Both the position numbers and the translations under genes were made by a program. From NCBI GenBank assembly GCA_046484325.1, contig JAWOJB010000054.1, positions 2,287 to 66,286 on the forward strand: DNA of 64,000 nt, in the 5' to 3' direction. The notes beneath the pieces are model-generated. The model worked only from the letters and a program-made list of their open reading frames with translations, did no database searches and was not told where the DNA came from. This document shows, piece by piece, positions 1 to 64,000 of this stretch (positions within the stretch are counted from its first letter, which is position 1; each line of letters begins with the position of its first letter). The DNA comes from Acidimicrobiia bacterium. Lineage in GTDB: Bacteria > Actinomycetota > Acidimicrobiia > Spongiisociales > ZC4RG35.

Positions 1-1758
1 CGGCTGCTCGAGGGCTTCGGCGCCGGCGCCTCGCTGGTGGTGAACCGGCTGGCGGGGTCGGCCGCCGGCAGCGGGTGGGAGGTGATCTTCGTCATCTGGC
101 TCGCTCACCTCATGCTCACGGCGGTGGTCGGCTGGTTCCTCTGGCGCCACCTGCGTCGGACCCAGCACCGCTGGCTTCCACCCCGTCACTGGATGTGGAT
201 CATGGGAGGCTCCCTCGTCCTCGTGTCGATCCTGGTCCCGGCCGGGGTGCTGGCGGCCACCGACTTCGCGACGATGCCGGGGGCGATGCCACTCGACCCC
301 TTTTTCCTGTTCCTGCTGCCCCTGTTCCTCTCGTCGTGGCCGTGGGGGGTGGTGGTGGCCGGTGGCTTGCTCACGGCTCTGGCGATGGCGGTCCCCTGGT
401 TGCTCCACCGGTCCGAACCGGGGGTCGTCACCATCGACGAGGATGCCTGCACGGGGTGCAACCTGTGCGTGATCGATTGCCCCTACCAGGCACTGGCCCT
501 CGTCGACCGCGCCTCGTTCGAGCTCTCGGAGACACGGCGTGAGCGGCCGGTGGCGATCGTCGAACCGGATGCCTGCGTGGCTTGCGGCATCTGCATCGGC
601 TCGTGCTCGTTCGGGGCCATGTCACTCCCGGGTTTCGAGGCGGTCCCGACCGTCGAGGTGGTGGGCCGTCGGGTGATCCTCACGTGCGAGCGGCACCGGC
701 GACATCTGGGAGATCCGGGTCCCGAGGCGGTGGTGGTCGGCTTCGCCTGCGCCGGGATGGTCCACCCGCAGATCATCGGGAGCCTGGCGGAGGCGGGCGC
801 AGGCTCGATCCAGGTGGTCGGGTGTCCTCCGGGCGACTGCGCCTTCGGTTTCGGCAATCAGATCCTCTCCGAGCGGTTGGAGGGCGGGCGACGGCCCCAT
901 CTCGCCAGGGCCTGGGAGGGCGTGGTCAGCCAGGACTGGGTGGCGCCGTCCGAGCTGGCCAGGGCGGCGTCGGAGCCCGGCGCGCATCCCTCGGCCGATG
1001 CCACGGCCCGACCCCCCGGACGCCGCACCTGGCTGGGCGCCGGAGCCCTCGTGCTGGCCTCGATCGCCGCGGTGGCGGTGGCCTCGGATGCACCCTGGCG
1101 ACCGGACGCCGCCGGAGCGGAGGTCGTGATCGTCGTCGACCACGTCCCGGGCCGGGTGCTCGACGGGGGATCGGTGCCTGTGGGGACCCCGGGCTCGGGC
1201 GCCCGGCTCGAGGTGTCCGTCGACGGCGTGCCGGTCCTCTCCGAGGACCTGGCGATCGCCCTCGGCCGGGATCCGGGGGTGGTTGCCTTCCGGCGCCTCC
1301 CCGTCGACGCCGGTCGTCGGGAGGTGCGGGTCGAGCTGGTCGATGGCGCCACGGGAGAGCGCGCCGAGCTGTTCGCCGGCCCGGCGGATCTAGCGCCGGG
1401 GAACCGCCTGATCGTCGAGGCTCGCGATGCGCCTCCCTCCGATGACGTGGTCCTCGGCGAGCAGATCTTCTCCGCCTCCTCGATCGGTGGGGGCGCCGGT
1501 TGCGTGATCTGCCACTCGATCGAGCCCGATGGTCGAGGCGTCGGTCCATCGCTGTACGGTGTGTCCGTGACCGCTGCCACCCGGGTGCCCGGCCTGTCGG
1601 CCGAGGAGTATCTCCGGCGGTCCATCATCGAGCCCGACGCCTATGTGGTCGAGGGCTATCCGGCCGGTCAGATGCTGCCGATCTACGAGGAACGTCTGAG
1701 CGCCCAGGAGCTCGATGCGCTCGTGGCGTACCTCATGACACTGCATGGAGGAGGTTGA
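1..1758 (+). CDS. Multidomain membrane redox protein: N-terminal TM helices, two [4Fe-4S] ferredoxin motifs, an MvhD/FlpD-like hydrogenase Fe-S subunit domain, a TM helix and a C-terminal class I cytochrome c (possibly 5' partial)
   Basis: ORF 37..1758, but the frame stays open to nt 1. Ferredoxin motifs CTGCNLCVIDCP and CVACGICIGSC. VVGFACAGMVHP...VVGCPPGDCAFG resembles the methyl-viologen-reducing hydrogenase delta subunit. TM segment TWLGAGALVLASIAAVAVA. Heme motif CVICH at nt 1501-1515. Confidence 0.7.
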   Translation, partial: RLLEGFGAGASLVVNRLAGSAAGSGWEVIFVIWLAHLMLTAVVGWFLWRHLRRTQHRWLPPRHWMWIMGGSLVLVSILVPAGVLAATDFATMPGAMPLDPFFLFLLPLFLSSWPWGVVVAGGLLTALAMAVPWLLHRSEPGVVTIDEDACTGCNLCVIDCPYQALALVDRASFELSETRRERPVAIVEPDACVACGICIGSCSFGAMSLPGFEAVPTVEVVGRRVILTCERHRRHLGDPGPEAVVVGFACAGMVHPQIIGSLAEAGAGSIQVVGCPPGDCAFGFGNQILSERLEGGRRPHLARAWEGVVSQDWVAPSELARAASEPGAHPSADATARPPGRRTWLGAGALVLASIAAVAVASDAPWRPDAAGAEVVIVVDHVPGRVLDGGSVPVGTPGSGARLEVSVDGVPVLSEDLAIALGRDPGVVAFRRLPVDAGRREVRVELVDGATGERAELFAGPADLAPGNRLIVEARDAPPSDDVVLGEQIFSASSIGGGAGCVICHSIEPDGRGVGPSLYGVSVTAATRVPGLSAEEYLRRSIIEPDAYVVEGYPAGQMLPIYEERLSAQELDALVAYLMTLHGGG

Positions 1759-1759
1759 G

Positions 1760-2140
1760 ATGCGGTGGAGGATCGTGCTGGTGGCCGGCCTGGCACTGGT
1801 GCTGGGCGCGTGCGGGGGCACGGACGAAGGCGGCGGTGAGCCTGTCGACGGCGAGGCCCTGTTCTCCCAAACGGTGCTCGAGGGTCGGGCGGGCTGCACC
1901 ACCTGCCATTCGCTCCAGGAGGGCGTGGCGCTCGTGGGCCCGTCTCTGGCCGGCGTCGGAGCCCGGGCCGGCGACCGGGTGCCCGGCCTGTCGGGAAAGG
2001 AGTACCTTCGGCAGTCCATCCTGGACCCCGACGCCTACGTCGTCGAGCCGTATTCGGCCGGCGTGATGCAGTCTTGGGACGGCATCCTCAGCGATGCCCA
2101 GGTCGACGCTCTGGTGTCCTACCTGTTGTCGCTCCAGTGA
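1760..2140 (+). CDS. Class I cytochrome c lipoprotein, paralog of the C-terminal domain of the upstream gene
   Basis: ORF 1745..2140. GGAGGAGG at 1747-1754 favours ATG 1760. Signal peptide plus lipobox LVLGAC. Heme motif CTTCH at nt 1895-1909. About half of residues are identical by eye to the cytochrome c domain of ORF 37..1758. Confidence 0.85.
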   Translation: MRWRIVLVAGLALVLGACGGTDEGGGEPVDGEALFSQTVLEGRAGCTTCHSLQEGVALVGPSLAGVGARAGDRVPGLSGKEYLRQSILDPDAYVVEPYSAGVMQSWDGILSDAQVDALVSYLLSLQ

Positions 2141-2168
2141 GACAATGTCCTCACCGATGACGCCGCCA

Positions 2169-2564
2169 TCAGGATTCAGGGAAGATCTCCTCGGTCCCGG
2201 TTCCGTCGACCCCGTCGATGGTCCGCGTGCCGGTGAGCCGGCCGTCGGGCTGGACCAGGTAGACGGCGGTGCCGGAGCTGTCGCCCCGGGGGCCGCGGAT
2301 GGTTCGCCACTCGACGGTGAACGTGTCCCCGTCGACGATCCCGTCGCCCTCCAGGATGGCGCCGGTGATCACCCAGACCACGGTGAACCGGCCAGGGTCC
2401 TCGGTGGCCTCGATCGCCACCGTGCCGGAGTATTCGATGCCGACGGGGTCGACGCCGTTCACGATGTAGGTCCCGGCCACGCCCGGCCGGTCGTCGAGGG
2501 TGGCCCCGGGGATGGCGCAGCCGGCGATGACGAGGGAGATCAGGAGCAGGGGGAGGCGGGCCAC
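2169..2564 (-). CDS. Small secreted beta-rich lipoprotein, unknown function
   Basis: C-terminal 131 codons of ORF 2169..3407. GTG start at 2564 gives VARLPLLLISLVIAGC (signal peptide plus lipobox). The rest of the long ORF is shadow sequence opposite the Sco-like gene. Confidence 0.65.
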   Translation of the reverse strand: MARLPLLLISLVIAGCAIPGATLDDRPGVAGTYIVNGVDPVGIEYSGTVAIEATEDPGRFTVVWVITGAILEGDGIVDGDTFTVEWRTIRGPRGDSSGTAVYLVQPDGRLTGTRTIDGVDGTGTEEIFPES

Positions 2565-2615
2565 GGGCTCTTCGATGCTACCGCCCGTCCTGGTCTGCCC
2601 CGCTGGGCCGGGTGG

Positions 2616-3263
2616 GTGATCGGCACCGCCGCCGTGGTGGTCCTGGCCGTGGTGGCCTTCGCCATCTTCCAGCCGATCCAGGTCCTCCCACGGATCCGGC
2701 TGGCACCAGGGTTCGCGCTCGTCGACCAGTCGGGGGCGACCGTGACGAGTGAGGATGCCCGGGGCGCCGTCACCCTCTACACCTTCGCCTACGCGGCCTG
2801 TGACGAGGAGTGCGATGCCATCAATGCCACCATGCGAGAGGTTCGCGACCGGGTGGCCGGCGAGGTGGACTTCGGAGACACCCCCTTCCGTCAGGTCACG
2901 ATCTCCTTCGACCCCGAACGCGACACTCCCGAGGCCCTGGCCGTGGCCGCCGCCGGCTCCGGCGCCGACGGCGATTCCTGGCTCTGGGCGAGCCCCGATC
3001 CCTCGCTCCTGACCACCGTGGTCGGCGCCGGGTTCAAGGCGTGGTACGAGCCCCAACCCGACGGGAGCTTCCGGTTCGATCCGCTCTTCGTGCTCGTCGA
3101 CGGCTGGGGGGTCGTCCGGGGCGAGTACCGATACCAGACTGTGGCGGGGGAGGCCGACAAGATCGTCCGGCACGCCGGGCTCCTGGCCGAGGAGCTCCGC
3201 AACTCGAGCGGCGTCGCCTCCCTCGCCTATGAGGCCGCCCACGTCTTCCTGTGCTACCCGTGA
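2616..3263 (+). CDS. Sco/thioredoxin-like membrane-anchored protein; atypical Sco paralog with CxxxC retained and the copper-ligand His apparently absent
   Basis: 3' part of ORF 2094..3263. The only plausible start not overlapping the divergent lipoprotein gene is GTG 2616 (VIGTAAVVVLAVVAFAIF TM anchor). Motif FAYAACDEECD (CxxxC). FDPERDTP is typical of Sco. FRFDPLFVLVD sits where Sco proteins have DHT/DHS. Confidence 0.6.
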   Translation: MIGTAAVVVLAVVAFAIFQPIQVLPRIRLAPGFALVDQSGATVTSEDARGAVTLYTFAYAACDEECDAINATMREVRDRVAGEVDFGDTPFRQVTISFDPERDTPEALAVAAAGSGADGDSWLWASPDPSLLTTVVGAGFKAWYEPQPDGSFRFDPLFVLVDGWGVVRGEYRYQTVAGEADKIVRHAGLLAEELRNSSGVASLAYEAAHVFLCYP

Positions 3264-3273
3264 GGGAGGGTCC

Positions 3274-3918
3274 GTGATCGACGAAGACCATCTCGACGAA
3301 TCGGGGACGGCGGCACCGAACCGACGCCGGTGGCCACTTGTGGTCGGCGTCATCGGTGTGGTCATCGCCGCCTCGATCCTCCTGTTCTCCTGGCTGCGGC
3401 CCCACACCTACACCGGGTTCGTCCTCCAGTCGCCCACCCCGGCCCCCTCGATGACCGGCTTGTTCGACCACACCGGGGCACCGGTGGACCTCGAGGCCTA
3501 CCGAGGCGACGTGGTCCTCGTGTACTTCGGCTACACCCACTGCCCCGACGTGTGCCCGACCACCCTCGCCACCGCCGCCAAGGCGATCGAGCAGCTCGGT
3601 CGCCGGGGGGAGCGGGTCCATCTGCTCATGGTCACGGTGGATCCCGAGCGGGATACCGCCGCCTACCTCGCCGACTACGTGACCTTCTTCGACGCACGCT
3701 TCCTCGGGGTGTGGGGCGACCCGGACGACATCGCAGCCACGGCCACCCTCTACTCGGTCTACTACCAGAAGGGCGAAGGGACCGTCGAGACGGGGTACGT
3801 CGTCGATCACACCGCCACCCTCATGGCCATCGACCCCGACGGGTTCATCAGGGTGCTCTACACGCCAGAGCACACCGCCGATCAGCTGGCGGTCGACCTC
3901 GAGGAGTTGCTGTCATGA
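3274..3918 (+). CDS. SCO1/SenC family copper chaperone (cytochrome oxidase CuA assembly)
   Basis: ORF 3229..3918. GGGAGGG precedes GTG 3274. TM anchor present. Canonical FGYTHCPDVCP motif and VVDHTA histidine. Confidence 0.9.
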   Translation: MIDEDHLDESGTAAPNRRRWPLVVGVIGVVIAASILLFSWLRPHTYTGFVLQSPTPAPSMTGLFDHTGAPVDLEAYRGDVVLVYFGYTHCPDVCPTTLATAAKAIEQLGRRGERVHLLMVTVDPERDTAAYLADYVTFFDARFLGVWGDPDDIAATATLYSVYYQKGEGTVETGYVVDHTATLMAIDPDGFIRVLYTPEHTADQLAVDLEELLS

Positions 3919-4346
3919 GGAAGCCGACACTGCTGGTCGCGATCGCGCTGGCCACTTCCGCCTGCGGCGGGGGTTCGGATGGCGTCACCGTCGACGATCC
4001 GTGGGGCCGGACCTCGCCGATGAACGCCGAGCTGGGGGCGTTCTACATGACCATCGAGAACGGTGCCAACACCGCTGACCGGATCGTGGCGGGGAGCTCC
4101 GACCGGTGCTCGGCGATCGAGTTCCACAACTCGTCGATGGACGCCGACGGGGTCATGAGCATGGCACCAGCTCCTGAGCTGTTCGTCGTCCCGGCCGGCG
4201 GGAGCCTCGAGCTGAGGCCGGCCGGGCTCCATGTGATGTGCGTGGGTCTCACCGCCCCTCTGGTCGATGGCGAGATGGTCGAACTGGACCTCGAGTTCGA
4301 GCAGGCCGGGACGGTACCGGTCGAGGTGAGCGTGGAGGATCGGTAG
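3915..4346 (+). CDS. Periplasmic copper chaperone PCu(A)C (DUF461) lipoprotein
   Basis: ATG 3915 overlaps the Sco stop (ATGA). MRKPTLLVAIALATSAC lipobox. His/Met copper motif FHNSSMDADGVMSM...LHVMCVG. Confidence 0.85.
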   Translation: MRKPTLLVAIALATSACGGGSDGVTVDDPWGRTSPMNAELGAFYMTIENGANTADRIVAGSSDRCSAIEFHNSSMDADGVMSMAPAPELFVVPAGGSLELRPAGLHVMCVGLTAPLVDGEMVELDLEFEQAGTVPVEVSVEDR

Positions 4347-4347
4347 C

Positions 4348-4424
4348 AATGCGCGGTGTGCGGTGCGCCATGCGCCATGCGCCTTGCGCCGTGCGCTCGA
4401 CGCCGTGCCCTTCATGCCGTGCAC
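4348..4424. repeat. Tandem heptamer array, 11 units of NNTGCGC
   Basis: aatgcgc ggtgtgc ggtgcgc catgcgc catgcgc cttgcgc cgtgcgc tcgacgc cgtgccc ttcatgc cgtgcac. Begins 2 nt after the TAG stop at 4344-4346. Lies between convergent genes. Confidence 0.9.
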
Positions 4425-4447
4425 CCAGGCGATCGGCCGACCGCTGA

Positions 4448-5209
4448 CTACCGACCGCTGAGCGCCTTTCGCATCCCCGCCAGCCAGCGATCCCGGTCCC
4501 CTGCCCGGCGCCGCTCGTACTCGGCCACCTCGGGGTGGGGGAGGATGAGGAAGCGCTCGTCGCTCAGCCCCTCCACCACGAGGTCGGCCACCTCTTCCGG
4601 TTCGATCGCCCCCGGCCGGAGCATGTCCCCCAGGCGACCGGTCGCGTCGAGCATGTCGGTCCGTACGCCCTGCGGGCAGAGGCACGACACCCGCACCCCG
4701 GCATCTCCGTGGGTGATGGCGATCCACTCGGCGAGGGCGACCACCGCGTGCTTGGTGACTGCGTAGACGGCCGAACCCGGGCTGGTGAGCAGACCGGCCG
4801 CCGACGCCGTGACGAGCAGGTATCCGCCGCCCCGGACCCGCCACTCGGGCACGAGGTGGCGGGCGGCGTGGAGGTGGGCGAGTGTGTTGACCTCCCAGCT
4901 GCGCTGCCAAGACCCGTCGTCGAGGTCGAGGCCGCCCTCCATCGCGATCCCGGCGTTGGCACAGAACAGGTCAACCGGTCCGAACGCCTCCCGCGCTGCC
5001 TCGATGAGGCGGATCGTGTCCTCCTCCCGGCGTACGTCGACGGCCAGGCCCACACCGCCCACCTCGCCGGCGACCCGGCCGGCCGCCTCCCCGTCGAGGT
5101 CTCCGACCACGATGCCCGCCGGCTGTTCCCGGGCGAATCGCCTGGCCAACGCAGCGCCGATCCCTCGGCCGCCGCCGGTGATCACGATCACGGCTCCACG
5201 AAGCTCCAT
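4448..5209 (-). CDS. Short-chain dehydrogenase/reductase (SDR)
   Basis: Part of ORF 4448..5431 starting at MELRGAVIVITGGGRGIG (ATG 5209). YAVTKHAV catalytic YxxxK. Confidence 0.85.
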   Translation of the reverse strand: MELRGAVIVITGGGRGIGAALARRFAREQPAGIVVGDLDGEAAGRVAGEVGGVGLAVDVRREEDTIRLIEAAREAFGPVDLFCANAGIAMEGGLDLDDGSWQRSWEVNTLAHLHAARHLVPEWRVRGGGYLLVTASAAGLLTSPGSAVYAVTKHAVVALAEWIAITHGDAGVRVSCLCPQGVRTDMLDATGRLGDMLRPGAIEPEEVADLVVEGLSDERFLILPHPEVAEYERRRAGDRDRWLAGMRKALSGR

Positions 5210-5294
5210 GGTCGGACGGTACCGGGGGGAGCAGGCTCCCGGGCGCGGGGACGGGCGATTGCGCACAGGCGGGGGGATCCGCCACCATCGCCGG

Positions 5295-6791
5295 ATGGGT
5301 GGCACCAGCCTCTGGATCCTCGGCGACCAGTTGAGCCGCGGCCACCCCGGACTCGAACAGGCCGACCGGGTGGTGATGGTGGAGTCGGCGGAGCGCGCAC
5401 GGCGTCGCCCCGTCCACCGCCGCAAGCTCACGCTGCTCCTCTCGGCGATGCGCCACCGGGCCGTCGAGATCGAGGCGTCGGGCCTCGAGGTCGACTATCG
5501 GATCGTCGAGGCAACACTCGCCGGGCTCGAGGCCCACGTCGCCGCCCACCGGCCGGAGCGCATCCTCACGATGGACGCATCGGAGTGGGCCGGATCCCGG
5601 TTCCAGGCATCGCTCGGCGAGCGGTTGGGGGTGCCGGTGGAGGTACTGCCGAACACCCAGATGCTGGCGGGGCGTTTCGACCCCTTCCCCGACATGGAGC
5701 CGTTGAAGCCCTTGGTGATGGAGCGCTTCTACCGGAAGATGCGGGTCCACTTCGGCCTCCTCCTCGATCCGGCGGGCGAGCCGGAGGGAGGAGCCTGGAA
5801 CTTCGACGCCGACAACCGTCGAGCCTATCCGAGGACGGGCCTCCGGCCGCCACCGGTCCCCTCGCACCCACCCGATGCGACGACCCGCGAGGTCATGACC
5901 GAGGTTGCGTCGATGCCCGGCATCGGCTCGGTCGATGGTTTCGACCTGGCCGTCACCAGGGAGCAGGCGTTGGAAGCCCTCGATGACTTCCTCACCCACC
6001 GACTGGAGTGGTTCGGGCCCTACGAGGACGCCATGAGCGCCCAGCACGACGTGCTGTACCACTCTGTGCTGTCCCCCTATCTCAACGTCGGCCTGCTCGA
6101 CCCGCTCGAGGCCTGCCAGGCTGCCGAGGCCGCCTACACGGAGGGCCGGGCGCCGATCAACAGTGTCGAGGGCTTCGTGCGCCAGATCGCCGGGTGGCGC
6201 GAGTTCGTGTACTGGAACTACCGGCGGCTCATGCCGGACCTCGCGAGGATGAACGACTGGGGCCACCACCTCCCGCTTCCGGCGTTCTTCTGGACCGGCG
6301 ACACCGACCTGCGCTGTCTGTCGACGGTGATCCGGCGGGTCCTCGACACCGGCTACTCGCATCACATCGAGCGGCTCATGGTGCTCTGCAACTTCGCCAT
6401 GCTCGCCGGCATCGACCCCCGGGAGGTGAACGAGTGGTTCCTCTCCTGCTACGTCGATGCCTACGAGTGGGTCGTGACCCCCAACGTGGTGGGCATGGGC
6501 CTCAACGCCGACGGGGGGATCGTCGCCACCAAGCCCTACGTGGCGTCGGCCCGCTACATCGACCGGATGTCCGACTTCTGCTCCGAATGCCGCTACGACC
6601 CGGCGAGGCGGACCGGCGACGACGCATGCCCGTTCAATGCCCTGTACTGGGACTTCCTCATTCGGAACGAGGAGCGGCTACGTGCCAACCCCCGGCTCGG
6701 TCCGGCCGTGCTCGGGCTGCGCCACCTCGACGAGGACGAGCGGATGCGGGTGGCCGAGGTGGCATCCGAGTTCCGGGTGTCGTTGGGATGA
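5295..6791 (+). CDS. Cryptochrome/photolyase family protein of the Fe-S bacterial type (FeS-BCP / (6-4) photolyase-like, COG3046-like)
   Basis: 3' part of ORF 4785..6791 from MGGTSLWILGDQL (ATG 5295). C-terminal cysteines VLCNF ... DFCSECRYDPARRTGDDACPFN match the four-Cys [4Fe-4S] pattern of PhrB/CryB-type enzymes. Confidence 0.8.
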   Translation: MGGTSLWILGDQLSRGHPGLEQADRVVMVESAERARRRPVHRRKLTLLLSAMRHRAVEIEASGLEVDYRIVEATLAGLEAHVAAHRPERILTMDASEWAGSRFQASLGERLGVPVEVLPNTQMLAGRFDPFPDMEPLKPLVMERFYRKMRVHFGLLLDPAGEPEGGAWNFDADNRRAYPRTGLRPPPVPSHPPDATTREVMTEVASMPGIGSVDGFDLAVTREQALEALDDFLTHRLEWFGPYEDAMSAQHDVLYHSVLSPYLNVGLLDPLEACQAAEAAYTEGRAPINSVEGFVRQIAGWREFVYWNYRRLMPDLARMNDWGHHLPLPAFFWTGDTDLRCLSTVIRRVLDTGYSHHIERLMVLCNFAMLAGIDPREVNEWFLSCYVDAYEWVVTPNVVGMGLNADGGIVATKPYVASARYIDRMSDFCSECRYDPARRTGDDACPFNALYWDFLIRNEERLRANPRLGPAVLGLRHLDEDERMRVAEVASEFRVSLG

Positions 6792-6800
6792 GCAGCCGGA

Positions 6801-8606
6801 TCAGGCTTCGAGCAACGCAGGTTCGATCTCGAACAGGGGAGCCGCCCCGGCCGTGATCGACGGGACCAGTCCGAAGGCCGACGGTAGGAGTTGCTCGCCG
6901 TAGAACCGGCAGGTCGCCACCTTGGCCTGCAGCCAGGCGGCGTCGCCGGATCCCGACTCGAGCAACCGGAGTGCGGCCAGCGCGGACCTCGCCATCAGCC
7001 AGCCACCGGTGACGTTGCCGAAGAGCCTCAGGTAGGGGGTCGCCCCGGCCAGGGCGTCGTCGTACTCACCCGCGGCGATCCTGGCCCCGAGCCAGGCGGA
7101 GGCATCCGACAGGGCCGACACCCCCTCGCGCAGGTGGGTGCGGAAGGTGTCGAGCTCATCGATGCCCTCCATGGCGGCCGCGGTCCCCCCGATCTCGGAC
7201 AGGAACTCGGCCAGGACCGCCCCGTCCCGCAGCGGCAGCTTGCGGAGCACCAGATCGATCGCCTGGATCCCGTTGGTCCCCTCGTAGATCGGAGCGATCC
7301 GAGCGTCCCGGTAGTGCTGGGCGACACCCGTCTCCTCCACGTACCCCATGCCCCCGTGCACCTGGATCCCCAGCGAGGTGAGCTCGACGCCCAGGTCGGT
7401 GCACCAGGCCTTGGTGATCGGGGTGAGCAGGGCCACCCTCTCGCCGGCCCGCCGCCGCAGATCCTCGTCGTCGGCGTGATGCTCGTGATCGACCCCGGCT
7501 GCGGCGGTGTAGAGCAGGCAGCGCATCGCCTCGTTGTAGGCCCGCATCGTCATCAGCATGCGGCGTACGTCGGGGTGGTCGATGATCGGTGAGCTCTCGG
7601 TCGGGTCGGCTCCGATCGCCCGGCCCTGCCTCCGCTCGACGGCGTAGGCGAGGGACGCCTGGTAGGCCCGTTCTCCCATGGCCAGGCCCTCGATCCCCAC
7701 CCCGATCCGGGCGCTGTTCATCATCGTGAACATGTACCGCATACCCTGCTGCTCGTCCCCGAGCAGGTACCCGATCGCGCCCTTTCCCTCGTCGCCGAAG
7801 GCGACGACGCAGGTGGGGGAGGCGTGGATGCCGAGCTTGTGCTCGAGCGACACCACCTTCACATCGTTGCGCTCGTCGGGGTTCCCGTCGGCGTCGAGCA
7901 GGTACTTGGGGACGATGAACATCGAGATCCCCTTCGTACCCGGGGCGGCATCGGGGGTCTTGGCCAGCACGAGGTGGAGCACGTTGTCGGTGAGGTCGTG
8001 GTCGCCCCAGGTGATGAAGATCTTCTGCCCGGTGATCCGGTAGCTGCCGTCGGCCTGGCGCACGGCCCGGGAGGACAGGGCGCCGACGTCGGAGCCGGCG
8101 TGTGGCTCGGTGAGGCACATCGTGCCGCTCCACTCGCCCGACACGAGCTTCTCGAGGTAGGTGGCCCGCTGCTCCTCGGAGCCATGCTGGAGCAGGGCTT
8201 CGATCGCCGCCTGGGTGAGCATCGGGGCGAGAGCGAAGGCCATGTTGGCCGACTTGAACATCTCCTGGAGCACGATGCCCACGGTGTAGGGGAGGCCGCC
8301 GCCGCCCCACGCCTCGGGCAGGTGGCCACCGCCCCATCCGGCGTCGACATACTTCCGGTAGGCGGCCGGGAACCCGTCAGGGGTCTTGACCGACCCGTCG
8401 GGCTGGAGTCGGGAACCGACGACGTCCCCTGCCCGGTTGAGGGGCGACATCACCTCCGAGAAGAACCGCGCCGCCTCGGCGAGCAGCCCGGAGACGGTGT
8501 CGGGATCGGCGTGCTGGAAGCCGTCGAGCTTGGCGACCTCGGCGAGGCCGGCCACCTGGTTGAGGGCGAAGTCGATGTCCTTGAGGGGGGCGACGTACTC
8601 CGGCAT
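6801..8606 (-). CDS. Large acyl-CoA dehydrogenase (about 600 aa, FadE-like with extended C-terminal domain)
   Basis: ORF 6801..8717, likely start MPEYVAPLKDIDF at 8606. Acyl-CoA dehydrogenase-like segments TEPHAGSDV, ITGQKIFITWGDHD, GGMGYVEETG. Confidence 0.85.
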   Translation of the reverse strand: MPEYVAPLKDIDFALNQVAGLAEVAKLDGFQHADPDTVSGLLAEAARFFSEVMSPLNRAGDVVGSRLQPDGSVKTPDGFPAAYRKYVDAGWGGGHLPEAWGGGGLPYTVGIVLQEMFKSANMAFALAPMLTQAAIEALLQHGSEEQRATYLEKLVSGEWSGTMCLTEPHAGSDVGALSSRAVRQADGSYRITGQKIFITWGDHDLTDNVLHLVLAKTPDAAPGTKGISMFIVPKYLLDADGNPDERNDVKVVSLEHKLGIHASPTCVVAFGDEGKGAIGYLLGDEQQGMRYMFTMMNSARIGVGIEGLAMGERAYQASLAYAVERRQGRAIGADPTESSPIIDHPDVRRMLMTMRAYNEAMRCLLYTAAAGVDHEHHADDEDLRRRAGERVALLTPITKAWCTDLGVELTSLGIQVHGGMGYVEETGVAQHYRDARIAPIYEGTNGIQAIDLVLRKLPLRDGAVLAEFLSEIGGTAAAMEGIDELDTFRTHLREGVSALSDASAWLGARIAAGEYDDALAGATPYLRLFGNVTGGWLMARSALAALRLLESGSGDAAWLQAKVATCRFYGEQLLPSAFGLVPSITAGAAPLFEIEPALLEA

Positions 8607-8746
8607 GGCACTCCTCGCGGCGGATCGGCGTTGACGGAACGATACCGACCGGGAGCGATCACCGGACAGTGGTCGGACGTCACTTCCATCCGCCGAAGTG
8701 GGCTCGGGACATGGCATGCGGAGAGATGAGGCGGTACCCTTCTCCC

Positions 8747-9358
8747 ATGCCCCGCATCAAGGCCGAGAGCATCGAGGCCCATAAGGACCTGGTGCGCCGC
8801 GAGCTGCTGGATGCGGCCCACGCCTTCCTCTGTGAGACCCGATCCGCCGACGTGAACCTGGCAGAGGTGGCGGCTCGGGCCGGGATCGGCCGTACGACCT
8901 TCTACGAGTATTTCCGGGACCGTGACGATCTGGTGGCGTCGCTGGTCGAGGAGATCCTGCCGGGGGTGGTCGATCGCCTGATCGCCTCGGTCCCCCCCGA
9001 GGGACGGTACGCCGAGAGGCTGCGGGCCATGGCCGTCGCCACCGTCGAATACCTCGCCGCCGACGAGGTGCTGGGGCTCATCCTCCACAGGGAGCTCCCC
9101 CGGCTGGGCCAGTCGGCCCAGGATCGGATCGCCCTCGCCCACGCCGATCTCACCCAGGAGATGGCAGCTCTCTACCGGAAGGGCGTCGAGGCGGGCGAGT
9201 TCGTGTCGCTCCCGCCCGCCCTGGCCGGTCGCTTCATCCACGAGGTCACCATGGCCGGCGGCAAGGCCGTGATCGCCTCGGCCGGGTCGCACGAGGCCGT
9301 GCGCGACGTCGCCGGCGTCACCGCCGACTTCCTGGTCCGCGGGCTCCGGTCCGCCTAG
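8747..9358 (+). CDS. TetR family transcriptional regulator
   Basis: ORF 8669..9358, start MPRIKAES (ATG 8747). HTH region NLAEVAARAGIGRTTFYEYFRDRDDL. Divergent from the acyl-CoA dehydrogenase gene. Confidence 0.85.
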   Translation: MPRIKAESIEAHKDLVRRELLDAAHAFLCETRSADVNLAEVAARAGIGRTTFYEYFRDRDDLVASLVEEILPGVVDRLIASVPPEGRYAERLRAMAVATVEYLAADEVLGLILHRELPRLGQSAQDRIALAHADLTQEMAALYRKGVEAGEFVSLPPALAGRFIHEVTMAGGKAVIASAGSHEAVRDVAGVTADFLVRGLRSA

Positions 9359-9412
9359 CCCGAATCGGGCGTCTGTTATCCCCGTTCCCCCCCGGTAATC
9401 TGACGAGCCCAC

Positions 9413-11518
9413 ATGGAGCCGATGCAGGACACCGTCGAGTTCGATATCGGCGCGCCGCCGGATGGGGACCCCGTCCGCCCGCTGGTGCTCAACCGCGAGC
9501 TGTCCTGGCTCGACTTCAACAGCCGGGTGCTGGCCCTCGCCGAGGATCCCGATCTGCCGATGCTCGAGCGGGCCCGGTTCCTGGCGATCTGGGGGTCGAA
9601 CCTCGACGAGTTCTTCATGGTGAGGGTGGCCGGGCTCAAGGAGCAGGTGGCCCACGGGGTTCGCGGCATGACCCCCGACGGGCGCACCGCGGTCGAGACG
9701 CTCGAGGGCATCCGCGACGAGGTGAGGTCGCAGGCAGATCGAGCCACCCGGGTGTTCCTCGACGATCTCGCCCCCGGCCTGGCCGCGGCGGGGGTGGCCT
9801 TCTCCGAGTACGCCAGCCTCGACGAGGGTGACCGGGCGTACATGGACCAGCAGTTCCGTGAGCTGGTCTTCCCGGTGCTCACCCCCCTCGCCGTCGACCC
9901 CGCCCACCCCTTCCCCTACATCTCCAACCTCTCCCTCAACCTGGCGGTCACCGTCCGCGACCCGGTGACCGAGGTCATCCGCTTCGCCCGGGTCAAGGTG
10001 CCGCCCAGCCTCCCCAGGTTCGTGGTGATGCCGGACGGTGAGCGGTTCGTGTCGGTCGAGCAGGTGATCGCCTTCCACATGGAGGAGCTCTTTCCCGGCA
10101 TGGAGATCCTCGGCCACGACGCCTTCCGGGTCACCCGCAACGCCGACCTCGAGATCGAGGAGGACCAGGCCGAGGATCTGCTCGCCGCCATCGAAACCGA
10201 GCTGTCACGGCGCAGATTCGGGCGGGCGGTGCGACTCGAGCTCTCCCCGGAGATGGCGCCGAGGGTCAGGGACCTGTTGGTGAGCGAGTTGGGCGTCACC
10301 GAGGACGACGTGTACGTGAACGAGGGGCCGCTCGGCATCGCCGGGCTCGCCGGATTGGCCGACCTCGACCGTTCCGACCTGCTGTGGGAGCCGTGGAGCT
10401 GGGTCACCCAGCCCCGGCTGGCACCGTCGATCGGCGAGCGGCCCGACATCTTCCGCGTGATCCGGGACGGCGACATCCTCGTCCACCACCCATACGACTC
10501 GTTCGCCACCTCGGTGGCCGAATTCATCGCCCAGGCGGCTCGCGATCCGCACGTGCTGGCGATCAAGCAGACGCTGTACCGCACGTCGAAGGACAGCGTG
10601 ATCATGTCGTCGCTGATGGAGGCGGCGAGCCTCGGCAAGCAGGTGGTGGCGCTGGTCGAGTTGAAGGCGCGGTTCGACGAGGAGCGCAACATCGAGTGGT
10701 CCCAGCGCCTGGAGGACGCCGGGGTGCACGTGGTGTACGGCGTGGTCGGGCTGAAGACCCACACGAAGATCGCCCTGGTCGTGCGACTCGAGGACGGCAT
10801 CATCGCGCGATACGCCCATGTGGGGACCGGCAACTACAACGACTCGACGGCCCGCATCTACGAGGACCTGGGCGTCTTCACGGCAGACCCGGACATCGGG
10901 GCCGATCTCAGCGATCTCTTCAACTACCTCACCGGGTACAGCCACCAGCGATCGTTCAGGAAGCTACTCGTGTCCCCGGCCGGAACCCGGCCTGCCCTCC
11001 TCCGGATGATCCGGGAGCAGGCGGCCCAATCCGGCGGCCGGATCTTCATGAAGATGAACTCGCTCGTCGACCGAGAGATGATCGAGACGCTGTACGAGGC
11101 GTCACAGGCGGGCGCCCAGGTCGACCTCTTCGTCCGCGGCATCTGCTGCCTGGTCCCGGGTGTCCCCGGGATGTCCGAGAACATCCGGGTCCGCTCAATC
11201 GTAGGCCGCTATCTCGAGCACTCCCGGGTCTACCGCTTCGGACCGCGCGGCGGCGAGCGGAGCTACTTCATCGGCTCGGCCGACCTCATGCCCCGCAACC
11301 TCGACCGTCGGGTCGAGGCGCTCGCCCCGGTGGAGGACCCGGCGCTCCAGTTCCGCATCGACGAGATCGCCGACGTGGTGCTCGCCGACGACGTGCGCAG
11401 CTGGGAGCTGGGGCCCGACGGCGAGTGGCGCAGGATCCCGACCGAGCGGGGGATCGAGGCCCACCTCACCCTGCGCGGTTTGGCCGAGGCCAGGGCTCAG
11501 GCCCGCACCGAGGCCTGA
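9413..11518 (+). CDS. ppk: Polyphosphate kinase 1
   Basis: 701-aa ORF. NRELSWLDFNSRVL N-terminus, KTHTKIALV phosphohistidine region, two PLD-like C-terminal domains. Confidence 0.95.
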   Translation: MEPMQDTVEFDIGAPPDGDPVRPLVLNRELSWLDFNSRVLALAEDPDLPMLERARFLAIWGSNLDEFFMVRVAGLKEQVAHGVRGMTPDGRTAVETLEGIRDEVRSQADRATRVFLDDLAPGLAAAGVAFSEYASLDEGDRAYMDQQFRELVFPVLTPLAVDPAHPFPYISNLSLNLAVTVRDPVTEVIRFARVKVPPSLPRFVVMPDGERFVSVEQVIAFHMEELFPGMEILGHDAFRVTRNADLEIEEDQAEDLLAAIETELSRRRFGRAVRLELSPEMAPRVRDLLVSELGVTEDDVYVNEGPLGIAGLAGLADLDRSDLLWEPWSWVTQPRLAPSIGERPDIFRVIRDGDILVHHPYDSFATSVAEFIAQAARDPHVLAIKQTLYRTSKDSVIMSSLMEAASLGKQVVALVELKARFDEERNIEWSQRLEDAGVHVVYGVVGLKTHTKIALVVRLEDGIIARYAHVGTGNYNDSTARIYEDLGVFTADPDIGADLSDLFNYLTGYSHQRSFRKLLVSPAGTRPALLRMIREQAAQSGGRIFMKMNSLVDREMIETLYEASQAGAQVDLFVRGICCLVPGVPGMSENIRVRSIVGRYLEHSRVYRFGPRGGERSYFIGSADLMPRNLDRRVEALAPVEDPALQFRIDEIADVVLADDVRSWELGPDGEWRRIPTERGIEAHLTLRGLAEARAQARTEA

Positions 11519-11532
11519 GGGCCTTCGGGCGC

Positions 11533-11616
11533 TTTGCGCATTGCGAGGTGCGCGATGCGCCGGCAATCAACGATCATCCGCCAGCGCACAGCGCACAGCG
11601 CACAGCGCACAGCGGG
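11533..11616. repeat. Two opposed heptamer arrays: (NNTGCGC)x4, a 21-nt spacer, then (CAGCGCA)x4-5
   Basis: tttgcgc attgcga ggtgcgc gatgcgc, then cggcaatcaacgatcatccgc, then cagcgca x4 and cagcggg. The arms are imperfectly complementary, about 21 of 28 positions. Starts 15 nt after the ppk stop. Confidence 0.85.
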
Positions 11617-11636
11617 CCATCAGGCTCCCTCTCAAC

Positions 11637-11720
11637 GTTCACCCTCCGTTCACTCGTCGAGGCCGAGCGAGTTCACCTTGCGGCCGTAGCTTCCTCATCG
11701 CGGGTAGGGATTCACCCTGC
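11637..11720 (+). promoter_or_regulatory. PHO box region: 11-nt direct repeat units GTTCACC upstream of pstS
   Basis: GTTCACCCTCC (11637) and GTTCACTCGTC (11648) are exactly 11 nt apart. Further units are GTTCACCTTGC (11671) and ATTCACCCTGC (11710). pstS ATG is at 11771. Confidence 0.75.
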
Positions 11721-11770
11721 CGCCGCGCCGCACCAGAAGGGGCGCGTCCCTCGAGTCGAGGAGAAATCAC

Positions 11771-12790
11771 ATGACACTCAGGAGCAGATGGGCGGCGCTC
11801 GCGGCCGTCTTCGCTCTCGTCCTCGCCGCCTGTGGCGGTGGTGACGCCGCCGACGACGGAGGCGACACCACGACGACTACGGCAAGCGGAGGCGGTGAGC
11901 AGACCACGACGACCGCGGCCAGCGCGGGCCTGAGCGGTGACGTCCGGATGGACGGCTCGAGCACGGTTGGCCCGCTGTCCGAGGTGGCAGCCGAGCTGTA
12001 CATGCAGAAGGAGCCCGACGTCCGGGTGACGGTCGCCATCTCCGGCACCGGGGGCGGCTTCCAGAAGTTCTGCATCGGCGAGACCGACGCCAACAACTCG
12101 TCGCGGCCGATCAAGGACTCCGAGATCGAGCAGTGCGCCGAGAGCGACATCCAGTACGACTTCATCCAGGTCGCCAACGACGCCCTCTCGGTCGTGATCA
12201 ACCTCGACAACCCCGTTGCATGTCTGACGGTGGAGCAGGTGAGCCAGATCTGGGACGACGGCTCGACGGTCAAGACGTGGGGTGACATCGACGGGTTGGA
12301 CATCCCGGCCGATTTCGCCTCCACCCCCCTGACACCCTACGGCCCGGGATCGGACTCCGGCACCTTTGACTTCTTCACCGAGGAGATCAACGGCGAGACC
12401 GGCCGAATCCGCATCGACTACATCGACATCGGCGAGGACGACCTGGCGGCGGTCAACGCCGTGCAGGGAGATGTCGGAGCGATGGGGTACATCCCGTTCT
12501 CCTACTTCCAGGAGTCGCTCGACAAGGTCAAGGCCGTGGCAATCGACGACGGCAATGGCTGCGTGGAGTCGACCCCCGAGAACGTGCTGAACGGGACCTA
12601 CACCCCGCTGGGCCGGGGCCTGTTCGTGTACTTCAGCGACCTGGCCCTGAGTCGGTTCGAGGTGCTCGACTTCGCCGATTTCTACCTCGACAACGCCCAG
12701 GAGATCGCGGAGCTGGCAGAATTCGTCCCGATGACGGACGAGCAGTTGACCGAGCAGCGCGTGAAGCTCGACGCCCTGGCCGGACGGTGA
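11771..12790 (+). CDS. pstS: Phosphate ABC transporter substrate-binding lipoprotein PstS
   Basis: Lipobox LVLAAC, Thr-rich linker, PstS-like GSSTVGP and TGGGF segments. First gene of the pstSCAB order. Confidence 0.9.
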   Translation: MTLRSRWAALAAVFALVLAACGGGDAADDGGDTTTTTASGGGEQTTTTAASAGLSGDVRMDGSSTVGPLSEVAAELYMQKEPDVRVTVAISGTGGGFQKFCIGETDANNSSRPIKDSEIEQCAESDIQYDFIQVANDALSVVINLDNPVACLTVEQVSQIWDDGSTVKTWGDIDGLDIPADFASTPLTPYGPGSDSGTFDFFTEEINGETGRIRIDYIDIGEDDLAAVNAVQGDVGAMGYIPFSYFQESLDKVKAVAIDDGNGCVESTPENVLNGTYTPLGRGLFVYFSDLALSRFEVLDFADFYLDNAQEIAELAEFVPMTDEQLTEQRVKLDALAGR

Positions 12791-12800
12791 TCGGTCGATC

Positions 12801-13757
12801 ATGGTGAGCAAGGCTGTCGCGGCCTCCGGCACCGGCGCCCTCGGGCGCCGGTCGCTGGAGGCCTCCAGCTCCCGCTACGGGGAGAAGGTGATCCGCCTCC
12901 TCCTCGCGCTGTCGGCGGTCGTGTCGGTGGCCGTGACCACCCTCATCGTCATCTCGTTGGTCCGACCCACCATCGACTTTTTCCGCTTCGTGTCGTTCCG
13001 GGAATTCTTCGGAGGCACGGTCTGGGCCCCCGCCTTCGCCAACCCTTCCTTCGGGGTGTGGCCGATCGTGGTGGGCACGGCTTGGATCGTGTTGATCGCA
13101 CTGAGCGTCTCCGTGCCCGTCGGCCTGCTCTCGGCGATCTACCTCTCGGAGTACGCCCCGGAGAACGTCCGTCGCAGCATCAAGCCCACGCTCGAGGTGC
13201 TCGAGGGGATCCCCACCGTGGCCACCGGCCTGTTCGGCTTCTGGCTGCTCCGGCCGCTGGCCGAGGAGCTCTTCCCGTTCCTTCCGTGGCGAGGTCCGTT
13301 CTCGACCATCGTGGCGGGCGTCGCCGTGGGCCTGATCATCGTCCCGTTGGTCGCCTCGGTGTCAGACGACGCCCTCCGAGCGGTTCCCATGGCCCTGCGG
13401 GAGGGCGCCTACGCGCTCGGGGCCAACAAGTTCGAAGTCTCGCTCCGGGTCGTGTTCCCGGGGGCGATCTCCGGCATCGTGGCGGCCGTCGTCCTCGGTG
13501 GTTCGCGGGCGGTGGGGGAGACCATGGTCGTCCTGCTCGTGGCGGGGGCCGGTAATCCACTGCTGAGCTTCAACCCGGTCCAGGGCCTCCAGACGATGAC
13601 GGCGTTCATCGCCGGCAAGGCGACCGGGGACATCCCGACCGGGACCATCGTCTACGACACCATCTTCGCCGTGGGCACGCTCCTCTTCGTGTCGACGCTC
13701 GCGCTGAACATGTTCGCCATCCGGTTCGTCCGGCGCTTCCGGGAGGAGTACGACTGA
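12801..13757 (+). CDS. pstC: Phosphate ABC transporter permease PstC
   Basis: Polytopic membrane ORF. Position and similarity to PstC (EYAP...R, EGAYALGA...). Confidence 0.9.
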   Translation: MVSKAVAASGTGALGRRSLEASSSRYGEKVIRLLLALSAVVSVAVTTLIVISLVRPTIDFFRFVSFREFFGGTVWAPAFANPSFGVWPIVVGTAWIVLIALSVSVPVGLLSAIYLSEYAPENVRRSIKPTLEVLEGIPTVATGLFGFWLLRPLAEELFPFLPWRGPFSTIVAGVAVGLIIVPLVASVSDDALRAVPMALREGAYALGANKFEVSLRVVFPGAISGIVAAVVLGGSRAVGETMVVLLVAGAGNPLLSFNPVQGLQTMTAFIAGKATGDIPTGTIVYDTIFAVGTLLFVSTLALNMFAIRFVRRFREEYD

Positions 13758-14695
13758 TGGCCGTCCGGGAACCGCGCACCGCCAGGGTCCGGATCGCCAC
13801 GTCGGGAGCCAGGGCGGCAACCGAGGCCGCCCTCACGCGGGCATCCCATGGGGATCGTCTCATGGGACGTGTGTTCCTCGTCCTGATGCTCGCCGGCCTC
13901 GGGTTTGCGCTGCTCGGACTCGGGTCGCTCATTGTCTTCATGTTCTCCGAGGGAGGTGGGCGTCTGTCGTGGACCCTGTTGACGGCCGGCCCGTCGACGA
14001 TCAGCCCGGAGACGGCCGGGTACCGCACGGCGATCCTCGGCACCCTCTACGTGATCACCGGGGTCATCCTGCTCATCGTCCCGCTGGGGGTGGGTGCCGC
14101 CGTCTACCTCGAGGAGTTCGCCGACAGGGAGCGGTGGTGGAACCGCCTCATCGAGCTCAACATCCAGAACCTCGCCGGGGTCCCGTCGATCGTCTTCGGC
14201 ATCCTCGGGCTGGCCTTCTTCGTCCGGGGTACCTTGAGCCTCGGATTCGTGGCGGCGGCCGGCTCGCTGACCGTGGCGCTGCTGGTGCTCCCCACGGTGA
14301 TCCTGGCCGCTCGTGAAGCCATCCGGGCGGTACCGTCGTCGATCTCCGACGGAGCAATGGCGCTGGGAGCGACGAGGTGGCAGACCGTGAGGCGGCAGGT
14401 CCTGCCGGCAGCCCTGCCGGGCATCCTCACCGGGGTGATCCTCGCCGTGGCCCGAGCGATCGGAGAGGCCGCCCCGCTGCTGCTCGTCGGAGCCGTCACC
14501 TTCGTCACCTTCAACCCAAGGCTCTTCGAAGGGGGGTACTCGACGCTCCCAGTCATGATCTACCAGTACGCCAACCGGCCTCAGGCCGCCTTCCGCGAGT
14601 TGGCTGCGGCAGGCGTGATCGTCATGCTGGTGCTCGTGCTGGCGATGAACGCCTTCGCGGTGTGGCTGCGAGATCACTTCGAGCGTCGCTGGTGA
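13757..14695 (+). CDS. pstA: Phosphate ABC transporter permease PstA
   Basis: ATGA overlap with pstC. Polytopic. [13 protein letters not shown] permease signature. Confidence 0.9.
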
Positions 14696-14730
14696 GCGGC
14701 CGTACGACGACCGAGATGGGAGTGCCTGAC

Positions 14731-15630
14731 ATGAACGACGCGACCGACGTGGGCACGAGCAGCGAGACCGACATGGACGCGCTGGCATCGTCGCGCGACA
14801 TCCGGCTGAGCGCCCAGGCTCGGTTGCGGTCGGGGATCGGGGCCAGCGACGAGCACGAGGTCGTGTTCGATGCCTCCTCGGTCTCGGCGTGGTACGGCGA
14901 CTTTCTCGCCCTCGACGGTGTGGAGATGGAGATCCACGCCCAGGAGATCACCGCGCTGATCGGGCCATCCGGGTGCGGGAAGTCAACGTTTCTCAGGTGC
15001 TTCAACCGGATGAACGATCTCATCCCCGGAGCCAGGATCGACGGAGAGATCGAGTATCACGGCGTCGACCTGTACGGTCCCAAGGTGGATCCGGTCGAGG
15101 TGCGCCGAAGGATCGGCATGGTGTTCCAGAAGCCCAATCCCTTCCCGAAGTCGATCTACGACAACATCGCCTTCGGCCCCCGGGTCCAGGGATTCAAGGG
15201 CGACCTCGACCAACTCGTGGAGGAGTCCCTCCATCGCGCTGCGCTGTGGGACGAGGTCAAGGACAAGCTCGAGGAGTCGGCATTCGCCCTCTCGGGTGGC
15301 CAGCAGCAGCGGTTGTGCATCGCCCGGGCGATCGCCACCAGTCCCGACGTGATCCTCATGGACGAGCCCTGCTCGGCGCTGGACCCGATCGCCACCCTCA
15401 AGATCGAAGAGTTGATGCTCGACCTCAAGGAGAACTACTCGATCGTGATCGTCACCCACAACATGCAGCAGGCCGCCCGGGTCAGCGATCGCACCGGGTT
15501 CTTCTCGGTCAACGTCAACGAGCGGGGCCAGCGAACCGGATACCTCGTCGAGTACGACTTCACCGACAAGCTGTTCACCTCCCCGTCCGAGAAGGAGACG
15601 GAGGACTACATCACGGGACGGTTCGGATGA
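14731..15630 (+). CDS. pstB: Phosphate ABC transporter ATP-binding protein PstB
   Basis: 3' part of ORF 14377..15630. Walker [10 protein letters not shown], signature LSGGQQQRL, Walker B ILMDEP. Start uncertain (ATG 14716 or 14731, or a later GTG). Confidence 0.9.
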
Positions 15631-16325
15631 CCGACCAGGGCGACACGAGACAGCACTTCCACGCATCGTTGGCGGAGCTCGAGGAGAGCCTGCTGGATGT
15701 GGCCGAGCGGGCGGAGCGGGCCGTCGAGAAGGCGGTGCGGGCGCTGGTGGCAGGCGACGTCGAACTGGCTGCTCAGGTCGTGGCCGAGGATCACGAGATC
15801 GACGGGATCTACCGCCATGCGCACGACGAGTGGATCCGGCTGGTGGCGTTGCAGGCTCCGATGGGAAGCGACCTGCGCCTCCTCGCGGCCCTCTTGCATC
15901 TCGGGGTGACCTTCGAGCGGATGGGCGACCAGGCGGTGAACGTCGCCCGGATCGTCGAGATCACCCAGGGCCTCCCCCGGGCCGCCCGGATGCTCGAACG
16001 GATCCAGGAGATGGGCGACCTGGTCCGCCCGATGATCCACACCGCCATCCACTCCTTCGCCCGGCGCGACGTCGATGAGGCCCGGCTGCTCCCGGCGATG
16101 GACGAGCCGGTCGACCGGCTGAACCGCACGATGTATCGCGAAGTGCTGGAGTGTGGAAACGATCCCGAGCTCCTCGAGTGGGCCACCCAGATGATGCTCG
16201 TGGCGAGGGCTCTCGAGCGGGTGGGCGACCAGGCGGTCGACGTTGGCGAGCAGCTGGCCTTCCTCGTCACGGGCGAGTACACGGAGTGGTCTCAGCTACC
16301 GGCGGGCGACGGTGGCGACCGCTGA
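15627..16325 (+). CDS. phoU: Phosphate signalling regulator PhoU
   Basis: ATGA overlap with pstB. Two PhoU repeats (...[14 protein letters not shown] and ...[14 protein letters not shown]). Confidence 0.9.
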
Positions 16326-16338
16326 CGGGGGGGCCCGA

Positions 16339-17025
16339 GTGCTCGTCGTCGAGGACGAGCCGGCCCTCGTCGACTCCATCCGCTACGCCCTAGAGTCCGA
16401 CGGGTTCAACGTCTCGGTGGCGTTCAACGCCCGCGACGGGCTCGAGCAGGTGCGGTTCGGAAACCCGTCGATCGTGCTGCTCGACGTGATGCTCCCGGGC
16501 GCTTCGGGGCTCGACGTCTGCCGGCAGATCCGGACGCTGTCCGACGTTCCCATCATCATGCTCACCGCTCGGGACTCCGAGGCCGACAAGGTGGCCGGGC
16601 TCGAGCTGGGGGCCGACGACTACGTCACGAAGCCGTTCTCGATGCGCGAGCTGATCGCCCGCGTCCGGGCTCAGATCCGCCGCTCTCAACGGGCCGGGAC
16701 GTTCGCCGAGACCAACGAGGTGCTGCGTGGCGGCTCGATCGAGCTCGACCTGGACGCCCACGAGGCCCGGGTTGATGGCACACCGGTTGCGCTCCGGCCA
16801 AAGGAGTTCGACCTGCTGGAGTCGCTCATGCGGCGCAAGGGCCGGCTCGCCACCCGCGAGACCCTGATCGACGAGGTGTGGGGACCCTCGTATTTCGGCG
16901 ACACGAAGACCCTCGACGTCCACATCAAGCGGCTCCGCCAGAAGCTCGAGGCCGATCCGGCGCACCCGGCGGCCATCGTCACGGTCCGCGGACTCGGCTA
17001 TAAGTTCGTGGATGCCTCGGAGTGA
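16339..17025 (+). CDS. OmpR/PhoB-family response regulator (PhoP/RegX3-like)
   Basis: GTG 16339 (VLVVEDEPALV). Receiver domain with LLDVMLPG. Winged-helix C-terminus VRGLGYKF. Confidence 0.9.
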   Translation: MLVVEDEPALVDSIRYALESDGFNVSVAFNARDGLEQVRFGNPSIVLLDVMLPGASGLDVCRQIRTLSDVPIIMLTARDSEADKVAGLELGADDYVTKPFSMRELIARVRAQIRRSQRAGTFAETNEVLRGGSIELDLDAHEARVDGTPVALRPKEFDLLESLMRRKGRLATRETLIDEVWGPSYFGDTKTLDVHIKRLRQKLEADPAHPAAIVTVRGLGYKFVDASE

Positions 17026-18439
17026 GCGGCCTGGTCGCACCCGCCTGACCAGCCGGCTGCTGTCCGGGTACGCGGTTGCGTACACCGGCTTGATCCTGGC
17101 CCTCGGGTTCGTGGCCGAGGTCGCGATCCGCTCTTCGGGGTTGGATCGGGAGGAGGCAGCTGCAGTCCGGCTGAGCATCCTGGTCACGACCGCCGTCGCC
17201 GGTCTGGCGGGTGTGGGGGTGATGGTGCTCGTCGCACGGAGGGTGGCGCGGCCGGTCGAGGAGCTCACCGAGCTGGCCGGTGCCGTCGCCGAGGGTCGCC
17301 TGGATGTCGCGCCACGCCGGTCGAGTGTCACCGAGATCGACCGGCTCGGGCTGGCGATCGGCCACATCGCCACCGACCTCGGCCGCAGGATCGAAGAGAC
17401 CGAGGGGGAGCGACGCACGCTCGACGTGATCCTCTCGTCGCTGCCGCAAGGCGTCATGCTGGTCGACGGGCGCGACGTCGTGGAGTACGTCAACCCCGCC
17501 TGGCAGGAGTTGCTCGGTGTCCCCCCTCGGGATCTGCGTTCGCTGCTCCCGCGCGGGGTCGTGCGGCTCGTCCGAACGGTGCGGGCCGACCAGGCGCCCG
17601 CCGTCGAGCGCTTCGAGGTCGGCGCGCCCAGCCGGGTGCTGCGGGTGACGGCCACCCCGCTCCCCCGGGGCGGTCGCGTGCTGGTGTTGGTGGCCGACGT
17701 CACCGATCGGGAGCGGGTGGAGGCGATGCGGCGGGATTTCGTGGCCGATGCCTCGCACGAACTGAAGACGCCGGTGTCGGCCATCCTGGCGTCCGCCGAG
17801 ACGCTGGAGATGGCCCTGGACGGCGACCCCGCGGACGCCCGCCGCTTCGCCGGGCGCATCCGCGACTCGTCTCGTCAACTCGCCGGCATCGTCTCGGACC
17901 TCCTGGATCTCTCCCGACTGGAGGCCGGGACGCCCACGATGGAGGCGGTTCGCTTCGACTGGGTGGTCCGGGAGGAGGCCGGGCGATATCGGGAGCGGGC
18001 GGTGGCGGCGGGGATCGACTACGCGGTCGAGACGGTCCCGGTCATCGTGATCGGGTCGGCGCCGGACCTCGGCCTGGCCGTGCGGAACCTCTGCGACAAC
18101 GCGATCCGATACACCGATCCTGGGGGAGTCGTGCGCGTGCGCCTGGTGGCCGACGGCTCGTCGGGCGTGCTGACGGTGACCGACACCGGCGCCGGGATCC
18201 CCACCCGCGACCTCCCCCGCATCTTCGAGCGCTTCTACCGGGTGGACGTCGCCCGGTCGAGGGAGACGGGGGGGACCGGCCTCGGCCTCTCCCTGGTCCG
18301 GCACGTCGCCGAGCGCCACGGTGGCGGCGTCGGCGTGGAGAGCCGGCTCGGCGCCGGCTCGACATTCCGGCTCCACGTCCCGATCGCGGTCTCCGGGGGT
18401 GCCCCCCCGGCCACCGATGCCCAGGCTGCGGAGCTGTGA
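17012..18439 (+). CDS. Sensor histidine kinase (PhoR/SenX3-like; TM, HAMP, PAS, HisKA, HATPase)
   Basis: H-box FVADASHELKTPVSAI. N-box NLCDNAIRYT. G-boxes DTGAGIP and GGTGLGLS. Confidence 0.9.
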   Translation: MPRSERPGRTRLTSRLLSGYAVAYTGLILALGFVAEVAIRSSGLDREEAAAVRLSILVTTAVAGLAGVGVMVLVARRVARPVEELTELAGAVAEGRLDVAPRRSSVTEIDRLGLAIGHIATDLGRRIEETEGERRTLDVILSSLPQGVMLVDGRDVVEYVNPAWQELLGVPPRDLRSLLPRGVVRLVRTVRADQAPAVERFEVGAPSRVLRVTATPLPRGGRVLVLVADVTDRERVEAMRRDFVADASHELKTPVSAILASAETLEMALDGDPADARRFAGRIRDSSRQLAGIVSDLLDLSRLEAGTPTMEAVRFDWVVREEAGRYRERAVAAGIDYAVETVPVIVIGSAPDLGLAVRNLCDNAIRYTDPGGVVRVRLVADGSSGVLTVTDTGAGIPTRDLPRIFERFYRVDVARSRETGGTGLGLSLVRHVAERHGGGVGVESRLGAGSTFRLHVPIAVSGGAPPATDAQAAEL

Positions 18440-20379
18440 GTACGGGCCCGGAGCCGGGTAGCCTTCGGGGCGTGAGCATCGTCGATCAGCCCGTCGGCGA
18501 GACGGAGGCCGCGCCCGGACCCCACCTCCTCGATCGGGTGTTCTCGCCTGCCGACCTCCGATCGATGGATCACGGTCAGCTCGCAGCCCTGTGCGCAGAG
18601 ATCCGCGCGTTCCTCGTCGATGCTATCTCGCGTACCGGCGGCCACCTCTCGCCGAACCTCGGCGTCGTCGAACTCACGGTCGCTCTCCATCGGGTCTTCG
18701 ACTCGCCGGTCGACCGGATCTTCTGGGACGTGGGTCATCAGGCTTACGTCCACAAGCTCGTGACCGGCCGCAAGGAGGGGTTCGCCAACCTCCGCCGGCT
18801 CGGCGGGCTGTCGGGATACCCGAGCCGTGAGGAGAGCGAGCACGACTTCGTCGAGAACAGCCACGCTTCGACCTCGCTGAGTTACGCCCTGGGCAACGCC
18901 CTCGCCAATCCGGGCCACTACACCCTCGCCGTGATCGGCGACGGGGCTCTCACCGGCGGGATGGCATTCGAGGCCCTCAGCCACATCGCCGTCGCCCAGC
19001 CCCGCAACCTCATCATCGTCGTCAACGACAACGGGCGCTCGTACGCCCCGACCGTCGGGGGACTGGCGATGCTCGCCAACCTCGCCCACATCCGGATGGA
19101 TCCCCGGTACGAGCACGCCAAGCGCAGGATCGGCTACCTGCTGCGCGGCTTGCCGGTCGTCGGCGAGGCCGCCGACGAGATGGCGATGCGGGTGAAGGAC
19201 GCCGTCAAGCAGGTGCTGGAGCCGGCCACCGTCTTCGACGCCCTGGGACTCAAGTACTCGGGACGAATCGATGGCCACGACCTGGCGCTGCTGGAGGAGA
19301 CCTTCGAGCGGGCCAAGGAGTACGAAGGCCCCGTCATCGTCCACGTCGTCACCGAGAAGGGCCTCGGCTACGAGCCGGCCATCGCCGACGAGGTGGACAA
19401 GCTGCACGGGGTCGGGTCGTTCGACGTCACCACCGGAAAGCCGGTCAAGTCCGAGCTGAAGCTCACCGACGTGGTGGGCCGGGCCCTGCTCGAGGCCGCC
19501 CGGACGCGGCCGGATCTCATCGCCATCTCGGCGGCCATGGTCACGTCGACCGGTCTCGCCGACATGGCGGAGGAGTTCCCGGAGCGGGTCATCGACACCG
19601 GGATCGCCGAGCAGCACTCGGTGACGCTCGCCGCCGGGCTGGCGATGGCGGGCATGCGCCCGGTCGTGGCGATCTACTCGAGCTTCCTCCAGCGTGCCTT
19701 CGACCAGATCGTGACGGACGTGGCGCTCCACCGCCTCCCCGTGACCTTCCTCGTCGATCGGGCGGGGGTGACCGGGCCGGACGGGCCGTCGCATCACGGC
19801 GTGTTCGATCTGTCCTACCTGCGCATGATCCCGGGCATGGTGGTGGGGGCTCCCTCCGACGCCCAGGATCTGTGCGCCATGCTCGAGACGGCTGTCGACC
19901 ACCCCGGTCCGGTGGCGATCCGGTTCCCGAAGGGCACGGCCTCGGCCGTGCCCTCGCTGCCGGCGCCGCCCATCCCGGTCGGCGAATGGGCTGAACGTTC
20001 CTTCGGCGAGGATCTCGTGTTCCTGGCGTCCGGCCCGATGGTGGAGGTCGCCGAGAAGGCGGCCGGCACGCTGGCCCAACGGGGCTTCTCGGTCGGAGTC
20101 GTCGATGCGCGTTGGGTCAAGCCCCTCGATGGACGGTTGATCGACTGGGTGGCGGGCTCGAAGCGGGCGATCACCCTCGAGGACAACGTCGTGGCCGGGG
20201 GCTTCGGAGCCGCCGTGCTCGAGGCCCTCGCCGGCACGGAGCTCGCCTCCCGGGTGACCGTGGCAGGGGTGCCCGATCGGTTCCTTCCGTTCGGCTCGCA
20301 ATCGGATGTGCACCACGAGATCGGCCTCGACGTCGATGGTGTCGTCGAGCTGGCGCTCGTGGTTCTGTCCGGGGCGTGA
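18436..20379 (+). CDS. dxs: 1-deoxy-D-xylulose-5-phosphate synthase
   Basis: GDGALTGGMAFEA thiamine-diphosphate motif, full transketolase-like architecture. The start could be GTG 18472 instead of 18436. Confidence 0.93.
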   Translation: MSTGPEPGSLRGVSIVDQPVGETEAAPGPHLLDRVFSPADLRSMDHGQLAALCAEIRAFLVDAISRTGGHLSPNLGVVELTVALHRVFDSPVDRIFWDVGHQAYVHKLVTGRKEGFANLRRLGGLSGYPSREESEHDFVENSHASTSLSYALGNALANPGHYTLAVIGDGALTGGMAFEALSHIAVAQPRNLIIVVNDNGRSYAPTVGGLAMLANLAHIRMDPRYEHAKRRIGYLLRGLPVVGEAADEMAMRVKDAVKQVLEPATVFDALGLKYSGRIDGHDLALLEETFERAKEYEGPVIVHVVTEKGLGYEPAIADEVDKLHGVGSFDVTTGKPVKSELKLTDVVGRALLEAARTRPDLIAISAAMVTSTGLADMAEEFPERVIDTGIAEQHSVTLAAGLAMAGMRPVVAIYSSFLQRAFDQIVTDVALHRLPVTFLVDRAGVTGPDGPSHHGVFDLSYLRMIPGMVVGAPSDAQDLCAMLETAVDHPGPVAIRFPKGTASAVPSLPAPPIPVGEWAERSFGEDLVFLASGPMVEVAEKAAGTLAQRGFSVGVVDARWVKPLDGRLIDWVAGSKRAITLEDNVVAGGFGAAVLEALAGTELASRVTVAGVPDRFLPFGSQSDVHHEIGLDVDGVVELALVVLSGA

Positions 20380-20415
20380 GGAGAGCCCCGGTAGCCTGAG
20401 GCCGTCAGGTTCCCA

Positions 20416-21552
20416 ATGAGCGTTCGCTCCGTTCGATTCGCCTTCATCCTCGTGCTCGGAACCCTTTTCGGGGCCGGGGCGTATGCCGGTGTGCGCGACG
20501 GTGGCCAGGCCGTGGCGGCGGAGCCGGCCGTTTCCGCCCCTCCGACCCCGATCGTGCCACCGCCGCCGACGACTACTACCACCTCGACGACCACGACCAC
20601 CCTCCCTCCGACCACCACGACGACCACGATTCCCCCAGATCCCGATCGTGGCTGGCTGGTGATCCACGGCACGGGTGATGTCACCCTCGACCCCGACTAC
20701 ATCCCCAACCTCCGCCGGTACGGGTACGGGTTCGCCTGGGAGGGGCTGGGAGCGCTGTTCCTGCGAGATCACCTGACGGTCGTCAACCTCGAGTGCTCGC
20801 CCTCCCGCCTGGGGACCCCGTTCGACAAGGCGTTCACCTTCCGGTGCGACCCCGATGCCCTCCCGTACGCGGTCGAGGCAGGCATCGAGGTCATGAACCT
20901 CGCCAACAACCACGGTCAGGACTTCGGTAAGGAGGCGATGCTGGACGGGCGGGCCAACGTGATCGCCGCAGGCGCCGCTCCCGTGGGGGTCGGCAAGGAC
21001 CTCGCGGAGGCCACCAAGCCCGCCATCTTCGAGCTCGAAGGATGGACGGTCGCGGTGCTCGGGTTCGGCGGGGTGGTGCCGTGGGAGGCGTGGCTCGCCA
21101 CCGAGGACCGGGCGGGCATGGCCAGTGGTGACGACATCCCCACGATGGTCGGAGCCGTCCGCAGGGCGAAGACGCAGGCCGATCTGGTGGTGGTCACGAT
21201 CCACTGGGGTCGAGAGCTGGACACCCAGCCGCTCGCCGAGGACGTCGAGCGGGCCGAGGCCATGATCGAGGCCGGGGCGGACATCATCATCGGCCACCAC
21301 CAGCACCGGCTCAACCCCCTCACGTTCATCGACGGCAAGCCGGTGGCGTGGGGGATGGGAAACTTCGTGTGGCCGCGGCTCTCCGAGGCGAGCGCCACCA
21401 CGGCCGTGGCCAGGTTCGTCGTCTCACCGGAGGGCGACATCGACGCCTGCCTCATCCCGGCGTTCATCGGGGTGTCCGGCCGGCCCGAGCTCCGGGGCGA
21501 GCCGACATGCGCACCCCCGGTCGAGCCCCGCGAGGTCCCCGATGCCGGCTGA
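20416..21552 (+). CDS. CapA family (PGA_cap metallophosphatase-like) membrane-anchored protein with Pro/Thr linker
   Basis: N-terminal TM, PPPPTTTTTSTTTTTLPPTTTTTTIPP linker, then GTGDVTLDPDY...VVNLECS...NLANNHGQDFG, typical of CapA. Confidence 0.8.
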   Translation: MSVRSVRFAFILVLGTLFGAGAYAGVRDGGQAVAAEPAVSAPPTPIVPPPPTTTTTSTTTTTLPPTTTTTTIPPDPDRGWLVIHGTGDVTLDPDYIPNLRRYGYGFAWEGLGALFLRDHLTVVNLECSPSRLGTPFDKAFTFRCDPDALPYAVEAGIEVMNLANNHGQDFGKEAMLDGRANVIAAGAAPVGVGKDLAEATKPAIFELEGWTVAVLGFGGVVPWEAWLATEDRAGMASGDDIPTMVGAVRRAKTQADLVVVTIHWGRELDTQPLAEDVERAEAMIEAGADIIIGHHQHRLNPLTFIDGKPVAWGMGNFVWPRLSEASATTAVARFVVSPEGDIDACLIPAFIGVSGRPELRGEPTCAPPVEPREVPDAG

Positions 21553-23104
21553 GCCGCGCGTGAACTGGCGCCCGATGCTCGCCGTCCTCGCCATGGGCGG
21601 GGTCATGATCGGGGTGGCGGGTCTCATCGCCCGCGGCGAGCAGGATCCCGGATCGGCGGGTGCGCCCACGTCGACGACCTCGACCGTCCCCGACGCCGCC
21701 GAGCCCAGCGAGGGTGGACCGGTCTCAGGACCGGACGAGACAACCACGACCACCACGCTTCGGCTCCCCGAGCGCGAGCCCGACACCGTTCCCGCCTGGA
21801 CCGTCGGGCTCCCGTGGGGTGAGACGGTGGGTCTGACCATGTTCCGAGGGAACCCCACTCGTACCTGGTACGGCACGGGGCCGCTGCCGGAGACCGCCCC
21901 CGAGGTGGCCTGGCGCTATCCGGACGGCCCGATGTGTGGCAGCTCCTCGGAGGGCGGGGCGACCCGGACCTGGTGCGGCACAGGGTGGACCGGCCAGCCG
22001 GTGATCTGGGAGCGACCCGACAACGTCACCGAGGTGATCTTCGGTGCCTACGACAAGAGCGTGCACTTCGTCGATGCCGCCACCGGGCGCAGCCTCAGAC
22101 CCCCCTTCCGGACCGGCGACATCATCAAGGGATCGGTCACCCTCGACCCCGACGGGTACCCGCTGCTCTACTTCGGCTCCCGGGACAACAAGCTCCGGAT
22201 CGTTGCTCTCGACCGCGACGAGCCCACGGAGCTCTGGTCGCTCCATGCCAACGAGGTGAAGGGGATCTGGAACGACGACTGGGACGGCAACCCGGTGATC
22301 GTCGACGACATCATGTACGAGGGCGGGGAGAACAGCTGGTTCTTCGCGGTCGAGCTGAATCGGGGCTACGCAGCCGACGGGAAGGTCGTCGTGGACCCAC
22401 GGATCGTCTTCAAGATGCCCGGGTGGACCGACGAGCTCATCGCCAAGGTGGGGCGCAACGTGTCGATCGAGAACTCACCGGCGGTGTTCGAGCAACGGGT
22501 GTACTTCGCCAACTCGGGCGGGCGGGTGGTGGGCCTCGACGTGTCGCGGGTGAGGGAGGGGGATGTCGACATCGTCCTCGACTACTGGGTCGGCGACGAC
22601 GTCGACGCCACGATCGTCGTCGACCGGGAGGGGATGATCTACGTCTCGGTCGAGGACGAGCGAAAGAACGCCCGTTCGAGAGAGCTCGGCCAGCTCATCA
22701 AGCTCGACCCCTACCGGCCCGACGACCCCTACGTGTGGGGGGTGCCGGTGCCCGGCGGCAGCGGGGACGGTGGGCTATGGGCCACGCCGGCGCTCGGCGA
22801 CGGCGTCCTGTACGCCTCGACGCACACCGGCGAGCTGCTCGTCGTCGACACCGACACCGGCGAGGTGGTGTGGGAGGACTCGATCGGATGGCACGCGTGG
22901 TCGTCTCCGGTGATCGTGGACGAGCGGCTGCTCGTGGCGACCTGCTCGGGGGAGCTGAGGCTCTACTCGATCGAGGACCCTCGGAGCCCTCGCCGCCTCT
23001 GGTCGATCCAGGGCTCCGAGAGCTGCATCGAGTCAACTCCGGCGGTGTGGGAGGGGGTCATCTACGTGGGTGCGAGGGACGGGTACTTCCGGGCGTACCG
23101 GTAG
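21542..23104 (+). CDS. PQQ-like / BamB-like beta-propeller repeat protein, membrane anchored
   Basis: 11-nt overlap with capA. TM helix, Thr linker. Repeated propeller blades (VYFANSGGRVVGLD, LYASTHTGELLVVDTDTGEVVW, IYVGARDGYFRAY). Confidence 0.8.
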   Translation: MPAEPRVNWRPMLAVLAMGGVMIGVAGLIARGEQDPGSAGAPTSTTSTVPDAAEPSEGGPVSGPDETTTTTTLRLPEREPDTVPAWTVGLPWGETVGLTMFRGNPTRTWYGTGPLPETAPEVAWRYPDGPMCGSSSEGGATRTWCGTGWTGQPVIWERPDNVTEVIFGAYDKSVHFVDAATGRSLRPPFRTGDIIKGSVTLDPDGYPLLYFGSRDNKLRIVALDRDEPTELWSLHANEVKGIWNDDWDGNPVIVDDIMYEGGENSWFFAVELNRGYAADGKVVVDPRIVFKMPGWTDELIAKVGRNVSIENSPAVFEQRVYFANSGGRVVGLDVSRVREGDVDIVLDYWVGDDVDATIVVDREGMIYVSVEDERKNARSRELGQLIKLDPYRPDDPYVWGVPVPGGSGDGGLWATPALGDGVLYASTHTGELLVVDTDTGEVVWEDSIGWHAWSSPVIVDERLLVATCSGELRLYSIEDPRSPRRLWSIQGSESCIESTPAVWEGVIYVGARDGYFRAYR

Positions 23105-23112
23105 CCAGACCC

Positions 23113-23140
23113 AGTGCGCCGTGCGCTATGCGCCAGACAC
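23113..23140. repeat. Short heptamer array (3-4 units NNTGCGC)
   Basis: agtgcgc cgtgcgc tatgcgc cagacac. Begins 9 nt after the TAG stop at 23102-23104 and overlaps the last codons of the convergent thioesterase gene. Confidence 0.6.
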
Positions 23141-23917
23141 GGGGCTAAGCAACAGGTTCTGGACCGCCGTGCCGACCGGCCCGTCGACGTCGAAGAGGGT
23201 TGCCTCGGCACTGCCGACTCCGCTCGGATGCCAGTGGGAGAGGACCCGGGAGGCGTGCCACTCCCCCCGGGGAGGCCGGTGGATCGAGATCGTGAGGTCG
23301 GGGTTGACGAAGAAGATCTCGTCGAGGTAGGCGTTGTAGCTGATCCCGTTCCCGCAGTCGGCCAGCGGGCAGATCCGCTGAAACGGGCTCGGTTCCTCGT
23401 CGGCCAGGATCGGCACCTTGAGTCGCATCCATACGGTCGTGGGCCCGCCGCTGCCCTGGGACTGCGCCGGGTCGTACCGGACGTTCACCGAGTCGTTGAA
23501 GCCAGTCAGCCCGTGCGCGGTGGTGTGGATCGGGAAGGGGCCCGGCACGGCCACGGTGAAGTCGGGGACATCGACCTCGGGAGTCGAGACATCGATCCCG
23601 TCGGCGATCCTCAGGTGCATCCCGTACGCCCGGGCGAAGATGGTGTCGTCGTCGAAGATCTCCGCCTCCGTGAGCGTGACCTGCCTCCCCGGGCGGCGGA
23701 TCTCGCCCTGGGCCCGGAACCCGGTCATCGGGACGGGCCTCATCAGCTCCACGGTCATCCGTGCGAGGTGCATGTCGGGCACGAGGCGCTCGACGGCCCG
23801 AGCCATGAGGGCGGTCGGCGGCCCGGCGTGGCAGGCCCCGGGGTCCCACGGGCCGCGAGTGTGCTCGGTGGGAAGGAAGCGGAGACCGTCGGGGGTCGTG
23901 AAGTAGGCGGCGGCCAC
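23126..23917 (-). CDS. Thioesterase-like superfamily protein (acyl-CoA thioesterase/TesB-like double hotdog)
   Basis: 263-aa ORF. N-terminus FLPTEHTRGPWDPGACHAGPPTALMARA is typical of this family. Abuts the upstream M20 gene. Confidence 0.7.
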   Translation of the reverse strand: MAAAYFTTPDGLRFLPTEHTRGPWDPGACHAGPPTALMARAVERLVPDMHLARMTVELMRPVPMTGFRAQGEIRRPGRQVTLTEAEIFDDDTIFARAYGMHLRIADGIDVSTPEVDVPDFTVAVPGPFPIHTTAHGLTGFNDSVNVRYDPAQSQGSGGPTTVWMRLKVPILADEEPSPFQRICPLADCGNGISYNAYLDEIFFVNPDLTISIHRPPRGEWHASRVLSHWHPSGVGSAEATLFDVDGPVGTAVQNLLLSPVSGA

Positions 23918-25060
23918 CTACAGCTCCGACCACAGATCCCGGGTGGCCAGATCGATCACCGTCCAGGCCATTCCGAGGGCACCGTCGCGGATCGCCCGAT
24001 GCCCGTCGGGCGTGAGGGTGTGGGCGGCGAACTCCTTCTGGTGGTTCACCGCCGGGGCCGAGTCGATGCCCAGCATCGGGTGGATCGACGGGACGACCTT
24101 TGACACGTTCCCCATGTCGGTCGAGCCCGACCGGTCGGGGGGGATCTCCGCTCCACGGGCCATCGGCCTCCCGAGCGAGGCGGCGTTGGCCGTGAACAGC
24201 TCGACCAGAGTGGGGTTGTGGATCATGTCGTCGTAGGTGTGGCCGACCTGTTCGATCTCGACCCGGCAGCCGGTTGCGGTCGCCGCCCCCTCGAAGCAGG
24301 CCCGGACCCGGGGGAGCAGCTCTTCGAGGCGCTCGCGGGTCTGGGCACGCACGTACCAGGACGACCGTGTGTAGGCGGGGACGATGTTGGGGGCCTCGCC
24401 ACCCTCGTGGATGATCCCGTGGATCTTGTCGGTGGGGTAGATCGCCTGGCGAAGAGTGGAGATGTTGACGTAGGCCTGGACGAAGGCGTCGAGGGCATTG
24501 ATCCCGAGCTGGGGGTAGGCCGAGGCGTGAGCCTCTCGACCGTGGAAGTGGACGTCGAAGTGGCCGACAGCGATCACGTTGCCGTCGACGACGTCCTCGG
24601 GGGTGGGATGGACCATCATCGCGGCGGCGGCACCGTCGAATGCCCCGGCCAGGATGAGATCAACCTTGCCGCCGAAGTGCTCCTCGGCCGGGGTGCCAAG
24701 CACCGTCAACCGGAAGCCGAGCTCGTCGGCAAGGGGGAGGAGGGCATAGCCGGCGCCGAGGGCGGCGGTGGCGATGATGTTGTGTCCGCAGGCATGACCC
24801 ACGCCGGGAAGGGCGTCCTCCTCGGCGCAGATGATCACCTCCGGCCCCCGTGATCCGGCCCTGGCGGTGAACGCGGTGTCGAGTCCGTAGGCGGGGTGCT
24901 CAACGTCGAAGCCGGTCTCCCGGAGGAACCCGGCCAGCCGCCGGGAGGTCTCGTGCTCCTGGTAGGCCACCTCGGGGTGGTCGTACATCCAGCGGCTCAA
25001 CTCGCGGAGGCGCGGCTCGGCCTCCTCGAAACGGGCTTGGGCGAGTTCCTTCGGGTTCAT
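23918..25060 (-). CDS. M20 family amidohydrolase/peptidase
   Basis: GHACGHN metal-binding motif and overall M20D-like sequence. Confidence 0.85.
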   Translation of the reverse strand: MNPKELAQARFEEAEPRLRELSRWMYDHPEVAYQEHETSRRLAGFLRETGFDVEHPAYGLDTAFTARAGSRGPEVIICAEEDALPGVGHACGHNIIATAALGAGYALLPLADELGFRLTVLGTPAEEHFGGKVDLILAGAFDGAAAAMMVHPTPEDVVDGNVIAVGHFDVHFHGREAHASAYPQLGINALDAFVQAYVNISTLRQAIYPTDKIHGIIHEGGEAPNIVPAYTRSSWYVRAQTRERLEELLPRVRACFEGAATATGCRVEIEQVGHTYDDMIHNPTLVELFTANAASLGRPMARGAEIPPDRSGSTDMGNVSKVVPSIHPMLGIDSAPAVNHQKEFAAHTLTPDGHRAIRDGALGMAWTVIDLATRDLWSEL

Positions 25061-25113
25061 GGCGTTGACGGTACTGCGCCGGTCCGCGCGCGGTGCGCTC
25101 TAGCCTCTCGTCG

Positions 25114-25638
25114 ATGCGCCGCTTCGTCTCCGTGTTCGTCTTCGTGGTCGCCGCCTGCGGTGGCCCGGCTGCGGACACCACGACCACCAGCGTGGTCGAC
25201 ACGACCACCACCTCGCCCGAGTCGACCACCACGACGGTGGTCCCGGTGCTCGACGACTGCCCGCCCGCTCCCTATCGCGTGCCGGTGCTGCCGGCCAGGG
25301 TCGACGAGGTGGCGGTCCCCTCGGAGGAGATCGAGCTCGACCCGGTCACCTCGGCTCCGGGCACTCACTCGACGATCTGGCTCGACGGCGAGGGCGACCT
25401 GGCGGTGGCGCTCGTCCGGGGGACCCTGCCACTCGAGGACTTCCCCGGGGACAAGGGGGAGGTCTTCATCGACGGGGCTCGCGGGGTGGCGGGGCCGTTC
25501 CCCGATGGATCGTGGGTGGTGGCGTGGTTCGAGGCGCCGGGCGAACGGTGCGACCTCTACACGATGGTGTTCTACCCCCCGGTCGAGCCGCTGGAAGTGC
25601 GCGACACGATCGAGGCGATGGACCGGGTCGCCGGCTGA
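25114..25638 (+). CDS. Secreted lipoprotein with Thr-rich linker, unknown function
   Basis: ORF 25093..25638. MRRFVSVFVFVVAACGG lipobox from ATG 25114. DTTTTSVVDTTTTSPESTTTT linker. Confidence 0.65.
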   Translation: MRRFVSVFVFVVAACGGPAADTTTTSVVDTTTTSPESTTTTVVPVLDDCPPAPYRVPVLPARVDEVAVPSEEIELDPVTSAPGTHSTIWLDGEGDLAVALVRGTLPLEDFPGDKGEVFIDGARGVAGPFPDGSWVVAWFEAPGERCDLYTMVFYPPVEPLEVRDTIEAMDRVAG

Positions 25639-25647
25639 CCATGCGAA

Positions 25648-25694
25648 CTGTGGGCCGGGGAACACGATTTCCGTGTTCCCCAGCCCTGGGTTGG
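25648..25694. repeat. Dispersed ~47-bp double-palindrome element, copy 1
   Basis: ctGTGGGCCGGGGAACACGatttcCGTGTTCCCCAGCCCTGGGTTGG. 10-bp stem GGGGAACACG/CGTGTTCCCC with a 5-nt loop, followed by the palindrome-like CCAGCCCTGGGTTGG. Lies between convergent 3' ends. Confidence 0.9.
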
Positions 25695-25699
25695 TCGGT

Positions 25700-26629
25700 T
25701 CAGCCGGTCGGGCCGTTGTCCGAGCCTGCGTCCTTCCACATCTCGGCGATGGCGGCGACGCCGCCGAGCACACCGGTCGTGTCGAGGGGGAGGAAGATCT
25801 TGGTTGCCTGGCCGTTGGCCACCTCCTGGAGCGTCTCCAGATAGCGGATGGCCACCAGGTCGGGGGTGGGGTCCCCCGTGTGGATGGCGGAGAACACCCG
25901 CTCGATCGCCCGGCCCTCGCCTTCGGCCACCGTCTCCTTCTGGTACCGATCGGCGTCGGCGACCCGCTTGATCGCCTCGGCCTTTCCCTCGGCCTCGAGG
26001 ATCTGGCTCTCCTTCACGCCCTCCGAGCGGAGGATGGCCGCCCGCTTCTCGCCCTCGGCCTCGGTCACCGCAGCCCGGCGGTCCCGCTCGGCCTTCATCT
26101 GCCGGTGCATGGCCTCGGTGACGTCGCTCGGGGGCTCGATCCGTTGGATCTCGACCCGGACCACCCGGGTGCCCCACTTGTCGGTGGCGTCGTCGAGGAT
26201 CTGACGCAGTTTGGCGTTGATGACCTCGCGGGAGGTGAGCGCGGCGTCGAGGTCGAGGTCGCCGACCACGTTCCTCAGGTTGGTCTGGGCGAGCTTGGTG
26301 ACGGCCATCACGAAGTTGGCCACGTTGTACTTCAGCTTCACCGGGTCGGTTGCCTCGTAGTAGATGACGGCGTCGACCGTCACCACCACGTTGTCCTTCG
26401 TGATGACCTCTTGGGGAGGGACGTCGACGACCTGCTCTCGCATGTCGACCTTGGTGATCCGCTTGACGAAGGGCATCACCCAGCGGAGGCCTGAGTCGAC
26501 GGTCTTGTCGTACCGGCCCAGCACCTCGACCAGGCCCTTCTCGTAGGGCCGGATGATTCGGAACCCCGTGGCCGCGATGAGGATGAAGGCCAGTGCCAGC
26601 ACCCCGAAGAGTGCGATCAGCGCTTCCAT
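25700..26629 (-). CDS. SPFH/band 7 (stomatin-like) family protein
   Basis: N-terminal TM then [30 protein letters not shown], the classic SPFH start. Coiled-coil C-terminus. Confidence 0.92.
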
Positions 26630-26659
26630 GTCCGTCCTTTCCGTCGTGTTCTCACGTGC

Positions 26660-27448
26660 TCAGTCTCTCGGGGCCACCAGGACCCGGGTGCCCCGGATTT
26701 CCTGCACCACCACCCAGGCCCCCGCCTCGATCGTCTCTTCGGCCAGGGCCCGCCACTCCTCGCCACCGACCCGGACCAGCCCGGTGTCCAGCGTGGCGTC
26801 GATCGTCTCGAGCGCGATCCCAACCACCCCGACGAGCCGATTCGGGCCCACCTTGGGCTGCTCGACCTCGTCCTGGTGGCGGATGAACCTCCGGAGGTAG
26901 GCCAGCGACAGGATCGACACGGCGAAGAAGACGAGCCACTGCGCCACGAGGTTCACGCCGAGCCAGGCCAGGATGGCCGCCGCCGCCGCCCCGATCCCGA
27001 ATGGCAGCAGGAAGAACCCGGCCGTGAAGATTTCGCCGATCCCGAAGAGCAGCGCCAATCCCGTCCAGAACCAACGCCAGATCTCGTTGTCCACCGTGCC
27101 GCCTCCGTTCTCGTTCCCGAGGGTGGCGCCGACGATCACGCCTGCCACGAGCGCCACCCCTCCGATCACGTACGCCCAGAACGCCCACCGTCCGGCTCGG
27201 GGGCGGGACGGCTCTGGAGCGCCGCCACCGGGCTCCTCCGATCGCCACTCGACCGCCCACGCCTCGGCGAAGGCCCGCCGATCCGGCCCGATCACGTCCT
27301 CGACGGTGCGGCCGTCCTCGGCCGCCTGGAGCAGGTGCTGCTGGAGTTCCAGGCGCATGCCCGCGACCGTCTCCGGGGGGACGCCGGTGTCGCGCCAGTA
27401 GCGCTCGCAGGCGGCTACCGCCTGATCCACGTCCCTCCGTTCAGTCAT
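26660..27448 (-). CDS. Fusion protein: PadR-associated HAAS/DUF1700-like N-terminal helical domain, TM helices and an NfeD C-terminal OB domain
   Basis: ORF 26660..27460. GGAGGA precedes ATG 27448. The N-terminus RLELQQHLLQAAEDGRTVEDVIGPDRRAFAEAWA fits the DUF1700/HAAS pattern. Several TM helices. C-terminus LVGVVGIALETID...GLVRVGGEEWRALAEETIEAGAWVVVQEIRGTRVLV is NfeD-like. Confidence 0.75.
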   Translation of the reverse strand: MTERRDVDQAVAACERYWRDTGVPPETVAGMRLELQQHLLQAAEDGRTVEDVIGPDRRAFAEAWAVEWRSEEPGGGAPEPSRPRAGRWAFWAYVIGGVALVAGVIVGATLGNENGGGTVDNEIWRWFWTGLALLFGIGEIFTAGFFLLPFGIGAAAAAILAWLGVNLVAQWLVFFAVSILSLAYLRRFIRHQDEVEQPKVGPNRLVGVVGIALETIDATLDTGLVRVGGEEWRALAEETIEAGAWVVVQEIRGTRVLVAPRD

Positions 27449-27794
27449 CCGATCCTCCATTCAGCACCCGGTCCACCGCCTCGACCAGGGTCCGCCAATC
27501 CCGTTCCCATTCCTCGAGGGCGGTGGCGCCCTCCGGAGCGACCCGGTAGTACTTGCGGGCGGGTCCGCCGCTCGACTCCACCAGGTATCCCTCGATGAGC
27601 CCCTGACGCTGGAGCCGGCTCAACAGGGGGTAGATGGTCCCCTCGCTCACGAGGTCGAGTCCTCGATCCGAGAGCTTGCGCACCATCTCGTATCCGTAGC
27701 TGGGTTCCTCGTCGATTATCGCCAGCAGGCACATGTCGAGGACGCCCTTCAGCAGCTGCGAGCTGCGCTCGGAGCCGCCACTCGTCACTACCAT
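27441..27794 (-). CDS. PadR family transcriptional regulator
   Basis: LLKGVLDMCLLAIIDEEPSYGYEMVRKL...GTIYPLLSRLQRQGLIEGY. ATG 27794 preferred over TTG 27803. Its stop overlaps the downstream gene start. Confidence 0.92.
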   Translation of the reverse strand: MVVTSGGSERSSQLLKGVLDMCLLAIIDEEPSYGYEMVRKLSDRGLDLVSEGTIYPLLSRLQRQGLIEGYLVESSGGPARKYYRVAPEGATALEEWERDWRTLVEAVDRVLNGGSDD

Positions 27795-27905
27795 GTTCCG
27801 CAAGATACCAGGTTACAGCCAGTAATCAAGATCGCGAGACATAAGCCCCGGAGGATTGTCGGCTCTTCGCGGGAACGGGTCACGGCATCCGGATACGCTG
27901 GCGCC

Positions 27906-28040
27906 ATGCTCGAGGTCGCCCGCTTCCTGGCCGCCCACCCGCCCTTCCGGGGCCTCCCCACCGCCATGGTCGATGAGATCGCCAGGTCGGTTGCGGTCGA
28001 GTTCTTCCCGACCGGAACGGTGATCCTCCGGCAGGGTGGC
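27906..28040 (+). pseudogene. Possible 5' remnant of a cNMP-binding-domain gene (DUF294/CBS-type regulator N-terminus)
   Basis: The first ~45 codons of ORF 27906..28115 read FLAAHPPFRGLPTAMVDEIARSVAVEFFPTGTVILRQGG, a typical start of a cyclic-nucleotide-binding domain. It then degenerates into Arg-rich sequence and runs into the GS-like gene. Confidence 0.3.
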
Positions 28041-28071
28041 GCCCGGGAAGCCCCGGCACGAAGGAGGATGC

Positions 28072-29451
28072 ATGGGGAGCCCACGGGGCTTGTTGACCCT
28101 CGCCGAGCTCGGTGAGCTGGCCGCCGCCGACGCCATCGACACGGTGGTGGTCGGGTTCACCGACCACTACGGCAGGGTGCACGGAAAGCGATTCGACGCC
28201 GGGTACTTCGTCGACGAGGTCCACGACCACGGCACCCACGGTTGCGACTACCTGCTCACCGTCGACATGGAGATGGAACCGGTGCCGGGATACCGGTACG
28301 CCAACTGGGAGTTGGGGTACGGGGACTTCCACATGGTCCCGGACCTGTCCACGCTCCGGGTCGCCGATTGGCTCGACCGGTCGGCATTCGTCCTCTGCGA
28401 CCTGGAGGACGAGGGCTCGCACCGGCGCGTCGAGGTGGCGCCCCGGTCCATCCTCCGCCGCCAGCTCGAGCGGGCGGCGGCCACCGGGTACACCGCAAAG
28501 GGGGCGTCGGAACTCGAGTACTTCCTCTTCGAGGACAGCTACCGGGAGGCGGCCGAGCGCCACTACCACGATCTCACCCCCGCCGGGTGGTACATCGAGG
28601 ACTATCACCTCCTCCAGGGAACCCGGGAGGAGGGATACAACGGGGCGGTCAGGCGCCATCTTTCCCGTTCGGGGATCCCGGTCGAGAACTCGAAAGGGGA
28701 GTGGGGTCGCGGCCAGCACGAGATGAACGTTCGCTACACCGAGCTGCTCGACATGGCGGACCGCCATACGATCATGAAGCTGGCGATGAAGGACATCGCC
28801 GAGTTGCAGGGTGTCAGCGTCACGTTCATGGCCAAGCCGTTCGCCACCGAGGCCGGCTCCAGCTGCCACCTCCACGTGTCGCTCTGGCAGGAGGACGACA
28901 ACGTCTTCCCGGGCGACCACGTCTTCGGGCGGGTATCGGCGTCCGACCACTTCCGTTGGTTCCTGGGCGGGTGGATGGCCCACCTCCCCGAGCTCATGGT
29001 GTTCTTCGCCCCCACCGTGAACTCGTACAAGCGATATCAGGACGCCTCCTGGGCGCCGGTGCGCATCGCCTGGAGTTATGACAACCGGACGGCCGGATTC
29101 CGGGTGGTCGGCCACGGGCGGTCGCTCCGCATCGAGTGCCGGATCCCGGGGGCCGACACCAACCCCTATCTCGCCTATGCGGCGGTCATGGCGGCCGGGC
29201 TCGACGGGATCGAGCGGCGGATCGAGCCGCCGGAGATGTTCGCGGGCGACGTGTACCAGGCCGCCCACCTGCCCCGGGTTCCCTACACGCTCCGGGAAGC
29301 GGTGTCGCTGTTCGAGGAGAGCGAGTTCGTGCGGGAGGCGCTGGGCGAGGCGGTGCAGGAGCACTACGCCCACTTCTTCCGTCAGGAGGCCACCGCATAC
29401 GACAACGCCGTCACCGACTGGGAGCGGTGGCGCTACTTCGAGCGGATCTAG
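28072..29451 (+). CDS. Glutamine synthetase family protein, gamma-glutamyl-amine synthetase-like (GlnA3/GlnA4/PuuA type)
   Basis: AAGGAGGA precedes ATG 28072. Motifs KGEWGRGQHEMN, FMAKPF...GSSCHLHVSLW, NSYKRY, NPYL. Confidence 0.88.
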   Translation: MGSPRGLLTLAELGELAAADAIDTVVVGFTDHYGRVHGKRFDAGYFVDEVHDHGTHGCDYLLTVDMEMEPVPGYRYANWELGYGDFHMVPDLSTLRVADWLDRSAFVLCDLEDEGSHRRVEVAPRSILRRQLERAAATGYTAKGASELEYFLFEDSYREAAERHYHDLTPAGWYIEDYHLLQGTREEGYNGAVRRHLSRSGIPVENSKGEWGRGQHEMNVRYTELLDMADRHTIMKLAMKDIAELQGVSVTFMAKPFATEAGSSCHLHVSLWQEDDNVFPGDHVFGRVSASDHFRWFLGGWMAHLPELMVFFAPTVNSYKRYQDASWAPVRIAWSYDNRTAGFRVVGHGRSLRIECRIPGADTNPYLAYAAVMAAGLDGIERRIEPPEMFAGDVYQAAHLPRVPYTLREAVSLFEESEFVREALGEAVQEHYAHFFRQEATAYDNAVTDWERWRYFERI

Positions 29452-29514
29452 CGTGGACGCGAGACGTGCGTCATGAGACGTGAGTGGGATGTGAGGCGGG
29501 GAGCGTGAGACTCG
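29452..29514. repeat. Degenerate 7-nt periodic tract (GTGNGAC-like units)
   Basis: cgtggac gcgagac gtgcgtc atgagac gtgagtg ggatgtg aggcggg gagcgtg agactcg. Begins immediately after the TAG stop at 29449-29451 and overlaps the start region of the next gene. Confidence 0.45.
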
Positions 29515-30278
29515 AGGGCAAGGTGACTCTGATCACGGGCGCCGGCTCGGGCATCGGCCGGGAGGCCGCCCTGCTCTTCGCCGCCGAAGGGGCGGCGGTG
29601 GTGGCCGTCGACGTCCGCGAGGAGCCGGCAGCGGAGACCGCCGCCATGGTCGAGCAGGCCGGGGGGCGGGCGCAGGCGGTACGGGCCGACGTGTCGAAGG
29701 ACGCCGATTGCCGGGCGATGGTCGAGGCGGCCGAGGCGACGTTCGGTCGGCTCGACGTCCTGTTCAACAACGCCGGGATCATGCACTCGGCCGACGACGA
29801 CGCCGTCGCCACCGCCGAGGACATCTGGGATCTGACGATGGACATCAACGCCAAGGGCGTGTTCCTCGGCTGTAAGCACGGCATCCCCGCCCTCCGCCGG
29901 GCTGGGGGCGGGTCGATCATCAACACCGCCTCGTTCGTGGCGATCATGGGGGCGGCCACCCCGCAGATCGCCTACACCGCATCGAAGGGGGCCGTGCTCG
30001 CCCTCACCCGGGAGCTGGCGGTGGTGCACGCCCGGGAGAACATCCGGGTGAACTCGCTGTGCCCGGGTCCGCTCCGGACCGAGCTCCTCATGAAGTTCCT
30101 CGACACCGAGGAGAAGCGCCAGCGGAGGCTGGTGCACATCCCGATGGGCAGGTTCGGGGAGGCCGCAGAGATGGCCAAGGCGGCGTTGTGGCTCGCATCG
30201 GACGAGTCTTCCTACGTGACGGGATCCGACTTCGTGGTCGACGGCGGCATCACCGCCGCCTATGTGACGCCGTCATGA
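29505..30278 (+). CDS. SDR family oxidoreductase (FabG-like)
   Basis: ORF 29484..30278, start GTG 29484 or GTG 29505. TGAGSGIG and YTASKGAV motifs. Confidence 0.88.
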   Translation: MRLEGKVTLITGAGSGIGREAALLFAAEGAAVVAVDVREEPAAETAAMVEQAGGRAQAVRADVSKDADCRAMVEAAEATFGRLDVLFNNAGIMHSADDDAVATAEDIWDLTMDINAKGVFLGCKHGIPALRRAGGGSIINTASFVAIMGAATPQIAYTASKGAVLALTRELAVVHARENIRVNSLCPGPLRTELLMKFLDTEEKRQRRLVHIPMGRFGEAAEMAKAALWLASDESSYVTGSDFVVDGGITAAYVTPS

Positions 30279-31660
30279 GCGACACCGCCACCCTGATCGA
30301 CCCCGCCACCGGGGGACCGATCGCCGAGGTGCCGCGGGCGACGGCGGCCGACGTCGCCCGGGCGGTGGGATCCGCCCATGCCGCCTACGAAGCGGGGGTC
30401 TGGCGCCGGGCCCCGGTCCGGGAACGGCGCGACGTCCTCCGGAGGATCGCCGACCTCGTACGGCGTGACCTCGAACTGCTGGCGCGGCTGGAGTCGTCGA
30501 ACACCGGCAAGCCGATCACCGGGGCCCGAGGTGAGATCGGGGCCGTGGCGACCACCTTCGACTACTACGCCGGGGCGGTCGACAAGTTCTTCGGCCAGAC
30601 GATCCCTGGCAATTCGCCCGGCACGTTGCTCACGTTCCGGGAGCCGCTGGGGGTGTGTGCCGCCATCACGCCGTGGAACTTCCCGATGCTGATCCTGGGC
30701 TGGAAGGCGGCCCCCGCCCTGGCCATGGGCAACTCGGTCGTCGTCAAGCCCGCCGAGGTCACGCCGCTCACCGCCCTGGGCTTCGCCGAGCTGGCGGCCG
30801 AAGCCGGCCTCCCCGACGGGGTGCTCCAGGTGATCACGGGGCGCGGATCCGAGGTGGGCGAGGCGCTCGTGACCCATCCCCTCGTCCGCAAGATCTCCTT
30901 CACCGGTTCCACCGAGGTGGGGAGCCGGGTCATGGCCATGGCGGCTCCCGGCGTCAAACGGGTGTCGCTCGAGCTGGGAGGGAAGTCGGCCAACGTCGTG
31001 TTCGCCGACGCCGACTTGGAGGCCTGCCTCCCCTCCTCGCTGTGGTCGGTTTACGACAATGCCGGCCAGGACTGCTGCTCGCGCAGCCGGTTCCTGGTCG
31101 AGCGGGCCGTCTTCGACGACTTCGTTGGGCGCTTCACCGAGCTGACCTCGACGATCCGGGTGGGCGATCCATCCGACGAGTCCACGGAGATGGGCCCACT
31201 CATCACCCCGGCGCACCTCGAGACGGTGGTCGGCTACCTCCGACTGGGGGAGGAGGAGGGGGCGCGGAGGGTGTGTGGCGGCACGCGTTTGGACGGGCCC
31301 GGCAACTTCCTCACGCCGGCCGTGTACGTCGACGTGGACCCTGGGATGCGGTTCGCCCGCGAGGAGATCTTCGGCCCGGTGGTGGCCATGATCCCCTTCG
31401 ACGGCGAGGACGAGGCGATCCGGCTCGCCAACGACTCGATCTACGGACTGTCCGGCTCGCTGTGGACGCGAGATGTCGGTAGGGCGCTCCGGGTGGCGCG
31501 GGCCGTCGAGACCGGGATGATCTCGATCAACTCCTCGTCCTCGGTCCACATCGAGGCGCCGTTCGGCGGGGTGAAGCAGTCCGGTATGGGTCGTGAGCAG
31601 GGGATGGCGGCCCTCGACGCCTACACCGAGTACAAGACGGTGTTCGTGGCAGAGGTCTGA
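30275..31660 (+). CDS. NAD(P)-dependent aldehyde dehydrogenase
   Basis: ATGA overlap with the SDR stop. ELGGKSANVV and GQDCCSRSR (catalytic Cys) motifs. Confidence 0.92.
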   Translation: MSDTATLIDPATGGPIAEVPRATAADVARAVGSAHAAYEAGVWRRAPVRERRDVLRRIADLVRRDLELLARLESSNTGKPITGARGEIGAVATTFDYYAGAVDKFFGQTIPGNSPGTLLTFREPLGVCAAITPWNFPMLILGWKAAPALAMGNSVVVKPAEVTPLTALGFAELAAEAGLPDGVLQVITGRGSEVGEALVTHPLVRKISFTGSTEVGSRVMAMAAPGVKRVSLELGGKSANVVFADADLEACLPSSLWSVYDNAGQDCCSRSRFLVERAVFDDFVGRFTELTSTIRVGDPSDESTEMGPLITPAHLETVVGYLRLGEEEGARRVCGGTRLDGPGNFLTPAVYVDVDPGMRFAREEIFGPVVAMIPFDGEDEAIRLANDSIYGLSGSLWTRDVGRALRVARAVETGMISINSSSSVHIEAPFGGVKQSGMGREQGMAALDAYTEYKTVFVAEV

Positions 31661-31662
31661 GC

Positions 31663-32373
31663 GTGCGGGTCGGCCTGCTCGTGTGCGACCACGTGCGGGA
31701 GGAGTTCCGCTCGCTTGCCGGTGACTACCCCCAGATGTTCGCGGGGCTGTTTGCCGGCCATCCCGACATCGAGTTGCGGCCGTACGACCTTACCGCCGGA
31801 GAGTTCCCGACATCGACCGCCGAGTGCGCGGCGTGGATCGGCACGGGGTCGAGGTGGTCGGTGAACGACGACGTGCCCTGGATCCGGCGCCTCGAGGATC
31901 TGGTCGCCGCCTTCGTCGGCGAGGGTCGTAGGTTCGTCGGCGTCTGCTTCGGTCACCAGATGATCGGGCGGGCACTCGGCGGCGAGGTGGCCAGGTCCGA
32001 GCGGGGATGGGGCGTGGGCGTGAAGGAGGTCGGGGTGCACCTGACCGAGGACTGGATGACACCGCCCGCCCCGTCCTACCGGGTGCTCAACAGCCACGCC
32101 GACCAGATCGTGCGGGCCTCCGATGGGATTCGGGTGCTCGGCTCCAACGAGCACTGTCCGATCTCAATGCTCGCCGTCGGCGATCACGTGCTCGGGATCC
32201 AGGGGCATCCGGAGTTCGTCCCCGGCTACGCCCGCGCCCTCATGGAGGGCCGGCGCGGCCGGCTCATCCCCGAGGAGGTCGTCGACGCCGGTCTCGGCAC
32301 CCTGGCGGAGCCCGTGGACCGTGAACTCCTGGCCGGCTGGATCGCCGCTTTCCTCCTGCGCGATCTCCGGTAG
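31663..32373 (+). CDS. Class I glutamine amidotransferase-like hydrolase (PuuD/gamma-glutamyl amidohydrolase candidate)
   Basis: GTG 31663, 2 nt after the ALDH stop. Nucleophile elbow VCFGHQMIG and GHPEF histidine. Confidence 0.8.
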   Translation: MRVGLLVCDHVREEFRSLAGDYPQMFAGLFAGHPDIELRPYDLTAGEFPTSTAECAAWIGTGSRWSVNDDVPWIRRLEDLVAAFVGEGRRFVGVCFGHQMIGRALGGEVARSERGWGVGVKEVGVHLTEDWMTPPAPSYRVLNSHADQIVRASDGIRVLGSNEHCPISMLAVGDHVLGIQGHPEFVPGYARALMEGRRGRLIPEEVVDAGLGTLAEPVDRELLAGWIAAFLLRDLR

Positions 32374-32399
32374 CGCATGGCCGGTCGTACGGTGCCACC

Positions 32400-32840
32400 A
32401 TGCGGGTGCTCGCGACCGTCCTCATCGCCGCCGGACTGCTCGCCTGGTCCGGCCTCCACCCGCTCGACCGCCGGCGCCGGGCCATCCCCGCCCTGATCGC
32501 GCTGGGGGTGATGATCACCCTCGCCTCCCTGCGGCCACCCGCCGAGCCGCAGTTCGACCCGGCCTTGCCCACCGTGGCGGCGGTGCCCGACGTGTTCGGC
32601 CGGGCCCCGGAGGTAGCGGTGTCGGAGATCACCTCTGCAGGGTTCGCGGCGCGGGTGGTGCGTGCCTGCAGCCCGGATGCGCCAGGCAACCGGGTCGAGG
32701 AGGTCTACCGGATCGAGCGCAGCCCGTGGTGGTCGCTCGCCAATCCCCTCGTCACCGCCGAGGGGACCACGCCGGCGGGCAGCGCCGTCAGGGTCGGCAC
32801 CGAGGTTCTGATGAGGGTGCCGGACGCCTCCACCTGCTGA
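32400..32840 (+). CDS. Small membrane-anchored protein with a PASTA-like extracellular domain, hypothetical
   Basis: Two N-terminal hydrophobic helices, then VPDVFGRAPEVAVSEITSAGFAARVV...GSAVRVGTEVLMRV, reminiscent of a PASTA fold. Confidence 0.5.
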   Translation: MRVLATVLIAAGLLAWSGLHPLDRRRRAIPALIALGVMITLASLRPPAEPQFDPALPTVAAVPDVFGRAPEVAVSEITSAGFAARVVRACSPDAPGNRVEEVYRIERSPWWSLANPLVTAEGTTPAGSAVRVGTEVLMRVPDASTC

Positions 32841-32856
32841 CCGTCGGCCGTCGGCA

Positions 32857-32904
32857 ACCGTGGGCCGGGGAACACGATTTCCGTGTTCCCCAACCCTGGG
32901 TTGG
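32857..32904. repeat. Dispersed ~47-bp double-palindrome element, copy 2
   Basis: acCGTGGGCCGGGGAACACGatttcCGTGTTCCCCAACCCTGGGTTGG. 44 of 45 core positions identical to copy 1. Contains the perfect palindrome CCAACCCTGGGTTGG. Lies between convergent 3' ends. Confidence 0.9.
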
Positions 32905-32906
32905 CT

Positions 32907-33299
32907 TCAGCGGTTGAGGGCGTCCCGGATCTCGCGGAGGAGGATGGTGTCCTCGGTTGGCTCCTCGGGAGCCTCCTCCTGCTCCTTCTCCCAACGGGCC
33001 CGGGAGGCGTTGTACGCCCTGACGACGAGGAATATGACCAGCGCAACGATGGCGAAGTTGAGGAGCGCCGCCAGGAGCGCGCCGACGCTCCCCTGGGGGA
33101 CCCCGGTCGCGGGGTCGACGGGCCCGAAGGTCCACAGGTTCTCCAGCCCCGAGACGTCGAAGACCAGACCGATGAGCGGGCTCACGACCCGCGTGGTCAG
33201 GGTCGTCACCACCGCCGTGAAGGCGACGCCCATGACGAAGCCCACGGCGATGTCGACGAGGTTCCCCCGGTTGATGAACTCCCGGAACTCCCTGATCAT
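32907..33299 (-). CDS. mscL: Large-conductance mechanosensitive channel
   Basis: MIREFREFINRGNLVDIAVGFVMGVAF is the canonical MscL N-terminus. Confidence 0.95.
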   Translation of the reverse strand: MIREFREFINRGNLVDIAVGFVMGVAFTAVVTTLTTRVVSPLIGLVFDVSGLENLWTFGPVDPATGVPQGSVGALLAALLNFAIVALVIFLVVRAYNASRARWEKEQEEAPEEPTEDTILLREIRDALNR

Positions 33300-33376
33300 G
33301 GCCCCTCCTCGGTCGAGATCAGCCGGTGACTCGATCGAACCCTACCGCTTCGCCGGACCCGGTCTACGCTGTCGGC

Positions 33377-33763
33377 ATGCGCCCAGAGCGTCCGATTCTC
33401 GCCACCATCGATCACCGTGAGTCCGCCGGCCGCGCCGAGGTCGAGGTGGTGCTCGGCTATCGCGACGAGGCCGTCAGCGGTACCGCCTCGGGCCCGCCCG
33501 ACGCCGACCACCGTCCCCGCCTCGTGGGCGAGGCAACCCTCCGGGCGGTCGAGTCGATCCTCGGCTCGGACGGCGCCTTCGACCTCAGCGCCGTCGCCGC
33601 CCAGGACCTCGGCCCGGTGACCGTCGCCCTCGCCCAGCTGCGGGAGGGAGGCGCCGCCGACTATCTGGTGGGATCGGCCGTGGTGCGTGACCACGACCTG
33701 CCCACCGCCACCGCCCGGGCGGTCCTCGATGCGCTCAACCGGAGGCTGGCCACCCGGAGCTGA
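33377..33763 (+). CDS. Conserved-looking hypothetical protein
   Basis: ORF 33326..33763, ATG 33377 preferred. Non-repetitive balanced composition. No motif recognised. Confidence 0.5.
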   Translation: MRPERPILATIDHRESAGRAEVEVVLGYRDEAVSGTASGPPDADHRPRLVGEATLRAVESILGSDGAFDLSAVAAQDLGPVTVALAQLREGGAADYLVGSAVVRDHDLPTATARAVLDALNRRLATRS

Positions 33764-33780
33764 GCCTCGGTCATCGCCTC

Positions 33781-33811
33781 AGAAATCTGATATGATCTGA
33801 CTCAGATTTCT
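33781..33811 (+). promoter_or_regulatory. AT-rich inverted repeat (candidate operator) with embedded TATGAT -10-like hexamer upstream of clpB
   Basis: AGAAATCTGA tatgatctgac TCAGATTTCT (10-bp arms). Inner perfect palindrome ATCTGACTCAGAT at 33795-33807. TATGAT at 33791-33796. GGGAGGA Shine-Dalgarno follows, and the ATG is at 33831. Confidence 0.6.
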
Positions 33812-33830
33812 ACGGGAGGACGCGCGCACG

Positions 33831-36401
33831 ATGGACCCCCAGAAGCTCACGAGCCGGTCGCAGCAGGCCCTACTCGATGCCCGGGGCCTGGCGGAGCGGC
33901 GACATCACGGCGAGATCCTCCCCGCCCACCTGCTGCTGGCGCTGCTCGGCCAGGCCGAGGGGCTCGTCTACCCGCTGCTCGACGCGCTCGGGGTCCAGGC
34001 GACGGCCCTCCGGCGCGAGCTCGAGACGAGCCTCGACACCGTCGCCAAGGTCTATGGGGCCGCCGAACCGGCCGTCGGAGCCGCCCTCTCGCGGGTGCTG
34101 ACCTCCGCCGAGGGTCTGCGCGTGGAGTTCAAGGATGACTATCTCTCGGTCGAGCACCTGCTGCTCGCCCTCTCCGAGTCGGCCGAACCCACCGGGGAGG
34201 CCCTTCGCCGCGCCGGCTTCACGAAGGCGGCCGCCATGGAGGCACTCGTGCGGCTTCGGGGCAGCGGGCGGGTGACGAGCCCGGACCCCGAGGCCACCTT
34301 CAACGCCCTCGAGCAGTACGGGCGGGATCTCACCGAGATGGCCCGCCTGGGCAAGCTCGACCCGGTGATCGGTCGCGACGACGAGATCAGGCGGGTCATC
34401 CAGGTGCTCTCCCGCCGGACCAAGAACAACCCGGTGCTGATCGGCGATCCCGGCGTCGGCAAGACGGCCATCGTCGAGGGGCTGGCCCGGCGCATCGCCG
34501 ACGGCGACGTGCCGGAGGGCCTCAAGGACCGGCGGATCGTGGCGCTCGACCTGGCGTCGATGGTGGCGGGGGCCAAGTATCGCGGCGAGTTCGAGGAGCG
34601 GCTCAAGGCGGTACTCGCCGAGATCAAGGCCTCCGAGGGCCGGGTCGTCACGTTCATCGACGAGATGCACACGATCGTTGGCGCCGGGGCGGCCGAGGGT
34701 GCCATGGACGCCTCCAACATGCTCAAGCCGATGCTCGCCCGCGGCGAGCTGCGGATGATCGGGGCGACCACCCTCGACGAGTACCGCAAGCACGTGGAGA
34801 AGGACGCCGCCCTCGAGCGGCGGTTCCAGCCGGTGCTCGTGGAGGCGCCGTCGGTCGAGGACACGATCGGGATCCTGCGCGGGCTCAAGGAGCGCTACGA
34901 GGTGCACCATGGGGTGAGGATCACCGATCCGGCGATCGTGGCGGCCGCCGTCCTTTCCGATCGGTACGTCACCTCGCGCCACCTGCCCGACAAGGCCATC
35001 GACCTCATCGACGAGGCCGCCAGCCGGCTCCGGATCGAGATCGACTCGATGCCCGAGGAGATCGACGAGTCGACCCGTCGCCGGATCCAGCTCGAGATCG
35101 AGCGGGAGGCGCTCAAGAAGGAGACCGACGCCCCTTCGCTCGAGCGGCTGGAGCGGCTCGAGCTGGAGCTCGCCGACCTCACCGAGGAGATCGACGCCCT
35201 CAGCGCCCGCTGGAACCTGGAGAAGGAGGCGATCGCCGGGATCCGCGACGTCAAGGCGCGGATCGAGGAGACCCGGGCCCTCGCCGAGCGGGCCGAGCGG
35301 GAGGGAGACCTCCAGCGCGCCGCCGAGCTCCGGTACGGGGCTCTGCGCGAGCTGGAGGCGAGCCTGACCGTCCGCCAGGACGAGCTGGAGAAGCTCCACG
35401 CCGAGGGCCGGATGCTCTCCGAGGAGGTCACCGACCAGGACGTCGCCGAGGTCGTGGCCCGGTGGACCGGGGTTCCCGTGTCCCGGCTGATGCAGGCGGA
35501 GATGGAGAAGCTCGTCCACCTGGAGGAACGGCTCCACCGGCGGGTGGTCGGCCAGGACCGGGCCGTGGAGGCGGTGGCCAACGCCGTGCGGCGCAGCCGG
35601 GCGGGGCTGTCGGATCCCCACCGGCCGATCGGGTCGTTCCTGTTCCTGGGGCCGACCGGGGTCGGCAAGACCGAGCTCGCCCGAGCGCTCGCCGAGTTCC
35701 TCTTCGACGACGAGCGGGCGATGGTGCGCCTCGACATGTCGGAGTACATGGAGAAGCACACCGTCAGCCGGCTCATCGGGGCTCCCCCCGGGTACGTGGG
35801 ATACGACGAGGGTGGCCAGCTCACCGAGGCGGTGCGCCGACGCCCGTACTCGGTGATCCTGCTCGACGAGGTGGAGAAGGCCCACCCGGACGTCTTCAAC
35901 GTGCTGCTGCAGCTGCTCGACGACGGGCGGCTCACCGACGGGCACGGCCGGACGGTGGACTTCACCAACTCCGTGCTCATCATGACCTCGAACCTCGGCT
36001 CGGAGTTCATCCAGCCCGACCTGCCCGACGAGGTGGTGGAGGATCGGGTGATGGCCGCCGTCCGCGGCGCCTTCCGCCCCGAGTTCCTCAACCGGGTGGA
36101 CGACATGATCGTGTTCCTCCGCCTGACCCCCGGCCAGCTCCGCCAGATCGTCGACATCCAGCTCGACCACCTGCAGCGGCGGTTGGAAGCCCGGCGGATC
36201 ACCCTCGAGGTCACCGATGCTGCCCGTGACCTGCTGGCGGTGCGCGGGTACGACCCCGTGTACGGGGCGAGGCCCCTCAAGCGGGTCATCCAGAAGGACC
36301 TCGCCGACGCCCTGGCGGTCCGCCTGCTCGACGGGACCTACGCCGACGGCGACGCGGTCACCATCGACGCCTCGGGGGACGAACTCGTCTTCTCCGAATA
36401 G
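33831..36401 (+). CDS. clpB: ATP-dependent chaperone/disaggregase ClpB
   Basis: 856 aa. Two AAA+ modules ([16 protein letters not shown]) and a long coiled-coil middle domain. Confidence 0.97.
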
Positions 36402-36404
36402 GAG

Positions 36405-36450
36405 CAACCCAGGGTTGGGGAACACGAGAATGGTGTTCCCGGGCCCACGG
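36405..36450. repeat. Dispersed double-palindrome element, copy 3 (opposite orientation, diverged loop)
   Basis: CAACCCAGGGTTGGGGAACACGagaatGGTGTTCCCGGGCCCACGG is the reverse complement of the copy 1/2 consensus with a few substitutions. Starts 4 nt after the clpB stop. Confidence 0.85.
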
Positions 36451-36481
36451 TTCGGCCGGGGACCCGACGTAACCTGTCGGC

Positions 36482-37705
36482 ATGCGACCCCGGATGGCCT
36501 GGTTGGCGTTCGCCCTGCTGGCGACCGGTTGTGGTTCGTCGGGGGCGGTCGAGGCGGTCGTGACGACCACGACGAGCGCCACGACGACCATCCCCACCAC
36601 GACGAGCACCACGACCTCCACCACGATCACCCTCCCGGCGACGACCACCTCTACATCGACCACGACGACCACGACCCTCGTCCCCGAGGACGGTCGCACC
36701 GCAGCCGAGCGGACACTGACCGAGGTCGCCGTGATCACCGGTGACATCGCTCCGAAGTCGATCGTCGCCTCAGGGGACGGGCTGTACGTCGCCCAGAACA
36801 TGATGTACCGGCACACCGTGACGGTGTACGACCGCAACTTCGAGCTCGTGGGGACGATCTCGGACACCGTCGTTCTGTCCGACTTCGGCCATGAGGGGTT
36901 CGAGGGCGAGTACCGGGGGGCGCCGGTCGAGGCGGCCTTCACCTCCGGTGGTGAGCACGTGTACGTGTCGAACTACGAGATGTACGGACCCGGCCTCCGG
37001 GGTGGGGCGGGGGACCGCTGCTCCCCCGGTCAGTGGCCGGACTCGTTCGTCTACCGGATCGACACCGGGAGGCTGGCGATCGACCAGGTGATCGCGGTCG
37101 GCTCGGTCCCCAAGTTCCTGGCAGTGACTCCCGACGACCGTCTCATCCTCGTGAGCAACTGGTGCTCGTACGACCTGTCGGTGATCGACGTGGAGACGGC
37201 AACCGAGACCGCCCGGGTCGAGATCGGTCGCTACCCGCGCGGGATCGCCGTCGCCCCCGACTCGTCGACCGCCTACATCGCCGTGATGGGCTCGAACCGG
37301 GTGAAGGTGCTCGATCTCGACAGCCTGGAGATCGTGGGCGAGGTCGTGGTCGGTACCTCCCCCCGTCACCTCGTGCTCTCACCCGATGGCGCCTTGCTGT
37401 ACGCGAGTCTCAACGGCGAGGGGCGCCTCGCCAAGGTCGACCTCTCCACCGGCGACGTGATCGGAAGGGTGGCGACCGGCGACGCCCCTCGCAGCATGGC
37501 GATCTCCGACGACGGCACCGCGCTCTACGTCGTCAACTACCGCTCAGGGACGGTCAGCAAGGTCCGAACCGGCGACATGACCGAGATCCAGGAGGTCCGG
37601 GCCGGGTACCACCCGATCGGCATCACCTACGACCCGGCCAACCGCCAGGTGTGGGTGTCCAACTACGGCGGCACGATCCAGGTGTTTGACGACCGATCGG
37701 ACTGA
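36482..37705 (+). CDS. YVTN-family beta-propeller lipoprotein with a long poly-Thr linker
   Basis: Lipobox LLATGC. About 45-aa Thr/Ser linker. Repeated blades PRGIAVAPDSSTAYIA, PRHLVLSPDGALLYAS, PRSMAISDDGTALYVV, HPIGITYDPANRQVWV. Confidence 0.85.
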   Translation: MRPRMAWLAFALLATGCGSSGAVEAVVTTTTSATTTIPTTTSTTTSTTITLPATTTSTSTTTTTTLVPEDGRTAAERTLTEVAVITGDIAPKSIVASGDGLYVAQNMMYRHTVTVYDRNFELVGTISDTVVLSDFGHEGFEGEYRGAPVEAAFTSGGEHVYVSNYEMYGPGLRGGAGDRCSPGQWPDSFVYRIDTGRLAIDQVIAVGSVPKFLAVTPDDRLILVSNWCSYDLSVIDVETATETARVEIGRYPRGIAVAPDSSTAYIAVMGSNRVKVLDLDSLEIVGEVVVGTSPRHLVLSPDGALLYASLNGEGRLAKVDLSTGDVIGRVATGDAPRSMAISDDGTALYVVNYRSGTVSKVRTGDMTEIQEVRAGYHPIGITYDPANRQVWVSNYGGTIQVFDDRSD

Positions 37706-37738
37706 GCCCGCAGGGCGCAGCATCCCTATCCTCGTCGT

Positions 37739-38968
37739 ATGACGACGCGGGCCGAGTGCGAGGAGCGGGACGCCGCCGACCATCTCGCCCACCTCCGGAA
37801 CCGGTTCCTGCTGCCGCCCGGTGTGATCTACCTGGACGGCAACTCGCTCGGTGCCCTTCCCGCCGGGGTCCCCGGCCGCATCCGGAGACTGGTCGAGGAG
37901 GAGTGGGGGACGGGTCTGATCCGGTCCTGGAACGACGCCGGGTGGGTCGACCTCCCGCGCCGGGTCGGCGACCGGATCGCCGGTCTCGTCGGCGCCCGCT
38001 CGGGAACCGTGGTCGCCTGCGACTCCACGTCGGTCAACCTGTTCAAGGCCGTCGAGGCGGCGCTCGCACTCGCCCCCGAGCGCCCGGTGATCCTCACCGA
38101 CTCCGGCAACTTCCCGACGGACCTCTACGTCATGGCGGGGGTGGCGGCCCGGCACGGGATCGAGGTGCGCATCCGTCCAGCCGACGAGGTGGCCGCCGCC
38201 ATCGATCGGGACGTGGCGGTGGTCGCCCTCACCCAGGTCGACTACCGGACCGGCCGGCTCCACGACCTCCCGGCGATCACCGCCGCCACCCATGCCGCCG
38301 GCGCCATCTCGGTCTGGGATCTGGCCCATTCGGCCGGAGTGATGCCGATCGACCTCGAGGCCGCCGCCGTGGACCTGGCGGTGGGGTGTGGCTACAAGTA
38401 CCTGAACGGCGGTCCCGGGGCTCCGGCCTTCCTCTACGTCGCACCTCGCCATCAGGACCGTTTCCGCAACCCGATCCAGGGCTGGTTCGGGCACGCCGCC
38501 CCTTTCGAGTTTCGGCTCGAATTCGAGGCGGCTCCCGGCGTCGATCGGGTTCGGGTGGGCACCCCCCACGTGCTGTCGCTCGCCGCCCTCGACGCCGCGC
38601 TCGACGTCTTCGACGGTGTCGACCTGGTGGCGGTGCGCGCCAAATCCGTGGCTCTCACCGAGTTGTTCCTGGCACTGGTCGACGAGCGGCTCGACGGCAC
38701 AGGATTCGGCGTTGCGTCACCCCGCGAGCCCTCTCGACGCGGCAGCCAGGTGTCGCTCGGGCACCCGGCCGGCTACGCGGTCGTCCAGGCCCTGATCGAC
38801 CGGGGGGTGATCGGCGACTTCCGGTCGCCCGACCTCTGCCGGTTCGGCTTCTCACCGCTGTACGGCCGGTTTGTCGACGTCTGGGACGCCGTCGATCGCC
38901 TGGCGGACGTCATGGCGATGGGGTCGTGGAAGGATGGGAGGAACCGGGTACGGGCTGCCGTGACCTGA
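37739..38968 (+). CDS. kynU: Kynureninase
   Basis: IYLDGNSLGALP, WDLAHSAG and PLP-lysine region GCGYKYLNGGPGAP. Confidence 0.88.
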   Translation: MTTRAECEERDAADHLAHLRNRFLLPPGVIYLDGNSLGALPAGVPGRIRRLVEEEWGTGLIRSWNDAGWVDLPRRVGDRIAGLVGARSGTVVACDSTSVNLFKAVEAALALAPERPVILTDSGNFPTDLYVMAGVAARHGIEVRIRPADEVAAAIDRDVAVVALTQVDYRTGRLHDLPAITAATHAAGAISVWDLAHSAGVMPIDLEAAAVDLAVGCGYKYLNGGPGAPAFLYVAPRHQDRFRNPIQGWFGHAAPFEFRLEFEAAPGVDRVRVGTPHVLSLAALDAALDVFDGVDLVAVRAKSVALTELFLALVDERLDGTGFGVASPREPSRRGSQVSLGHPAGYAVVQALIDRGVIGDFRSPDLCRFGFSPLYGRFVDVWDAVDRLADVMAMGSWKDGRNRVRAAVT

Positions 38969-39056
38969 GGCGAATGGCTGCCCTTGGACCCTACCGAGGG
39001 ATGGCGGGGAGGGATGGCATGAGCACCGAGTGGACCGTGACACGGCGATCGGGCAG

Positions 39057-39815
39057 ATGACACGAAGCGGCACCGGAGCGGATGCCGCCGGTGGCCGGGG
39101 CCAGCTGTGGCTCGACTGGGTGAAGGCCAACGCCGTCGGGGAGTGGCTCGGGCTCGGCGGTGCGGCCCTCATCGGCTGGCTCGCCCTGCGCTGGCTCGAG
39201 AGCGTGTTCGACGTGGCGATGGCGGTCGTCCTCTCGTCGTTCGTCTTCGGGCTGGTCGAGGGCAGCATCCTGGGCTGGTTCCAGCATCGTGTCCTCGTGC
39301 GGCCGCTGCCCTTCCTGACCCGGGGCGGCTGGATCGCGGCCACGGTCGTCGGCGGGACCATTGCCTGGCTGGTGGCATCGACGATCGTGACCATCGGGGG
39401 TGCCGGCGCCGCCGGAGTGGTTGAGCCTTCTCCAACCATGCAGGTGGCGCTGGCCGCCGCCCTCGGGCTGGCCGCCGGGCCCGTCCTCGGCGTTCCCCAG
39501 GCGCTCGTGTTCCGGACCTGGTTGGGCGGTCGGGCCTGGCATTGGGTGTGGGCAAACGCGTTGGCGTGGGCGGTGGCGATGCCGGTGGTGTTCATCGGAG
39601 CGGGCCTGCCCGGCGAGGGGGCCGGGTTCCTGCCGCTGGCAGCAGCCGTGTCGGTCACACTGCTCGCCGCCGGGGCGATTGCCGGCGCGATCCACGGGGC
39701 GGTGATGGTGTGGTTGCTGGGCGCGCGGCTCGAGCAGAGTGCCTATCCTCACGTGGTTCTCGACGAGCTGTCGAATCTCGACACCCAGTGGCAGGAACTG
39801 GGGGAGGACGAGTGA
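39057..39815 (+). CDS. Polytopic membrane protein with internal duplication, unknown function; first gene of the ABC-2 operon
   Basis: ORF 39030..39815. Two similar halves (ILGWFQHRVLVRP...GGWIAATVVGG and VLGVPQALVFRTW...WVWANALAWAV). Its stop overlaps the ATPase start (GTGA). Confidence 0.6.
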   Translation: MTRSGTGADAAGGRGQLWLDWVKANAVGEWLGLGGAALIGWLALRWLESVFDVAMAVVLSSFVFGLVEGSILGWFQHRVLVRPLPFLTRGGWIAATVVGGTIAWLVASTIVTIGGAGAAGVVEPSPTMQVALAAALGLAAGPVLGVPQALVFRTWLGGRAWHWVWANALAWAVAMPVVFIGAGLPGEGAGFLPLAAAVSVTLLAAGAIAGAIHGAVMVWLLGARLEQSAYPHVVLDELSNLDTQWQELGEDE

Positions 39816-40666
39816 CCGTCGCGATTCGGGTCGAGGATCTCGGGTTCACCTATCGAGGCGGTGTCCGGGCCGTCGACGGGGTCTCGTTCGAGGTCGCCGC
39901 CGGCGAGGTGCTCGGGTTGCTCGGCCCGAACGGGGCGGGCAAGTCGACCACCATCAAGATGCTCACGGGACAGTTGAACCCCGACGGGGGCTCGGTGGAG
40001 GTTCTCGGGCTCCCGCTCCCTGCCGAGCGGGAGCGGGCCCAGGCCCGGATGGGGGTCTGCTTCGAGGAGAAGAACCTCTACCTCCAGATGTCCGCCATCG
40101 AGAACCTGAGATTCTTCGCCAGGCTGTTTGGCCTCCGGGACTACGACCCCGAGCCGGTGCTCAGCCGGGTCGGTCTGTTCGACCGCCGCCACGATCGGGT
40201 CTCCGGCTACTCGAAGGGGATGCGGCAGCGCCTGATGGTCGCCCGGGCGCTCGTCAACACGCCCGACGTGCTGTTCCTCGACGAGCCGACGGACGGCCTC
40301 GACCCGGTGTCCGCCCGGGCGGTGCGGGCGATCGTGGTGGAGGAGGCTCGACGCGGTGCCGCCGTCGTGCTGACCACCCACGACATGCTGGAGGCCGACC
40401 AGCTATCGGATCGGGTGGCCTTCATCGACGAGGGCCGGATCCTCGCCCTCGACAGGCCCGAGCGGCTCAAGCTCGCCCACGGCAGCCGCGCCCTCCGGGT
40501 CCGGCTCGAAGGTGATCGGGAGGAGCTGATCCCGCTCGACGGGGAGGCGGCGGGCGAACGACTCGCCGCGCTCCTGGCCGGTGGCGACGTGCTCACGGTG
40601 CACACGGAGGAGGCCACGCTCGAGGACGTGTTCGTCCTCTTCGCGGGCCGCGGCCTGGCGGTATGA
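39812..40666 (+). CDS. ABC transporter ATP-binding protein (ABC-2/DrrA-like exporter)
   Basis: 3' part of ORF 39542..40666 from GTG 39812. Walker A GPNGAGKST, signature YSKGMRQRL, Walker B LFLDEP. Confidence 0.9.
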   Translation: MTVAIRVEDLGFTYRGGVRAVDGVSFEVAAGEVLGLLGPNGAGKSTTIKMLTGQLNPDGGSVEVLGLPLPAERERAQARMGVCFEEKNLYLQMSAIENLRFFARLFGLRDYDPEPVLSRVGLFDRRHDRVSGYSKGMRQRLMVARALVNTPDVLFLDEPTDGLDPVSARAVRAIVVEEARRGAAVVLTTHDMLEADQLSDRVAFIDEGRILALDRPERLKLAHGSRALRVRLEGDREELIPLDGEAAGERLAALLAGGDVLTVHTEEATLEDVFVLFAGRGLAV

Positions 40667-41751
40667 GCCGGGCGGGCGTGATCGGGGCGATCGTCGCCAA
40701 GGACCTGAAGGCTTTCTCACGCGACCGATTCCTCCTCGTCATGACCGCGCTCGGCCTCGTGTTCTACGTGGCCGTCTTCTGGGTGCTGCCCGACACCGTC
40801 GACGAGACGATCACGCTGGGAGTGGCGCCCGCCGCGGCCGGGGCCCTGCTGGAAGGGATCATCGATCAGGGGGACGGTGGGGTGGATCTGGTGGTCTTCG
40901 GGTCTGCCGGCGAGCTCCGGACGGCGGTGGAGTCGGGAGGGGCCGAGGTGGTGGCGGGAATGAGCTTCCCGCCCGACTTCCTCGAGGCGGTGGCGGCGGG
41001 GCGCGAGACGATGGTGACGGTGTTCGTGCGGGGCGATGCGCCCGAGGTGATCCAGGAGGCCATCGGTGGCATGGTGCGCGAGCTCGCCTACCTGGCGGCG
41101 GGGAGCCTGCCTCCCGTGACCTTCCCCGAGTCGGAGACGGTGGTGCTGGGACCGGATCGGGCGGGGGGTCAGGTGTCGATGCAGGAGCGGATGCGGCCCC
41201 TGTTCGCGTTCTTCGTGCTGCTCGTGGAGACGTTCGCCCTGGCCACCCTGGTCGCCTCCGAGATCCAGAGCCGGACCGCCACCGCCATCGTGGTCTCGCC
41301 GGCCCGGATCTCCGACTTCCTCGCCGCCAAGGGCCTGTTCGGCACCGGCCTGGCGTTCACCGAGGCGCTCCTGCTGATGGCGCTGCTCGGTGCCCTGGTC
41401 TCCAACGTCCCCACCATCCTCGTCGTGTTGCTGCTCGGCAGCGTGCTCGTCACCGGGTTCGGGCTGCTGGCCGGGGCGACCGGGAAGGATTTCGTCGGGA
41501 TTCTCTTCTGGAGCATGCTCTTCATGGTCCCGCTGTCGATCCCCGCCTTCGGGGTGCTGTTCCCCGGCTCGGCCTCGGGCCTGGTCCGCATCCTCCCCTC
41601 GTGGGGTCTGGTCGAGGGGATCCTGCTGTCAACCGCCTACGGGGTGCCGCTGTCGGGCCTCGGGACCGAGATGGCCGCCCTGACCGGTTGGGTGGTCGTG
41701 GTGTTCGCTGCGGGCTGGTGGACGCTGCGAAGGAGGGTGATGTCGCTATGA
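40663..41751 (+). CDS. ABC-2 type transporter permease
   Basis: ATGA overlap. N-terminal TM, large extracytoplasmic loop and a C-terminal bundle of TM helices. Confidence 0.8.
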   Translation: MSRAGVIGAIVAKDLKAFSRDRFLLVMTALGLVFYVAVFWVLPDTVDETITLGVAPAAAGALLEGIIDQGDGGVDLVVFGSAGELRTAVESGGAEVVAGMSFPPDFLEAVAAGRETMVTVFVRGDAPEVIQEAIGGMVRELAYLAAGSLPPVTFPESETVVLGPDRAGGQVSMQERMRPLFAFFVLLVETFALATLVASEIQSRTATAIVVSPARISDFLAAKGLFGTGLAFTEALLLMALLGALVSNVPTILVVLLLGSVLVTGFGLLAGATGKDFVGILFWSMLFMVPLSIPAFGVLFPGSASGLVRILPSWGLVEGILLSTAYGVPLSGLGTEMAALTGWVVVVFAAGWWTLRRRVMSL

Positions 41752-42869
41752 GACCGGCCAACGTCGGGCGCCTCCTGGCCAAGGACCTCCGGCTCGGCCC
41801 GCGGTCTCCGTTCTTCCTCTGGGCCTTCGTCCTGCCCGTCTTCATCACGCTCCTGGTCCAGGTGGTGTTCGGCGGCCTCTTCGATCCCGCCCCCCGCCTG
41901 GGGATCGTCGACCGGGGCGACTCCGCGATCGTCGACGAGGCGCTCGCACTGGGCGGGATCGAGGTCACCGTGCTCGGCGACGAGGAGATGCTCCTCGACA
42001 TGGTCGAGCGGAACGCCCTCGACGCCGGTCTGATCCTCGCCCCCGGGTTCGACGAGGCGGTGGTCGCCGGCCGCCGGCCACTGCTCGAGCTCTACGTGGG
42101 TGGGGAGAGCCTCGCCTCGAATCGCATCCTGATCGCGCTCACGGCCGTCGACCTGGTGCGTGGTGTCGCCGGAGAGCCTGCCCCCGTCGAGGTGGAGGTG
42201 GTGAGCCTGGGACAGGAGACGCTCGACCTCGCGGTGAGGTTGCTCCCATTCCTCGTGGTGTTCACCGTCGCGATCGCCGGGGCGATGGTGCCCGCCTCCT
42301 CGCTCGTCGACGAGAAGGAGCGCCACACGCTCGAGGCGCTGCTCACCACCCCGGTCACCATCGAGGACGTGTTCGTCGCCAAGGGCGCCCTCGGGGTCGG
42401 ACTCGGAGTGCTGACCGGGGTCATGACGCTCCTGCTGAACGGGGCGTTCGGCGGGGCGTGGGTGGCCACCATCCTGGCGCTGACCCTGGGTGGCCTCATG
42501 ATGGCGGAGTTCGGCCTCCTGCTCGGCGCCTGGGCGAGGGACAGCAACACGATGTTCGCAGCCTGGAAGGGCGGGGCGATCCTGCTCATCTTCCCGGTGA
42601 TCTTCCCGATCTTCCCGGATCTCCCCCAGTGGATCGCCCGCCTCGGTCCCACGTTCTACTTTCTCGACCCGATCTTCCGGATCTCCGTCGAGGGTGCCGG
42701 GCTCGCTCAGGTCCGGCTCGAGCTCCTGATCGCGACCGGGATCTGCATCGCCCTCGTGCCGGTGGTGGCCGCCATGGCCCGGCGGCTGGAGCGCACAATG
42801 GGGGAGGGTGCCGGCGTACCGCTCAGCCCCGCCACCGAGGAGGAGGAAGCCGAGCCGGTCGGGGTGTGA
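41748..42869 (+). CDS. ABC-2 type transporter permease (second subunit)
   Basis: 3' part of ORF 40581..42869 from ATG 41748 (ATGA overlap). Same architecture as the preceding permease. Confidence 0.8.
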   Translation: MRPANVGRLLAKDLRLGPRSPFFLWAFVLPVFITLLVQVVFGGLFDPAPRLGIVDRGDSAIVDEALALGGIEVTVLGDEEMLLDMVERNALDAGLILAPGFDEAVVAGRRPLLELYVGGESLASNRILIALTAVDLVRGVAGEPAPVEVEVVSLGQETLDLAVRLLPFLVVFTVAIAGAMVPASSLVDEKERHTLEALLTTPVTIEDVFVAKGALGVGLGVLTGVMTLLLNGAFGGAWVATILALTLGGLMMAEFGLLLGAWARDSNTMFAAWKGGAILLIFPVIFPIFPDLPQWIARLGPTFYFLDPIFRISVEGAGLAQVRLELLIATGICIALVPVVAAMARRLERTMGEGAGVPLSPATEEEEAEPVGV

Positions 42870-42895
42870 GGCATCCGCCGGTACGCTGACCCACC

Positions 42896-43849
42896 GTGAT
42901 GCTCCGAGTCATGGTCGCCGCCGTCCTGCCCTCCGTCCTCGCAGCTGCGTGCGGTGGCGGAGGCGGTTCCACGTTGACGATCTACACCTCGGTCACCCAG
43001 GACACGGTCGAATCGGTGGTCGCCGGGTTCTCCGAGGTCGAGCCCGGGGTGGAGGTGGTCGTGTTCCGGGCCCCCACCGGAGAGCTGGCCGCCCGCATCG
43101 CCGCCGAGCTCGCCTCCGGCGACCTTGGCGCCGACGTCCTCTGGCTCACCGAGCCGCTGTCGATGTACCGCTACCGGGAGCAGGGCCTGCTCCAGGTGTG
43201 GCAGCCTGCCGGGGCGGACGCGCTACCGCCCGAACTGGTCGAGGACGCCTTCTGGGGGACCCGACGGATGCACATGGTGGTGGTGACCGGATCCTCGCCA
43301 CCGGTCGAGGTCACCACCTGGGACGACGTCCGCAACCCCGATCTGCGCGTGGTTATCCCGGACCCGGGCCTCGCCGGCTCGGCCCTCGCCGTGCTCGGCT
43401 ACGTCGCCCTCACCCCCGGGTTGGGAATGGACTTCTACCGCGACCTCGCCGCCAACGGTGCTGGACAGGCCTCGGCTCCGGGCGACGTCGTCACCGCGGT
43501 CGCCGAGGGACGGTTCGACGCCGGGATCACGCTCGAGCAGCCCGCCCGGGTCGCCGCCGCCGCCGGATCCCCGCTCCGGATCGCCTGGCCTTCGCCGGGG
43601 GCGATCACGTTCGGCAGCCCGATCGCCGTGGTCGACGGCGCCGGTACGGCCGCCGAAGCCTTCGTCGAGTACGCGCTGTCCGAGGGGGGACAGACCCGGA
43701 TTGCCGCCACCGGATGGTTCCCGGCCCGGCGGGGGGTGGGCGGTCCCGAGCTGCCGCCCGGAGCAGACGAGGTGTTCCCCGACTGGGAGTCGCTGTCCGG
43801 CCAGGAGTCGGGCCTGCTCGACGAGTACCGGTCCATCTTCGACGGTTGA
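42896..43849 (+). CDS. ABC transporter substrate-binding lipoprotein, Fe(3+)/thiamine-type (AfuA/FbpA-like)
   Basis: Lipobox LAAACGG. TIYTSVTQDTVESVV...FRAPTGELAARI pattern typical of the COG1840 family. Confidence 0.75.
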   Translation: MMLRVMVAAVLPSVLAAACGGGGGSTLTIYTSVTQDTVESVVAGFSEVEPGVEVVVFRAPTGELAARIAAELASGDLGADVLWLTEPLSMYRYREQGLLQVWQPAGADALPPELVEDAFWGTRRMHMVVVTGSSPPVEVTTWDDVRNPDLRVVIPDPGLAGSALAVLGYVALTPGLGMDFYRDLAANGAGQASAPGDVVTAVAEGRFDAGITLEQPARVAAAAGSPLRIAWPSPGAITFGSPIAVVDGAGTAAEAFVEYALSEGGQTRIAATGWFPARRGVGGPELPPGADEVFPDWESLSGQESGLLDEYRSIFDG

Positions 43850-43850
43850 G

Positions 43851-45449
43851 GTGACCGCCCCAAGCCGTTTCCGGGCCGTGGCCGGGTGGATAGCGGTCGC
43901 CGCGTTCGTCGCGGTCCCGCTTCTGCGTCTCGCCGCCGGGGCGTCGGGCTCGGCGATCGGCGAGGTGGTCGCCGACCCCCGGACGGCGCAAGCGCTGGCC
44001 GGGAGCCTCCTGACATCGGCGCCCGCCGCCGTCCTCGCCACCTTCCTCGGCACCCTGTTCGCCTACGCCACCGAACGGATGGCCGTTCCCGGCCGGATGG
44101 TGCTCCGGTTGCTGGTGCTGGCACCGCTGATCATTCCCCCGTTCGTGTCGGCGATCTCGATCGAGCTGACCTACGGCCCGTTTGGGCTTCTCGACGCCCT
44201 CACCGGGGTGCGAGCCACCTGGATCGAGGGCCCGATCGGGGTGGCCCTGGTCATCGCCGTCAACGCGATGCCGCTCGCCTACCTCGCGGCGGTCGCCGCC
44301 CTGGCGTCCGGTTCGGAGGTCGAGGCCGAACGGGCTGGGCGGGTCTCGGGAGCCTCCGCCCTCCGGGTGTTCACGACCATCACACTGCCCATGCTCCGCC
44401 CGGCCGCCGCCGGTGGTGCCCTCCTCGCCTTCGTGTTCGGCCTCAACAGCTTCGGGGTGCCGATCGTCCTCGGCACGCCGGCGGGCTTCGACACCCTCAC
44501 GACCGAGGTGTACCGGGGGCTGGTGCGATCCGCCGACCCGGCCGCCTTCGACCGGGTGGTCGTGCTGGCCACGGTGCTCGCCGTGCTCGGACTCCTCACG
44601 GTGCTCCTGCTCGACCGGGCAGGCGGTACCGGCGTCCTCGCCGTTCGGGCCGGGCCGAGCGGCGGGGCCGTACCGGCGGCGCCCGCCAAGATGGCGGCGG
44701 CCGCCATCTGGGGGTGGTCGCTGCTGGTGGTGGTCATCCCGGTCGCCGGCCTCGTCGTGCGGTCGCTGGTGCCGGCCCCCGGCGTTCCGCCGGTCCCGGC
44801 CAACTGGTCGCTCGGCAACTTCGCCGGGCTGTTCGACACCCGGACCCTCTCGGCGCTCGGCCGCAGCACGGCGCTGGCGGCGATAGCAGCGGCGGGCGTG
44901 CTCGTGCTGGCGGGGATCGGGGTGGCCGAGGGTCGGGTGGGCCGCCGGGGGATCGGCATCGCCGGAGCCCTCGGCTATGCCGTGCCGGGGTCGGCGCTGG
45001 CGGTGGCCGTGTTGCTCGCCTATCGAGTGCCGCTCGCAGACACGCTGGCCATCATTCTCGTCGCCTACCTGGCCAAGTTCTGGGCTCTCGGGCACCGTTC
45101 GCTGGCCGGGGCCGCCGTCCGTCTCGGTGACGACCCCCTCCGAGCGGCCAGAGCATCGGGCGCCTCCGGATTCACCCTGATCCGGACGGTGGTCGTGCCG
45201 TCACTAGCCCCTGCCCTCGTCGCCGCCGGCCTGCTCGTGTTCCTGTTCGGACTCCACGAGTTGACGATGTCGAGCCTGCTCCGCGGCCCGGGGACCGATA
45301 CCCTCGCCGTCGTCGTGCTCGACGTACAGCAACTCGGCGACGCCGGCCGGACCTCGGCCCTCGCCGTCGTCCTCACCTTGCTCGTCGTGGCGGCCTCGGT
45401 GCCGCTGGTGGCCGCCCGTAGGTCGTGGCGCCGGGTGACGGGGACGTGA
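43851..45449 (+). CDS. Two-domain iron-type ABC transporter permease (FbpB/ThiP-like)
   Basis: 3' part of ORF 43458..45449 from GTG 43851. About 12 TM helices. Two EAA-like loops (EAERAGRVSGAS..., DPLRAARASGASG...). Confidence 0.8.
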   Translation: MTAPSRFRAVAGWIAVAAFVAVPLLRLAAGASGSAIGEVVADPRTAQALAGSLLTSAPAAVLATFLGTLFAYATERMAVPGRMVLRLLVLAPLIIPPFVSAISIELTYGPFGLLDALTGVRATWIEGPIGVALVIAVNAMPLAYLAAVAALASGSEVEAERAGRVSGASALRVFTTITLPMLRPAAAGGALLAFVFGLNSFGVPIVLGTPAGFDTLTTEVYRGLVRSADPAAFDRVVVLATVLAVLGLLTVLLLDRAGGTGVLAVRAGPSGGAVPAAPAKMAAAAIWGWSLLVVVIPVAGLVVRSLVPAPGVPPVPANWSLGNFAGLFDTRTLSALGRSTALAAIAAAGVLVLAGIGVAEGRVGRRGIGIAGALGYAVPGSALAVAVLLAYRVPLADTLAIILVAYLAKFWALGHRSLAGAAVRLGDDPLRAARASGASGFTLIRTVVVPSLAPALVAAGLLVFLFGLHELTMSSLLRGPGTDTLAVVVLDVQQLGDAGRTSALAVVLTLLVVAASVPLVAARRSWRRVTGT

Positions 45450-46498
45450 CGCCCGCCCTCCGGATGGCGGGGGTGAGGGCGGGATACGGACCGGTGGTCG
45501 TCCTCGACGACGTCGACCTCGAGGTGGCGCCCGCCGAGAGCGTGGTCATGCTCGGGCCGTCGGGATCCGGCAAGACCACGCTGCTCAACGTGGCATCCGG
45601 CTTCCTGGCGGTGGGCGCGGGCACGGTAGAGATCGGGGGCCGTGTGGTCGACGGGATGGGTGGGCGCCCGGTCGCACCCGAGGATCGCTCGATCGGCGTG
45701 GTGTTCCAGTCCCACGCCTTGTGGCCGCACCTGAGCGCCCTCGACACCGTCGCCTATCCGCTCCGGCGCGCCGGGCTCCCGGCTGCCGCCGCCCGGGCCC
45801 AGGCCGCCGAGTTGCTCGACCGGCTCGGCGTGGGTGACGCCCGTCACCGCCGCCCAGGTGAGCTCTCGGGCGGCCAGCAGCAGCGGGTGGGGGTCGCCCG
45901 GGCCCTCGCCCGTCGCCCCTCGTTGCTGCTGCTCGACGAGCCCACGGCCAATCTCGACGCCCCGCTGCGAGACGTGCTCCAGGACGAGCTCCGCATCCTG
46001 CGAGCCGAGGCCGGGGTGGCGGCGCTGTACGCCACCCACGATGCGGCAGAGGCATTGGCGGTGGCGGACCGCCTCGTCCTCATGAGGGATGGACGGATCG
46101 TGCAGGAGGGCTCGCCGGTCGACGTCTACGAGTGCCCGGTGGACGTGTGGGCAGCCCGGCTCACAGGCCCGGCCACGACCATGAAGGGCCGGGTCACCGG
46201 AGCGAGCCTGGTCATGGGCGAGATCACCGTGGCGCCCCGGGGGCTTCCGGATTCGGAGGGGGAGTGGGACGTGCTCGTCCGGCCCGAGTGGGCCGGGCTG
46301 GGCGGACCGCTGGCAGGCACGGTCGAGTCGGTCGCCTATCGGGGTGCCCACACCGACGTGCGCCTCGTCACCCCGGGGGGCGAGGTGCTCGTGCGGGCGC
46401 CGGGTCGGGCTCCCGCCCGACGGGGGGATCACCCGGGCTGGAGCCTCCATAGGGTGTGGCCGCTGGGCCGGGCGGCGACCCCGTTCCCCACGCCGTGA
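45446..46498 (+). CDS. ABC transporter ATP-binding protein (FbpC/PotA-like with C-terminal TOBE-like domain)
   Basis: GTGA overlap with the permease stop. [24 protein letters not shown]. Confidence 0.88.
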   Translation: MTPALRMAGVRAGYGPVVVLDDVDLEVAPAESVVMLGPSGSGKTTLLNVASGFLAVGAGTVEIGGRVVDGMGGRPVAPEDRSIGVVFQSHALWPHLSALDTVAYPLRRAGLPAAAARAQAAELLDRLGVGDARHRRPGELSGGQQQRVGVARALARRPSLLLLDEPTANLDAPLRDVLQDELRILRAEAGVAALYATHDAAEALAVADRLVLMRDGRIVQEGSPVDVYECPVDVWAARLTGPATTMKGRVTGASLVMGEITVAPRGLPDSEGEWDVLVRPEWAGLGGPLAGTVESVAYRGAHTDVRLVTPGGEVLVRAPGRAPARRGDHPGWSLHRVWPLGRAATPFPTP

Positions 46499-47042
46499 GC
46501 GCCGCCGCAGCCAGGACGTGCCAGACCCCGTGGCCCTGGAAGAGCGAGTCGGGCCGGCACCACGGCCATCCCGTTCGCGCCATCGTCCCGATCGCCGCAC
46601 CGAGGGCGGCGAAGCCCAGCACGGGGGCCGTCTCGGCGGTAGGCCGTGTGCGTACCTCACGGCCGATGGCGGCGGCGGCGAGCCCCACCGAGACCGGCTG
46701 GGCCGCCTTCGGGACGGCGGCGAACAGCGCCCCGATCGAGGCCAGCACCGCCCGGCGGCGGGACGGCGACCACCCGTCGGCGGCGATTGCCGCCAGCGAC
46801 CATGCCAGGGTCACGTCGTGGGCCCACACCGATCCCGGCCATCGTGGGCCGTGCGCCAGGAACGAGCCGACTCCGACCAGGGCGGTGAGCGTTGCGAACT
46901 CCCGCCGGCCCGGGCGCCGGCGGGCGATCCAGAGACCGGCCGGAACGAAGGCCAGGCTGGTGAGGGCATTGATGGGCTGGCTGAGCAGGCCGGTGCCGAT
47001 CCGCTCGCAGTCGGTGGATCCGAACCCGGGCTCCATGGCCAC
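46368..47042 (-). CDS. Seven-TM membrane protein, tentatively ceramidase-like (CREST superfamily)
   Basis: CERIGTGLLSQPINALTSLAF..., HGPRW..., WAHDVT..., GHGVWHVLAAA conserved His pattern. The 3' tail overlaps the convergent ABC ATPase gene by 131 nt. The family name is tentative. Confidence 0.5.
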   Translation of the reverse strand: MAMEPGFGSTDCERIGTGLLSQPINALTSLAFVPAGLWIARRRPGRREFATLTALVGVGSFLAHGPRWPGSVWAHDVTLAWSLAAIAADGWSPSRRRAVLASIGALFAAVPKAAQPVSVGLAAAAIGREVRTRPTAETAPVLGFAALGAAIGTMARTGWPWCRPDSLFQGHGVWHVLAAAALTAWGTGSPPGPAATPYGGSSPGDPPVGREPDPAPARAPRPPG

Positions 47043-47059
47043 AGGCTAGGCCCGGGCTC

Positions 47060-47625
47060 TCAGGGCAGCAGGGCCGCCTCCGTGACCATGACGTTGGCGA
47101 GTTCCATGCCCCCGAGGGTCCGGGCGACCCGATGCATCGTGTCGGGCGCCGTCTCGGGCCAGGCCCGGCCGTGCTCCCGAACCCCGTGATGGCGGAAGGC
47201 CAGCAGGCGGAGCCGCACCCCCGGGTCGAGTCCGTCGACGAAGCCGGCGTACGCCGCCAGCTCCTCCTCGGAGTCGGTGAGCCCCTCGATGACGAGGAGC
47301 CGAACCTCGTGGAGCCTCCCGGCCCGGTGGAGGAAGCGAATCGAGTCGAGCACGGCAGAGTTGTCCTGGCCCGTGATCCGATGATGGGTCTCGCGGGTCA
47401 TCGCCTTGAGGTCGATCATGGTCCCGTCGAGCACCGGGACGAGGCGGCGCCACCGGGGACACCCAGGCTGCCGTTGGAATCGACCATGGTCGACAGACCC
47501 AGATCCTCCTTCACCGCCCCGAAGAGCGCCTCGAGGAAGTCGAGCCGCAAGGTGGGCTCGCCACTCGAGACGGTGACCTTCGAGGCGAAGGCGGCGTACG
47601 GGCGGATCTCGTCGGTGCGAGCCGG
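47060..47625 (-). pseudogene. Decayed radical SAM activating-enzyme gene (PflA-like): N-terminally truncated and frameshifted
   Basis: Frame A (47625 down to about 47450) reads TDEIRPYAAFASKVTVSSGEPTLRLDFLEALFGAVKEDLGLSTMVDSNGSLG. Frame B (ORF 47060..48064) continues VPVLDGTMIDLKAM...VRLLVIEGLTDSEEEL...LRLLAFRHHGVREHG. No CxxxCxxC motif in any frame upstream. Confidence 0.7.
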
Positions 47626-48408
47626 TCACTCCAGCAGATCGCCGGGCCGTCCGACCCGCCGATTGGTGAGGTCGAGCTGGTGCCTGGTGGACCGTTGGAG
47701 GTTGGCGAGCTGGCGATCGGTGAGACGGTCGCACACCCAGTCCCAGTGGAGCGAAACCGCATCGCCCGGCTCGAGGCCAGCGAGGAACCCGCGTCCGTCG
47801 ATGGCGACCCTGGCCACCTCGGCCCGAGGGGGTCCCAGGTGGAGCTCGCGCCCGCTCCAGAGCAACGGCCGGCTCTCGACCACCGCTTGATCGCCCACGA
47901 CGGACACCACTTCGCCCCAACGGATCCGGCAGCGATCGAGCACGTGCAGTGGATGCGGGCCACGATCCGAGCCGAGCAGGTCGACCCACGGGTAGATGCC
48001 GAACACGTGGAAGGCGTGGTTGGGGACCCCACCTGCCGGCACTCCCTCGGCCAGGCGTCCCCACTCCGGTCCGCTCCGATGCCGGAACCGATCGTCGAGC
48101 GACCTGCCGAAGTCGGACATGTCGATGCGGTCGAGCAGCTCGTTGCCGATCCAGTACGCCTCGACCACGCGGTAGTCGAGGGGGTCTCCGAGCCCGGTCT
48201 GCTCGGCGATGAACCGAACGTACGGCCAGGCGCCGGTGAACGCCGAGGCCAGCCCGAGCAGGCCCCCGTCGACCGTGCCCGACACCCCGTACTCGAACAG
48301 GGCGCGATGGTCGTCGGGCCCACAGGCGCCCAACTCGTTCGGGGGGTAGCCGTAGCGGATGTAGAGCGCCGCTCCGTCGAGCGTCGCCCTCGGCGCCGTG
48401 GTCGTCAC
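47626..48408 (-). CDS. Conserved hypothetical protein with a HypC-like C-terminal beta-barrel domain (I believe databases list this family as a DUF; unverified)
   Basis: 3' 261 codons of ORF 47626..48891. GTG 48408 overlaps the HypC-like stop (GTGA). The C-terminal CRIRWGEVVSVVGDQAVVES...LEPGDAVSLHWDWVCDRL parallels HypC MCLG...ARPGDSVLIHIGFPVQVL. Confidence 0.7.
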   Translation of the reverse strand: MTTTAPRATLDGAALYIRYGYPPNELGACGPDDHRALFEYGVSGTVDGGLLGLASAFTGAWPYVRFIAEQTGLGDPLDYRVVEAYWIGNELLDRIDMSDFGRSLDDRFRHRSGPEWGRLAEGVPAGGVPNHAFHVFGIYPWVDLLGSDRGPHPLHVLDRCRIRWGEVVSVVGDQAVVESRPLLWSGRELHLGPPRAEVARVAIDGRGFLAGLEPGDAVSLHWDWVCDRLTDRQLANLQRSTRHQLDLTNRRVGRPGDLLE

Positions 48409-48629
48409 GCGCCCATCTCCGCCCGCAGGGCCCGGGCCTCGGCGGCGTCGGCGGGGTCGAGCACCTGTACGGGGAAGCCGATGTGGATCAGCACCGAGTC
48501 GCCGGGGCGAGCCTCGGGAACGTAGATCAGGGCGACGGTCTCGGTGCGGCCTTCGCGATCGACCTCGGCCATGGGGACACCGTCCTCGTCCCACACCCTC
48601 AGGACGGTGGCGAGGGCTCCGAGGCACAT
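48405..48629 (-). CDS. HypC/HybG/HupF family chaperone-like protein
   Basis: 74 aa. N-terminal MCLG signature and PGDSVLIHIGF core. Confidence 0.85.
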   Translation of the reverse strand: MCLGALATVLRVWDEDGVPMAEVDREGRTETVALIYVPEARPGDSVLIHIGFPVQVLDPADAAEARALRAEMGA

Positions 48630-48743
48630 CAGCAGACCGCCACGACTCGGCGCATGTCGTCATCTCAGCAGCGGCACACCGTGGCGGCAAGGGCCGGTCG
48701 GCCGCGGGATGCGGGCGAACGGCCCCGATGCGAGCATGGCGGC

Positions 48744-49133
48744 GTGTTGCCCCTCTTCGTCTACGGCACGCTGCGTCCGGGGGAGAGGGCGTGGCGCTGG
48801 TACCTCGGGCGGCTGGCCGTCCGCCACCGGCCCGGGCTCCTCGACGGCTACGGGCTGTACGGGCGAACCCGTCCTTTTCCGTTCGCAGCACCTGCCCCCG
48901 GCCTGGCGGTGGTCGGCGAACTCGTCTGGGTCGAGCCGGGCGCCGGCGAGCCGGTGCTCCGGCGCCTCGACGAGTACGAGGGCGCCGTCGGGCCGGATCC
49001 GCTCTACCTCCGCGAGCAGGCGGAGATCATCACCGACGAGGGGCCGCGCAACGCCTGGGTGTGGGTGGCCGGTACCCGACTCCGGCCCGATCCCGGCGAG
49101 CTGATCGTCTCGGGCGACTGGCTCGGTCGCTAG
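48744..49133 (+). CDS. Gamma-glutamylcyclotransferase (AIG2/GGCT-like) family protein
   Basis: 3' part of ORF 48483..49133. GTG 48744 gives VLPLFVYGTLRPGE, the family N-terminal signature. LDEYEG is present. Confidence 0.75.
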   Translation: MLPLFVYGTLRPGERAWRWYLGRLAVRHRPGLLDGYGLYGRTRPFPFAAPAPGLAVVGELVWVEPGAGEPVLRRLDEYEGAVGPDPLYLREQAEIITDEGPRNAWVWVAGTRLRPDPGELIVSGDWLGR

Positions 49134-49429
49134 AAGGGTGGCTCGGCCAGCCCGACCACCTTCACCCGGATCATGCCGGGGCCGGCGTCGTCGAGCTTGG
49201 GCCCGACCTGGGCTCGCCCCCGGCTGCCATCGTTCAGCTCGACGATGGTCGTGAGGCTCTTCGCCTCGAGACAGGAGCCGGACGACACCGTGAGGGTGCC
49301 CGACCAGGCGGGCACGTCGGGATCCGTCACGGAGAGCTCGCCCTTCCCGACGTCGAGCAGCCAGCCGAGGCCGGCGTCGAGAACCCTCACCACCCCTACG
49401 TAGGTCGAGGTGGGGGCCGTCGTGGTCAT
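49130..49429 (-). CDS. Small beta-rich hypothetical protein, co-transcribed with the upstream 1018-aa gene
   Basis: 99-aa ORF starting 10 nt after the upstream stop. No motif recognised. Confidence 0.55.
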   Translation of the reverse strand: MTTTAPTSTYVGVVRVLDAGLGWLLDVGKGELSVTDPDVPAWSGTLTVSSGSCLEAKSLTTIVELNDGSRGRAQVGPKLDDAGPGMIRVKVVGLAEPPF

Positions 49430-49438
49430 GGCTCGAGG

Positions 49439-52400
49439 TTACCCGGGTGGCGGACCGGCGATGGCCAGCAGCCTGCCGTCGACGGTGGCGATGTACACGG
49501 CCCCGTCCACGACCGCCGGGGGGCCGGCGGGCCGGGCGTCGAGGGAGAACCGCCAGCGCTCCTCACCCGACCCAGCGTCGATGGCGACGAGCTCGCCATC
49601 TCCCGTGCCCAGGTAGATGGTCCCGTCGGCGACCACGGGGGCGGTGACGGGGTTGAACGGCTCCACGGTCGGCGGGAACACCCAGGGTCGCTCGCCGGTG
49701 ACGATGTCGATGGCGAGGAGGCGGGGCCCTTCGATCTGGTACACGAGTCCATCGGCGACGGCGATCGGGAGGTTCAGGACGAACCCGCCGGTGCCGAGCT
49801 GGGGAACGCCGTCGGAGGGGGGAGCGCCGCACGAGCCGACCGTGAACTTCATGATCACCCCGTTGGCCATCGGCGCGAGCACCAGGCCTTCGGCGACGGT
49901 TGGCCCGTCGGCGGGGCGTCCCCGCAGGTCGACCGGGGCGGGGCACCGTGGCTCGCCGGTGGCGGCGTCGATGACGTGGAGCAGCCCGGCGGCATCGATC
50001 GCGTAGACGATGCCGTCGGCATAGGCGGGTGACAGCTCGAAGGCGGCCCCGGGCTCGGTGCCCTCTGCGGGGTACCGCCAAACCTCCTGGACCGGGGGGG
50101 CGTAGCCGATGACGAGGCCGCCGTCGGTGGCCACGACGATGAGGTCGTCGTCGGTTACGGCCGGGGTTCCCCGTGCCCGCCGACCGTCGGGAAGGGTGAC
50201 GCGTTCGGGGATCAGGCCGGTCCGGTCGGCGTTGCGGACGTAGAGGAAGCCATCGCTGGTGGTGAATGCCACGAGTGGCTCGGTGGCGCCTTCCGTCTCC
50301 TGGAACGAGACGGCCGGCAGCCCGTCGAGCCGTCCTTCGACCGGAACCGTCTCGAACACCGAGCCGTTGGCCTGGCTGATGAAGATCAGGGCCTCGGTGG
50401 TGGAGCTTGTGACGTAGAGGAGCTGGCCGCGGGCCACCGGGCCGCTGGGATTCACACCTCCGATGTCGGTTCGCCAGTAGATCCCCTCCGGCGCGGACAC
50501 GCCGCCGGACATCAAGCCGGCGCGGGCCGGGCCACCGCGGTCGAACGCCTCGCCGAAGAGACCCTGATCGGGGGGAGCGACGATCCGGTCCTCGAGCCGG
50601 GTCGTCGTCGTCGTGGCCATGGTGGTGGTCGTCGCCGCCGCCTCGGGAGGGGCGTCGGCCTGGAGCAGCCCCACCCCCAGCGCGGTGGCCGCCGAGAGGG
50701 CCACGACACCGACCGCGGCTGCGACCACGGCGGGCCACCGCCGGCGGGGAACCGGGCGGCGGCGCACCAGCCCGGCCGCCCGACGCTGGGCCGGGCTCAG
50801 CACCTCGGCAACCCCGGCGAGGCCGGCGGCATGGAGCGCGTCGTCGATCCGGGCCTGCAGCTCGGAACCGGCGGCCTCGTCGGGCTCGGGCAGATCGAGG
50901 GCGTTGCGAATCGCCGGCTCTACCCGCCACGTCTCCCACCAGTCCTCCGGCATCCGGGCGCCCGTCGCCCTCACCATCCGGCCGATGGGCCGTGCCGCAG
51001 GTTGGTCCCACAATCCCGCCGCCTCGGCGGCATGGGCGGCGAGCACCGGGTTGCCGAGCATGACGGCCAGGGCGGCCGCCTGCTCTCCGAGCTCGGCATC
51101 ACCCTCTCGCCGAGACCGCTCGGTCATCAGGTCGACGGCGGCTTCGTACCACTTGGCCTGCAGGAGGGCGTCAGACAGGTCCTCCGCTTCGCGCTGCGGC
51201 CACGGGGTGTCGTCGTCGAGAAGCATGAGCCGGAGCGCACCGGCGTGCATACGCCAACGCCAGCCGTCGGCGCCGGCAGGGCACAGAGCCAGGGCCTGTT
51301 CGACCTCGTTCCGGGCCTCTTCCAGACGGCCGGCCGCGAGGAGGGCTCTGGCCCGCAGCGTTCGTACGACGTTCTCCCACGCCGGGAGGTGAGCCTGGAC
51401 CAGCTCGAGCGCCCGATCTGCTGCCTCGATTGCCTCGTCGGCACGCCCGTAGAGGGTGCCGCCCTCGGTGAGTGCCAGCCATCCGATGAACTGAGGGGCG
51501 GGGGCATCGACGCGCCGGCCCTGCTCGATCGCCTCGTGGGCGTGAGTCTTGGCGTCGGCGACGAGGCCTGTGCGGAAGGCTGCCCGGGCCCAGTACGCAT
51601 CCTTGTCGGCGCGACCGACGTCACCCTCGAGCTCGAGGGCGACGTCCCGCAGGCGGGCGAATGCCGTCTCCGCCGCGGTCGCCTCGCCGCGGTCGAGCAG
51701 GACCCAGGCCCGGTTCATACGGCCGAAGTACTGCTGGATGGCGGTGCCATGGGCATCGAGCAGCAGTTCTCCACGCTCCTGGGCGGCGTCGGCCTCCGTC
51801 GGGAAGCCGATCCGGCTCAAGGATCGGCCCTGCAGTGTCAGGATCGATCCGAGCTTGGCGGTGAGCCCCCCGTTGGCAGCCCGCTCCGCGGCCAGGGCCG
51901 CCATCACCTCGGATCGCTGCGGCTGCTGGAGGTCGTCGGCGATGGCCGCCGCGAATCCGAGGGCATCGACCTGGGGCTCCCCGTCGAGTCGCCGGATCGC
52001 TATCTCCACGTCTCCGGCGGCGTCGGCGCTCCGCCCCTCCGCCCGGAGCCGTCGAGCCCTGACCAGCCGGAGCCGTCCCTCCACCTCGGGCGCCAGACCG
52101 CCCCGCTCGTCGTGGGCGGTGAGAGCGAGCCCGGCCGCCTCGACGTCACCGGCATCGGCGGCGGCCACCAGCGAGTCGAGGGCATCGTCGGTCCGTCCCG
52201 CCTCGAGCAGGGCGCGTCCGATCTCACCCGGTGGGGCCCCGGCGGCGGCAAGGTATCGAGCCCAGCGACCGGCGACTGCGCTGTGACGGGTGGGGGATGT
52301 CTCCGCCGTGGACGTCGGGCGGAACCCCGAGGCGGTGTCGACAAGGAGGCCTTCGCCGACCAGGCTCTCGACCTGTTCGACGATCGTGGCCTCGTCGACG

Positions 52401-52495
52401 CCGAGCGCAGCGGAAGCCTCGTCTGCTCTCACTGGGCGACCCGCCACGATGGCGAGCGCGACGAGATCCGTCACCTGTGACCGGTCCGTGCTCAT
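49439..52495 (-). CDS. Large single-pass membrane protein: N-terminal winged-helix-like domain, ~500-aa TPR-like helical region, TM helix, Thr linker and an extracytoplasmic PQQ/BamB-like beta-propeller
   Basis: N-terminus LVALAIVAGRPVRADEASAALGVDEATIVEQVESLVGEGLLV. Alanine/leucine-rich helical repeats. TM WPAVVAAAVGVVALSAATALGVGLL. ATTTTMATTTTT linker. Propeller blades (LLYVTSSTTEAL, IVYAIDAAGLLHVIDAATGEP, IYLGTGDGELVAIDAGSGEERW, VYIATVDGRLLAI). Confidence 0.8.
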   Translation of the reverse strand: MSTDRSQVTDLVALAIVAGRPVRADEASAALGVDEATIVEQVESLVGEGLLVDTASGFRPTSTAETSPTRHSAVAGRWARYLAAAGAPPGEIGRALLEAGRTDDALDSLVAAADAGDVEAAGLALTAHDERGGLAPEVEGRLRLVRARRLRAEGRSADAAGDVEIAIRRLDGEPQVDALGFAAAIADDLQQPQRSEVMAALAAERAANGGLTAKLGSILTLQGRSLSRIGFPTEADAAQERGELLLDAHGTAIQQYFGRMNRAWVLLDRGEATAAETAFARLRDVALELEGDVGRADKDAYWARAAFRTGLVADAKTHAHEAIEQGRRVDAPAPQFIGWLALTEGGTLYGRADEAIEAADRALELVQAHLPAWENVVRTLRARALLAAGRLEEARNEVEQALALCPAGADGWRWRMHAGALRLMLLDDDTPWPQREAEDLSDALLQAKWYEAAVDLMTERSRREGDAELGEQAAALAVMLGNPVLAAHAAEAAGLWDQPAARPIGRMVRATGARMPEDWWETWRVEPAIRNALDLPEPDEAAGSELQARIDDALHAAGLAGVAEVLSPAQRRAAGLVRRRPVPRRRWPAVVAAAVGVVALSAATALGVGLLQADAPPEAAATTTTMATTTTTRLEDRIVAPPDQGLFGEAFDRGGPARAGLMSGGVSAPEGIYWRTDIGGVNPSGPVARGQLLYVTSSTTEALIFISQANGSVFETVPVEGRLDGLPAVSFQETEGATEPLVAFTTSDGFLYVRNADRTGLIPERVTLPDGRRARGTPAVTDDDLIVVATDGGLVIGYAPPVQEVWRYPAEGTEPGAAFELSPAYADGIVYAIDAAGLLHVIDAATGEPRCPAPVDLRGRPADGPTVAEGLVLAPMANGVIMKFTVGSCGAPPSDGVPQLGTGGFVLNLPIAVADGLVYQIEGPRLLAIDIVTGERPWVFPPTVEPFNPVTAPVVADGTIYLGTGDGELVAIDAGSGEERWRFSLDARPAGPPAVVDGAVYIATVDGRLLAIAGPPPG

Positions 52496-52599
52496 TGCCT
52501 CCCTCCTGGAGCCTGCATGATGGTCGGAACGAATCGCGAATGGCGCCCAGAGCGGCCATGTGATGCGGACTAACGTCGGTGGCCGACACGGGAGGTGTG

Positions 52600-53025
52600 A
52601 TGGATCCGATCGAGGCCTTGCTCCAGTCGAGTCTCATGCGGGCACTCGACGACCGTCAGCTGAACTCGCTCGCCAGCGTGGCCCGGCGGCGTCGGTTCGA
52701 CCCGGGCGAGCATCTCATCCGGGAAGGGACTGCCGGAGCGCTGGCGATGTTCGTCGTGCTCGAGGGGAAGGTCGGGGTGAAGAAGGGGGAGCAGCTCATC
52801 GCCGAGTTCGGACCAGGCGCCCATGTGGGCGAGGTGGCGGTGCTCGGACCCGAGGATCAGCGACGGACCGCCGACGTGGTGGCGATCGAACCGACGACGG
52901 TGCTCCAGTTGACGAAGTGGGACATCTTCCCCGTGCTCAAGACGAATCCCGACGCCGCCCTCGCGGTGATCTCGGACCTGGCGAAGCGGCTCTCGGACGC
53001 CACCGGGCGCATGGCGGCCGACTGA
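52600..53025 (+). CDS. Single-domain cyclic nucleotide-binding protein
   Basis: ORF 52579..53025. GGGAGG precedes ATG 52600. FGPGAHVGEVAVL...RTADVVA matches the cNMP-binding phosphate-binding cassette. Confidence 0.85.
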   Translation: MDPIEALLQSSLMRALDDRQLNSLASVARRRRFDPGEHLIREGTAGALAMFVVLEGKVGVKKGEQLIAEFGPGAHVGEVAVLGPEDQRRTADVVAIEPTTVLQLTKWDIFPVLKTNPDAALAVISDLAKRLSDATGRMAAD

Positions 53026-53067
53026 GGTGCGCGATGCGCGGTGAGCCATGCGCATTGCGCTGTGCGC
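53026..53067. repeat. Tandem heptamer array, 6 units of NNTGCGC
   Basis: ggtgcgc gatgcgc ggtgagc catgcgc attgcgc tgtgcgc. First base directly follows the TGA stop at 53023-53025. Confidence 0.9.
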
Positions 53068-53078
53068 AGTCAGGTGTG

Positions 53079-53097
53079 TCCCCCACGAAGTGGGGGA
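53079..53097 (+). terminator. GC-rich stem-loop, candidate intrinsic terminator lacking a U-tract
   Basis: TCCCCCAC gaa GTGGGGGA (8-bp stem, 3-nt loop) downstream of the first cNMP gene and the heptamer array. Confidence 0.4.
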
Positions 53098-53224
53098 AGG
53101 GGCCCCCCCGCAGCGGTAGCTGCAGGGTAGGGGGGGCGGCGAATCTCCCGATTGAGGAGAGTGCCCACACACGCTCGGACCCCGATCGGTACCATCGCCG
53201 GACGGCACCGACGGGAGGGACGCG

Positions 53225-53647
53225 ATGAGTCTGTTACGGAAGCGGGATCAGAAGGTCGAGGTCCTGCAACGTGTCCCCCTGTTCGCCGGTCTCAGCAAGA
53301 AGGATCTGGGCCAGTTGGCCCGCCATCTGGACGAGGTGGATCTCAAGGAGGGGACCGTACTCACCCGCGAGGGTGAACTCGGCCGGGAGGCGATGATCCT
53401 CCTGAGCGGGACTGCCGTGGTCCGCCGCAAAGGGCGCAAACTGGCCGAGCTCGGCCCTGGCGACGTGATCGGAGAGCTGAGCCTGCTCGCCGAGATCCCC
53501 CGCACCGCATCCGTGGTGGCGACGAGCGAACTTACCGTGGCGCTCATGACGGCGTCGGACTTTGGCGCGGTCGTCGACGAGAACCCACAGGTCGCCGTCC
53601 GGATGCTGCGGACCGTCGCCCACCGGTTCGCCGAGTTGAGCGGGTAG
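53225..53647 (+). CDS. Single-domain cyclic nucleotide-binding protein (second copy)
   Basis: VPLFAGLSKKDLGQLARHL...LGPGDVIGELSLL...PRTASVVA. Confidence 0.88.
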   Translation: MSLLRKRDQKVEVLQRVPLFAGLSKKDLGQLARHLDEVDLKEGTVLTREGELGREAMILLSGTAVVRRKGRKLAELGPGDVIGELSLLAEIPRTASVVATSELTVALMTASDFGAVVDENPQVAVRMLRTVAHRFAELSG

Positions 53648-53662
53648 CCGCCCCGAGATCGC

Positions 53663-54064
53663 TCAGTCAGGCCCCCGCCGGACGTCGGGCAGCACCTCGG
53701 AACGCAGGACGATCTCGTGACGGTAGGTGCGGTGGACCTCCTGCACTCGCCGGGCCGCCTCCCGTTCCGCCGTCTGGAGCCGTTCCCGCAGGCGCTGGAT
53801 CTGTCCCTCGAGCTTCCGCACATGTTCGGTGAGCTCGAGGACCCGCCGGACTCCTTCGAGGTTGAGCCCCTGCTCGGTGAGCTCCTGGATGAGGGCGAGC
53901 CTCTCGATGTCGGCCGGGGAGTACCGGCGGGTGCCGCCCGGCGTCCGGTACGGCTCGATGAGTCCCTTCCTCTCGTAGATGCGGAGGGTCTGAGGGTGCA
54001 TGCCCGCCAGCTCGGCGGCCACCGAGATCACGAAGACGGCCCGGGAATGCTCTCGACCTGCCAT
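53663..54064 (-). CDS. hspR: MerR-family heat shock repressor HspR
   Basis: FVISVAAELAGMHPQTLRIYERKGLIEPYRTPGGTRRYS. Last gene of the dnaK operon. Confidence 0.9.
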   Translation of the reverse strand: MAGREHSRAVFVISVAAELAGMHPQTLRIYERKGLIEPYRTPGGTRRYSPADIERLALIQELTEQGLNLEGVRRVLELTEHVRKLEGQIQRLRERLQTAEREAARRVQEVHRTYRHEIVLRSEVLPDVRRGPD

Positions 54065-54065
54065 G

Positions 54066-55187
54066 TCATACCCTCAGATGGGCGCGTACGTCCTCGGTCT
54101 CGTACGTCGCCAGTTGCTCGAGCAGCTTCTTCTCGTCCCGACTCAGCTTGCGGGGCACGGCCACCTCGACTTTGACCAGGAGGTCGCCTCCGCGGCCCCG
54201 GTCGGGCTGCACCCCCCGTCCCTTCACCCGGAACGTCTTGCCGCTCGGCGTGCCCGGAGGAACTTTGACGGTCACCGATCCGTCGAGCGTCGGGACGTGG
54301 ACCTTGGATCCGAGGGTCGCCTCGGTGAACGTGATCGGGACGGTGATCACGAGGTCGTTGCCCTTTCTGGTGAAGATCGGATGCCTCGCCACCGACACCC
54401 TTACGAGCAGATCCCCCGGTCGACCGCCGTTCCGGCCCGGCCCCCCGTGGCCTGCGAGCCGGATGGTGGAGCCGTCCTCCACGCCGGCGGGGACCCGGAC
54501 CTTGATCGTGCGCGTCCGCATCTCGGTGCCACGCCCGCGGCAGTTGCTGCACGGGTGGTCGATCTGACGGCCGGATCCGCCGCACTGGGGACAAGGCTGG
54601 GCGAAGGAGAAGAACCCCTGGTTCTGGGCGACCGTCCCCGAGCCCCGGCACGTGGGGCACGTCTGAGGTTGGGTACCCGGCTCGGCCCCGTTCCCGCCAC
54701 AGCGGCTGCAGGGTGCCTCGCCCCGGACCGAGACCTGGGTGGTGGCGCCCCGCACGGCGTCCTCGAACGACAGGTGGAGCTCGGCGGCGGTGTCGGGACC
54801 ACGCTGGGGTCCACCGCGACGCGATCCACCGAACCCGAAGAGGTCGCCGAGGCCGCCGAAACCACCGAGCAGGTCCGAGAGGTCTTCGACCCGCACCTGC
54901 TGGCCGCCACCGGTGAAGGGCCCGCCGCCCGGGAAGCCGGTGAACCCGCCGGACTCCACCAGCCGGCGCACCTGGTCGTACTCCTTGCGATGCTCGGGGT
55001 TGGAGAGGGTGGCGTAGGCCTCGGAGATCTGCTTGAACCGCTCCTCGGCGGCGGGGTCGCCCTGGTTGGCGTCCGGGTGGTACTGCTGGGCGAGCTTGCG
55101 GTAGGCGCGTTTGATCTCGTCGGCCGACGCACCGCTCGAGACCCCCAACTCCTGGTAGAAGTCCTTGTCCACCCAGTCGCGGTTCAT
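54066..55187 (-). CDS. dnaJ: Molecular chaperone DnaJ
   Basis: J domain with HPD (QQYHPDAN), G/F region and four CxxCxGxG zinc-finger repeats. Confidence 0.96.
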   Translation of the reverse strand: MNRDWVDKDFYQELGVSSGASADEIKRAYRKLAQQYHPDANQGDPAAEERFKQISEAYATLSNPEHRKEYDQVRRLVESGGFTGFPGGGPFTGGGQQVRVEDLSDLLGGFGGLGDLFGFGGSRRGGPQRGPDTAAELHLSFEDAVRGATTQVSVRGEAPCSRCGGNGAEPGTQPQTCPTCRGSGTVAQNQGFFSFAQPCPQCGGSGRQIDHPCSNCRGRGTEMRTRTIKVRVPAGVEDGSTIRLAGHGGPGRNGGRPGDLLVRVSVARHPIFTRKGNDLVITVPITFTEATLGSKVHVPTLDGSVTVKVPPGTPSGKTFRVKGRGVQPDRGRGGDLLVKVEVAVPRKLSRDEKKLLEQLATYETEDVRAHLRV

Positions 55188-55789
55188 GTGACCTCGGCTC
55201 GATCGGCGACCTCGACGAGGGCGGCACGGACCACCCGGCCGCGAAGTCGGTACCCCCGCCGGAGCTCCTTGGACACGATGAGCCCGCCGGTACCGTTCGC
55301 CGTCGAGCTCACGGCCTCGTGGATCTCGGGATCGAATGGCTCATCCCAGGTGGGCACCACCTCGAGCCCCTCGCCGGCGAGGATGTCGAGCAACAGCTGG
55401 TGGGTGCCGCGGACCCCGGCCAGCAGCTTCTGCTCGGTGTCCGACCGGGCCTCGATCGCCAGCGCGGCGTCGAGGCTGTCGAGCACCGGCAGCAGGGCCG
55501 CCACCACCCTCTCGGCCGCCCGTTCCACGGTCTGCTGTTGCTCGCGAAGGGCCCGCTTGCGGAAGTTGTCGAAATCTGCGGCGACCCGACGGAGGTCCTC
55601 GAGGTAGGCGGAGGCCTCGGCCCTGGCAGCGGCCACCTCCCGGAGGAGCAGGTCGATGGCCGCGTCGGGCTCACCGGGCAGCTCGAGCCCGAGGGATGCC
55701 GCATCCGGGGTCTCCTCGGGCCCGTGGGCCTCTGCCACCGGCAGGACCTCGCCCTCCACCACGTCGGACACCTGCGGCTCGTCGGACAT
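55184..55789 (-). CDS. grpE: Nucleotide exchange factor GrpE
   Basis: ORF 55184..55951. ATG 55789 (MSDEPQV) is chosen because the upstream part is the heptamer array. The start could also be GTG 55798. Confidence 0.9.
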   Translation of the reverse strand: MSDEPQVSDVVEGEVLPVAEAHGPEETPDAASLGLELPGEPDAAIDLLLREVAAARAEASAYLEDLRRVAADFDNFRKRALREQQQTVERAAERVVAALLPVLDSLDAALAIEARSDTEQKLLAGVRGTHQLLLDILAGEGLEVVPTWDEPFDPEIHEAVSSTANGTGGLIVSKELRRGYRLRGRVVRAALVEVADRAEVT

Positions 55790-55812
55790 GGACGTCACCT
55801 CGAAACCCGGCA

Positions 55813-55868
55813 GGTGCGACGTGCGACGTGGGATGTGGGACGTGGGACGTTGGACGTTGGACGTGAGA
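55813..55868. repeat. Tandem heptamer array, 8 units, with stepwise unit drift
   Basis: ggtgcga cgtgcga cgtggga tgtggga cgtggga cgttgga cgttgga cgtgaga. Lies between the dnaK stop (55878-55880) and the grpE start. Confidence 0.9.
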
Positions 55869-55877
55869 GGCGGCAGT

Positions 55878-57704
<1,827 letters not shown>

Positions 57705-57752
57705 GGCTGGGCCTCCTCCTGGGGGTGGTTCGGGTGGGGAACGCTCTTGATC

Positions 57753-57789
57753 GAGCTCATATCGTAGAACATGAGTCGACCATTGTCAC
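57753..57789 (-). promoter_or_regulatory. Candidate dnaK promoter (-35 GTGACA, 17-bp spacer, -10 TACGAT) with an overlapping inverted repeat
   Basis: The minus strand reads GTGACA atggtcgACTCATgttc TACGAT ATGAGCtcga. The CTCAT-N10-ATGAG repeat brackets the -10. The region is locally AT-richer. AGGAGGAGG Shine-Dalgarno lies before the ATG. Confidence 0.5.
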
Positions 57790-57850
57790 ATTCTGCCGGT
57801 TTCCGGCCGTCGACATTCGAGGACCGGGCAGGAGCGCGACCGCGTCGCTG

Positions 57851-57899
57851 GTTCATTGAGCAGATGCGTGGCTCCAGCCCACGCCGTTGCTCAATGAAC
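57851..57899 (-). terminator. Long compound hairpin 7 nt downstream of the acyl-CoA ligase stop
   Basis: GTTCATTGAGCA gat GCGTGG ctccagc CCACGC cgt TGCTCAATGAAC. It has a 12-bp outer stem and a 6-bp inner stem. Confidence 0.6.
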
Positions 57900-57905
57900 G
57901 TCGGT

Positions 57906-59696
57906 TCAGTCGGTGTAGAGCGCCTGGATGGCCTCGGCGTAGTGGTCCATCACCACCCGGCGCTTCAGCTTGAGCGTCGGGGTGAGCTCGTCGCGCTCCA
58001 TGGTGAAGTCGTCCGCCAGAATCCGGTACCTCCGGATCGACTCCGCCCGGGAGACGGCCTCGTTGGCCGCAGCCACGGCCGCCTCGATCTCCGCCACCAG
58101 ATCGGGGTCCGAGACGAGGGCCGTGCGGTCGAAGGCCTTCCCCCGTCGCTCCGCCCATCGTGGCAGCTCCTCGGGGTCGAGCGTGATCAGGGCGGCGATG
58201 TAGGGACGGTCGTCGCCCACCACCATGCTCTGGCTGACGAGCGGATGGGCATTGAGACGATCCTCGAGGATCACCGGGGCGACGTTCTTGCCGCCGGCGG
58301 TCACGATCAGTTCCTTCTTGCGGCCGGTGATCCGCAGATAGCCGTCGTCGTCGAGGGTGCCGATGTCCCCGGACCGGAACCAGCCGTCGATCGTGAAGGT
58401 CTCGGCGGTGGCCTGATCGTTGTTCCAGTACCCCCGGAACACGTGGGGGCCGCGGATGAGCACTTCACCGTCGTCGGCGATCCGGATCGAGGCGCCGGGA
58501 AGCGGGCGTCCCACGGTGCCGATCCGGACGGATCCCGGGCTGTTGACCGTCGAGCCGGCGGTGGTCTCGGTGAGGCCATAGCCCTCGAGCACGATGATCC
58601 CGATCCCGCTGTAGAAGTGGCCGAGGCGTTCGCCGAGTGCGGCACCGCCCGAGATCGAGTGGGCCACCCGACCGCCGAGGGCGTTGCGCAGCTTGCCGTA
58701 GACGAGACGATCGAACACGCCGTGCATCACCCGGGTTGTGAGCGCCACCGAGCCCGCCTCTCGCTGGCGCGAGTAGGCGATGGCCGTATCGGCCGCCAGC
58801 TGGAAGATCTTGCCTTTCCCGTCCGCCTCGGCCCGCTGCTGGGCGCCGTTGTAGACCCGCTCGAACACCCGAGGCACCGAGAAGAGCCAGGTGGGGCGCA
58901 CCATCGGAAGCTCCTCGGTGAGATGGGGGATCCCGCTCGAGAATGCCATCGTGCCGTTCCCGGCCATGACGACGGAGGCCTGGACGAGGTTGGCGAAGGA
59001 GTGGGCGAGCGGGAGGAACATGAGTGTCGAGGAGCCCTCGTAGAGCAGCTCGCCGAGGACGTCGAGCACCTGGCGGAGCTCCCATACGTAGTTGCCGACG
59101 GTGAGCATGCATCCCTTGGGCCGGCCGGTGGTCCCCGAGGTGTAGATCAGGGTGCCGAGGTCCTCCTGGGTGACCGAGGCCGCCCGCGCCAGGACCTGGT
59201 CGTCGTTCAGGCCTCGCCCGAGGTCGATGAGGGCGTCGAGGCCCCCCTCGTCGAGCACGAACACGTGCTCGATGGTTCCCAGCGCACCGGCCCGCTCCCG
59301 GTACACCCCCTCCAGCCCGGCGTCGGCGCAGACGATGGCTCGGGCGCCCGAGTCGGAGACGATCCACTCGACCTGCTCGGCCGAGGAGGTGTCGTAGATC
59401 GTGACGAGCACGCACCCTGCCGCCCAGATCCCGTAGGTGAGGATCGTGTACTCGTACCGGGTAGGTGAGAAGACGCAGACCCGGTCGCCCTTCTGCAGGC
59501 CGAGGGACATGAGGCCGGCCGCCACCCGCCGGGCCTTCGCCGCCAGCTCCCCGTAGTCGACGTCGACGAAGGGCCCGGCCGACCGATAGGAGAGGATCGG
59601 ATGGGCGGGTCGCTCCGCCTCCCACTGCCAGAGAGCCGTGGTCAGATTTTCGTCGGGGTCGACGGCGACGGCGCCTGGGCTCGTGTACTCCTGCAT
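57906..59696 (-). CDS. AMP-dependent long-chain fatty acid-CoA ligase (FadD-like)
   Basis: ORF 57906..60404, start MQEYTSPG (ATG 59696). AMP-binding motif LIYTSGTTGRPKG. C-terminal TPTLKLKR. Confidence 0.92.
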   Translation of the reverse strand: MQEYTSPGAVAVDPDENLTTALWQWEAERPAHPILSYRSAGPFVDVDYGELAAKARRVAAGLMSLGLQKGDRVCVFSPTRYEYTILTYGIWAAGCVLVTIYDTSSAEQVEWIVSDSGARAIVCADAGLEGVYRERAGALGTIEHVFVLDEGGLDALIDLGRGLNDDQVLARAASVTQEDLGTLIYTSGTTGRPKGCMLTVGNYVWELRQVLDVLGELLYEGSSTLMFLPLAHSFANLVQASVVMAGNGTMAFSSGIPHLTEELPMVRPTWLFSVPRVFERVYNGAQQRAEADGKGKIFQLAADTAIAYSRQREAGSVALTTRVMHGVFDRLVYGKLRNALGGRVAHSISGGAALGERLGHFYSGIGIIVLEGYGLTETTAGSTVNSPGSVRIGTVGRPLPGASIRIADDGEVLIRGPHVFRGYWNNDQATAETFTIDGWFRSGDIGTLDDDGYLRITGRKKELIVTAGGKNVAPVILEDRLNAHPLVSQSMVVGDDRPYIAALITLDPEELPRWAERRGKAFDRTALVSDPDLVAEIEAAVAAANEAVSRAESIRRYRILADDFTMERDELTPTLKLKRRVVMDHYAEAIQALYTD

Positions 59697-59758
59697 GGCA
59701 CGCTCCGGTTGCGAGGGACCCGGAGGGTATCCGGCTCGGGGCGGACACGCCCGTGAAA

Positions 59759-60496
59759 CTACGACTCGGGGATCAGGTCGGCCAGGTCGGCGACGACGAG
59801 ATCGGCGCCGGCCTCGGTGAGGGCGGCGGCCTGGCCGTCCCTGGCGACGCCGACGACGAACCCGAATCCTCCGGCGCGCGCCGCCTCGACTCCGATCGCC
59901 ACGTCGTCCATCACGACGATCCGTGACGGTGTCACGCCGAGCTCGCGGGCCGCCTCGAGAAAGGTGTCCGGTTCCGGCTTGGCGTGGAGGCGGCGGGAGC
60001 GTGCCTCCAACCCGTCGATGACGACGTCGAACCTCGAACCGAGCCCGGCCGCCTCGAGCACGCCGCGGGCGCTGGCGCTGGAGGACACCACGGCCGTCCG
60101 AATCCCGAGCGCGTCCAGGTGGTCGAGCAGCGCCAGCGATCCCGGGTACGCCTCGATGCCCCCCGACGCCAGCACCGTGCGGAACCGGTCGTTCTTCGTG
60201 TTGCCCACCGCGCAGACCGAGTCGAAGGCGGGCGAGTCGGCAGGGCTCCCCTCCGGCAGGGCCAGCCCCCGGGAGGCGAGGAAGGAGCGCACCCCGTCGT
60301 AGCGGCGCCTGCCGTCGACGTGGGCGAGGTAGTCGTCGTGGGTGAACTCCTCGAAGCCCTCGCCGAACCGATCCGCCAGGAACTCGTCGAAGGTGAGCTT
60401 CCATGCCCGCTCGTGGGCCCGGGCGGTGTCGGTGAGCACGCCGTCGAGGACGAAGAGCACGGCTCGGTGGTGCCCCCAGTCGGGGAGCTGGTTCAC
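59759..60496 (-). CDS. HAD superfamily, beta-phosphoglucomutase-family protein with the motif I nucleophile replaced (VLDG instead of DLDG)
   Basis: GTG 60496. AVLFVLDGVLTDTA. Otherwise close to beta-PGM family hydrolases (VVSSSAS, AKPEPDTF, DDVAIGVEAARAGG). Confidence 0.8.
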   Translation of the reverse strand: MNQLPDWGHHRAVLFVLDGVLTDTARAHERAWKLTFDEFLADRFGEGFEEFTHDDYLAHVDGRRRYDGVRSFLASRGLALPEGSPADSPAFDSVCAVGNTKNDRFRTVLASGGIEAYPGSLALLDHLDALGIRTAVVSSSASARGVLEAAGLGSRFDVVIDGLEARSRRLHAKPEPDTFLEAARELGVTPSRIVVMDDVAIGVEAARAGGFGFVVGVARDGQAAALTEAGADLVVADLADLIPES

Positions 60497-60500
60497 GGGA

Positions 60501-61232
60501 TCACCATCCCAGCGCGTCGAGGCGGTCGGCCACCATCGAAGGGTATCCGCCGGCGAAGAGCCGTACGTGCACGAGCAGGTGGTGGAGCTGGAGGGCCGGC
60601 CGGCGCCTCTCCCACCCAGGGTCGAGCGGCCAGGCCTCGGCGTAGGCACCCCACATGGCCGGTGGGATCCCGCCGAACAGCGCCATGAAGGCGAGCTCGA
60701 TCTCCCGGTCCGAGTAGCTCACGGCAGGGTCGACGAGGTAGGCGCCGTCCACCACGTTGCCCGCCCATAGATCGCCATGGACGAGCGAGGGCACCGGTCG
60801 GTGGGGCTCCAGGAGGGCGGGAAGCGGGCCTTCCGCTGACCGCCGGATCCGGCGGGCCAGCGGCTCGGGCACGGCGGGGTCGTCGAGGTGGGCCAAGACC
60901 CGCCGTTCGACGAAGAAGGCGGACCACGAGTCAGCCCAGCCGTTGGTCTGGGGGAGGGCCCCGATCACGTTGTCGATGGGGTAGCCGAAGGCGGGGTTGG
61001 TGTGACGGTGGAGAGCGGCAAGCGACCGGCCGAGGCCCTCCCAGTCGGGCCAGCCCGACACCCGCTCCATCACGAGCTCGTGCCGGTCGGCCCCGTACAC
61101 GGCCGGCACAGGTGCGCCTGCCTTGGCGAGGGCCCGAAGGCCGTCGGCCTCCAGCCGGGCGTCGTAGCTCGTGCGTTTGATCACCACCGGACGGCCGTCG
61201 CGCTCCTCGAACGAGATCGATGCCCAGCTCAC
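60501..61232 (-). CDS. Fructosamine/ketosamine-3-kinase family protein
   Basis: GTG 61232 overlaps the upstream stop (GTGA). LVHGDLWAGNV catalytic loop. VDPAVSYSDREIELA. Confidence 0.85.
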   Translation of the reverse strand: MSWASISFEERDGRPVVIKRTSYDARLEADGLRALAKAGAPVPAVYGADRHELVMERVSGWPDWEGLGRSLAALHRHTNPAFGYPIDNVIGALPQTNGWADSWSAFFVERRVLAHLDDPAVPEPLARRIRRSAEGPLPALLEPHRPVPSLVHGDLWAGNVVDGAYLVDPAVSYSDREIELAFMALFGGIPPAMWGAYAEAWPLDPGWERRRPALQLHHLLVHVRLFAGGYPSMVADRLDALGW

Positions 61233-61684
61233 CCGCCGGTGCTCGCGACCTCGTCGACGAGCCTGGCCGCCGCTTCGACGACGGTGGCCATCGTCTGGCG
61301 GTAGGCCTCGTAGCCCCGTCCCCACGGGTCAGGCACATCGGCGCCGTCGTGACGGAAGAGGCGGACCTTGGCGGCCGCCTCGCGATCCGGGGCCAGGGCC
61401 AGGAGGTCCCTCAGGTTGTCCCGATCCATGGCCACGATGAGATCGAACCGCTCGAAGTCCTCGACCGTCACCTGTCGGGCCCGACCCTCGATCGTGAGCC
61501 CGACCTCGGCTCCCGCCCTTCGAGATTCCGGATGGGGCGGCTCGCCCAGGTGATAGCGGGAAGTACCCGCCGACTCGACCTCGACGGGGATGCCGGCATC
61601 GACGGCCGCCGTGCGGATAGCGGCCTCCGCCGCCGGGGAACGGCAGATGTTGCCGAGGCAGACGACCAGGATCCGCACCGTCAC
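61229..61684 (-). CDS. Low molecular weight protein-tyrosine phosphatase family protein
   Basis: GTG 61684 overlaps the upstream stop. P-loop VCLGNICRSP (CX5R-S). DPWG aspartate loop. Confidence 0.9.
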   Translation of the reverse strand: MTVRILVVCLGNICRSPAAEAAIRTAAVDAGIPVEVESAGTSRYHLGEPPHPESRRAGAEVGLTIEGRARQVTVEDFERFDLIVAMDRDNLRDLLALAPDREAAAKVRLFRHDGADVPDPWGRGYEAYRQTMATVVEAAARLVDEVASTGG

Positions 61685-62592
61685 GGCGCCGTCGACTCGA
61701 TCCGCCGTCGCGCAAGCTCCACGTAGTCCTCGTCGGTCTCGAACCCGACGAACCTGCGGTCGGTCAGGATCGAGGCCACCGCCGTCGTACCCGAACCCAT
61801 GAAGGGGTCGAGCACCAGATCGCCCCGGTACGTGTAGAGCTCGATCAGCCGGCGGGGGAGGTCGACCGGGAACGGGGCGGGATGGCCCACCCGGGTGGCG
61901 CTCTCCGAGGGGATCTCCCACACGTCGAGCGTGGCCGCCATGAACTCCTCGCCGGTGATCGTTGTTTCGTGGGGCAGGCCACGACGGTCTCGTTCTCGCC
62001 GGTCGAGGGCGCGGTCGAATCGTCCCTTCGAGGCCAGGACCACCCGCTCGGTGAGGTCGCGCAACACCGGGTTGGCCGGGCTCCGGTAGGACCCCCAGGC
62101 GCAGGACCCGTTGGCCCCCTTCGCCTTCTGCCAGACGATCTCGCCCCTGAGCAGCAGGCCGAGGTCCTGGAGGATCATCATCACGTCGGCGGACAGCGAC
62201 CGGTAGGGCTTGCGGCCGAGGTTGGCCACGTTGACGGCCATTCGCCCGCCCGGCTCGAGCTTGGCTGCACAGGTCCCGAAGACCTCGTGGAGCAACTCGA
62301 GGTACTCGAGATAGGAGGAGGGGACGTGGCCCGCTCCGAGTTCCTCCTCGTACTCCTTGCCGGCGAAGTACGGGGGAGAGGTGACCACGAGGGCCACCGA
62401 GCGGTCGGCCACCTGGTGGGGAGCCATCGAGCGGGCATCGGCGCAGAAGATCCGGTCGACCGCGACCGGCGGCTCGATCCGGTCGTCGTCCGAAACCACC
62501 GGGGCGGTGAACCGGGCATAGAAGCCGGAGGCGTCGTGGCTCTCTCGCCGCGACGACCCGAACGGGGAGGTGGAGGTGGCCCGGCGCGGCAT
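61681..62592 (-). CDS. Beta-class amino DNA methyltransferase (SPPY motif, candidate N4-cytosine or N6-adenine), no partner endonuclease seen
   Basis: Motif IV VVTSPPY is N-terminal to motif I DPFMGSGTT (beta-class order). Helical C-terminus. Confidence 0.85.
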   Translation of the reverse strand: MPRRATSTSPFGSSRRESHDASGFYARFTAPVVSDDDRIEPPVAVDRIFCADARSMAPHQVADRSVALVVTSPPYFAGKEYEEELGAGHVPSSYLEYLELLHEVFGTCAAKLEPGGRMAVNVANLGRKPYRSLSADVMMILQDLGLLLRGEIVWQKAKGANGSCAWGSYRSPANPVLRDLTERVVLASKGRFDRALDRRERDRRGLPHETTITGEEFMAATLDVWEIPSESATRVGHPAPFPVDLPRRLIELYTYRGDLVLDPFMGSGTTAVASILTDRRFVGFETDEDYVELARRRIESTAP

Positions 62593-62624
62593 GCCGGGAG
62601 GGTAGTGAGCGCCCCGGTGAGGGG

Positions 62625-62667
62625 TTGATCTTTACCTCGAGTTCATGGTATGCTTGCTATTGCAAGC
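62625..62667 (+). promoter_or_regulatory. Candidate promoter (TTGATC, 18-bp spacer, TATGCT) plus a short inverted repeat upstream of the GNAT gene
   Basis: AT-rich island. TTGATC at 62625-62630, TATGCT at 62649-62654, GCTTGC tatt GCAAGC at 62652-62667. ATG at 62679. Confidence 0.45.
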
Positions 62668-62678
62668 GAAAGGTGGCC

Positions 62679-63290
62679 ATGACCCACCCGTCGACGAAGC
62701 CCGAGAACGCCGGTCGGCTCCGTCCGACCGCCACGGTGCGGACCCGCAAGGGCCACGTGGTCCGGGTTCGCCCGGTCGAGCCGGACGATCGCGAGCTCAT
62801 GGTCGAGGGGTTCGTGCGGCTGTCGGATCGGAGCCGCTATCTGCGGTTCATGGCGCCCACCGACCGTCTCTCCGAGAGCCAGCTCGAGTACCTCTCGCAC
62901 ATCGACTACCTCAACCACTTCGCCTGGGGCGTCCTCACCCCCGCCGGCACCCCGGTGGCGATCGGGCGGTTCGTCCGGTTCCGGGACGAACCCGATGCGG
63001 CCGACGTGGCGTTGACGGTTACCGACGATCACCAGGGCCGGGGGATCGGCACGATGCTCATCCAGGCCTTGGCGGTGGTCGCCCGGCGGCGCGGCATCGT
63101 CACCTTCCACTTCGACGTGCTCCCCAGCAACGAGGCGATGTTGGCGGTGCTGGCGTCGTTGGGCGCCTCGTCGACGCTCGCCGACGGCATCGCCCATCTC
63201 GTCATCCCCGTGACCGAGATCGAGCCCCCGGAGGTGCTCGATGGTGATCTGGGGCGACTGGCCGACCGGATGGCGGCGAGACCGGCCTGA
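62679..63290 (+). CDS. GNAT N-acetyltransferase, Pat-like protein acetyltransferase type
   Basis: ORF 62625..63290, ATG 62679. SRYLRFMAP and DDHQGRGIGTMLIQAL resemble the GNAT domain of actinobacterial protein lysine acetyltransferases. Confidence 0.8.
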   Translation: MTHPSTKPENAGRLRPTATVRTRKGHVVRVRPVEPDDRELMVEGFVRLSDRSRYLRFMAPTDRLSESQLEYLSHIDYLNHFAWGVLTPAGTPVAIGRFVRFRDEPDAADVALTVTDDHQGRGIGTMLIQALAVVARRRGIVTFHFDVLPSNEAMLAVLASLGASSTLADGIAHLVIPVTEIEPPEVLDGDLGRLADRMAARPA

Positions 63291-63698
63291 TCAGCCCTCG
63301 TCGGGCTCCAGATCGAGGGCGGACGAGTTGATGCAGTAACGCAGCCCGGTGGTTTCGCGAGGCCCGTCGGGGAACACATGCCCCAGGTGTCCGCCACACG
63401 TGGAGCAGGTCACCTCGGTCCGCACCATGCCGTGGCTTCGATCGGTGGCCTCGTCGACGCGACCCGGTTCCATCGGCTCCCAGAAGCTCGGCCACCCCGA
63501 TCCGGAGTCGAACTTCGTATCGGAGCTGAAGAGCGGCGTGCCGCATCCGGCGCAGCGGTAGGTCCCTCGGAGCTTGCTGTTCCAGTATCGGCCCGTGAAG
63601 GCGGGCTCGGTGCCGGACTTGCGGAGGATCTGGAACGTCTCGGGATCGAGGCGGGCGCGCCAGCCCTCATCGGTGGTGGGCAGGTCGTGGTCGGTCAT
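63291..63698 (-). CDS. msrB: Peptide-methionine (R)-S-oxide reductase
   Basis: ORF 63291..63971, ATG 63698 (MTDHDLP). CAGCG and CSTCGGHLGH zinc cysteines. RYCINS catalytic motif. Confidence 0.93.
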   Translation of the reverse strand: MTDHDLPTTDEGWRARLDPETFQILRKSGTEPAFTGRYWNSKLRGTYRCAGCGTPLFSSDTKFDSGSGWPSFWEPMEPGRVDEATDRSHGMVRTEVTCSTCGGHLGHVFPDGPRETTGLRYCINSSALDLEPDEG

Positions 63699-63724
63699 GA
63701 CACGAGCGTATCCGTCCAGCCCGG

Positions 63725-64000
63725 CTATCGGTCGCCCTGGTCGTTCAGCGATCGCTCCAGCCGGTCGACGAACACCCGCTGGGCGGGGTTGAGCCGCCGG
63801 CGGGCCTGCCCGGGGTCGAACCAGCCGACCCGGTCGATCTCGGGGAATCTGGCGACGCGGCCGGAGCCGGGCGGCCACGCCATCTCGAAGGTCCCCGGTC
63901 GCAGCGTGTCGGGGTCGAGCTCTGCCTCGACCGCCCAGGCCGCCACCATCTTGCCGGAGCGAAGCCGGCAATCCCCGAGGGGCCGGTAGCCGGTGTCCGG
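63725..64000 (-). CDS. NUDIX-family pyrophosphohydrolase-like protein, C-terminal part (5' end outside the window)
   Basis: The frame is open to the window edge. SGKMVAAWAVEAELDPDTLRPGTFEMAWPPGSGRVARFPEIDRVGWF matches the COG4112-type NUDIX C-terminal region. Confidence 0.6.
   Translation of the reverse strand, partial: PDTGYRPLGDCRLRSGKMVAAWAVEAELDPDTLRPGTFEMAWPPGSGRVARFPEIDRVGWFDPGQARRRLNPAQRVFVDRLERSLNDQGDR

Follow-up and report, generated by a model that had tools for sequence, protein, structure and literature searches.

Tandem heptamers in the window

The DNA analysed here, called the window throughout, is a 64,000-nucleotide stretch from the metagenome-assembled genome (MAG) of a member of the Acidimicrobiia; the polyphosphate kinase that it encodes shows 100% identity to one from an Acidimicrobiia MAG. 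The window is ~70% G+C, its genes are of the housekeeping kind (SCO1, PCuAC, ppk, pstS, glnA, clpB and dnaK-grpE-dnaJ), and a gene map based on GC3 assigns 92% of it to coding and 8% to intergenic sequence. The gene encoding the PCuAC copper chaperone (positions 3921..4346, plus strand; Pfam PF04314, E = 3.8e-31) is convergent with a short-chain dehydrogenase (SDR) gene (4448..5191, minus strand), and the 101-nt gap that separates them requires no promoter because it is tail-to-tail. The PCuAC stop codon, TAG at 4344-4346, is followed by a single base (c, 4347) and then, 1 nt past the stop, by a series of plus-strand heptamers that begins with the unit aatgcgc at 4348 and ends at 4424. On re-reading, this DNA was identical to the units quoted in the original prediction, which had described a strict (NNTGCGC)x11 array decaying toward its 3' end. 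An array is present and it decays in that direction, but the strict eleven-fold repetition did not hold: the core (4348..4396) consists of seven NNTGCGC units, with an exact TGCGC in units 1 and 3-7 and one mismatch in unit 2, and the remainder (4397..4424) is a decayed tail of ~4 units that carry one to three mismatches to TGCGC. The array is therefore composed of ~7 clear units plus ~4 relics. TRF reported 4364-4396 as a period-7 repeat of 4.7 copies with 92% matches, and 4349-4396 as a repeat of period 21.

Related arrays lie in five other gaps of the window, and TRF copy numbers for the window's period-7 arrays are 4.7-7.4. The gap that follows ppk contains four plus-strand TGCGC units (one of them TGCGA) at 11533..11560, 14 nt past the ppk stop, and 4.7 copies of TGCGCTG on the minus strand (CAGCGCA on the plus strand) at 11582..11616 (or 11582-11614); hence what had been read as one array spanning 11533-11616 is present, but as two arrays of opposite orientation that form the proximal and distal arms of an inverted pair. 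The other two TGCGC arrays that had been listed, at 23113-23140 and 53026-53067, were found as described, both on the plus strand: the former (23113..23140) has three units and starts 8 nt past the stop of a PQQ-propeller gene, and the latter (53026..53067) has six, one of them TGAGC, directly after the TGA of a gene encoding a cNMP-binding-domain protein. Two arrays of the GTGNGAC type also proved to be where they had been placed. One is a degenerate plus-strand CGTGRGA array of ~6 units (29452..29504) that occupies the glnA-SDR spacer completely, running from the TAG of one gene to the GTG start of the next, and the other (55813..55868) fills the spacer between dnaK and grpE, reading GTGGGAC x7.4 on the plus strand and CACGUCC-type units in the transcript, which is made from the minus strand.

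The original prediction of a dispersed heptamer family that is absent from coding DNA and adjoins stop codons was borne out in the window, with two adjustments. Proximity to stop codons holds for all six arrays and not five, the distances being 1, 14, 8, 0 and 0 nt for the arrays at 4348, 11533, 23113, 53026 and 29452, while on the minus strand 9 nt separate the sixth array from the end of dnaK. All six are intergenic by the gene map, as had been claimed, but the array at 23113-23140 enters the final codons of a convergent thioesterase gene (23126-23917, minus strand). No array was found in the window's nine divergent (promoter-only) gaps. An Rfam gathering scan of the whole window returned no matches. 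A separate REP-like element is present in the window at 25648-25695, 32858-32905 and 36402-36452.

The spacing of the TGCGC core is far from random. Pairs of TGCGC in the window occur 10, 8 and 7 times at distances of 7, 14 and 21 nt, with peaks solely at 7, 14, 21 and 28 and counts of zero at nearly all other distances from 3 to 30. The pattern (TGCGCNN)2TGCGC, with at most one mismatch, has 15 matches in the window compared with 0.06 expected from dinucleotide shuffles, and intergenic DNA contains TGCGC at 4.3 times the density of coding DNA. A period autocorrelation scan of the window, covering periods 4-12, detected strong arrays at period 7 only.

Distribution and turnover of the arrays

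The preference for period 7 and for non-coding DNA extends beyond the window. All 25 period-7 arrays in 189 kb of Acidimicrobiia DNA are intergenic. In the same 189 kb, periods 4, 5, 8, 10 and 11 each yielded 0-1 arrays, and those of periods 6, 9 and 12 are almost all coding. Arrays are plentiful in the clade formed by the window and its relatives A and B (described below) and in some other Acidimicrobiia (L030, L035 and L060); five further members of the class, represented by 81.5 kb of sequence, yielded none.

A scan for (TGCGCNN)3TGCGC in one genome per species found at least 120 loci, and the matches listed include Streptomyces, Glycomyces, Kineococcus, Gemmatimonadota, Chloroflexota, Planctomycetota, Acidobacteriota, Proteobacteria and others. 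Among these matches from other phyla, TGCGC arrays have up to 15 units, and many lie beside other heptamers such as GGGAATC. In the high-GC subset of the matches listed, 8 of the 79 TGCGC arrays not at a locus edge are coding. Of the 47 listed arrays that sit in co-directional gaps across phyla, 33 are closer to the preceding stop codon than to the following start (p = 0.004); divergent gaps hold 15 of 71 listed arrays, and the same matches show no orientation bias across phyla, with 37 sense and 34 antisense to the upstream gene. Among the matches listed, 642 kb of DNA from other phyla contains 68 more intergenic heptamer arrays that are not of the TGCGC type, compared with 5-16 arrays for other non-triplet periods.

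To follow individual arrays, we compared the window with near-identical assemblies from several JGI samples (L206, L207, L208, L213 and L214; 99.6-99.98% nucleotide identity), with three syntenic related lineages at ~82-90% nucleotide identity, namely A (L121, L122 and L210), B (L211) and the pair L209 and L125, and with more distant Acidimicrobiia (the outgroup L212, and L215, L216 and L126-L130). The PCuAC/SDR gap, which is 101 nt in the window, is 55-58 nt in A, where a relic resembling the decayed tail of the window's array, ggcgccgtgtgccgcacgccc, is the sole remnant of a TGCGC array and is followed by seven units of an unrelated heptamer, ACTACYC. The order of the ACTACYC units differs between L121 and L122, and one unit of this array, read on the opposite strand, provides the final codons of the convergent SDR gene together with its TAG stop. 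Replacement by an unrelated motif is seen also in the gap between the PQQ-propeller and thioesterase genes, which contains three TGCGC units in the window, four in B, and sixteen units of GGTCAGC/TCTCAGC in A.

The glnA-SDR spacer provides a series of array lengths. The outgroup L212 has no units, only an 8-nt spacer with a plain ribosome-binding site; the window has ~6 units, A has 13, and B has 24, extending over 174 nt. The unit GTGAGAC consists of the SDR start codon plus 4 nt, and the SDR gene of array-free L212 begins ATGAGAC, which indicates that the array was seeded locally. The dnaK-grpE spacer has four CACGTCG units in L209 (90% GrpE identity) compared with 7.4 in the window, and among the matches listed in a metagenome GrpE search, which were mostly distant relatives, the five informative ones (56-70% GrpE identity) all lack an array there. 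Orthologous gaps differ in copy number: 0/6/13/24 units in glnA-SDR, 0/4/7 in dnaK-grpE, and 3/4 in PQQ/thioesterase. After ppk, the window and A both have a TGCGC arm and, inverted relative to it, a (GCGCACA)4 arm; L125 has instead three GTCTCAC units starting 3 nt past the stop.

Units also drift within single arrays, from TGCGCGA through GACGCCG to GTCCCCA in L030, from GGTGCCT through AATGCCT to AGCGCCT in L035, and from GTGCGAC through GTGGGAC to GTTGGAC in the dnaK array of the window, and this drift links the TGCGC and GTGNGAC families that had been described separately. At the strain level, only three indels over ~57 kb distinguish the window from the assemblies 99.6-99.98% identical to it, and two of them are located in or at the 35-nt GCGCACA array (11582..11616), where L214 has lost 9 nt and L213 has lost 2 nt. 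Strain-level variation was seen in that array only; the dnaK-grpE array is identical across assemblies from three samples (L206, L207 and L208), and hypervariability is therefore not common to every array.

Origin of the arrays

The arrays are probably heptanucleotide microsatellites generated by slippage and tolerated only in dispensable DNA past stop codons. A short local sequence would be duplicated in tandem, and slipped-strand mispairing during DNA synthesis would then allow units to be gained, lost and altered. Because seven is not a multiple of three, arrays would be lost from coding sequence, and they would be purged from promoters and ribosome-binding sites as well; they abut stops, and fill operon spacers as far as the next start, because a 92%-coding genome tolerates little else. 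The motif (TGCGC, GTGRGAC or others) would be incidental, turning over rather than serving as a recognition site, although some arrays could acquire secondary properties, as when inverted pairs give long hairpins that could act as terminators without a U-tract or as protectors of 3' ends. This reading accounts for the adjacency to stops, the filling of spacers, the encroachment on gene ends, the lack of motif conservation and the mixed folding behavior described below. Slippage-prone spacers had been one of several roles suggested at the outset, and both the copy-number variation among relatives and the two of three strain-level indels in a single array support it. We infer that slippage is the generator, that tolerated space determines position, and that the arrays have no sequence-specific function.

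The arrays might instead be functional 3'-end elements, such as I-shaped terminators that lack a U-tract, blocks to 3' exonucleases, or insulators, a role that would be of consequence in any high-GC lineage without canonical hairpin-plus-U terminators. That possibility draws on the stop adjacency of all six window arrays and their absence from the nine divergent gaps, on the 33 of 47 listed co-directional arrays across phyla that lie nearer the stop, and on a consensus terminator and promoter scan of 4000-12500, which found nothing in the array gaps, hairpin-plus-U terminators included. It also draws on orientation: the stop-adjacent TGCGC arrays of Acidimicrobiia are all sense to the upstream gene (six independent sites, namely 4348, 11533, 23113 and 53026 in the window, and one each in L030 and L060; p ~0.03, two-sided). 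Some arrays fold strongly. The ppk-gap inverted pair is predicted to form a long, segmented, GC-rich hairpin without a U-tract (z = -4.7), an inverted pair built to the same plan is present in L060, an unrelated Acidimicrobiia MAG (z = -4.55), and the array at 53026 pairs with itself (z = -3.3), since several of its units are TGCGCA. Other arrays, however, fold no better than shuffled sequences, or fold worse (z = +0.8, +0.56, +1.67 and -0.35), including the PCuAC/SDR gap, at z = +0.8 with neither strand better than shuffles, and the transcript strand of the dnaK-grpE array, for which z = +1.67 indicates less structure than in shuffles. In A, the arrays of ACTACYC and GGTCAGC are unstructured and fold unremarkably, and the ppk gap of A, despite its matching architecture, gives z = 0.08, for which reason we do not claim a conserved ppk hairpin. 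A common 3'-end RNA structure, one of the roles suggested as possible, is not supported, since predicted folding varies among arrays from very strong to unusually weak, and we dropped both the hairpin or terminator reading of the array at 4348 and, since the array gaps of 4000-12500 contain no terminator-like sites, that of an intrinsic terminator. Two arrays, moreover, are internal to operons (dnaK-grpE and glnA-SDR), in which terminating transcription would do harm, array-free relatives manage with spacers of 0-40 nt, and 15 of 71 listed arrays from other phyla are in divergent gaps. A general 3'-end function is, in our judgment, unlikely.

Nor do we favor a role as platforms for a protein that binds single-stranded nucleic acid with loose sequence specificity and a footprint of ~7 nt per subunit, for instance one of the cold-shock-domain or S1/KH type, or a regulator that is ring-shaped like HutP or TRAP, in which case the 7-nt register would be the selected feature. 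HutP, which binds UAG triplets 4 nt apart, is a precedent for period 7. The CspB protein binds heptamer direct repeats with one protein per heptamer, as noted in the Beggiatoaceae paper (PMC4679880), and in both this lineage and other phyla seven is the sole non-triplet period to have proliferated, which suggests a molecular ruler; several arrays are also unusually unstructured on the transcript strand (dnaK-grpE, at the value given above, and ACTACYC). A ruler within the DNA synthesis or repair machinery would explain the periodicity equally well, however, the motifs at orthologous sites have only their length in common, array-free relatives retain the same genes and operons, and the protein is putative; we regard binding platforms as a long shot. 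Phased GCGC clusters, for methylation-dependent or sequence-specific binding of double-stranded DNA, are very improbable. GCGC is contained in each TGCGC unit, TGCGC is concentrated in intergenic DNA, and the window encodes an N6/N4 DNA methyltransferase (61681-62592, with a corresponding gene in L206), yet the window's GCGC content is neither depleted nor enriched (460 observed, 431 expected), consecutive sites 7 bp apart do not lie on one side of the helix, and orthologous gaps carry heptamers without GCGC (ACTACYC, GGTCAGC and GTGRGAC, the first two unrelated motifs of close relatives), a finding that tells against the methylation or specific-binder role suggested originally. Known GCGC methylases are, in addition, of the C5 type, whereas the methyltransferase of the window belongs to the N6A/N4C family. 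Misassembly at low-complexity sequence might be suspected given that the source is a MAG and that relatives' short contigs frequently terminate close to sequence of this kind (as in the 1.7-kb L209), but the dnaK-grpE array was recovered from three samples, L213, a JGI contig with 99.75% identity to the window, has an unchanged copy of the array at 4348, the arrays are shorter than one read, orthologous arrays exist in several relatives, and arrays are present in cultured Streptomyces, Glycomyces, Kineococcus and others. Identity across samples in particular makes an artefact unlikely, and together these observations leave it next to no probability.

Slippage into tolerated space therefore remains our preferred explanation, but slippage alone does not account for the proliferation of 7-nt units only. 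The exclusive period of seven, the sense orientation of TGCGC and the lineage-restricted bursts lead us to consider a dedicated 7-nt ruler, with a slim chance of being correct, in which replication or repair would template additions of 7 nt at gene ends, or a protein that binds RNA or ssDNA in a 7-nt register would employ the arrays, irrespective of motif, as insulators, terminators or 3'-end elements of high-GC bacteria without canonical terminators. Uniform sense orientation is not expected from a purely neutral process; a replication-strand bias could produce it, and because cumulative GC skew climbs over the whole window, the orientation in Acidimicrobiia may be such a replication-strand effect. 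The bias toward the stop side (33 of 47 among the matches listed) fits tolerated space and 3'-end function equally. Selection on some arrays is hinted at by the ppk inverted pair, whose four GCGCACA units are kept in A despite diverged flanks and whose design recurs in L060.

Significance and relation to known heptamer repeats

The data favor slippage-prone spacers, and the finding is ordinary in kind. Through it an uncultured Acidimicrobiia clade and, more generally, many high-GC phyla join the hosts of abundant intergenic heptanucleotide repeats. The orthologous sites constitute an unusually clean record of the life cycle of such arrays, from local seeding and expansion from 0 to 24 units in an operon spacer to drift, replacement by an unrelated motif, and encroachment on gene ends that includes supplying a stop codon. 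Long periodic inserts are evidently tolerated in essential operons such as dnaK-grpE. Annotation pipelines should mask heptamer arrays rather than call open reading frames or regulatory elements within them, and in metagenomes such arrays are likely to be points at which contigs break and to be markers of strains. Comparing clades that have arrays with clades that lack them offers a way into the question of why the unit is seven, and a 7-nt ruler, if true, would supply a definite mechanism for the excess of heptamers recognized since 2007.

Although the arrays had been put forward as belonging to no described element class, intergenic tandem heptanucleotides are known, as long simple sequence repeats (LSSRs) and from Calothrix and Nostoc, Xanthomonas, Beggiatoaceae and Geobacter. 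No link between heptamers and Acidimicrobiia was found in the literature searched, so the TGCGC family appears to be new in this clade while the class itself is not. Several other assignments were set aside. CRISPR arrays have repeats of 23-50 nt with comparably long unique spacers, and the units here are 7 nt and contiguous; the SARP heptameric repeats of Streptomyces, 7-mers set 11 nt apart, have no relation to them. A phase-variable contingency locus, in which a repeat within an ORF or promoter spacer turns a gene on or off as units change and is hypervariable in populations, does not fit arrays that lie 3' of genes or in operon spacers, one of which (dnaK-grpE) is the same in three samples. 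A REP or MITE, which would call for dispersed copies of a single imperfect palindrome of at least 20 nt or for terminal inverted repeats flanked by a target-site duplication, is not indicated either, as the arrays have only a 5-nt core in common and differ in length and flanks. They resemble REP/BIME elements and the I-shaped terminators of actinobacteria in occupying 3' gaps, and the pair at 11533-11616 could form a GC-rich hairpin without a U-tract, but REP elements are single imperfect palindromes of 20-40 nt, whereas the arrays are tandem and mostly non-palindromic 7-mers.

The STRR sequences of heterocystous cyanobacteria have the consensus units CCCCAGT, TTGGTCA and CAACAGT. As cited in PMC4692102 (ref. 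39), the STRR of Calothrix and Nostoc are tandem heptamers, and to that extent they are like the arrays described here in being dispersed, non-coding, and divided into several motif families per genome; the STRR units are AT-richer and unrelated to the NNTGCGC and GTGRGAC of Acidimicrobiia, and membership was rejected since neither the consensus units nor the host matches. The TAACTGA repeats of Beggiatoaceae (PMC4679880) are likewise dispersed, non-coding tandem heptamers with several motif families per genome, but they are AT-richer and unrelated in motif, belong to a different host phylum, lie mostly on the 5' side toward start codons, and place stops in all frames. Closer in composition are the GC-rich, dispersed tandem heptamers of Geobacter metallireducens (GGACCGG x4 and MTYCTGA x5), which occur at dozens of sites and are annotated as putative regulatory elements (PMC2700814); GGACCGG, however, is fixed at four copies and is also intragenic, whereas the arrays studied here have 3-24 units and are excluded from genes. 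Effects on expression have been reported for a Nostoc heptamer, TTTTGAA.

The GGGAATC/GGGGAYT repeats of Xanthomonas and Nostoc occur on both strands and vary in length and sequence between close species while keeping their position, and some form inverted pairs (PMC4692102). The Xanthomonas GGGAATC arrays are ~90% intergenic, with mean distances of 28 nt to the upstream ORF and 160 nt to the downstream ORF (Rehm et al. 2015, PMC4692102). The arrays of the window are similar in intergenic location, in lying on the side of the upstream ORF (0-14 nt from stops), in length turnover, and in the presence of inverted pairs. They differ in that GGGAATC/GGGGAYT units carry a tract of three or four Gs and form G-quadruplexes in vitro, whereas the units of the array at 4348 contain no G-run, and no G-quadruplex was predicted for the GTGGGAC arrays (G3N4 units) with the G4 option of ViennaRNA; assignment to the G-quadruplex heptamer class was therefore rejected.

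The arrays correspond most closely to the LSSRs of Mrazek. As that work is described in PMC4679880 and PMC4692102, heptanucleotides are the most abundant category of long SSR in most genomes rich in repeats of 5-11 nt (Mrazek 2007), three Actinobacteria are among the ten genomes richest in LSSRs (Mrazek, Guo & Shah 2007), and polymerase contact length was proposed as the cause of the heptamer preference (Mrazek 2007). Measured against those descriptions, the two sets of repeats are alike in their spacerless head-to-tail 7-nt units, above-chance frequency, intergenic concentration, preference for seven among 5-11 nt, proposed origin in polymerase slippage, and lineage-specific, phylogenetically scattered abundance that includes Actinobacteria. 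The differences are the NNTGCGC and GTGRGAC motifs and the uncultured Acidimicrobiia host, neither of which turned up in the papers searched, and the turnover at orthologous sites, which relative to those accounts is documented here only. With head-to-tail units that exceed chance, are confined to non-coding DNA, are predominantly of period 7 and are unstable in copy number, the arrays have the properties by which heptanucleotide LSSRs are recognized.

Array-encoded end of the SDR gene in a relative

The gap between the PCuAC and SDR genes (window 4347-4447) has an orthologous counterpart in relative A, a lineage with ~82-90% nucleotide identity to the window, where it is occupied by a tandem array of the heptamer ACTACYC (L121 4467-4516, and also in L122). 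In relative A, this array provides the convergent SDR gene with its final 4-5 codons as well as its TAG stop codon, such that the gene ends, on the minus strand, with ...gtg agt agt gag TAG. Because the array encodes both the stop codon and the final codons, a heptamer array has remodelled a protein C-terminus. The window differs from L213, a JGI contig from a near-identical strain (99.75% identical), by an indel of CGATGGC (window 13803; within region 13758-13870, between the two pst permease genes). No other strain-level indel falls outside the heptamer arrays, and this one is itself 7 nt in length.

Hairpins and other repeats in the window

Directly downstream of the TGCGC array at 53026 is a strong hairpin (53079-53097) with arms UCCCCCAC / GUGGGGGA and a GAA loop, followed on its 3' side not by a U-tract but by a run rich in G/C. 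Two tandem genes encoding cNMP-binding domains (52597-53025 and 53225-53647) flank the hairpin. Distinct from the heptamer arrays is a dispersed element of ~45 nt, gtgggccGGGGAACACGatttcCGTGTTCCCCagccctgggttgg, which contains a 10-bp GC-rich hairpin and is present at 25648-25695, 32858-32905 and, in reverse orientation, 36402-36452. Two of the three copies lie in convergent gaps and the other directly past the clpB stop codon. The element resembles REP-type elements or terminators lacking a U-tract, and it may be the real 3'-end signal of this genome.

TRF identified tandem repeats rich in ACC/ACG, of periods 9, 12, 15, 18 and 21, at 20567-20629 and 36562-36675, in gene-map gaps of 279 and 329 nt. 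These repeats are probably the coding sequence of N-terminal, Thr/Pro-rich linkers in secreted proteins or lipoproteins, and the true starts of the genes are therefore likely to be upstream of their mapped positions.

Comparison with described repeats

In the ppk-pstS gap, the ppk stop codon is followed by heptamer arrays and then by GTTCACC/GTTCACT direct repeats with an 11-nt spacing (11637-11677), which resemble the "PHO boxes" of actinobacterial PhoP. The direct repeats are conserved upstream of pstS in relatives (L121, L125 and the more distant Acidimicrobiia L215 and L216); the remainder of the gap has diverged.

Two arrays in an Acidimicrobiia MAG contig (L030, JAOUGY010000166.1; 529-623 and 900-1017) illustrate motif drift and the presence of multiple arrays per gap. 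One is a composite, beginning 4 nt past a stop codon, in which the unit shifts from TGCGCGA (x3) through GACGCCG (x2) to GTCCCCA (x4), and 280 nt beyond it is a perfect (GCTTGTT) x16 array. In other phyla, further heptamer arrays lie near TGCGC arrays (3090-3133 and 3737-3783 in L072, a Gemmatimonadales MAG; 948-988 in L056). Among their units are GGGGTTA/CCCTAAT, which is telomere-like, and GGGAATC, which is exactly the one described in Xanthomonas.

Follow-up and report, generated by a model that had tools for sequence, protein, structure and literature searches.

Opposed heptamer arrays between ppk and pstS in an Acidimicrobiia genome: a predicted ladder hairpin that probably evolves as repeat DNA

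The stretch of DNA analysed here (64,000 nucleotides, referred to as the window) contains the gene for a polyphosphate kinase, ppk1 (9413..11518, plus strand), assigned on the basis of its Pfam PP_kinase N, middle, C1 and C2 domains (E-values from 1e-34 to 1e-73) and closed by a TGA stop codon at 11516-11518. It is followed on the same strand by pstS (11771..12790), which encodes a phosphate-binding protein (Pfam PBP_like_2) and is the first gene of pstSCAB. A PHO-box dimer, GTTCACC-N4-GTTCACT (GTTCACCCTCCGTTCAC, 11637..11654, plus strand), is found upstream of pstS as an exact match and is conserved in relatives, and additional PHO-box units lie at 11671-11677 and 11710-11716. A -10-like hexamer, TAGCTT (11687..11692, plus strand), which would be part of the pstS promoter, is invariant in the alignment of close relatives, and family relatives carry TAnnTT at its position. 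The promoter region also contains the invariant CGTAGCTTC, and the 5' untranslated region has a long conserved GC-rich leader (GCGGG.AGGGATTC...CCGCCGCGCCGCACCAGA) that, judging from these properties, may be a structured leader.

Two heptamer arrays in opposite orientation occupy the interval between the ppk stop codon and the PHO boxes. The post-stop flank (GGGCCTTCGGGCGC, 11519..11532, plus strand), which according to the foldings and an inverted-repeat search belongs to the outer stem of the predicted fold (partner 11614-11625), leads into a left arm that begins 14 nt past the ppk stop and consists of four degenerate NNTGCGC units (tttgcgc/attgcga/ggtgcgc/gatgcgc, 11533..11560, plus strand), one of which has the core TGCGA instead of TGCGC. 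The right arm (11582..11616, minus strand) is made of four perfect CAGCGCA units (11582-11609) and a terminal CAGCGGG (11610-11616), that is, of TGCGCTG units on the minus strand, and is recovered by TRF with a period of 7, 4.7 copies and 100% matches. It is followed by a 3' flank of the hairpin without U-tract (CCATCAGGCTCCCTCTCAAC, 11617..11636, plus strand). The inverted-repeat search delimits the arms slightly differently, as 35-nt segments at 11530-11564 and 11580-11614 with a complementarity of 77% and a gap of 15 nt. Re-reading the sequence showed that the units and coordinates given in the earlier note are exact to the base, and the Pfam-defined genes together with the exact PHO-box dimer confirm its description of oppositely oriented arrays located in just the interval that separates the ppk stop from the PHO boxes. 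The 21-nt spacer that forms the hairpin loop (11561..11581) has no ORF. A 16-mer in the loop, TCAACGATCATCCGCC (11567-11582), agrees at 13 of 16 positions with the sequence that opens the PHO-box region, TCAACGTTCACCCTCC (11632-11647); we treat this resemblance as chance because CGATCA is the only stretch of the spacer that the sister species has in common with it.

Folding of the element as RNA gave a minimum of -61.9 kcal/mol (z -4.39), and none of 200 dinucleotide shuffles was as good; the segment 11516-11633 reached a z of -5.08 against shuffles, the foldings tried ranged from -4.4 to -5.5, and folding as DNA gave a z of -3.83. The ladder anticipated from the letters appears in both RNA and DNA folds, as GC rungs of 4-6 bp with 2x2 internal loops between them. 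The opposed arrays are thus confirmed, with a predicted stability far beyond chance, and the hairpin is real, on paper, in the population represented by the window. An Rfam search with the element returned chance-level matches only (the microRNA family RF03992, with 27 bits versus a gathering score of 90), which we rejected. Every paired arm position belongs to the TGCGC/GCGCA core, and the left-arm dinucleotides (at, gg, ga, cg) oppose CA and stay unpaired. Since pairing is confined to the shared core and the variable dinucleotides are not complementary, the arms are no recent inverted copy of each other, and a recent inverted duplication by template switching could be ruled out. The palindrome would instead be the consequence of any two such arrays in opposite orientation, whose TGCGC/GCGCA cores can base-pair. 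In this population, the transcribed 3' untranslated region of ppk could fold as an interrupted GC ladder of some 26 bp.

The genome assembly (2.45 Mb, 70% GC, 87% complete) is rich in such repeats. Sixty arrays with a period of 7 and at least 3.5 copies were detected, versus 1-8 each for periods 4, 5, 8, 10 and 11. There are two main types of unit, GCGC+3 (TGCGCNN), present at approximately 31 loci, and ACGT+3 (CACGTCT and variants), and many of the genome's arrays begin 0-10 nt past a stop codon, their gene context having been judged with local stop-codon and GC3 tests. The earlier note had regarded the ppk-pstS interval as the only place in the window where both orientations occur together, which holds; it does not extend to the genome, where there are at least six further opposed pairs that fold as ladders. 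Opposed pairs lie at 14243-14297 of contig C69, with co-directional genes on either side, at 7367-7422 of C88, flanked by convergent genes, and at C31 13752-13778, C12 9670-9746, C21 18883-18960, C60 6543-6612 and C53 22281-22418. Neighbouring arrays form about seven opposed pairs as against none or one in the same orientation. All three spaced GCGC pairs of the genome are convergent and none is divergent, and spaced convergent GCGC pairs were found in this genome only when compared with 120 other family genomes, in which a search in either order gave a single match, the self-palindromic TGCGCAG array of genome G108.

When an ACGT-core array lies no more than 30 nt from a stop codon, its C-rich strand is as a rule the sense strand of the gene that ends there (19 of 21 arrays, binomial p 2e-4); examples are found at 55814-55865 of the window and at 21164-21244 of contig C36. 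By its composition, such a C-rich, G-poor tail directly past the stop would suit a Rho loading site. A general orientation rule, under which the sense of an array would follow that of the abutting gene, does not extend to the GCGC-core arrays (approximately 7 sense versus 5 antisense), and the opposed arm of the ppk-pstS element is therefore left unexplained by it. Arrays of four TGCGCNN units are patchily distributed in the family (4 of 61 genomes). Genome G069 carries many TGCGCCA arrays, and G055 has TGCGCTG, the unit of the right arm at the ppk-pstS locus.

Close relatives of the locus were gathered by look-ups of exact proteins, a scan of metagenomes with the ppk C-terminus having returned only relatives of at most 66% identity; in the look-up with pstS, the exact protein sequence was absent from the record. 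In family-level genomes, pstS is a frequent downstream neighbour of ppk and has these PHO boxes as well, the element itself being absent there. Across 27 ppk loci that are followed by a PHO-box dimer, the distance between the ppk stop and the dimer ranges from 0 to 159 nt and is only 0-10 nt in six of them. The element of about 100 nt is therefore a lineage-specific insertion, and a structure at this site is no general requirement. Two contigs with a 100% identical ppk differ from the window in the right arm only, by 2 and 9 missing nucleotides, differences that, between contigs so nearly the same, might stem from errors of sequencing or assembly in repeats; the 9-nt-shorter variant lacks one unit plus GC, the rest of the intergenic region being identical. 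The sister species (ppk 93% identical, four samples with identical sequence) has four left units, a different 19-nt spacer and four AGCGCAC units, and a third lineage has four left units and only two right ones. The left arm thus has four units in every element-bearing relative and the right arm four, about three or two, in a series that covers contigs and lineages with ppk 100% and 92-93% identical. Compensatory changes of unit number in both arms, which the earlier note had proposed to look for, were not observed in this series.

At the same site, an 83% relative carries three CGTCTCA units together with a GC hairpin, GGCGCC-GTCA-GGCGCC (locus L106, 2797-2841). Directly past the ppk stop, genome G013 has at least 11 copies of CACGTCT (L004), and another relative has five GTACTGA units along with a GC hairpin (L029). 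Arrays with different palindromic 4-mer cores (ACGT, GTAC, GCGC) are found directly past the ppk stop in four separate lineages, and arrays of period 5, 8 or 9 were found there in none of 102 loci.

The alignment of six distinct sequences comprises 26 ladder pairs, of which 21 are invariant, none is compensatory and five are broken without compensation. Fold z-scores are -5.1 and -7.1 in the population of the window, -2.3 in the 9-nt-shorter variant, and -0.10 and -1.49 in the two sister lineages. In the comparison with the 93% relative, identity amounts to 68% for the element (58% if its right arm is left out) and to 77% for the third codon positions of ppk; the pstS promoter and 5' untranslated region (11634-11770) are, at 85%, above these third positions. 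On these alignments, the element is best described as fast-evolving and apparently largely unconstrained repeat DNA beside a constrained promoter, and the predicted hairpin as neither conserved nor maintained through compensation. Whole 7-nt units are added to or lost from the perfect right arm, point substitutions alter the degenerate left one, and neither arm follows the changes of the other. Two species share the same 28-nt right arm, an identity that has a chance of 0.07% if its 28 sites are taken as independent (0.77^28, an arithmetic based on the 77% third-position identity) and of 16% if the array behaves as one concerted 7-nt unit (0.77^7). It needs no selection: if an array evolves in concert, the relevant unit is the 7-nt one (0.77^7 = 0.16).

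We consider it probable (around 0.6) that the interval holds a lineage-specific insert, about 100 nt long, in which two convergent GCGC+3 heptamer arrays evolve as repeat DNA, and that this insert is no selected insulator. The ladder would then probably be at most an incidental 3' stem-loop, acting as a pause site, an exonuclease barrier or a weak terminator, and the ppk mRNA may plausibly be affected at its 3' end in such an incidental way. Three observations count against this reading in its simplest form. The excess of opposed and convergent pairs in the genome may point to selection or to some mechanism with a preference for hairpins, the opposed-array architecture has been kept at the site across approximately 11% nucleotide divergence of ppk, and the identical right arms of the two species would be improbable if their sites were independent.

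In agreement with this preferred reading, repeats of the same kind have been described in other bacteria, where heptamer repeats are generally over-represented across prokaryotes (Mrazek, Guo & Shah 2007, as summarised in PMC4692102). The closest described systems are the convergent heptamer pairs of Xanthomonas (GGGAATC) and Nostoc (GGGGAYT) (Rehm et al. 2015, PMC4692102). In Xanthomonas, the GGGAATC arrays mostly have four units, with a strong bias to positions that adjoin or overlap stop codons, and there are 70-75 cases in which two convergent arrays make inverted repeats (PMC4692102). The features by which such arrays are recognised are found here as well, namely three or more head-to-tail units, a genome-wide excess of period 7, a close convergent pair and polymorphism in unit number. 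As in the Xanthomonas pairs, the unit has 7 nt and about four copies, lies intergenically near a stop codon, and occurs convergently on opposite strands. In contrast to them, our element is built from a GC-rich unit whose core, GCGC, is palindromic and which lacks the potential to form G-quadruplexes; its host is an uncultured member of the Acidimicrobiia with a few dozen arrays instead of about 180, and the arms match in the 5-nt core only. By analogy, then, the locus corresponds to the convergent heptamer-array hairpins of Xanthomonas in a gene-less, arms-only form. REP/BIME elements (RAYT) and MITEs resemble the element in being imperfect palindromes outside genes, located at 3' ends, where they can stabilise the mRNA upstream, whereas the arms described here are tandem arrays of variable length, and terminal inverted repeats with a target-site duplication are lacking. 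We rejected an assignment to these families, since the element is not repeated in the genome, where the arrays alone give matches (best non-self match 32 nt, E-value 1e-4), and a Y1 (RAYT) transposase (PF01797) was not found in the 87%-complete assembly.

A functional insulator or terminator, in which the ladder would halt or pause RNA polymerase coming from ppk and leave pstS to its PhoP-dependent promoter alone, is in our opinion unlikely. The position of the element is suggestive, with a very stable hairpin immediately past the ppk stop and 20 nt ahead of the PHO boxes, and its stem amounts to the GC-rich hairpin of an intrinsic terminator (-61.9 kcal/mol, z -4.4). Moreover, ppk has no PHO-box dimer of its own, so that read-through into pstS would be Pho-independent, and a GC hairpin of some sort is present at the same place in several relatives (L106, L011, L018 and L029). 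Canonical terminators made of a hairpin and a T-run are not enriched in the window (four found versus 3.4 expected), so non-canonical signals would be needed. The earlier note had held that the ppk transcript must be insulated from the pstS promoter, for which we found no support. In the six of 27 loci where the spacing is 0-10 nt, the PHO box follows the ppk stop too closely for any structure to fit in between, none of the 26 ladder pairs shows compensatory evolution, the folds of the sister species are no better than shuffles, and the element diverges faster than the synonymous sites represented by ppk third codon positions. The tail that follows the stem, CCAUCAGGCUCCCUCUCAAC, has no U-tract, and scans of 11300-11900 with sigma-70 promoter and terminator consensus sequences found nothing. 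In bacteria, dnaK and grpE are usually co-transcribed, and heptamer arrays also occur within the dnaK-grpE gene pair of the window (55814-55865). The mycobacterial RNA polymerase, the best-studied one among actinobacteria, needs a U-tract in vitro (PMC3993855). The lack of a U-tract, this requirement of the mycobacterial enzyme and the arrays within dnaK-grpE are among the reasons why we rate an insulating role low. Intrinsic terminators, including the U-tract-less hairpins proposed for actinobacteria, do share with the element a GC stem-loop that directly follows a stop codon and precedes the next promoter, but its stem is interrupted every 5 bp, a U-tract of the 7-9 nt expected is missing, and the structure is unconserved in relatives.

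Inverted heptamer arrays also flank a family of genes in these genomes, those with the domain PF05635 (S23p or "23S rRNA intervening-sequence protein", IVS-type), which encode small four-helix-bundle proteins and are present in 16 of 61 family genomes. A period-7 array lies within 250 nt in 21 of the 27 PF05635 loci and arrays lie on both sides in 13; in 12 of these 13 the two arrays are reverse complements, each cassette having its own unit. The armed loci belong to the set L119-L145 (relatives G013, G055, G068, G108 and others), for example L120 (1428-2010) and L121 (1392-1957). One cassette site, between the genes for a carboxyltransferase and a biotin carboxylase, is filled in several genera by 550-770 nt and is a clean 5-nt gap in the genome of the window and in seven others; the gap in the window's genome (G000, contig C48 9400-9410, L146/L147) can be compared with the loci L171, L155, L156 and L164. 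The cassette of G055 at this site is degraded by an in-frame TGA. Genomes rich in ACGT+3 arrays carry PF05635 in seven of eight cases and the other genomes in nine of 53 (Fisher 2e-4, or 7e-3 when collapsed to genera, with a threshold set post hoc and genomes that are non-independent), and the sole array-rich genome without a PF05635 match is the window's own.

It is conceivable, though we find it quite improbable, that the ppk-pstS element is a gene-less derivative of such a PF05635 cassette, which would have lost its gene after insertion or have been propagated as arms only. The element is flanked by inverted arrays of one heptamer unit as the cassettes are, and these likewise lie past stop codons between co-directional genes. 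By analogy with the intervening sequences of 23S rRNA, the stem would then be an RNA processing site of the RNase III type. The intervening sequence of Coxiella burnetii, for instance, has a 28-bp stem that is cut by RNase III and tandem heptamers that vary among strains (Warrier et al. 2016, PMC4990558), and processing through RNase III would in this respect be a concrete alternative mechanism for such stems. Inverted arms that form a long stem and a variable number of heptamers are common to the element and to the PF05635/IVS cassettes. Unlike them, the element has no ORF, lies outside rRNA, and comes from an assembly in which a profile search and tblastn found no PF05635 match genome-wide. 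This last absence carries little weight and gene absences from the assembly are unreliable, since it is 87% complete and also lacks RNase III, whose domains (PF14622 and PF00636) were not found in it and are present in five of five relatives tested.

Other findings speak against a cassette origin more directly. The 21-nt loop holds no gene remnant, and tblastn with eight cassette proteins gave no PF05635 match in 102 loci downstream of ppk. The link to the cassettes therefore stays an architectural analogy, because neither a gene nor a remnant of one was found at the ppk locus here or in the related loci. In addition, the TGCGCCA-array-rich genome G069 has no PF05635, no arms-only intermediate was seen at the filled and empty cassette site (where one candidate, L170, is masked by N), the ppk-pstS arms match in the core only, unlike most cassette arms, and a stem broken by a 2x2 internal loop after every 5 bp is a poor continuous duplex. 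An extended version of this idea, which we regard as decidedly speculative, would combine a gene-less PF05635-type cassette with a stem that is read or cut as RNA, a right arm whose unit number tunes the uncoupling of ppk and pstS, and an upkeep of the arrays that is linked to cassettes instead of plain slippage. If this were true, the ppk-pstS palindrome would be an evolvable, repeat-built signal at a gene boundary.

That the phased GCGC cores form a protein-binding array of operator sites for a regulator of the pstS promoter or of ppk is very improbable. In favour of this idea, the PHO boxes follow the right arm at a distance of 27 nt, two species have this arm in identical form, and by our own count the cores are better conserved than the variable dinucleotides (17 of 20 versus 4 of 10 positions). 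Against it, GCGC arrays are for the most part found not at promoters but where genes end, in the gaps that separate convergent genes, or within operons, the copy number of the right arm varies among close relatives, and the array family is missing from most family genomes despite the conserved pstS promoter.

Taken alone, and under the preferred reading of an insert that evolves as repeat DNA, the locus adds a further case to the heptamer-repeat hairpins of bacteria, and it illustrates that a striking palindrome can be the by-product of two arrays with a common self-complementary core. It also offers a natural series at a single site, from no insert through different heptamer arrays to opposed arrays with two, three and four units. 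The site is flanked by a constitutive-looking gene and a well-understood PhoP promoter, which makes it convenient for testing the effects of hairpins on transcription and RNA processing. Beyond this locus, the analysis adds a family of Acidimicrobiia to the evidence that pairs inverted heptamer arms with PF05635 genes.

Follow-up and report, generated by a model that had tools for sequence, protein, structure and literature searches.

HypC is a small OB-fold chaperone whose N-terminal Cys carries Fe(CN)2CO between HypD and the large-subunit precursor, and we know of no established role for it outside [NiFe]-hydrogenase maturation. The O2-tolerant hydrogenases of Rhizobium and Cupriavidus have extra maturation factors, namely HupF/HoxL, which are HypC paralogues, and HupK/HoxV, a scaffold. 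Group-1h-type and Huc-type hydrogenases allow soil Actinomycetota and Chloroflexota to live on atmospheric H2; how these O2-insensitive enzymes mature and obtain their metals is incompletely understood, and their operons include several conserved genes of unassigned function. In E. coli, the Ni-responsive regulator NikR is encoded beside the nickel ABC importer that supplies the hydrogenases. Islam et al. (2019, PMC6883350) report that the NifU/Rieske proteins HhyE and HucE are required for H2 oxidation in M. smegmatis. The genes for HhyE and HucE share their operons with the DUF6390 gene considered here and, like it, are conserved accessory genes of atmospheric-H2 hydrogenase operons, with roles that were obscure before genetic tests; unlike them, DUF6390 is known here from sequence rather than from genetics, and the folds are unrelated.

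In the 64-kb window (the whole stretch of DNA analysed, 64,000 nucleotides), hypC lies away from hypD/E/F and from any hydrogenase, in contrast to its usual position, and is followed by a DUF6390 gene. Open reading frames were taken from stop to stop and grouped into clusters, among them c2, c12 and c17. The features of the locus are as follows.

48405 to 48629, minus strand: hypC, 74-aa chaperone of the HypC/HybG/HupF family, N-terminal Met-Cys, motif PGDSVLIHIGF
47626 to 48408, minus strand: DUF6390 family gene, 260 aa, GTG start overlapping the hypC stop
47935 to 48408, minus strand: predicted all-helical N-terminal domain of DUF6390, residues 1-158
47626 to 47934, minus strand: predicted HypC-like OB domain at the C-terminus of DUF6390, then a helix, residues 159-260
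47060 to 47625, minus strand: YjjW-type glycyl-radical-enzyme activase pseudogene, 3' two-thirds, frameshifted
42911 to 43849, plus strand: ABC importer substrate-binding protein, Fe3+/AEP-type, cluster c12
43878 to 45449, plus strand: ABC importer permease with two fused BPD_transp_1 domains, cluster c17, gene call from the related locus L081
45446 to 46498, plus strand: ABC importer ATPase with TOBE_2 tail, cluster c2, gene call and Pfam families from L081

The hypC and DUF6390 genes and the activase remnant all lie on the minus strand, and the importer genes on the plus strand are convergent with the pair. The TGA stop of hypC and the GTG start of the DUF6390 gene overlap as GTGA (...GGC GCG TGA / GTG ACG ACC), which the original prediction had correctly read from the sequence. 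No regulator gene adjoins the pair within the window. A scan around the pair found no Rfam family, tRNA or promoter-like site, and the sole terminator-like signals were two overlapping plus-strand matches at 48859-48874.

The 74-aa ORF scores 58.3 bits against Pfam HupF_HypC (PF01455), above the gathering cutoff of 28.5, and 47.0 against the narrower TIGR00074, just below its cutoff of 48. The Cys immediately after the initiator Met (MCLG...) and the motif His (PGDSVLIHIGF) are both present, and both align with a HypC profile of 47 sequences; the ORF thus has the same N-terminal Met-Cys, PGDxVLxHxGF motif and size as HypC/HybG/HupF (PF01455; 2Z1C). It is 74% identical to the HypC of a sister lineage (L085), and orthologous hypC-DUF6390 pairs in other genomes do adjoin hyp or hydrogenase genes. 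The product is confidently predicted to be a genuine, ordinary HypC chaperone, as first proposed from its MCLG and PGDSVLIHIGF motifs.

The 260-aa protein belongs to Pfam family DUF6390 (PF19927; 308 bits, model positions 4-242 of 244), for which we found more than 5,300 homologues; at 50% identity the family falls into 1,683 clusters, and its members come from Actinomycetota, Chloroflexota and Bacillota. The literature searched contains no mention of the family by name, and the Hhy/Huc-cluster papers examined do not describe the gene. The invariant columns of our alignment (A1) are C29, H131, H134, C160, H221 and C226, all of which the window protein has; conservation across 66 species-level DUF6390 sequences is 100% at C29, H131, C160, H221 and C226 and 86% at H134. 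The five Cys/His residues are also kept in distant members from M. intracellulare and Sulfobacillus, except that C226 is Ser in Sulfobacillus. The N-terminal domain carries the motifs YxYPPNxLGxCGP (C29), VVEAYWxGN and HxFHVFxxYPW (H131, H134), and is helical in AlphaFold2 models of both the whole protein (pLDDT 82) and the domain alone (pLDDT 69). Foldseek found no match for this domain in the PDB (best E = 5), and a profile search of PDB sequences returned only noise; in its modelled form the helical domain appears novel.

The C-terminal domain holds C160 (in DRCRIRWG), PGDAVSLH221W and C226. An hhalign comparison of 66 DUF6390 C-domains with 47 HypC sequences gave a probability of 94.5% (E = 7e-8), and the extended alignment places Cys160 on the N-terminal Cys of HypC and His221 on the His of PGDxVLxHxGF, with a 13-residue insertion. 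The top PDB match of the AlphaFold2 model in Foldseek was T. kodakarensis HypC (2z1c_B; E = 0.011, TM-score on the target 0.64), followed by generic OB folds. Because the Pfam HypC model gave no match to the domain at E <= 1, the homology is remote and the term "cryptic" is fair. Profile and model comparison together firmly support homology of the C-terminal third of DUF6390 to HypC: the two share an OB fold followed by a helix, a Cys-led first strand and the PGDxV..H motif. They differ in that the DUF6390 Cys, residue 160, lies within the chain after a helical domain of 158 residues, whereas the HypC ligand Cys is the mature N-terminus, and in that the DUF6390 barrel carries the 13-residue insertion. 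The domain is therefore HypC-like rather than a HypC, and HypC-like chemistry cannot simply be assumed for it. The original prediction had called the 260-aa protein conserved-looking and uncharacterised, probably acting on a metal centre, and had seen in it a second, cryptic HypC-like domain; its family membership and its retained signature and Cys bear this out, as do hhalign and Foldseek, and the metal centre is suggested by the conserved residues. The lack of structural similarity to HypC that was to have counted, as one of two conditions, against the original proposal was not what Foldseek returned with a model of the protein.

It had also been observed that no hydrogenase genes lie near the pair, and this observation stands. 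Searches of the 64-kb window by tblastn, using as queries E. coli HypA/B/D/E/F, HycE, HycG and HycI together with representative subunits and accessory proteins of group-1h-type and group-3b-type, found only hypC; the large and small subunit, NifU/Rieske and maturation protease genes of a group-1h/Hhy-type cluster are absent from the window. Contigs of the source metagenome, JGI 3300076001, extend the search by ~10 kb on the left and ~9 kb on the right, again without hydrogenase or hyp genes, so that neither hypD/E/F nor hydrogenase structural genes lie beside this hypC in the ~83 kb covered in all. In the sister lineage L085, which is 70% identical, the pair is orphaned in the same way. Compared between the window and L085, hypC and DUF6390 have dN/dS values of 0.27 and 0.24, lower than those of flanking genes (0.39-0.42), and the pair is under purifying selection. 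The window retains hypC, DUF6390 and the importer without hydrogenase structural genes.

The gene context in related genomes offers a different picture. Among 80 related genome loci, 46 have at least 9 kb on both sides and were used for synteny counts. A [NiFe] large subunit lies within 10 kb of DUF6390 in 38 of the 46, mostly in clusters that we take to be group-1h-type on gene content and the large-subunit motifs SRICGICGDNH and DPCLPCGVH. HypC lies within 1.5 kb of DUF6390 in 34, and 31 have the permease of an ABC importer within 6 kb, the hydrogenase link being slightly stronger than the importer link. The canonical order is HhyS-HhyL-NifU/Rieske-DUF5947-DUF6084-(a 460-530 aa protein with no Pfam family)-HycI protease-HypA-HypC-DUF6390-ABC importer, and hypC-DUF6390 is a standard terminal element of the [NiFe]-hydrogenase/hyp operons of related genomes; the literature searched does not connect DUF5947 or DUF6084 with hydrogenases. 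Other arrangements include hypF-hypC-hypD-hypE-DUF6390-DUF6390 (L074), a Huc-like cluster on an M. intracellulare plasmid in which DUF6390 overlaps the hypD stop, and a Sulfobacillus plasmid with hypF-hypC-(hypothetical)-hypD-hypE-tatA-DUF6390 adjoining a cytochrome-b-linked group 1 hydrogenase. The hydrogenases beside DUF6390 are thus of group-1h-type, Huc-like, group-3b-like and cytochrome-b-linked group 1 (Sulfobacillus) kinds.

Since in related genomes the pair ends [NiFe]-hydrogenase operons beside a metal-type importer, we read it as a detached maturation piece and not as a new cofactor pathway, and we consider it rather probable that hypC-DUF6390 is a detached part of a [NiFe]-hydrogenase maturation gene set. 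The original prediction had inferred a hydrogenase-independent cofactor module from the lack of a local hydrogenase, an inference that the large subunits found at the related loci do not support. As with HupF/HoxL and HupK/HoxV, the hydrogenase operons of aerobes here add a HypC-related or scaffold protein to the core HypA-F set, and, as with HupF/HoxL, they supply a second HypC-like module beside the canonical one. DUF6390 differs from HupK/HoxV in its architecture of a helical plus an OB domain, and from both systems in occurring in Actinomycetota, Chloroflexota and Bacillota, with group-1h-type, Huc-like and group-3b-like clusters and one cytochrome-b-linked group 1 cluster.

The gene downstream of DUF6390 bears on a further claim of the original prediction, that a radical SAM enzyme is tied to the pair. 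The segment 47060-47625 matches TIGR04041 over model positions 100-274 of 276 only (159 bits, cutoff 250), and the remnant therefore lacks the N-terminal part bearing the CX3CX2C motif; no such part occurs upstream of 47625, where DUF6390 ends 1 nt away. In the remnant, the window and L082 differ from L081 in their 1-nt indels. Of the 45 mismatches that separate two strain variants over 13.7 kb, 14 fall within its 566 nt (P = 2e-9), as do both of the indels between them. The remnant is confined to contigs of this strain and is absent from all 80 related genome loci and the sister lineage, and the related DUF6390 loci surveyed show no conserved neighbouring radical SAM gene that is intact. It was rightly described as a wreck; it is decay unrelated to the hypC-DUF6390 system, and a radical SAM partner for the pair is rejected, the candidate being 5'-truncated, frameshifted, strain-specific and absent at all other DUF6390 loci. 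A maturation module for some other metallocofactor, built on HypC-like folds, independent of hydrogenase and possibly including a radical SAM enzyme, accounts for the local picture only, that is, no hydrogenase nearby and an adjacent radical SAM remnant. With that remnant a strain-specific pseudogene, and with hydrogenase, hyp and importer genes as the conserved neighbours at related loci, such a module is largely refuted by synteny and is now very improbable. Of the proposal as a whole, the HypC, the hidden OB domain and the wrecked activase stand, while the hydrogenase-independent module and the radical SAM link are not supported; the comparison of related loci gave conserved hydrogenase, hyp and importer neighbours and no conserved radical SAM gene.

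An importer also recurs at these loci, and the substrate-binding protein of the convergent importer in the window is a conserved neighbour of DUF6390. That protein carries Pfam families SBP_bac_11/1/6/8 (read on the c12 representative, the same families being listed for the gene in L081); its best NCBIfam match, PhnS2, is far below cutoff, and its nearest solved structures are of Fe3+-binding HitA/FbpA types at only E ~1e-4. The permease is PhnU2-like, below cutoff (Pfam read on the c17 representative), and the ATPase is PhnT2/PotA/FbpC-like. Searches for the substrate in NCBIfam and PDB sequences thus gave only distant Fe3+/AEP/polyamine-type matches, far below cutoff. In different lineages, DUF6390 adjoins importers from several unrelated families (Fbp/AEP-like, FecCD, Nik/Opp-type, EamA). 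This diversity would fit a history in which the hydrogenase has been lost altogether and hypC-DUF6390 now serve the neighbouring importer, for instance by handling metal in the cytoplasm with no link to H2, as would the ~83 kb free of hydrogenase and hyp genes and the persistence of the importer link at loci without hydrogenase (the window, L001, L017, L020, L028, L085 and L087). We regard such a loss as improbable: HypC has no established role of that kind, 83 kb is a small part of a genome, and the hydrogenase link exceeds the importer link, if slightly. Furthermore, L001, L017 and L020 have the hypC, DUF6390 and importer layout with no large subunit within 10 kb, and the L020 locus also has hypA and hypB, a split arrangement which implies a hydrogenase elsewhere in that genome.

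Under the favoured reading of a detached maturation piece, DUF6390, composed of a helical domain and a HypC-homologous OB domain with Cys160 and His221 in ligand positions, would be an accessory protein. Residues Cys29, His131, Cys160, His221 and Cys226 would form a Cys/His metal site common to both domains, and the HypC/HypD machinery might receive through the protein either a metal, Ni or Fe, from the dedicated importer or a cofactor intermediate; metal binding, partner proteins and the direction of transfer are what we infer from residues and neighbours. The structural and accessory genes upstream in the ancestral operon would no longer be adjacent in this lineage, the remaining trio of hypC, DUF6390 and convergent importer would have been kept under selection, and it probably serves a hydrogenase encoded elsewhere in this genome, beyond the ~83 kb around the pair, which has none. 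For the window, the value of this reading is mostly corrective, in that the apparent orphan would be a displaced hydrogenase accessory module. More broadly, DUF6390 is one of the widespread genes without assigned function in atmospheric-H2 hydrogenase operons, and its HypC-derived domain with ligand residues, its place between importers and hyp genes, and its fusions to DNA-binding domains yield testable hypotheses.

Such fusions recur. A PadR-DUF6390 fusion (15-member cluster, 34 index blocks) opens an operon that includes a Nik/Opp-type SBP_bac_5 importer and lies just upstream of a group-1h-type hydrogenase; a DUF6390-MarR fusion (17-member cluster, 41 index blocks) immediately follows hypC where a Huc-like operon ends; and an XRE-HTH-DUF6390 fusion has two members. 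The HTH-fused members keep C29, H131, C160, H221 and C226. In the Pseudonocardiales loci L029, L036 and L041, DUF6390 is accompanied by a winged-helix regulator with no hydrogenase within reach. Taken together, the Cys/His residues, fusions and importer neighbours suggest a metal-handling or metal-sensing role. The arrangement recalls NikR, in that PadR-DUF6390 heads an importer operon directly upstream of hydrogenase genes and its conserved residues are Cys/His; unlike NikR, to which DUF6390 has no homology, the window copy has no DNA-binding domain.

DUF6390 could accordingly be mainly a sensor, a Cys/His ligand module that reports Ni/Fe availability or the Fe(CN)2CO/HypC pool and controls importer and hydrogenase genes, stand-alone copies acting via a separate DNA-binding partner or by titrating HypC. 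The recurrent PadR, MarR and XRE fusions, which are not artefact-like and retain the five residues, are no less compatible with a sensor than with a chaperone, and the winged-helix pairs point the same way. Most members, including the window copy, lack a DNA-binding domain, however, the window has no regulator beside the pair, and the overlapping stop/start coupling to hypC (here) or hypD (M. intracellulare) is typical of assembly factors; a mainly sensory role is thus possible but doubtful. Equally tentative is the idea that DUF6390 is a new class of metal/cofactor sensor-adaptor on the HypC fold, coupling importers to hydrogenase maturation. If so, a Cys2His2(+Cys) site between the helical and OB domains would sense the status of nickel, iron or Fe(CN)2CO, the PadR, MarR and XRE fusions would extend this coupling to transcription in aerobic atmospheric-H2 oxidisers, and lineages such as that of the window would use the stand-alone module with HypC and an importer.

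A few fusions occur as singletons and are set aside as possible gene-call or assembly artefacts, namely a HypF fragment-DUF6390 protein (P0254) and two EamA-DUF6390 proteins (P0204 and P0267); a single HypC-DUF6390 protein (P0169), in which the conserved positions are garbled, may likewise be an artefact.

The pair consists of two overlapping genes, and the gene that follows them is broken:

48405-48629, reverse strand: hypC, 74 aa (MCLGALATV...PGDSVLIHIGF), matching Pfam HupF_HypC
47626-48408, reverse strand: DUF6390 gene, 260 aa, GTG start, full-length match to Pfam DUF6390 (308 bits)
47060-47625, reverse strand: remnant of a YjjW-type glycyl-radical activase, directly downstream of DUF6390, frameshifted and covering only model positions 100-274 of 276

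The TGA stop of hypC and the GTG start of the DUF6390 gene overlap as GTGA. In both ORFs, GC is distributed over the codon positions as in real genes (the sequence is 70% GC). The 74-aa ORF scores 58.3 bits against Pfam HupF_HypC (cutoff 28.5) and lies one bit under the cutoff of the narrower TIGR00074 model; what is unusual about this otherwise ordinary HypC is its location. Searching the 64-kb window by tblastn with E. coli HypA/B/D/E/F, HycE, HycG and HycI, together with hydrogenase subunits and accessory proteins from related loci, matched only hypC, and ∼19 kb of additional flank from contigs of the same metagenome contained no hydrogenase or hyp genes. The features described in the original prediction, namely the HypC hallmarks, the GTGA overlap, the broken neighbour and the lack of hydrogenase genes, are thus confirmed throughout.

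The radical SAM neighbour, which had been connected with the pair, is not borne out as a partner. Remnant copies are restricted to this strain's own contigs (the window and the strain variants L081, 3683-4248, and L082, 6078-6643), and all lack the 5′ third of the gene. The window and L082 copies have a 1-nt deletion in common, and L081 carries a different one. Over 13.7 kb, the window and L081 are separated by 45 mismatches and two indels; 14 of these mismatches (P = 2e-9) and both of the indels lie in the 566-nt remnant. The 1,005 nt of hypC and DUF6390 differed by a single synonymous change. Given its strain-only occurrence, 5′ loss, differing indels and mismatch excess, a link of the radical SAM gene to the pair is rejected, and the remnant looks like a pseudogene in active decay.

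The DUF6390 family comprises more than 5,300 homologues (1,683 clusters at 50% identity). We surveyed 80 loci from species-representative genomes, clustering their ORFs and annotating cluster representatives with Pfam. The commonest setting was a [NiFe]-hydrogenase operon of group-1h type, a label assigned from gene content and large-subunit motifs, in which genes for the small subunit, large subunit, NifU/Rieske protein (HhyE), DUF5947, DUF6084, a 460-530-aa protein without Pfam domain, HycI-type protease, HypA, HypC and DUF6390 follow one another, with a co-directional or convergent ABC importer after DUF6390. In the 46 loci that extended 9 kb or more to both sides, a [NiFe] large subunit lay within 10 kb of DUF6390 in 38, HypC within 1.5 kb in 34 and the permease of an ABC importer within 6 kb in 31; the proposal of a hydrogenase-independent module is therefore not supported. 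A group-3b-like enzyme took the place of the group-1h-type one at 8/80 loci (L006, L014, L033, L065, L066, L071, L073 and L077). Further arrangements include hypF-hypC-hypD-hypE-DUF6390-DUF6390 in a Propionibacteriales MAG (L074), a Huc-like cluster on an M. intracellulare plasmid in which the DUF6390 gene overlaps the stop of hypD, and the order hypF, hypC, hypothetical gene, hypD, hypE, tatA, DUF6390 beside a cytochrome-b-linked group 1 hydrogenase on a Sulfobacillus plasmid. Given this placement in hydrogenase and hyp operons elsewhere, the pair in the window corresponds to the normal tail of such an operon. The tandem paralogues in the Propionibacteriales MAG (9008-9733 and 10001-10762) share about 48% and 53% identity with the query. 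Group-1h-type operons also include further conserved but uncharacterised genes, encoding DUF5947, DUF6084, the 460-530-aa protein and DUF6893 (for example at loci L086, 1072-3769, and L018, 3193-4773), none of which the literature searched discusses in connection with hydrogenases.

The window retains hypC, DUF6390 and a convergent ABC importer (42911-46498), the upstream structural and accessory genes being absent. The hydrogenase operon is replaced by the following genes:

49130-52495, reverse strand, and 48744-49133, forward strand: 1018-aa protein with C-terminal PQQ/beta-propeller repeats, 99-aa ORF without family and divergent GGACT-family gene

The same three genes lie upstream of hypC in the sister lineage L085 (1-2260), which has the same layout and whose DUF6390 and HypC are 70% and 74% identical to those of the window. 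Between the two lineages dN/dS was 0.24 for DUF6390 and 0.27 for hypC, compared with 0.39-0.42 for flanking genes, which indicates that the pair is selectively maintained in its detached state. Comparable split loci are L001, L017 and L020, the last with hypA and hypB still next to the pair. Between importer and remnant lies one further gene:

46368-47036, reverse strand: 222-aa membrane protein with a faint ceramidase-like match

Its 3′ end overlaps that of the convergent ABC ATPase gene (forward strand, ending at 46498) by ∼130 nt (46368-46498); either the overlap is genuine or one tail is over-called.

An AlphaFold2 model of the 260-aa DUF6390 protein (pLDDT 82, pTM 0.83) predicts a purely helical N-terminal part, then a beta-barrel, then a helix at the C-terminal end. 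Its top Foldseek match in the PDB was Thermococcus kodakarensis HypC (2z1c_B; E = 0.011, probability 1.00, TM-score on target 0.64), with generic OB folds ranking below. Profile-profile comparison of 66 DUF6390 C-terminal domains with 47 HypC sequences gave 94.5% probability (E = 7e-8), and the Pfam HypC model did not detect the domain. The predicted structure and the profiles thus show that the second, cryptic HypC-like domain that had been proposed is real. In an extended profile alignment, Cys160 aligned with the N-terminal Cys of HypC and His221 with the His of its PGDxVLxHxGF motif, DUF6390 having a 13-residue insertion between them; established work on E. coli HypC shows that its binding of the iron unit depends on this Cys and this His. 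Cys29, His131, Cys160, His221 and Cys226 were 100% conserved in 66 species-level DUF6390 sequences (His134, 86%), and the conserved Cys/His residues persist in ∼40%-identical Mycobacterium and Sulfobacillus members, save that Sulfobacillus has Ser in place of Cys226. Structure and sequence searches found no relative of the N-terminal domain in the PDB; modelled alone it reached a pLDDT of 69, against 82 for the whole protein.

The importers adjoining DUF6390 differ in family between lineages: Fbp/AEP-like in the window and many other loci, FecCD-type in Arthrobacter and relatives, Nik/Opp-type (SBP_bac_5), and EamA permeases in group-3b-type loci. DUF6390 is also found fused to PadR, MarR and XRE-HTH domains, always adjoining hydrogenase genes (L095-L100) and with the five conserved Cys/His residues retained:

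L098-L100 (1852-2961 in L098): PadR-DUF6390, a 15-member cluster at the operon head, with a Nik/Opp-type importer, immediately upstream of a group-1h-type hydrogenase; the operon also encodes an uncharacterised 394-aa protein
L095-L097 (8001-9236 in L095): DUF6390-MarR, a 17-member cluster immediately after hypC in a Huc-like operon

Importer variety and DNA-binding fusions are clues that point past a role as another chaperone. In our best reading, DUF6390 is a putative Cys/His metal-binding adaptor that would join metal import to the HypC/HypD machinery; that it is instead a sensing or regulatory protein is a serious rival. The original interpretation is right in part: the pair is an uncharacterised module of HypC folds that probably acts on a metal centre. 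Its other two inferences, independence of hydrogenases and a tie to the radical SAM gene, are not supported. The family is catalogued in Pfam without a described function and was not mentioned in the literature searched. Its closest analogues are the extra HypC paralogues HupF/HoxL and scaffolds HupK/HoxV of aerobic hydrogenase maturation, and HhyE/HucE (PMC6883350), encoded in the same operons as DUF6390, although its architecture is unlike any of these.

Elsewhere in the window, two tandem cNMP-binding-domain proteins adjoin an hspR(MerR)-dnaJ-grpE-dnaK heat-shock operon (52579-57704). A respiratory gene block runs from a contig extending past the left end (L089, 1-10014) into the window (1-2140), encoding a nitrate-reductase-like beta subunit, a gamma subunit, COX2, COX1 and a 746-aa cytochrome b fused to ferredoxin and cytochrome c domains, followed by genes for a cytochrome c and SCO1/SenC copper chaperones; this gene content suggests an aerobic host whose respiratory chain is branched.

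Follow-up and report, generated by a model that had tools for sequence, protein, structure and literature searches.

Prokaryotic long simple sequence repeats (LSSRs) have units of 5 to 11 nucleotides (nt), and their excess has been attributed to polymerase slippage (Mrazek, Guo & Shah 2007, as cited in PMC4679880 and PMC4692102). The heptamers of Xanthomonas (GGGAATC) and Nostoc PCC 7120 (GGGGAYT, e.g., between pecE and pecF) are G-rich and form quadruplexes, and their transcription has been reported (Rehm et al. [quoted passage not shown] Heterocystous cyanobacteria (STRR heptamers) and Beggiatoaceae (TAACTGA repeats) also have tandem heptamers dispersed over intergenic regions (PMC4679880). 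With respect to the junctions between genes, NTGA is the commonest motif of translational coupling, and coupling declines with distance (reviewed in PMC12548453). MIRUs (mycobacterial interspersed repetitive units), according to the summary given in that review, insert in such a way that coupling of an internal ORF at -4 nt results and the target gene is little affected (Supply et al. 1997 via PMC12548453).

The window, i.e., the whole 64,000-nt stretch of DNA analyzed here, contains an array of eight 7-nt units at positions 55813 to 55868. On the plus strand these units read ggtgcga, cgtgcga, cgtggga, tgtggga, cgtggga, cgttgga, cgttgga, and cgtgaga; on the minus strand, which is the coding strand of the surrounding genes, they read TCTCACG, TCCAACG, TCCAACG, TCCCACG, TCCCACA, TCCCACG, TCGCACG, and TCGCACC. 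This anatomy is directly established, as the sequence exactly matches the units listed in a preliminary description of this DNA, and TRF agrees with it, placing a repeat of period 7 at 55814 to 55865 (7.4 copies, 88% matches, score 69). Neighboring units had been stated to be at most two bases apart, and the distances along the array are 1, 1, 1, 1, 1, 0, and 2. Their sum of 7 compares with a permutation mean of 10.5 and is below that of 97.7% of all unit orderings (P = 0.023). The variant TCCAACG, present in three copies in all arrays of the family taken together, occurs here in two copies side by side. The proposed origin by local duplication and slippage is thus supported, because the order of the units is non-random. 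For the described walk of the unit core from TGCGA over TGGGA and TTGGA to TGAGA, the stepwise order was borne out; what changes from step to step is mostly the usual variable position 3 of the family, to which the local variant TCCAACG is added.

The genome to which the window belongs (G000) is a 2.45-Mb draft consisting of 104 contigs with 70% G+C. A TRF search of the whole genome for arrays of at least four copies yielded 45 arrays of period 7 versus 6, 6, and 1 for periods 4, 5, and 8, respectively. Most of the period-7 arrays have the unit TCNCACG (family A), with up to 19 copies, and the second family has the unit TGCGCAN. Runs of at least three TCNCACG units gave 30 hits, corresponding to approximately 28 loci, versus 0 in the base-shuffled whole genome. 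Over all arrays of the family, position 3 of the unit is variable (T, 79; C, 55; G, 41; A, 7), and the other six positions are more than 95% fixed. Family membership of the dnaK-grpE array is a matter of direct observation, and the array most likely represents one ordinary copy of this scattered family and no dedicated heat shock control site.

Heptanucleotide LSSRs, as far as they are characterized in the two articles cited first, are tandem 7-nt units that are overrepresented relative to other non-triplet periods, intergenic, lineage-specific, and thought to be born by slippage. The dnaK-grpE array shares these features: it has eight head-to-tail units and a TRF score of 69, nothing comparable occurs in the shuffled genome, and it belongs to a genome-wide, intergenic excess of period 7. 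Unlike the described examples, it has a new unit, TCNCACG, and a new host, an uncultured member of the Acidimicrobiia. No copy-number polymorphism was seen among four assemblies, namely the window and three metagenome contigs, in which the array is identical; these are more than 99.9% identical overall and hence represent one population. The locus is present in JGI samples 3300076001, 3300075934, and 3300077555. With the heptamers of Xanthomonas and Nostoc the array shares the stop-adjacent placement, as it begins 9 nt past the stop codon and the family mostly 1 to 9 nt past it, but it lacks the four or more runs of at least three G, with 8 G per 56 nt in the sense RNA and three GGG runs on the opposite strand.

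Two contig ends of the same genome (G000:C7:33108-33214 and G000:C25:13683-13815) possess a common flank and the common first 15 units of the longest array, which has at least 19 units. The assembly broke within this array, as could result from heterogeneity in length or from a limit set by read length.

Pfam searches confirmed that the array lies between dnaK and grpE in a heat shock operon, as described previously, with the order dnaK-grpE-dnaJ-hspR and all genes on the minus strand. The dnaK gene (55878 to 57704; 608 amino acids; HSP70, E = 4e-249) ends with a TGA at 55878 to 55880. The grpE gene (55184 to 55789) encodes 201 amino acids if started at the ATG at 55789, as in the JGI gene calls for the identical contigs, or 204 amino acids if started at the alternative in-frame GTG at 55798, and the gap between the two genes accordingly measures 79 to 88 nt. 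A Shine-Dalgarno-like sequence, GAGGTGA (55794 to 55800, minus strand), was read 4 nt before the grpE ATG. The other junctions of the operon are tightly coupled: the ATG of dnaJ (54066 to 55187) overlaps the grpE stop codon as ATGA, and the ATG of the gene for an hspR-like MerR-family regulator (53663 to 54064) follows 1 nt past the TGA of dnaJ (TGAcATG). Upstream of dnaK, the sole match to a sigma-70-like promoter is GTGACA-17-TACGAT at 57761 to 57789 on the minus strand, a consensus match only; inside the dnaK-grpE spacer, neither a promoter consensus nor an intrinsic-terminator consensus was found. A search of the spacer against Rfam gave no family, the single hit being sub-threshold noise, and a search of the window for the HspR operator (HAIR) consensus gave 0 matches. 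A stable structure or a pairing of the array with the Shine-Dalgarno sequence of grpE was considered and rejected, since a 7-bp pairing is predicted, yet the spacer RNA does not fold better than its shuffles (z = +0.53).

Between the stop codon of an AMP-binding gene and the promoter-like site of dnaK, the window contains a 21-nt inverted repeat (57851 to 57899; 86% complementary, 7-nt loop). TTGAGC...GCTCAA forms part of it, and a role as a terminator or as a divergent HspR operator is conceivable.

To describe where the arrays lie, genes were called with our own GC3-based caller (2272 genes, 88.7% coding). The resulting placement statistics are direct counts. Family-A arrays are nearly all intergenic; a co-oriented gene is the 5' neighbor for 19 of the 30 hits, and in 15 of these 19 its stop codon lies 1 to 9 nt upstream of the array. 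Where the neighboring genes converge (5 of 5 pairs), the array adjoins the stop codon of that gene for which it reads TCNCACG. The minority placements comprise six mostly short arrays in opposite sense between co-directional genes and four arrays in divergent regions. The dnaK-grpE array, with UCNCACG in the mRNA right after the stop codon, has the majority orientation of the family. Relative to the upstream gene, it had been described as oriented opposite to the plus-strand arrays, which is incorrect, and the suggestion that any function may reside at the DNA level or be strand-independent fails with this premise, because the orientation of the array is the norm of its family. As read from the sequence, TCNCACG in sense contains no stop codon, start codon, or Shine-Dalgarno-like sequence; the antisense reading CGTGNGA, on the other hand, has a GTG in each unit, purine-rich Shine-Dalgarno-like stretches, and a TGA if N is A. 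STRR and TAACTGA repeats are similar to TCNCACG in being genome-specific words, with function unproven for both, but TAACTGA repeats are located just upstream of starts and provide stops in all frames, whereas TCNCACG units abut stops and are stop-free in sense. A site-specific insertion target behind the stop adjacency was rejected for this genome, as the junction sequences after the stop codons have no common motif.

Sister arrays in sense orientation between co-directional genes, with Pfam as confirmation, lie at S10/L3 (12 units), NuoK/NuoL, IlvB/IlvN, SecY/Adk, ArgG/ArgH, PaaB/PaaC, a PafA/PafB-like pair, an FAA-hydrolase gene pair, HNH/MraZ, and two pairs of unrelated genes. The operons concerned include essential ones and ones that need equal amounts of their products.

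At S10/L3, where four relatives have a GTGA overlap, the junction is split by the 12-unit TCNCACG array (G000:C65:7336-7447). A consensus AAGGAGG and a new GTG come after the insert, and the N terminus of L3 is longer by approximately seven residues (MTARVSYPK-AILGEK versus MN-AILGEK).

The state of the junction in relatives was likewise observed directly. Scans of genomes and metagenomes with GrpE yielded no match above 67 to 70% identity, and the nearest genomes are ones with 58 to 70% GrpE identity. Their dnaK-grpE junctions show TGATG overlaps or spacers of 0 to 40 nt, a hairpin that extends across the dnaK stop codon, or, in five genomes, unrelated heptamer arrays, namely (GTCGGAR)7 in G024, (CGGCGGA)3 in G030, (CTRTCAG)4 in G026, (GAGTGGT)3.5 in G384, and two units in G006; most relatives have no array at this junction. 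The junctions S10/L3, NuoK/NuoL, and IlvB/IlvN are GTGA, ATGA, or TAATG overlaps in most relatives, and some of them are occupied by arrays in G024 and G384. Among 401 sampled genomes of the class, exact (TCNCACG)x4 occurs in only three, i.e., in the genome of the window, in G384, and, as a single match, in G006.

Many relatives possess a perfect hairpin centered on the dnaK stop codon, e.g., gagagcgccTGAggcgctctc (L082, L085, L086, L095, L096, L108, L114, and L206). The genome of the window has no such hairpin, and the hairpins of the relatives suggest that a stem-loop recurs at the 3' terminus of dnaK. Some junctions of G384 and G024 contain a pair of arrays whose units are complementary and inverted in order, e.g., (GTCGGAA)n...(TCTTCCG)n (L220, which is IlvB/IlvN of G384; L234:19403-19483; L221), and these pairs would fold as long hairpins built from heptamers.

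Analysis of the reading frames in the dnaK-grpE spacer revealed a putative relay mini-ORF of 28 codons plus stop (55795 to 55881, minus strand). Its start codon, GTG at 55881 to 55879, overlaps the dnaK TGA as GTGA, an overlap that requires just TCG in place of a TCC serine codon. The frame is open through the whole array and stops with the TGA at 55797 to 55795, which is part of the Shine-Dalgarno-like GAGGTGA, 5 nt upstream of the grpE ATG; this stop in turn overlaps, again as GTGA, the GTG at 55798 to 55796 that is in frame with grpE. This type of arrangement, A/GTGA...open frame...A/GTGA, was found in 7 of the 12 sense-oriented co-directional junctions of family A, i.e., dnaK/grpE, the FAA-hydrolase pair, IlvB/IlvN, NuoK/NuoL, S10/L3, SecY/Adk, and ArgG/ArgH, and there is no closed relay at the other five (EamA/MFS, PaaB/PaaC, PafA/PafB, GNAT/MBL, and HNH/MraZ). 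The start codons were compared with those of homologues by eye for five of the seven relay-closing junctions only (S10/L3, NuoK/NuoL, IlvB/IlvN, SecY/Adk, and ArgG/ArgH), and in all five the downstream starts agree with the N termini of the homologues.

When all co-directional junctions of the genome with spacers of 30 to 140 nt were considered, the strict relay occurred at 9 of 24 junctions with a period-7 array versus 31 of 408 junctions without one (Fisher P = 1e-4, odds ratio 7.3). In the related genome G024 (372 kb sampled), it was present at 7 of 7 array junctions versus 1 of 68 others (P = 4e-9), and in G384 at 2 of 6 array junctions. The apparent density of arrays in the latter two genomes is partly inflated, as the early sampling was biased toward known arrays; the idea that G024 and G384 are far richer in arrays was dropped after 20 added contig stretches (approximately 225 kb) had yielded only about six more. 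As the unit has 7 nt, each additional unit shifts the frame by one base, and closure of the frame consequently needs a particular copy number modulo 3. The NTGA motif at both ends is partly a relic of a split ancestral overlap; the closure of the frame itself is no such relic, because it is expected in one third of cases only.

The 31 array-free junctions of the window's genome that also have a closed NTGA-to-NTGA mini-ORF (e.g., C2:5199-5250, C5:19459-19537, and C16:9204-9279) are candidates for relay or small ORFs or for miscalled starts.

The explanation we favor, with a probability of roughly 55%, is that the dnaK-grpE array is a slippage-born microsatellite spacer kept in a relay-closing form, which would preserve the translational coupling from dnaK to grpE, so that the array would be tolerated rather than act as a heat-shock-specific regulator. 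In this proposal, (TCNCACG)n would be a lineage-specific heptanucleotide microsatellite that expanded by local duplication and slippage within an ancestrally very short or overlapping dnaK-grpE junction and that may persist because it is harmless to the operon in its present orientation and copy number. Ribosomes ending at the dnaK TGA would restart on the overlapping GTG, translate the repeat, terminate at the TGA that overlaps the GTG of the grpE frame, and then begin anew on grpE. The tight coupling of the rest of the operon would thereby be carried across the gap of 79 to 88 nt, in a manner akin to the MIRU repeats of mycobacteria. Both the translation of the mini-ORF and selection on the copy number modulo 3 are steps that we infer from sequence. 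Selection for relays would leave part of the placement bias unexplained, because the arrays of convergent pairs, which are unable to be relays, also abut stop codons.

The parallel to MIRUs, in terms of what the review cited above reports on them, lies in the location in an intercistronic region of an operon and in a small ORF coupled to both flanking genes by overlaps of stop and start codons (GTGA...28 codons...GTGA for dnaK-grpE). A MIRU, however, is a unit of approximately 46 to 101 bp of a mycobacterial sequence family, whereas the unit at dnaK-grpE has 7 nt and each slipped unit shifts the frame; with this unit size and no sequence relationship, the dnaK-grpE array is no MIRU. For the heptamers of Xanthomonas and Nostoc, the property of forming a relay ORF has not been reported (PMC4692102). 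A more general proposal would be that the heptamer microsatellites at operon junctions, including the dnaK-grpE array, are MIRU-like cassettes at NTGA overlaps, with the overlap duplicated on both sides, that survive only in relay-closing copy numbers (modulo 3) and orientations, in which ribosomes would pass from the upstream to the downstream gene. This generalization is tentative, and we consider the odds to be somewhat against it.

The cassettes of G024 are uniform, following the pattern TGA-(GTCGGAA)4-GYCAGAGG-N6-11-ATGA (L222 to L231 and L242 to L261). Given their uniform copy number and conserved Shine-Dalgarno-like 3' end, they look more like products of cassette copy-and-paste than of independent slippage.

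Among the alternatives, the one that survives best regards the array as neutral, i.e., as a selfish or accidental microsatellite without effect on expression, next to a grpE gene that is translated from its own Shine-Dalgarno sequence and with a relay-like frame that is coincidental. Several observations fit this account. Relay-like frames have a background of approximately 7.6% in array-free junctions, so that the arrangement at dnaK-grpE, taken alone, could be due to chance; grpE has a good Shine-Dalgarno sequence of its own, GAGGTGA, and thus may not need coupling; most relatives do without an array; the repeat is imperfect and interrupted and identical in the four assemblies of one population; and slippage is the explanation of Mrazek for the excess of heptamers, as related in PMC4679880. 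Conversely, closed relays are far commoner at array junctions, both in the genome of the window (P = 1e-4) and in G024 (P = 4e-9), and the biases in orientation and stop adjacency require at least purifying selection. We therefore rate neutrality as unlikely, albeit with appreciable weight left to it, and give preference to the coupling-preserving spacer.

The preliminary description had proposed that the array, as RNA, could serve for Rho loading or for processing and in this way set the dnaK:grpE stoichiometry. Formulated as a rival, this account holds that the untranslated, C-rich and G-poor repeat RNA is a rut-like Rho entry site or a processing site that lowers either transcription or RNA stability past dnaK, resulting in more dnaK than grpE and dnaJ. 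Its premise as to composition proved correct: the operon mRNA carries the array as UCUCACG UCCAACG UCCAACG UCCCACG UCCCACA UCCCACG UCGCACG UCGCACC, its 56 nt comprising 28 C and 8 G; equally skewed windows make up 0.034% of the genome. The array resembles rut sites in that its RNA is rich in C, poor in G, weakly structured, and located immediately past a stop codon, the RNA of the spacer being no more structured than its shuffles in the comparison given above; Rho is encoded in the genome (PF07497, 104.5 bits, at G000:C25:7617-7832), no intrinsic-terminator or promoter consensus lies within the spacer, and the hairpin at the dnaK stop codon in several relatives makes differential expression at this junction plausible.

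Set against this are several lines of evidence. The same repeat is found at S10/L3, NuoK/NuoL, IlvB/IlvN, SecY/Adk, and ArgG/ArgH, where polarity would be harmful, and the presence of sister arrays in essential and equimolar operons makes both a strong Rho terminator and a stoichiometry device particular to dnaK less likely. The gene of the autoregulator, hspR, is the last of the operon and requires read-through. Unlike rut sites, the dnaK-grpE spacer is short, probably translated, and of a kind that lies inside essential operons; the coupled ORF covers it, and its translation, if it occurs, would keep Rho off the RNA. Rho loading usually needs about 70 to 80 nt of ribosome-free RNA, and the 56-nt array in a gap of 79 to 88 nt may be at or below this length. 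Related genomes use purine-rich heptamers (GTCGGAA and GAGTGGT) in the same junction, which implies that C-richness is not a common property. Finally, a genome-wide signature of Rho terminators was sought in the form of a general C-skew after stop codons, and no such skew was found in this genome. The Rho idea is thus weakened rather than refuted; it appears distinctly unlikely to us, and more so than neutrality.

That the array binds protein, with one molecule of a single-strand-binding protein (a cold shock protein or ribosomal protein S1) per heptamer or with ACGT-containing DNA sites of a genome-wide regulon, is highly improbable, for although the unit is genome-specific and conserved at six of seven positions, CspB binds heptamer repeats with one protein per unit (according to the review in PMC4679880), and the same words recur between genera (e.g., TCTCACG in the genome of the window and in G384), no candidate binder was found, the flanking genes share no function, and in relatives these junctions contain units that are different and unrelated.

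The array taken alone is an ordinary intergenic heptanucleotide microsatellite and reveals no new heat shock control. Of wider value is the relay-framing pattern of heptamer arrays at operon junctions, in the genome of the window (9 of 24) as well as in G024 (7 of 7). If the frame is translated, this would explain how a fast-mutating repeat is tolerated in essential operons for ribosomal proteins, complex I, and chaperones, and the copy number would be constrained in steps of three units. Should the more general cassette proposal hold, relay closure would provide both a functional rule and a filter by selection behind the excess of 7-nt repeats that has long been noted, without an explanation, beside stop codons in many bacteria.

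A second, weak family-A array in the window (29452 to 29484; CGTGAGA-type units, TRF score 31) lies directly 3' of a plus-strand gene in the minority orientation. It presents GTG and TGA in the sense direction and is without a relay frame.

The genome also contains 38 copies of a hairpin module, H1, with the sequence TGTCCCCCAC-NNN-GTGGGGGAAGG, often inside larger mosaic repeats. In approximately 13 of the 38 copies, a heptamer array of one or the other family stands immediately before the hairpin, which makes the arrays a module of a REP/BOX-like mosaic element as well. The dnaK-grpE array differs from this element in that it is not followed by H1, no copy of which is present in the spacer. 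Within the window, H1 occurs just past the family-B array at 53027 to 53070, and in G024 the same hairpin lies within a relay frame of 49 codons.
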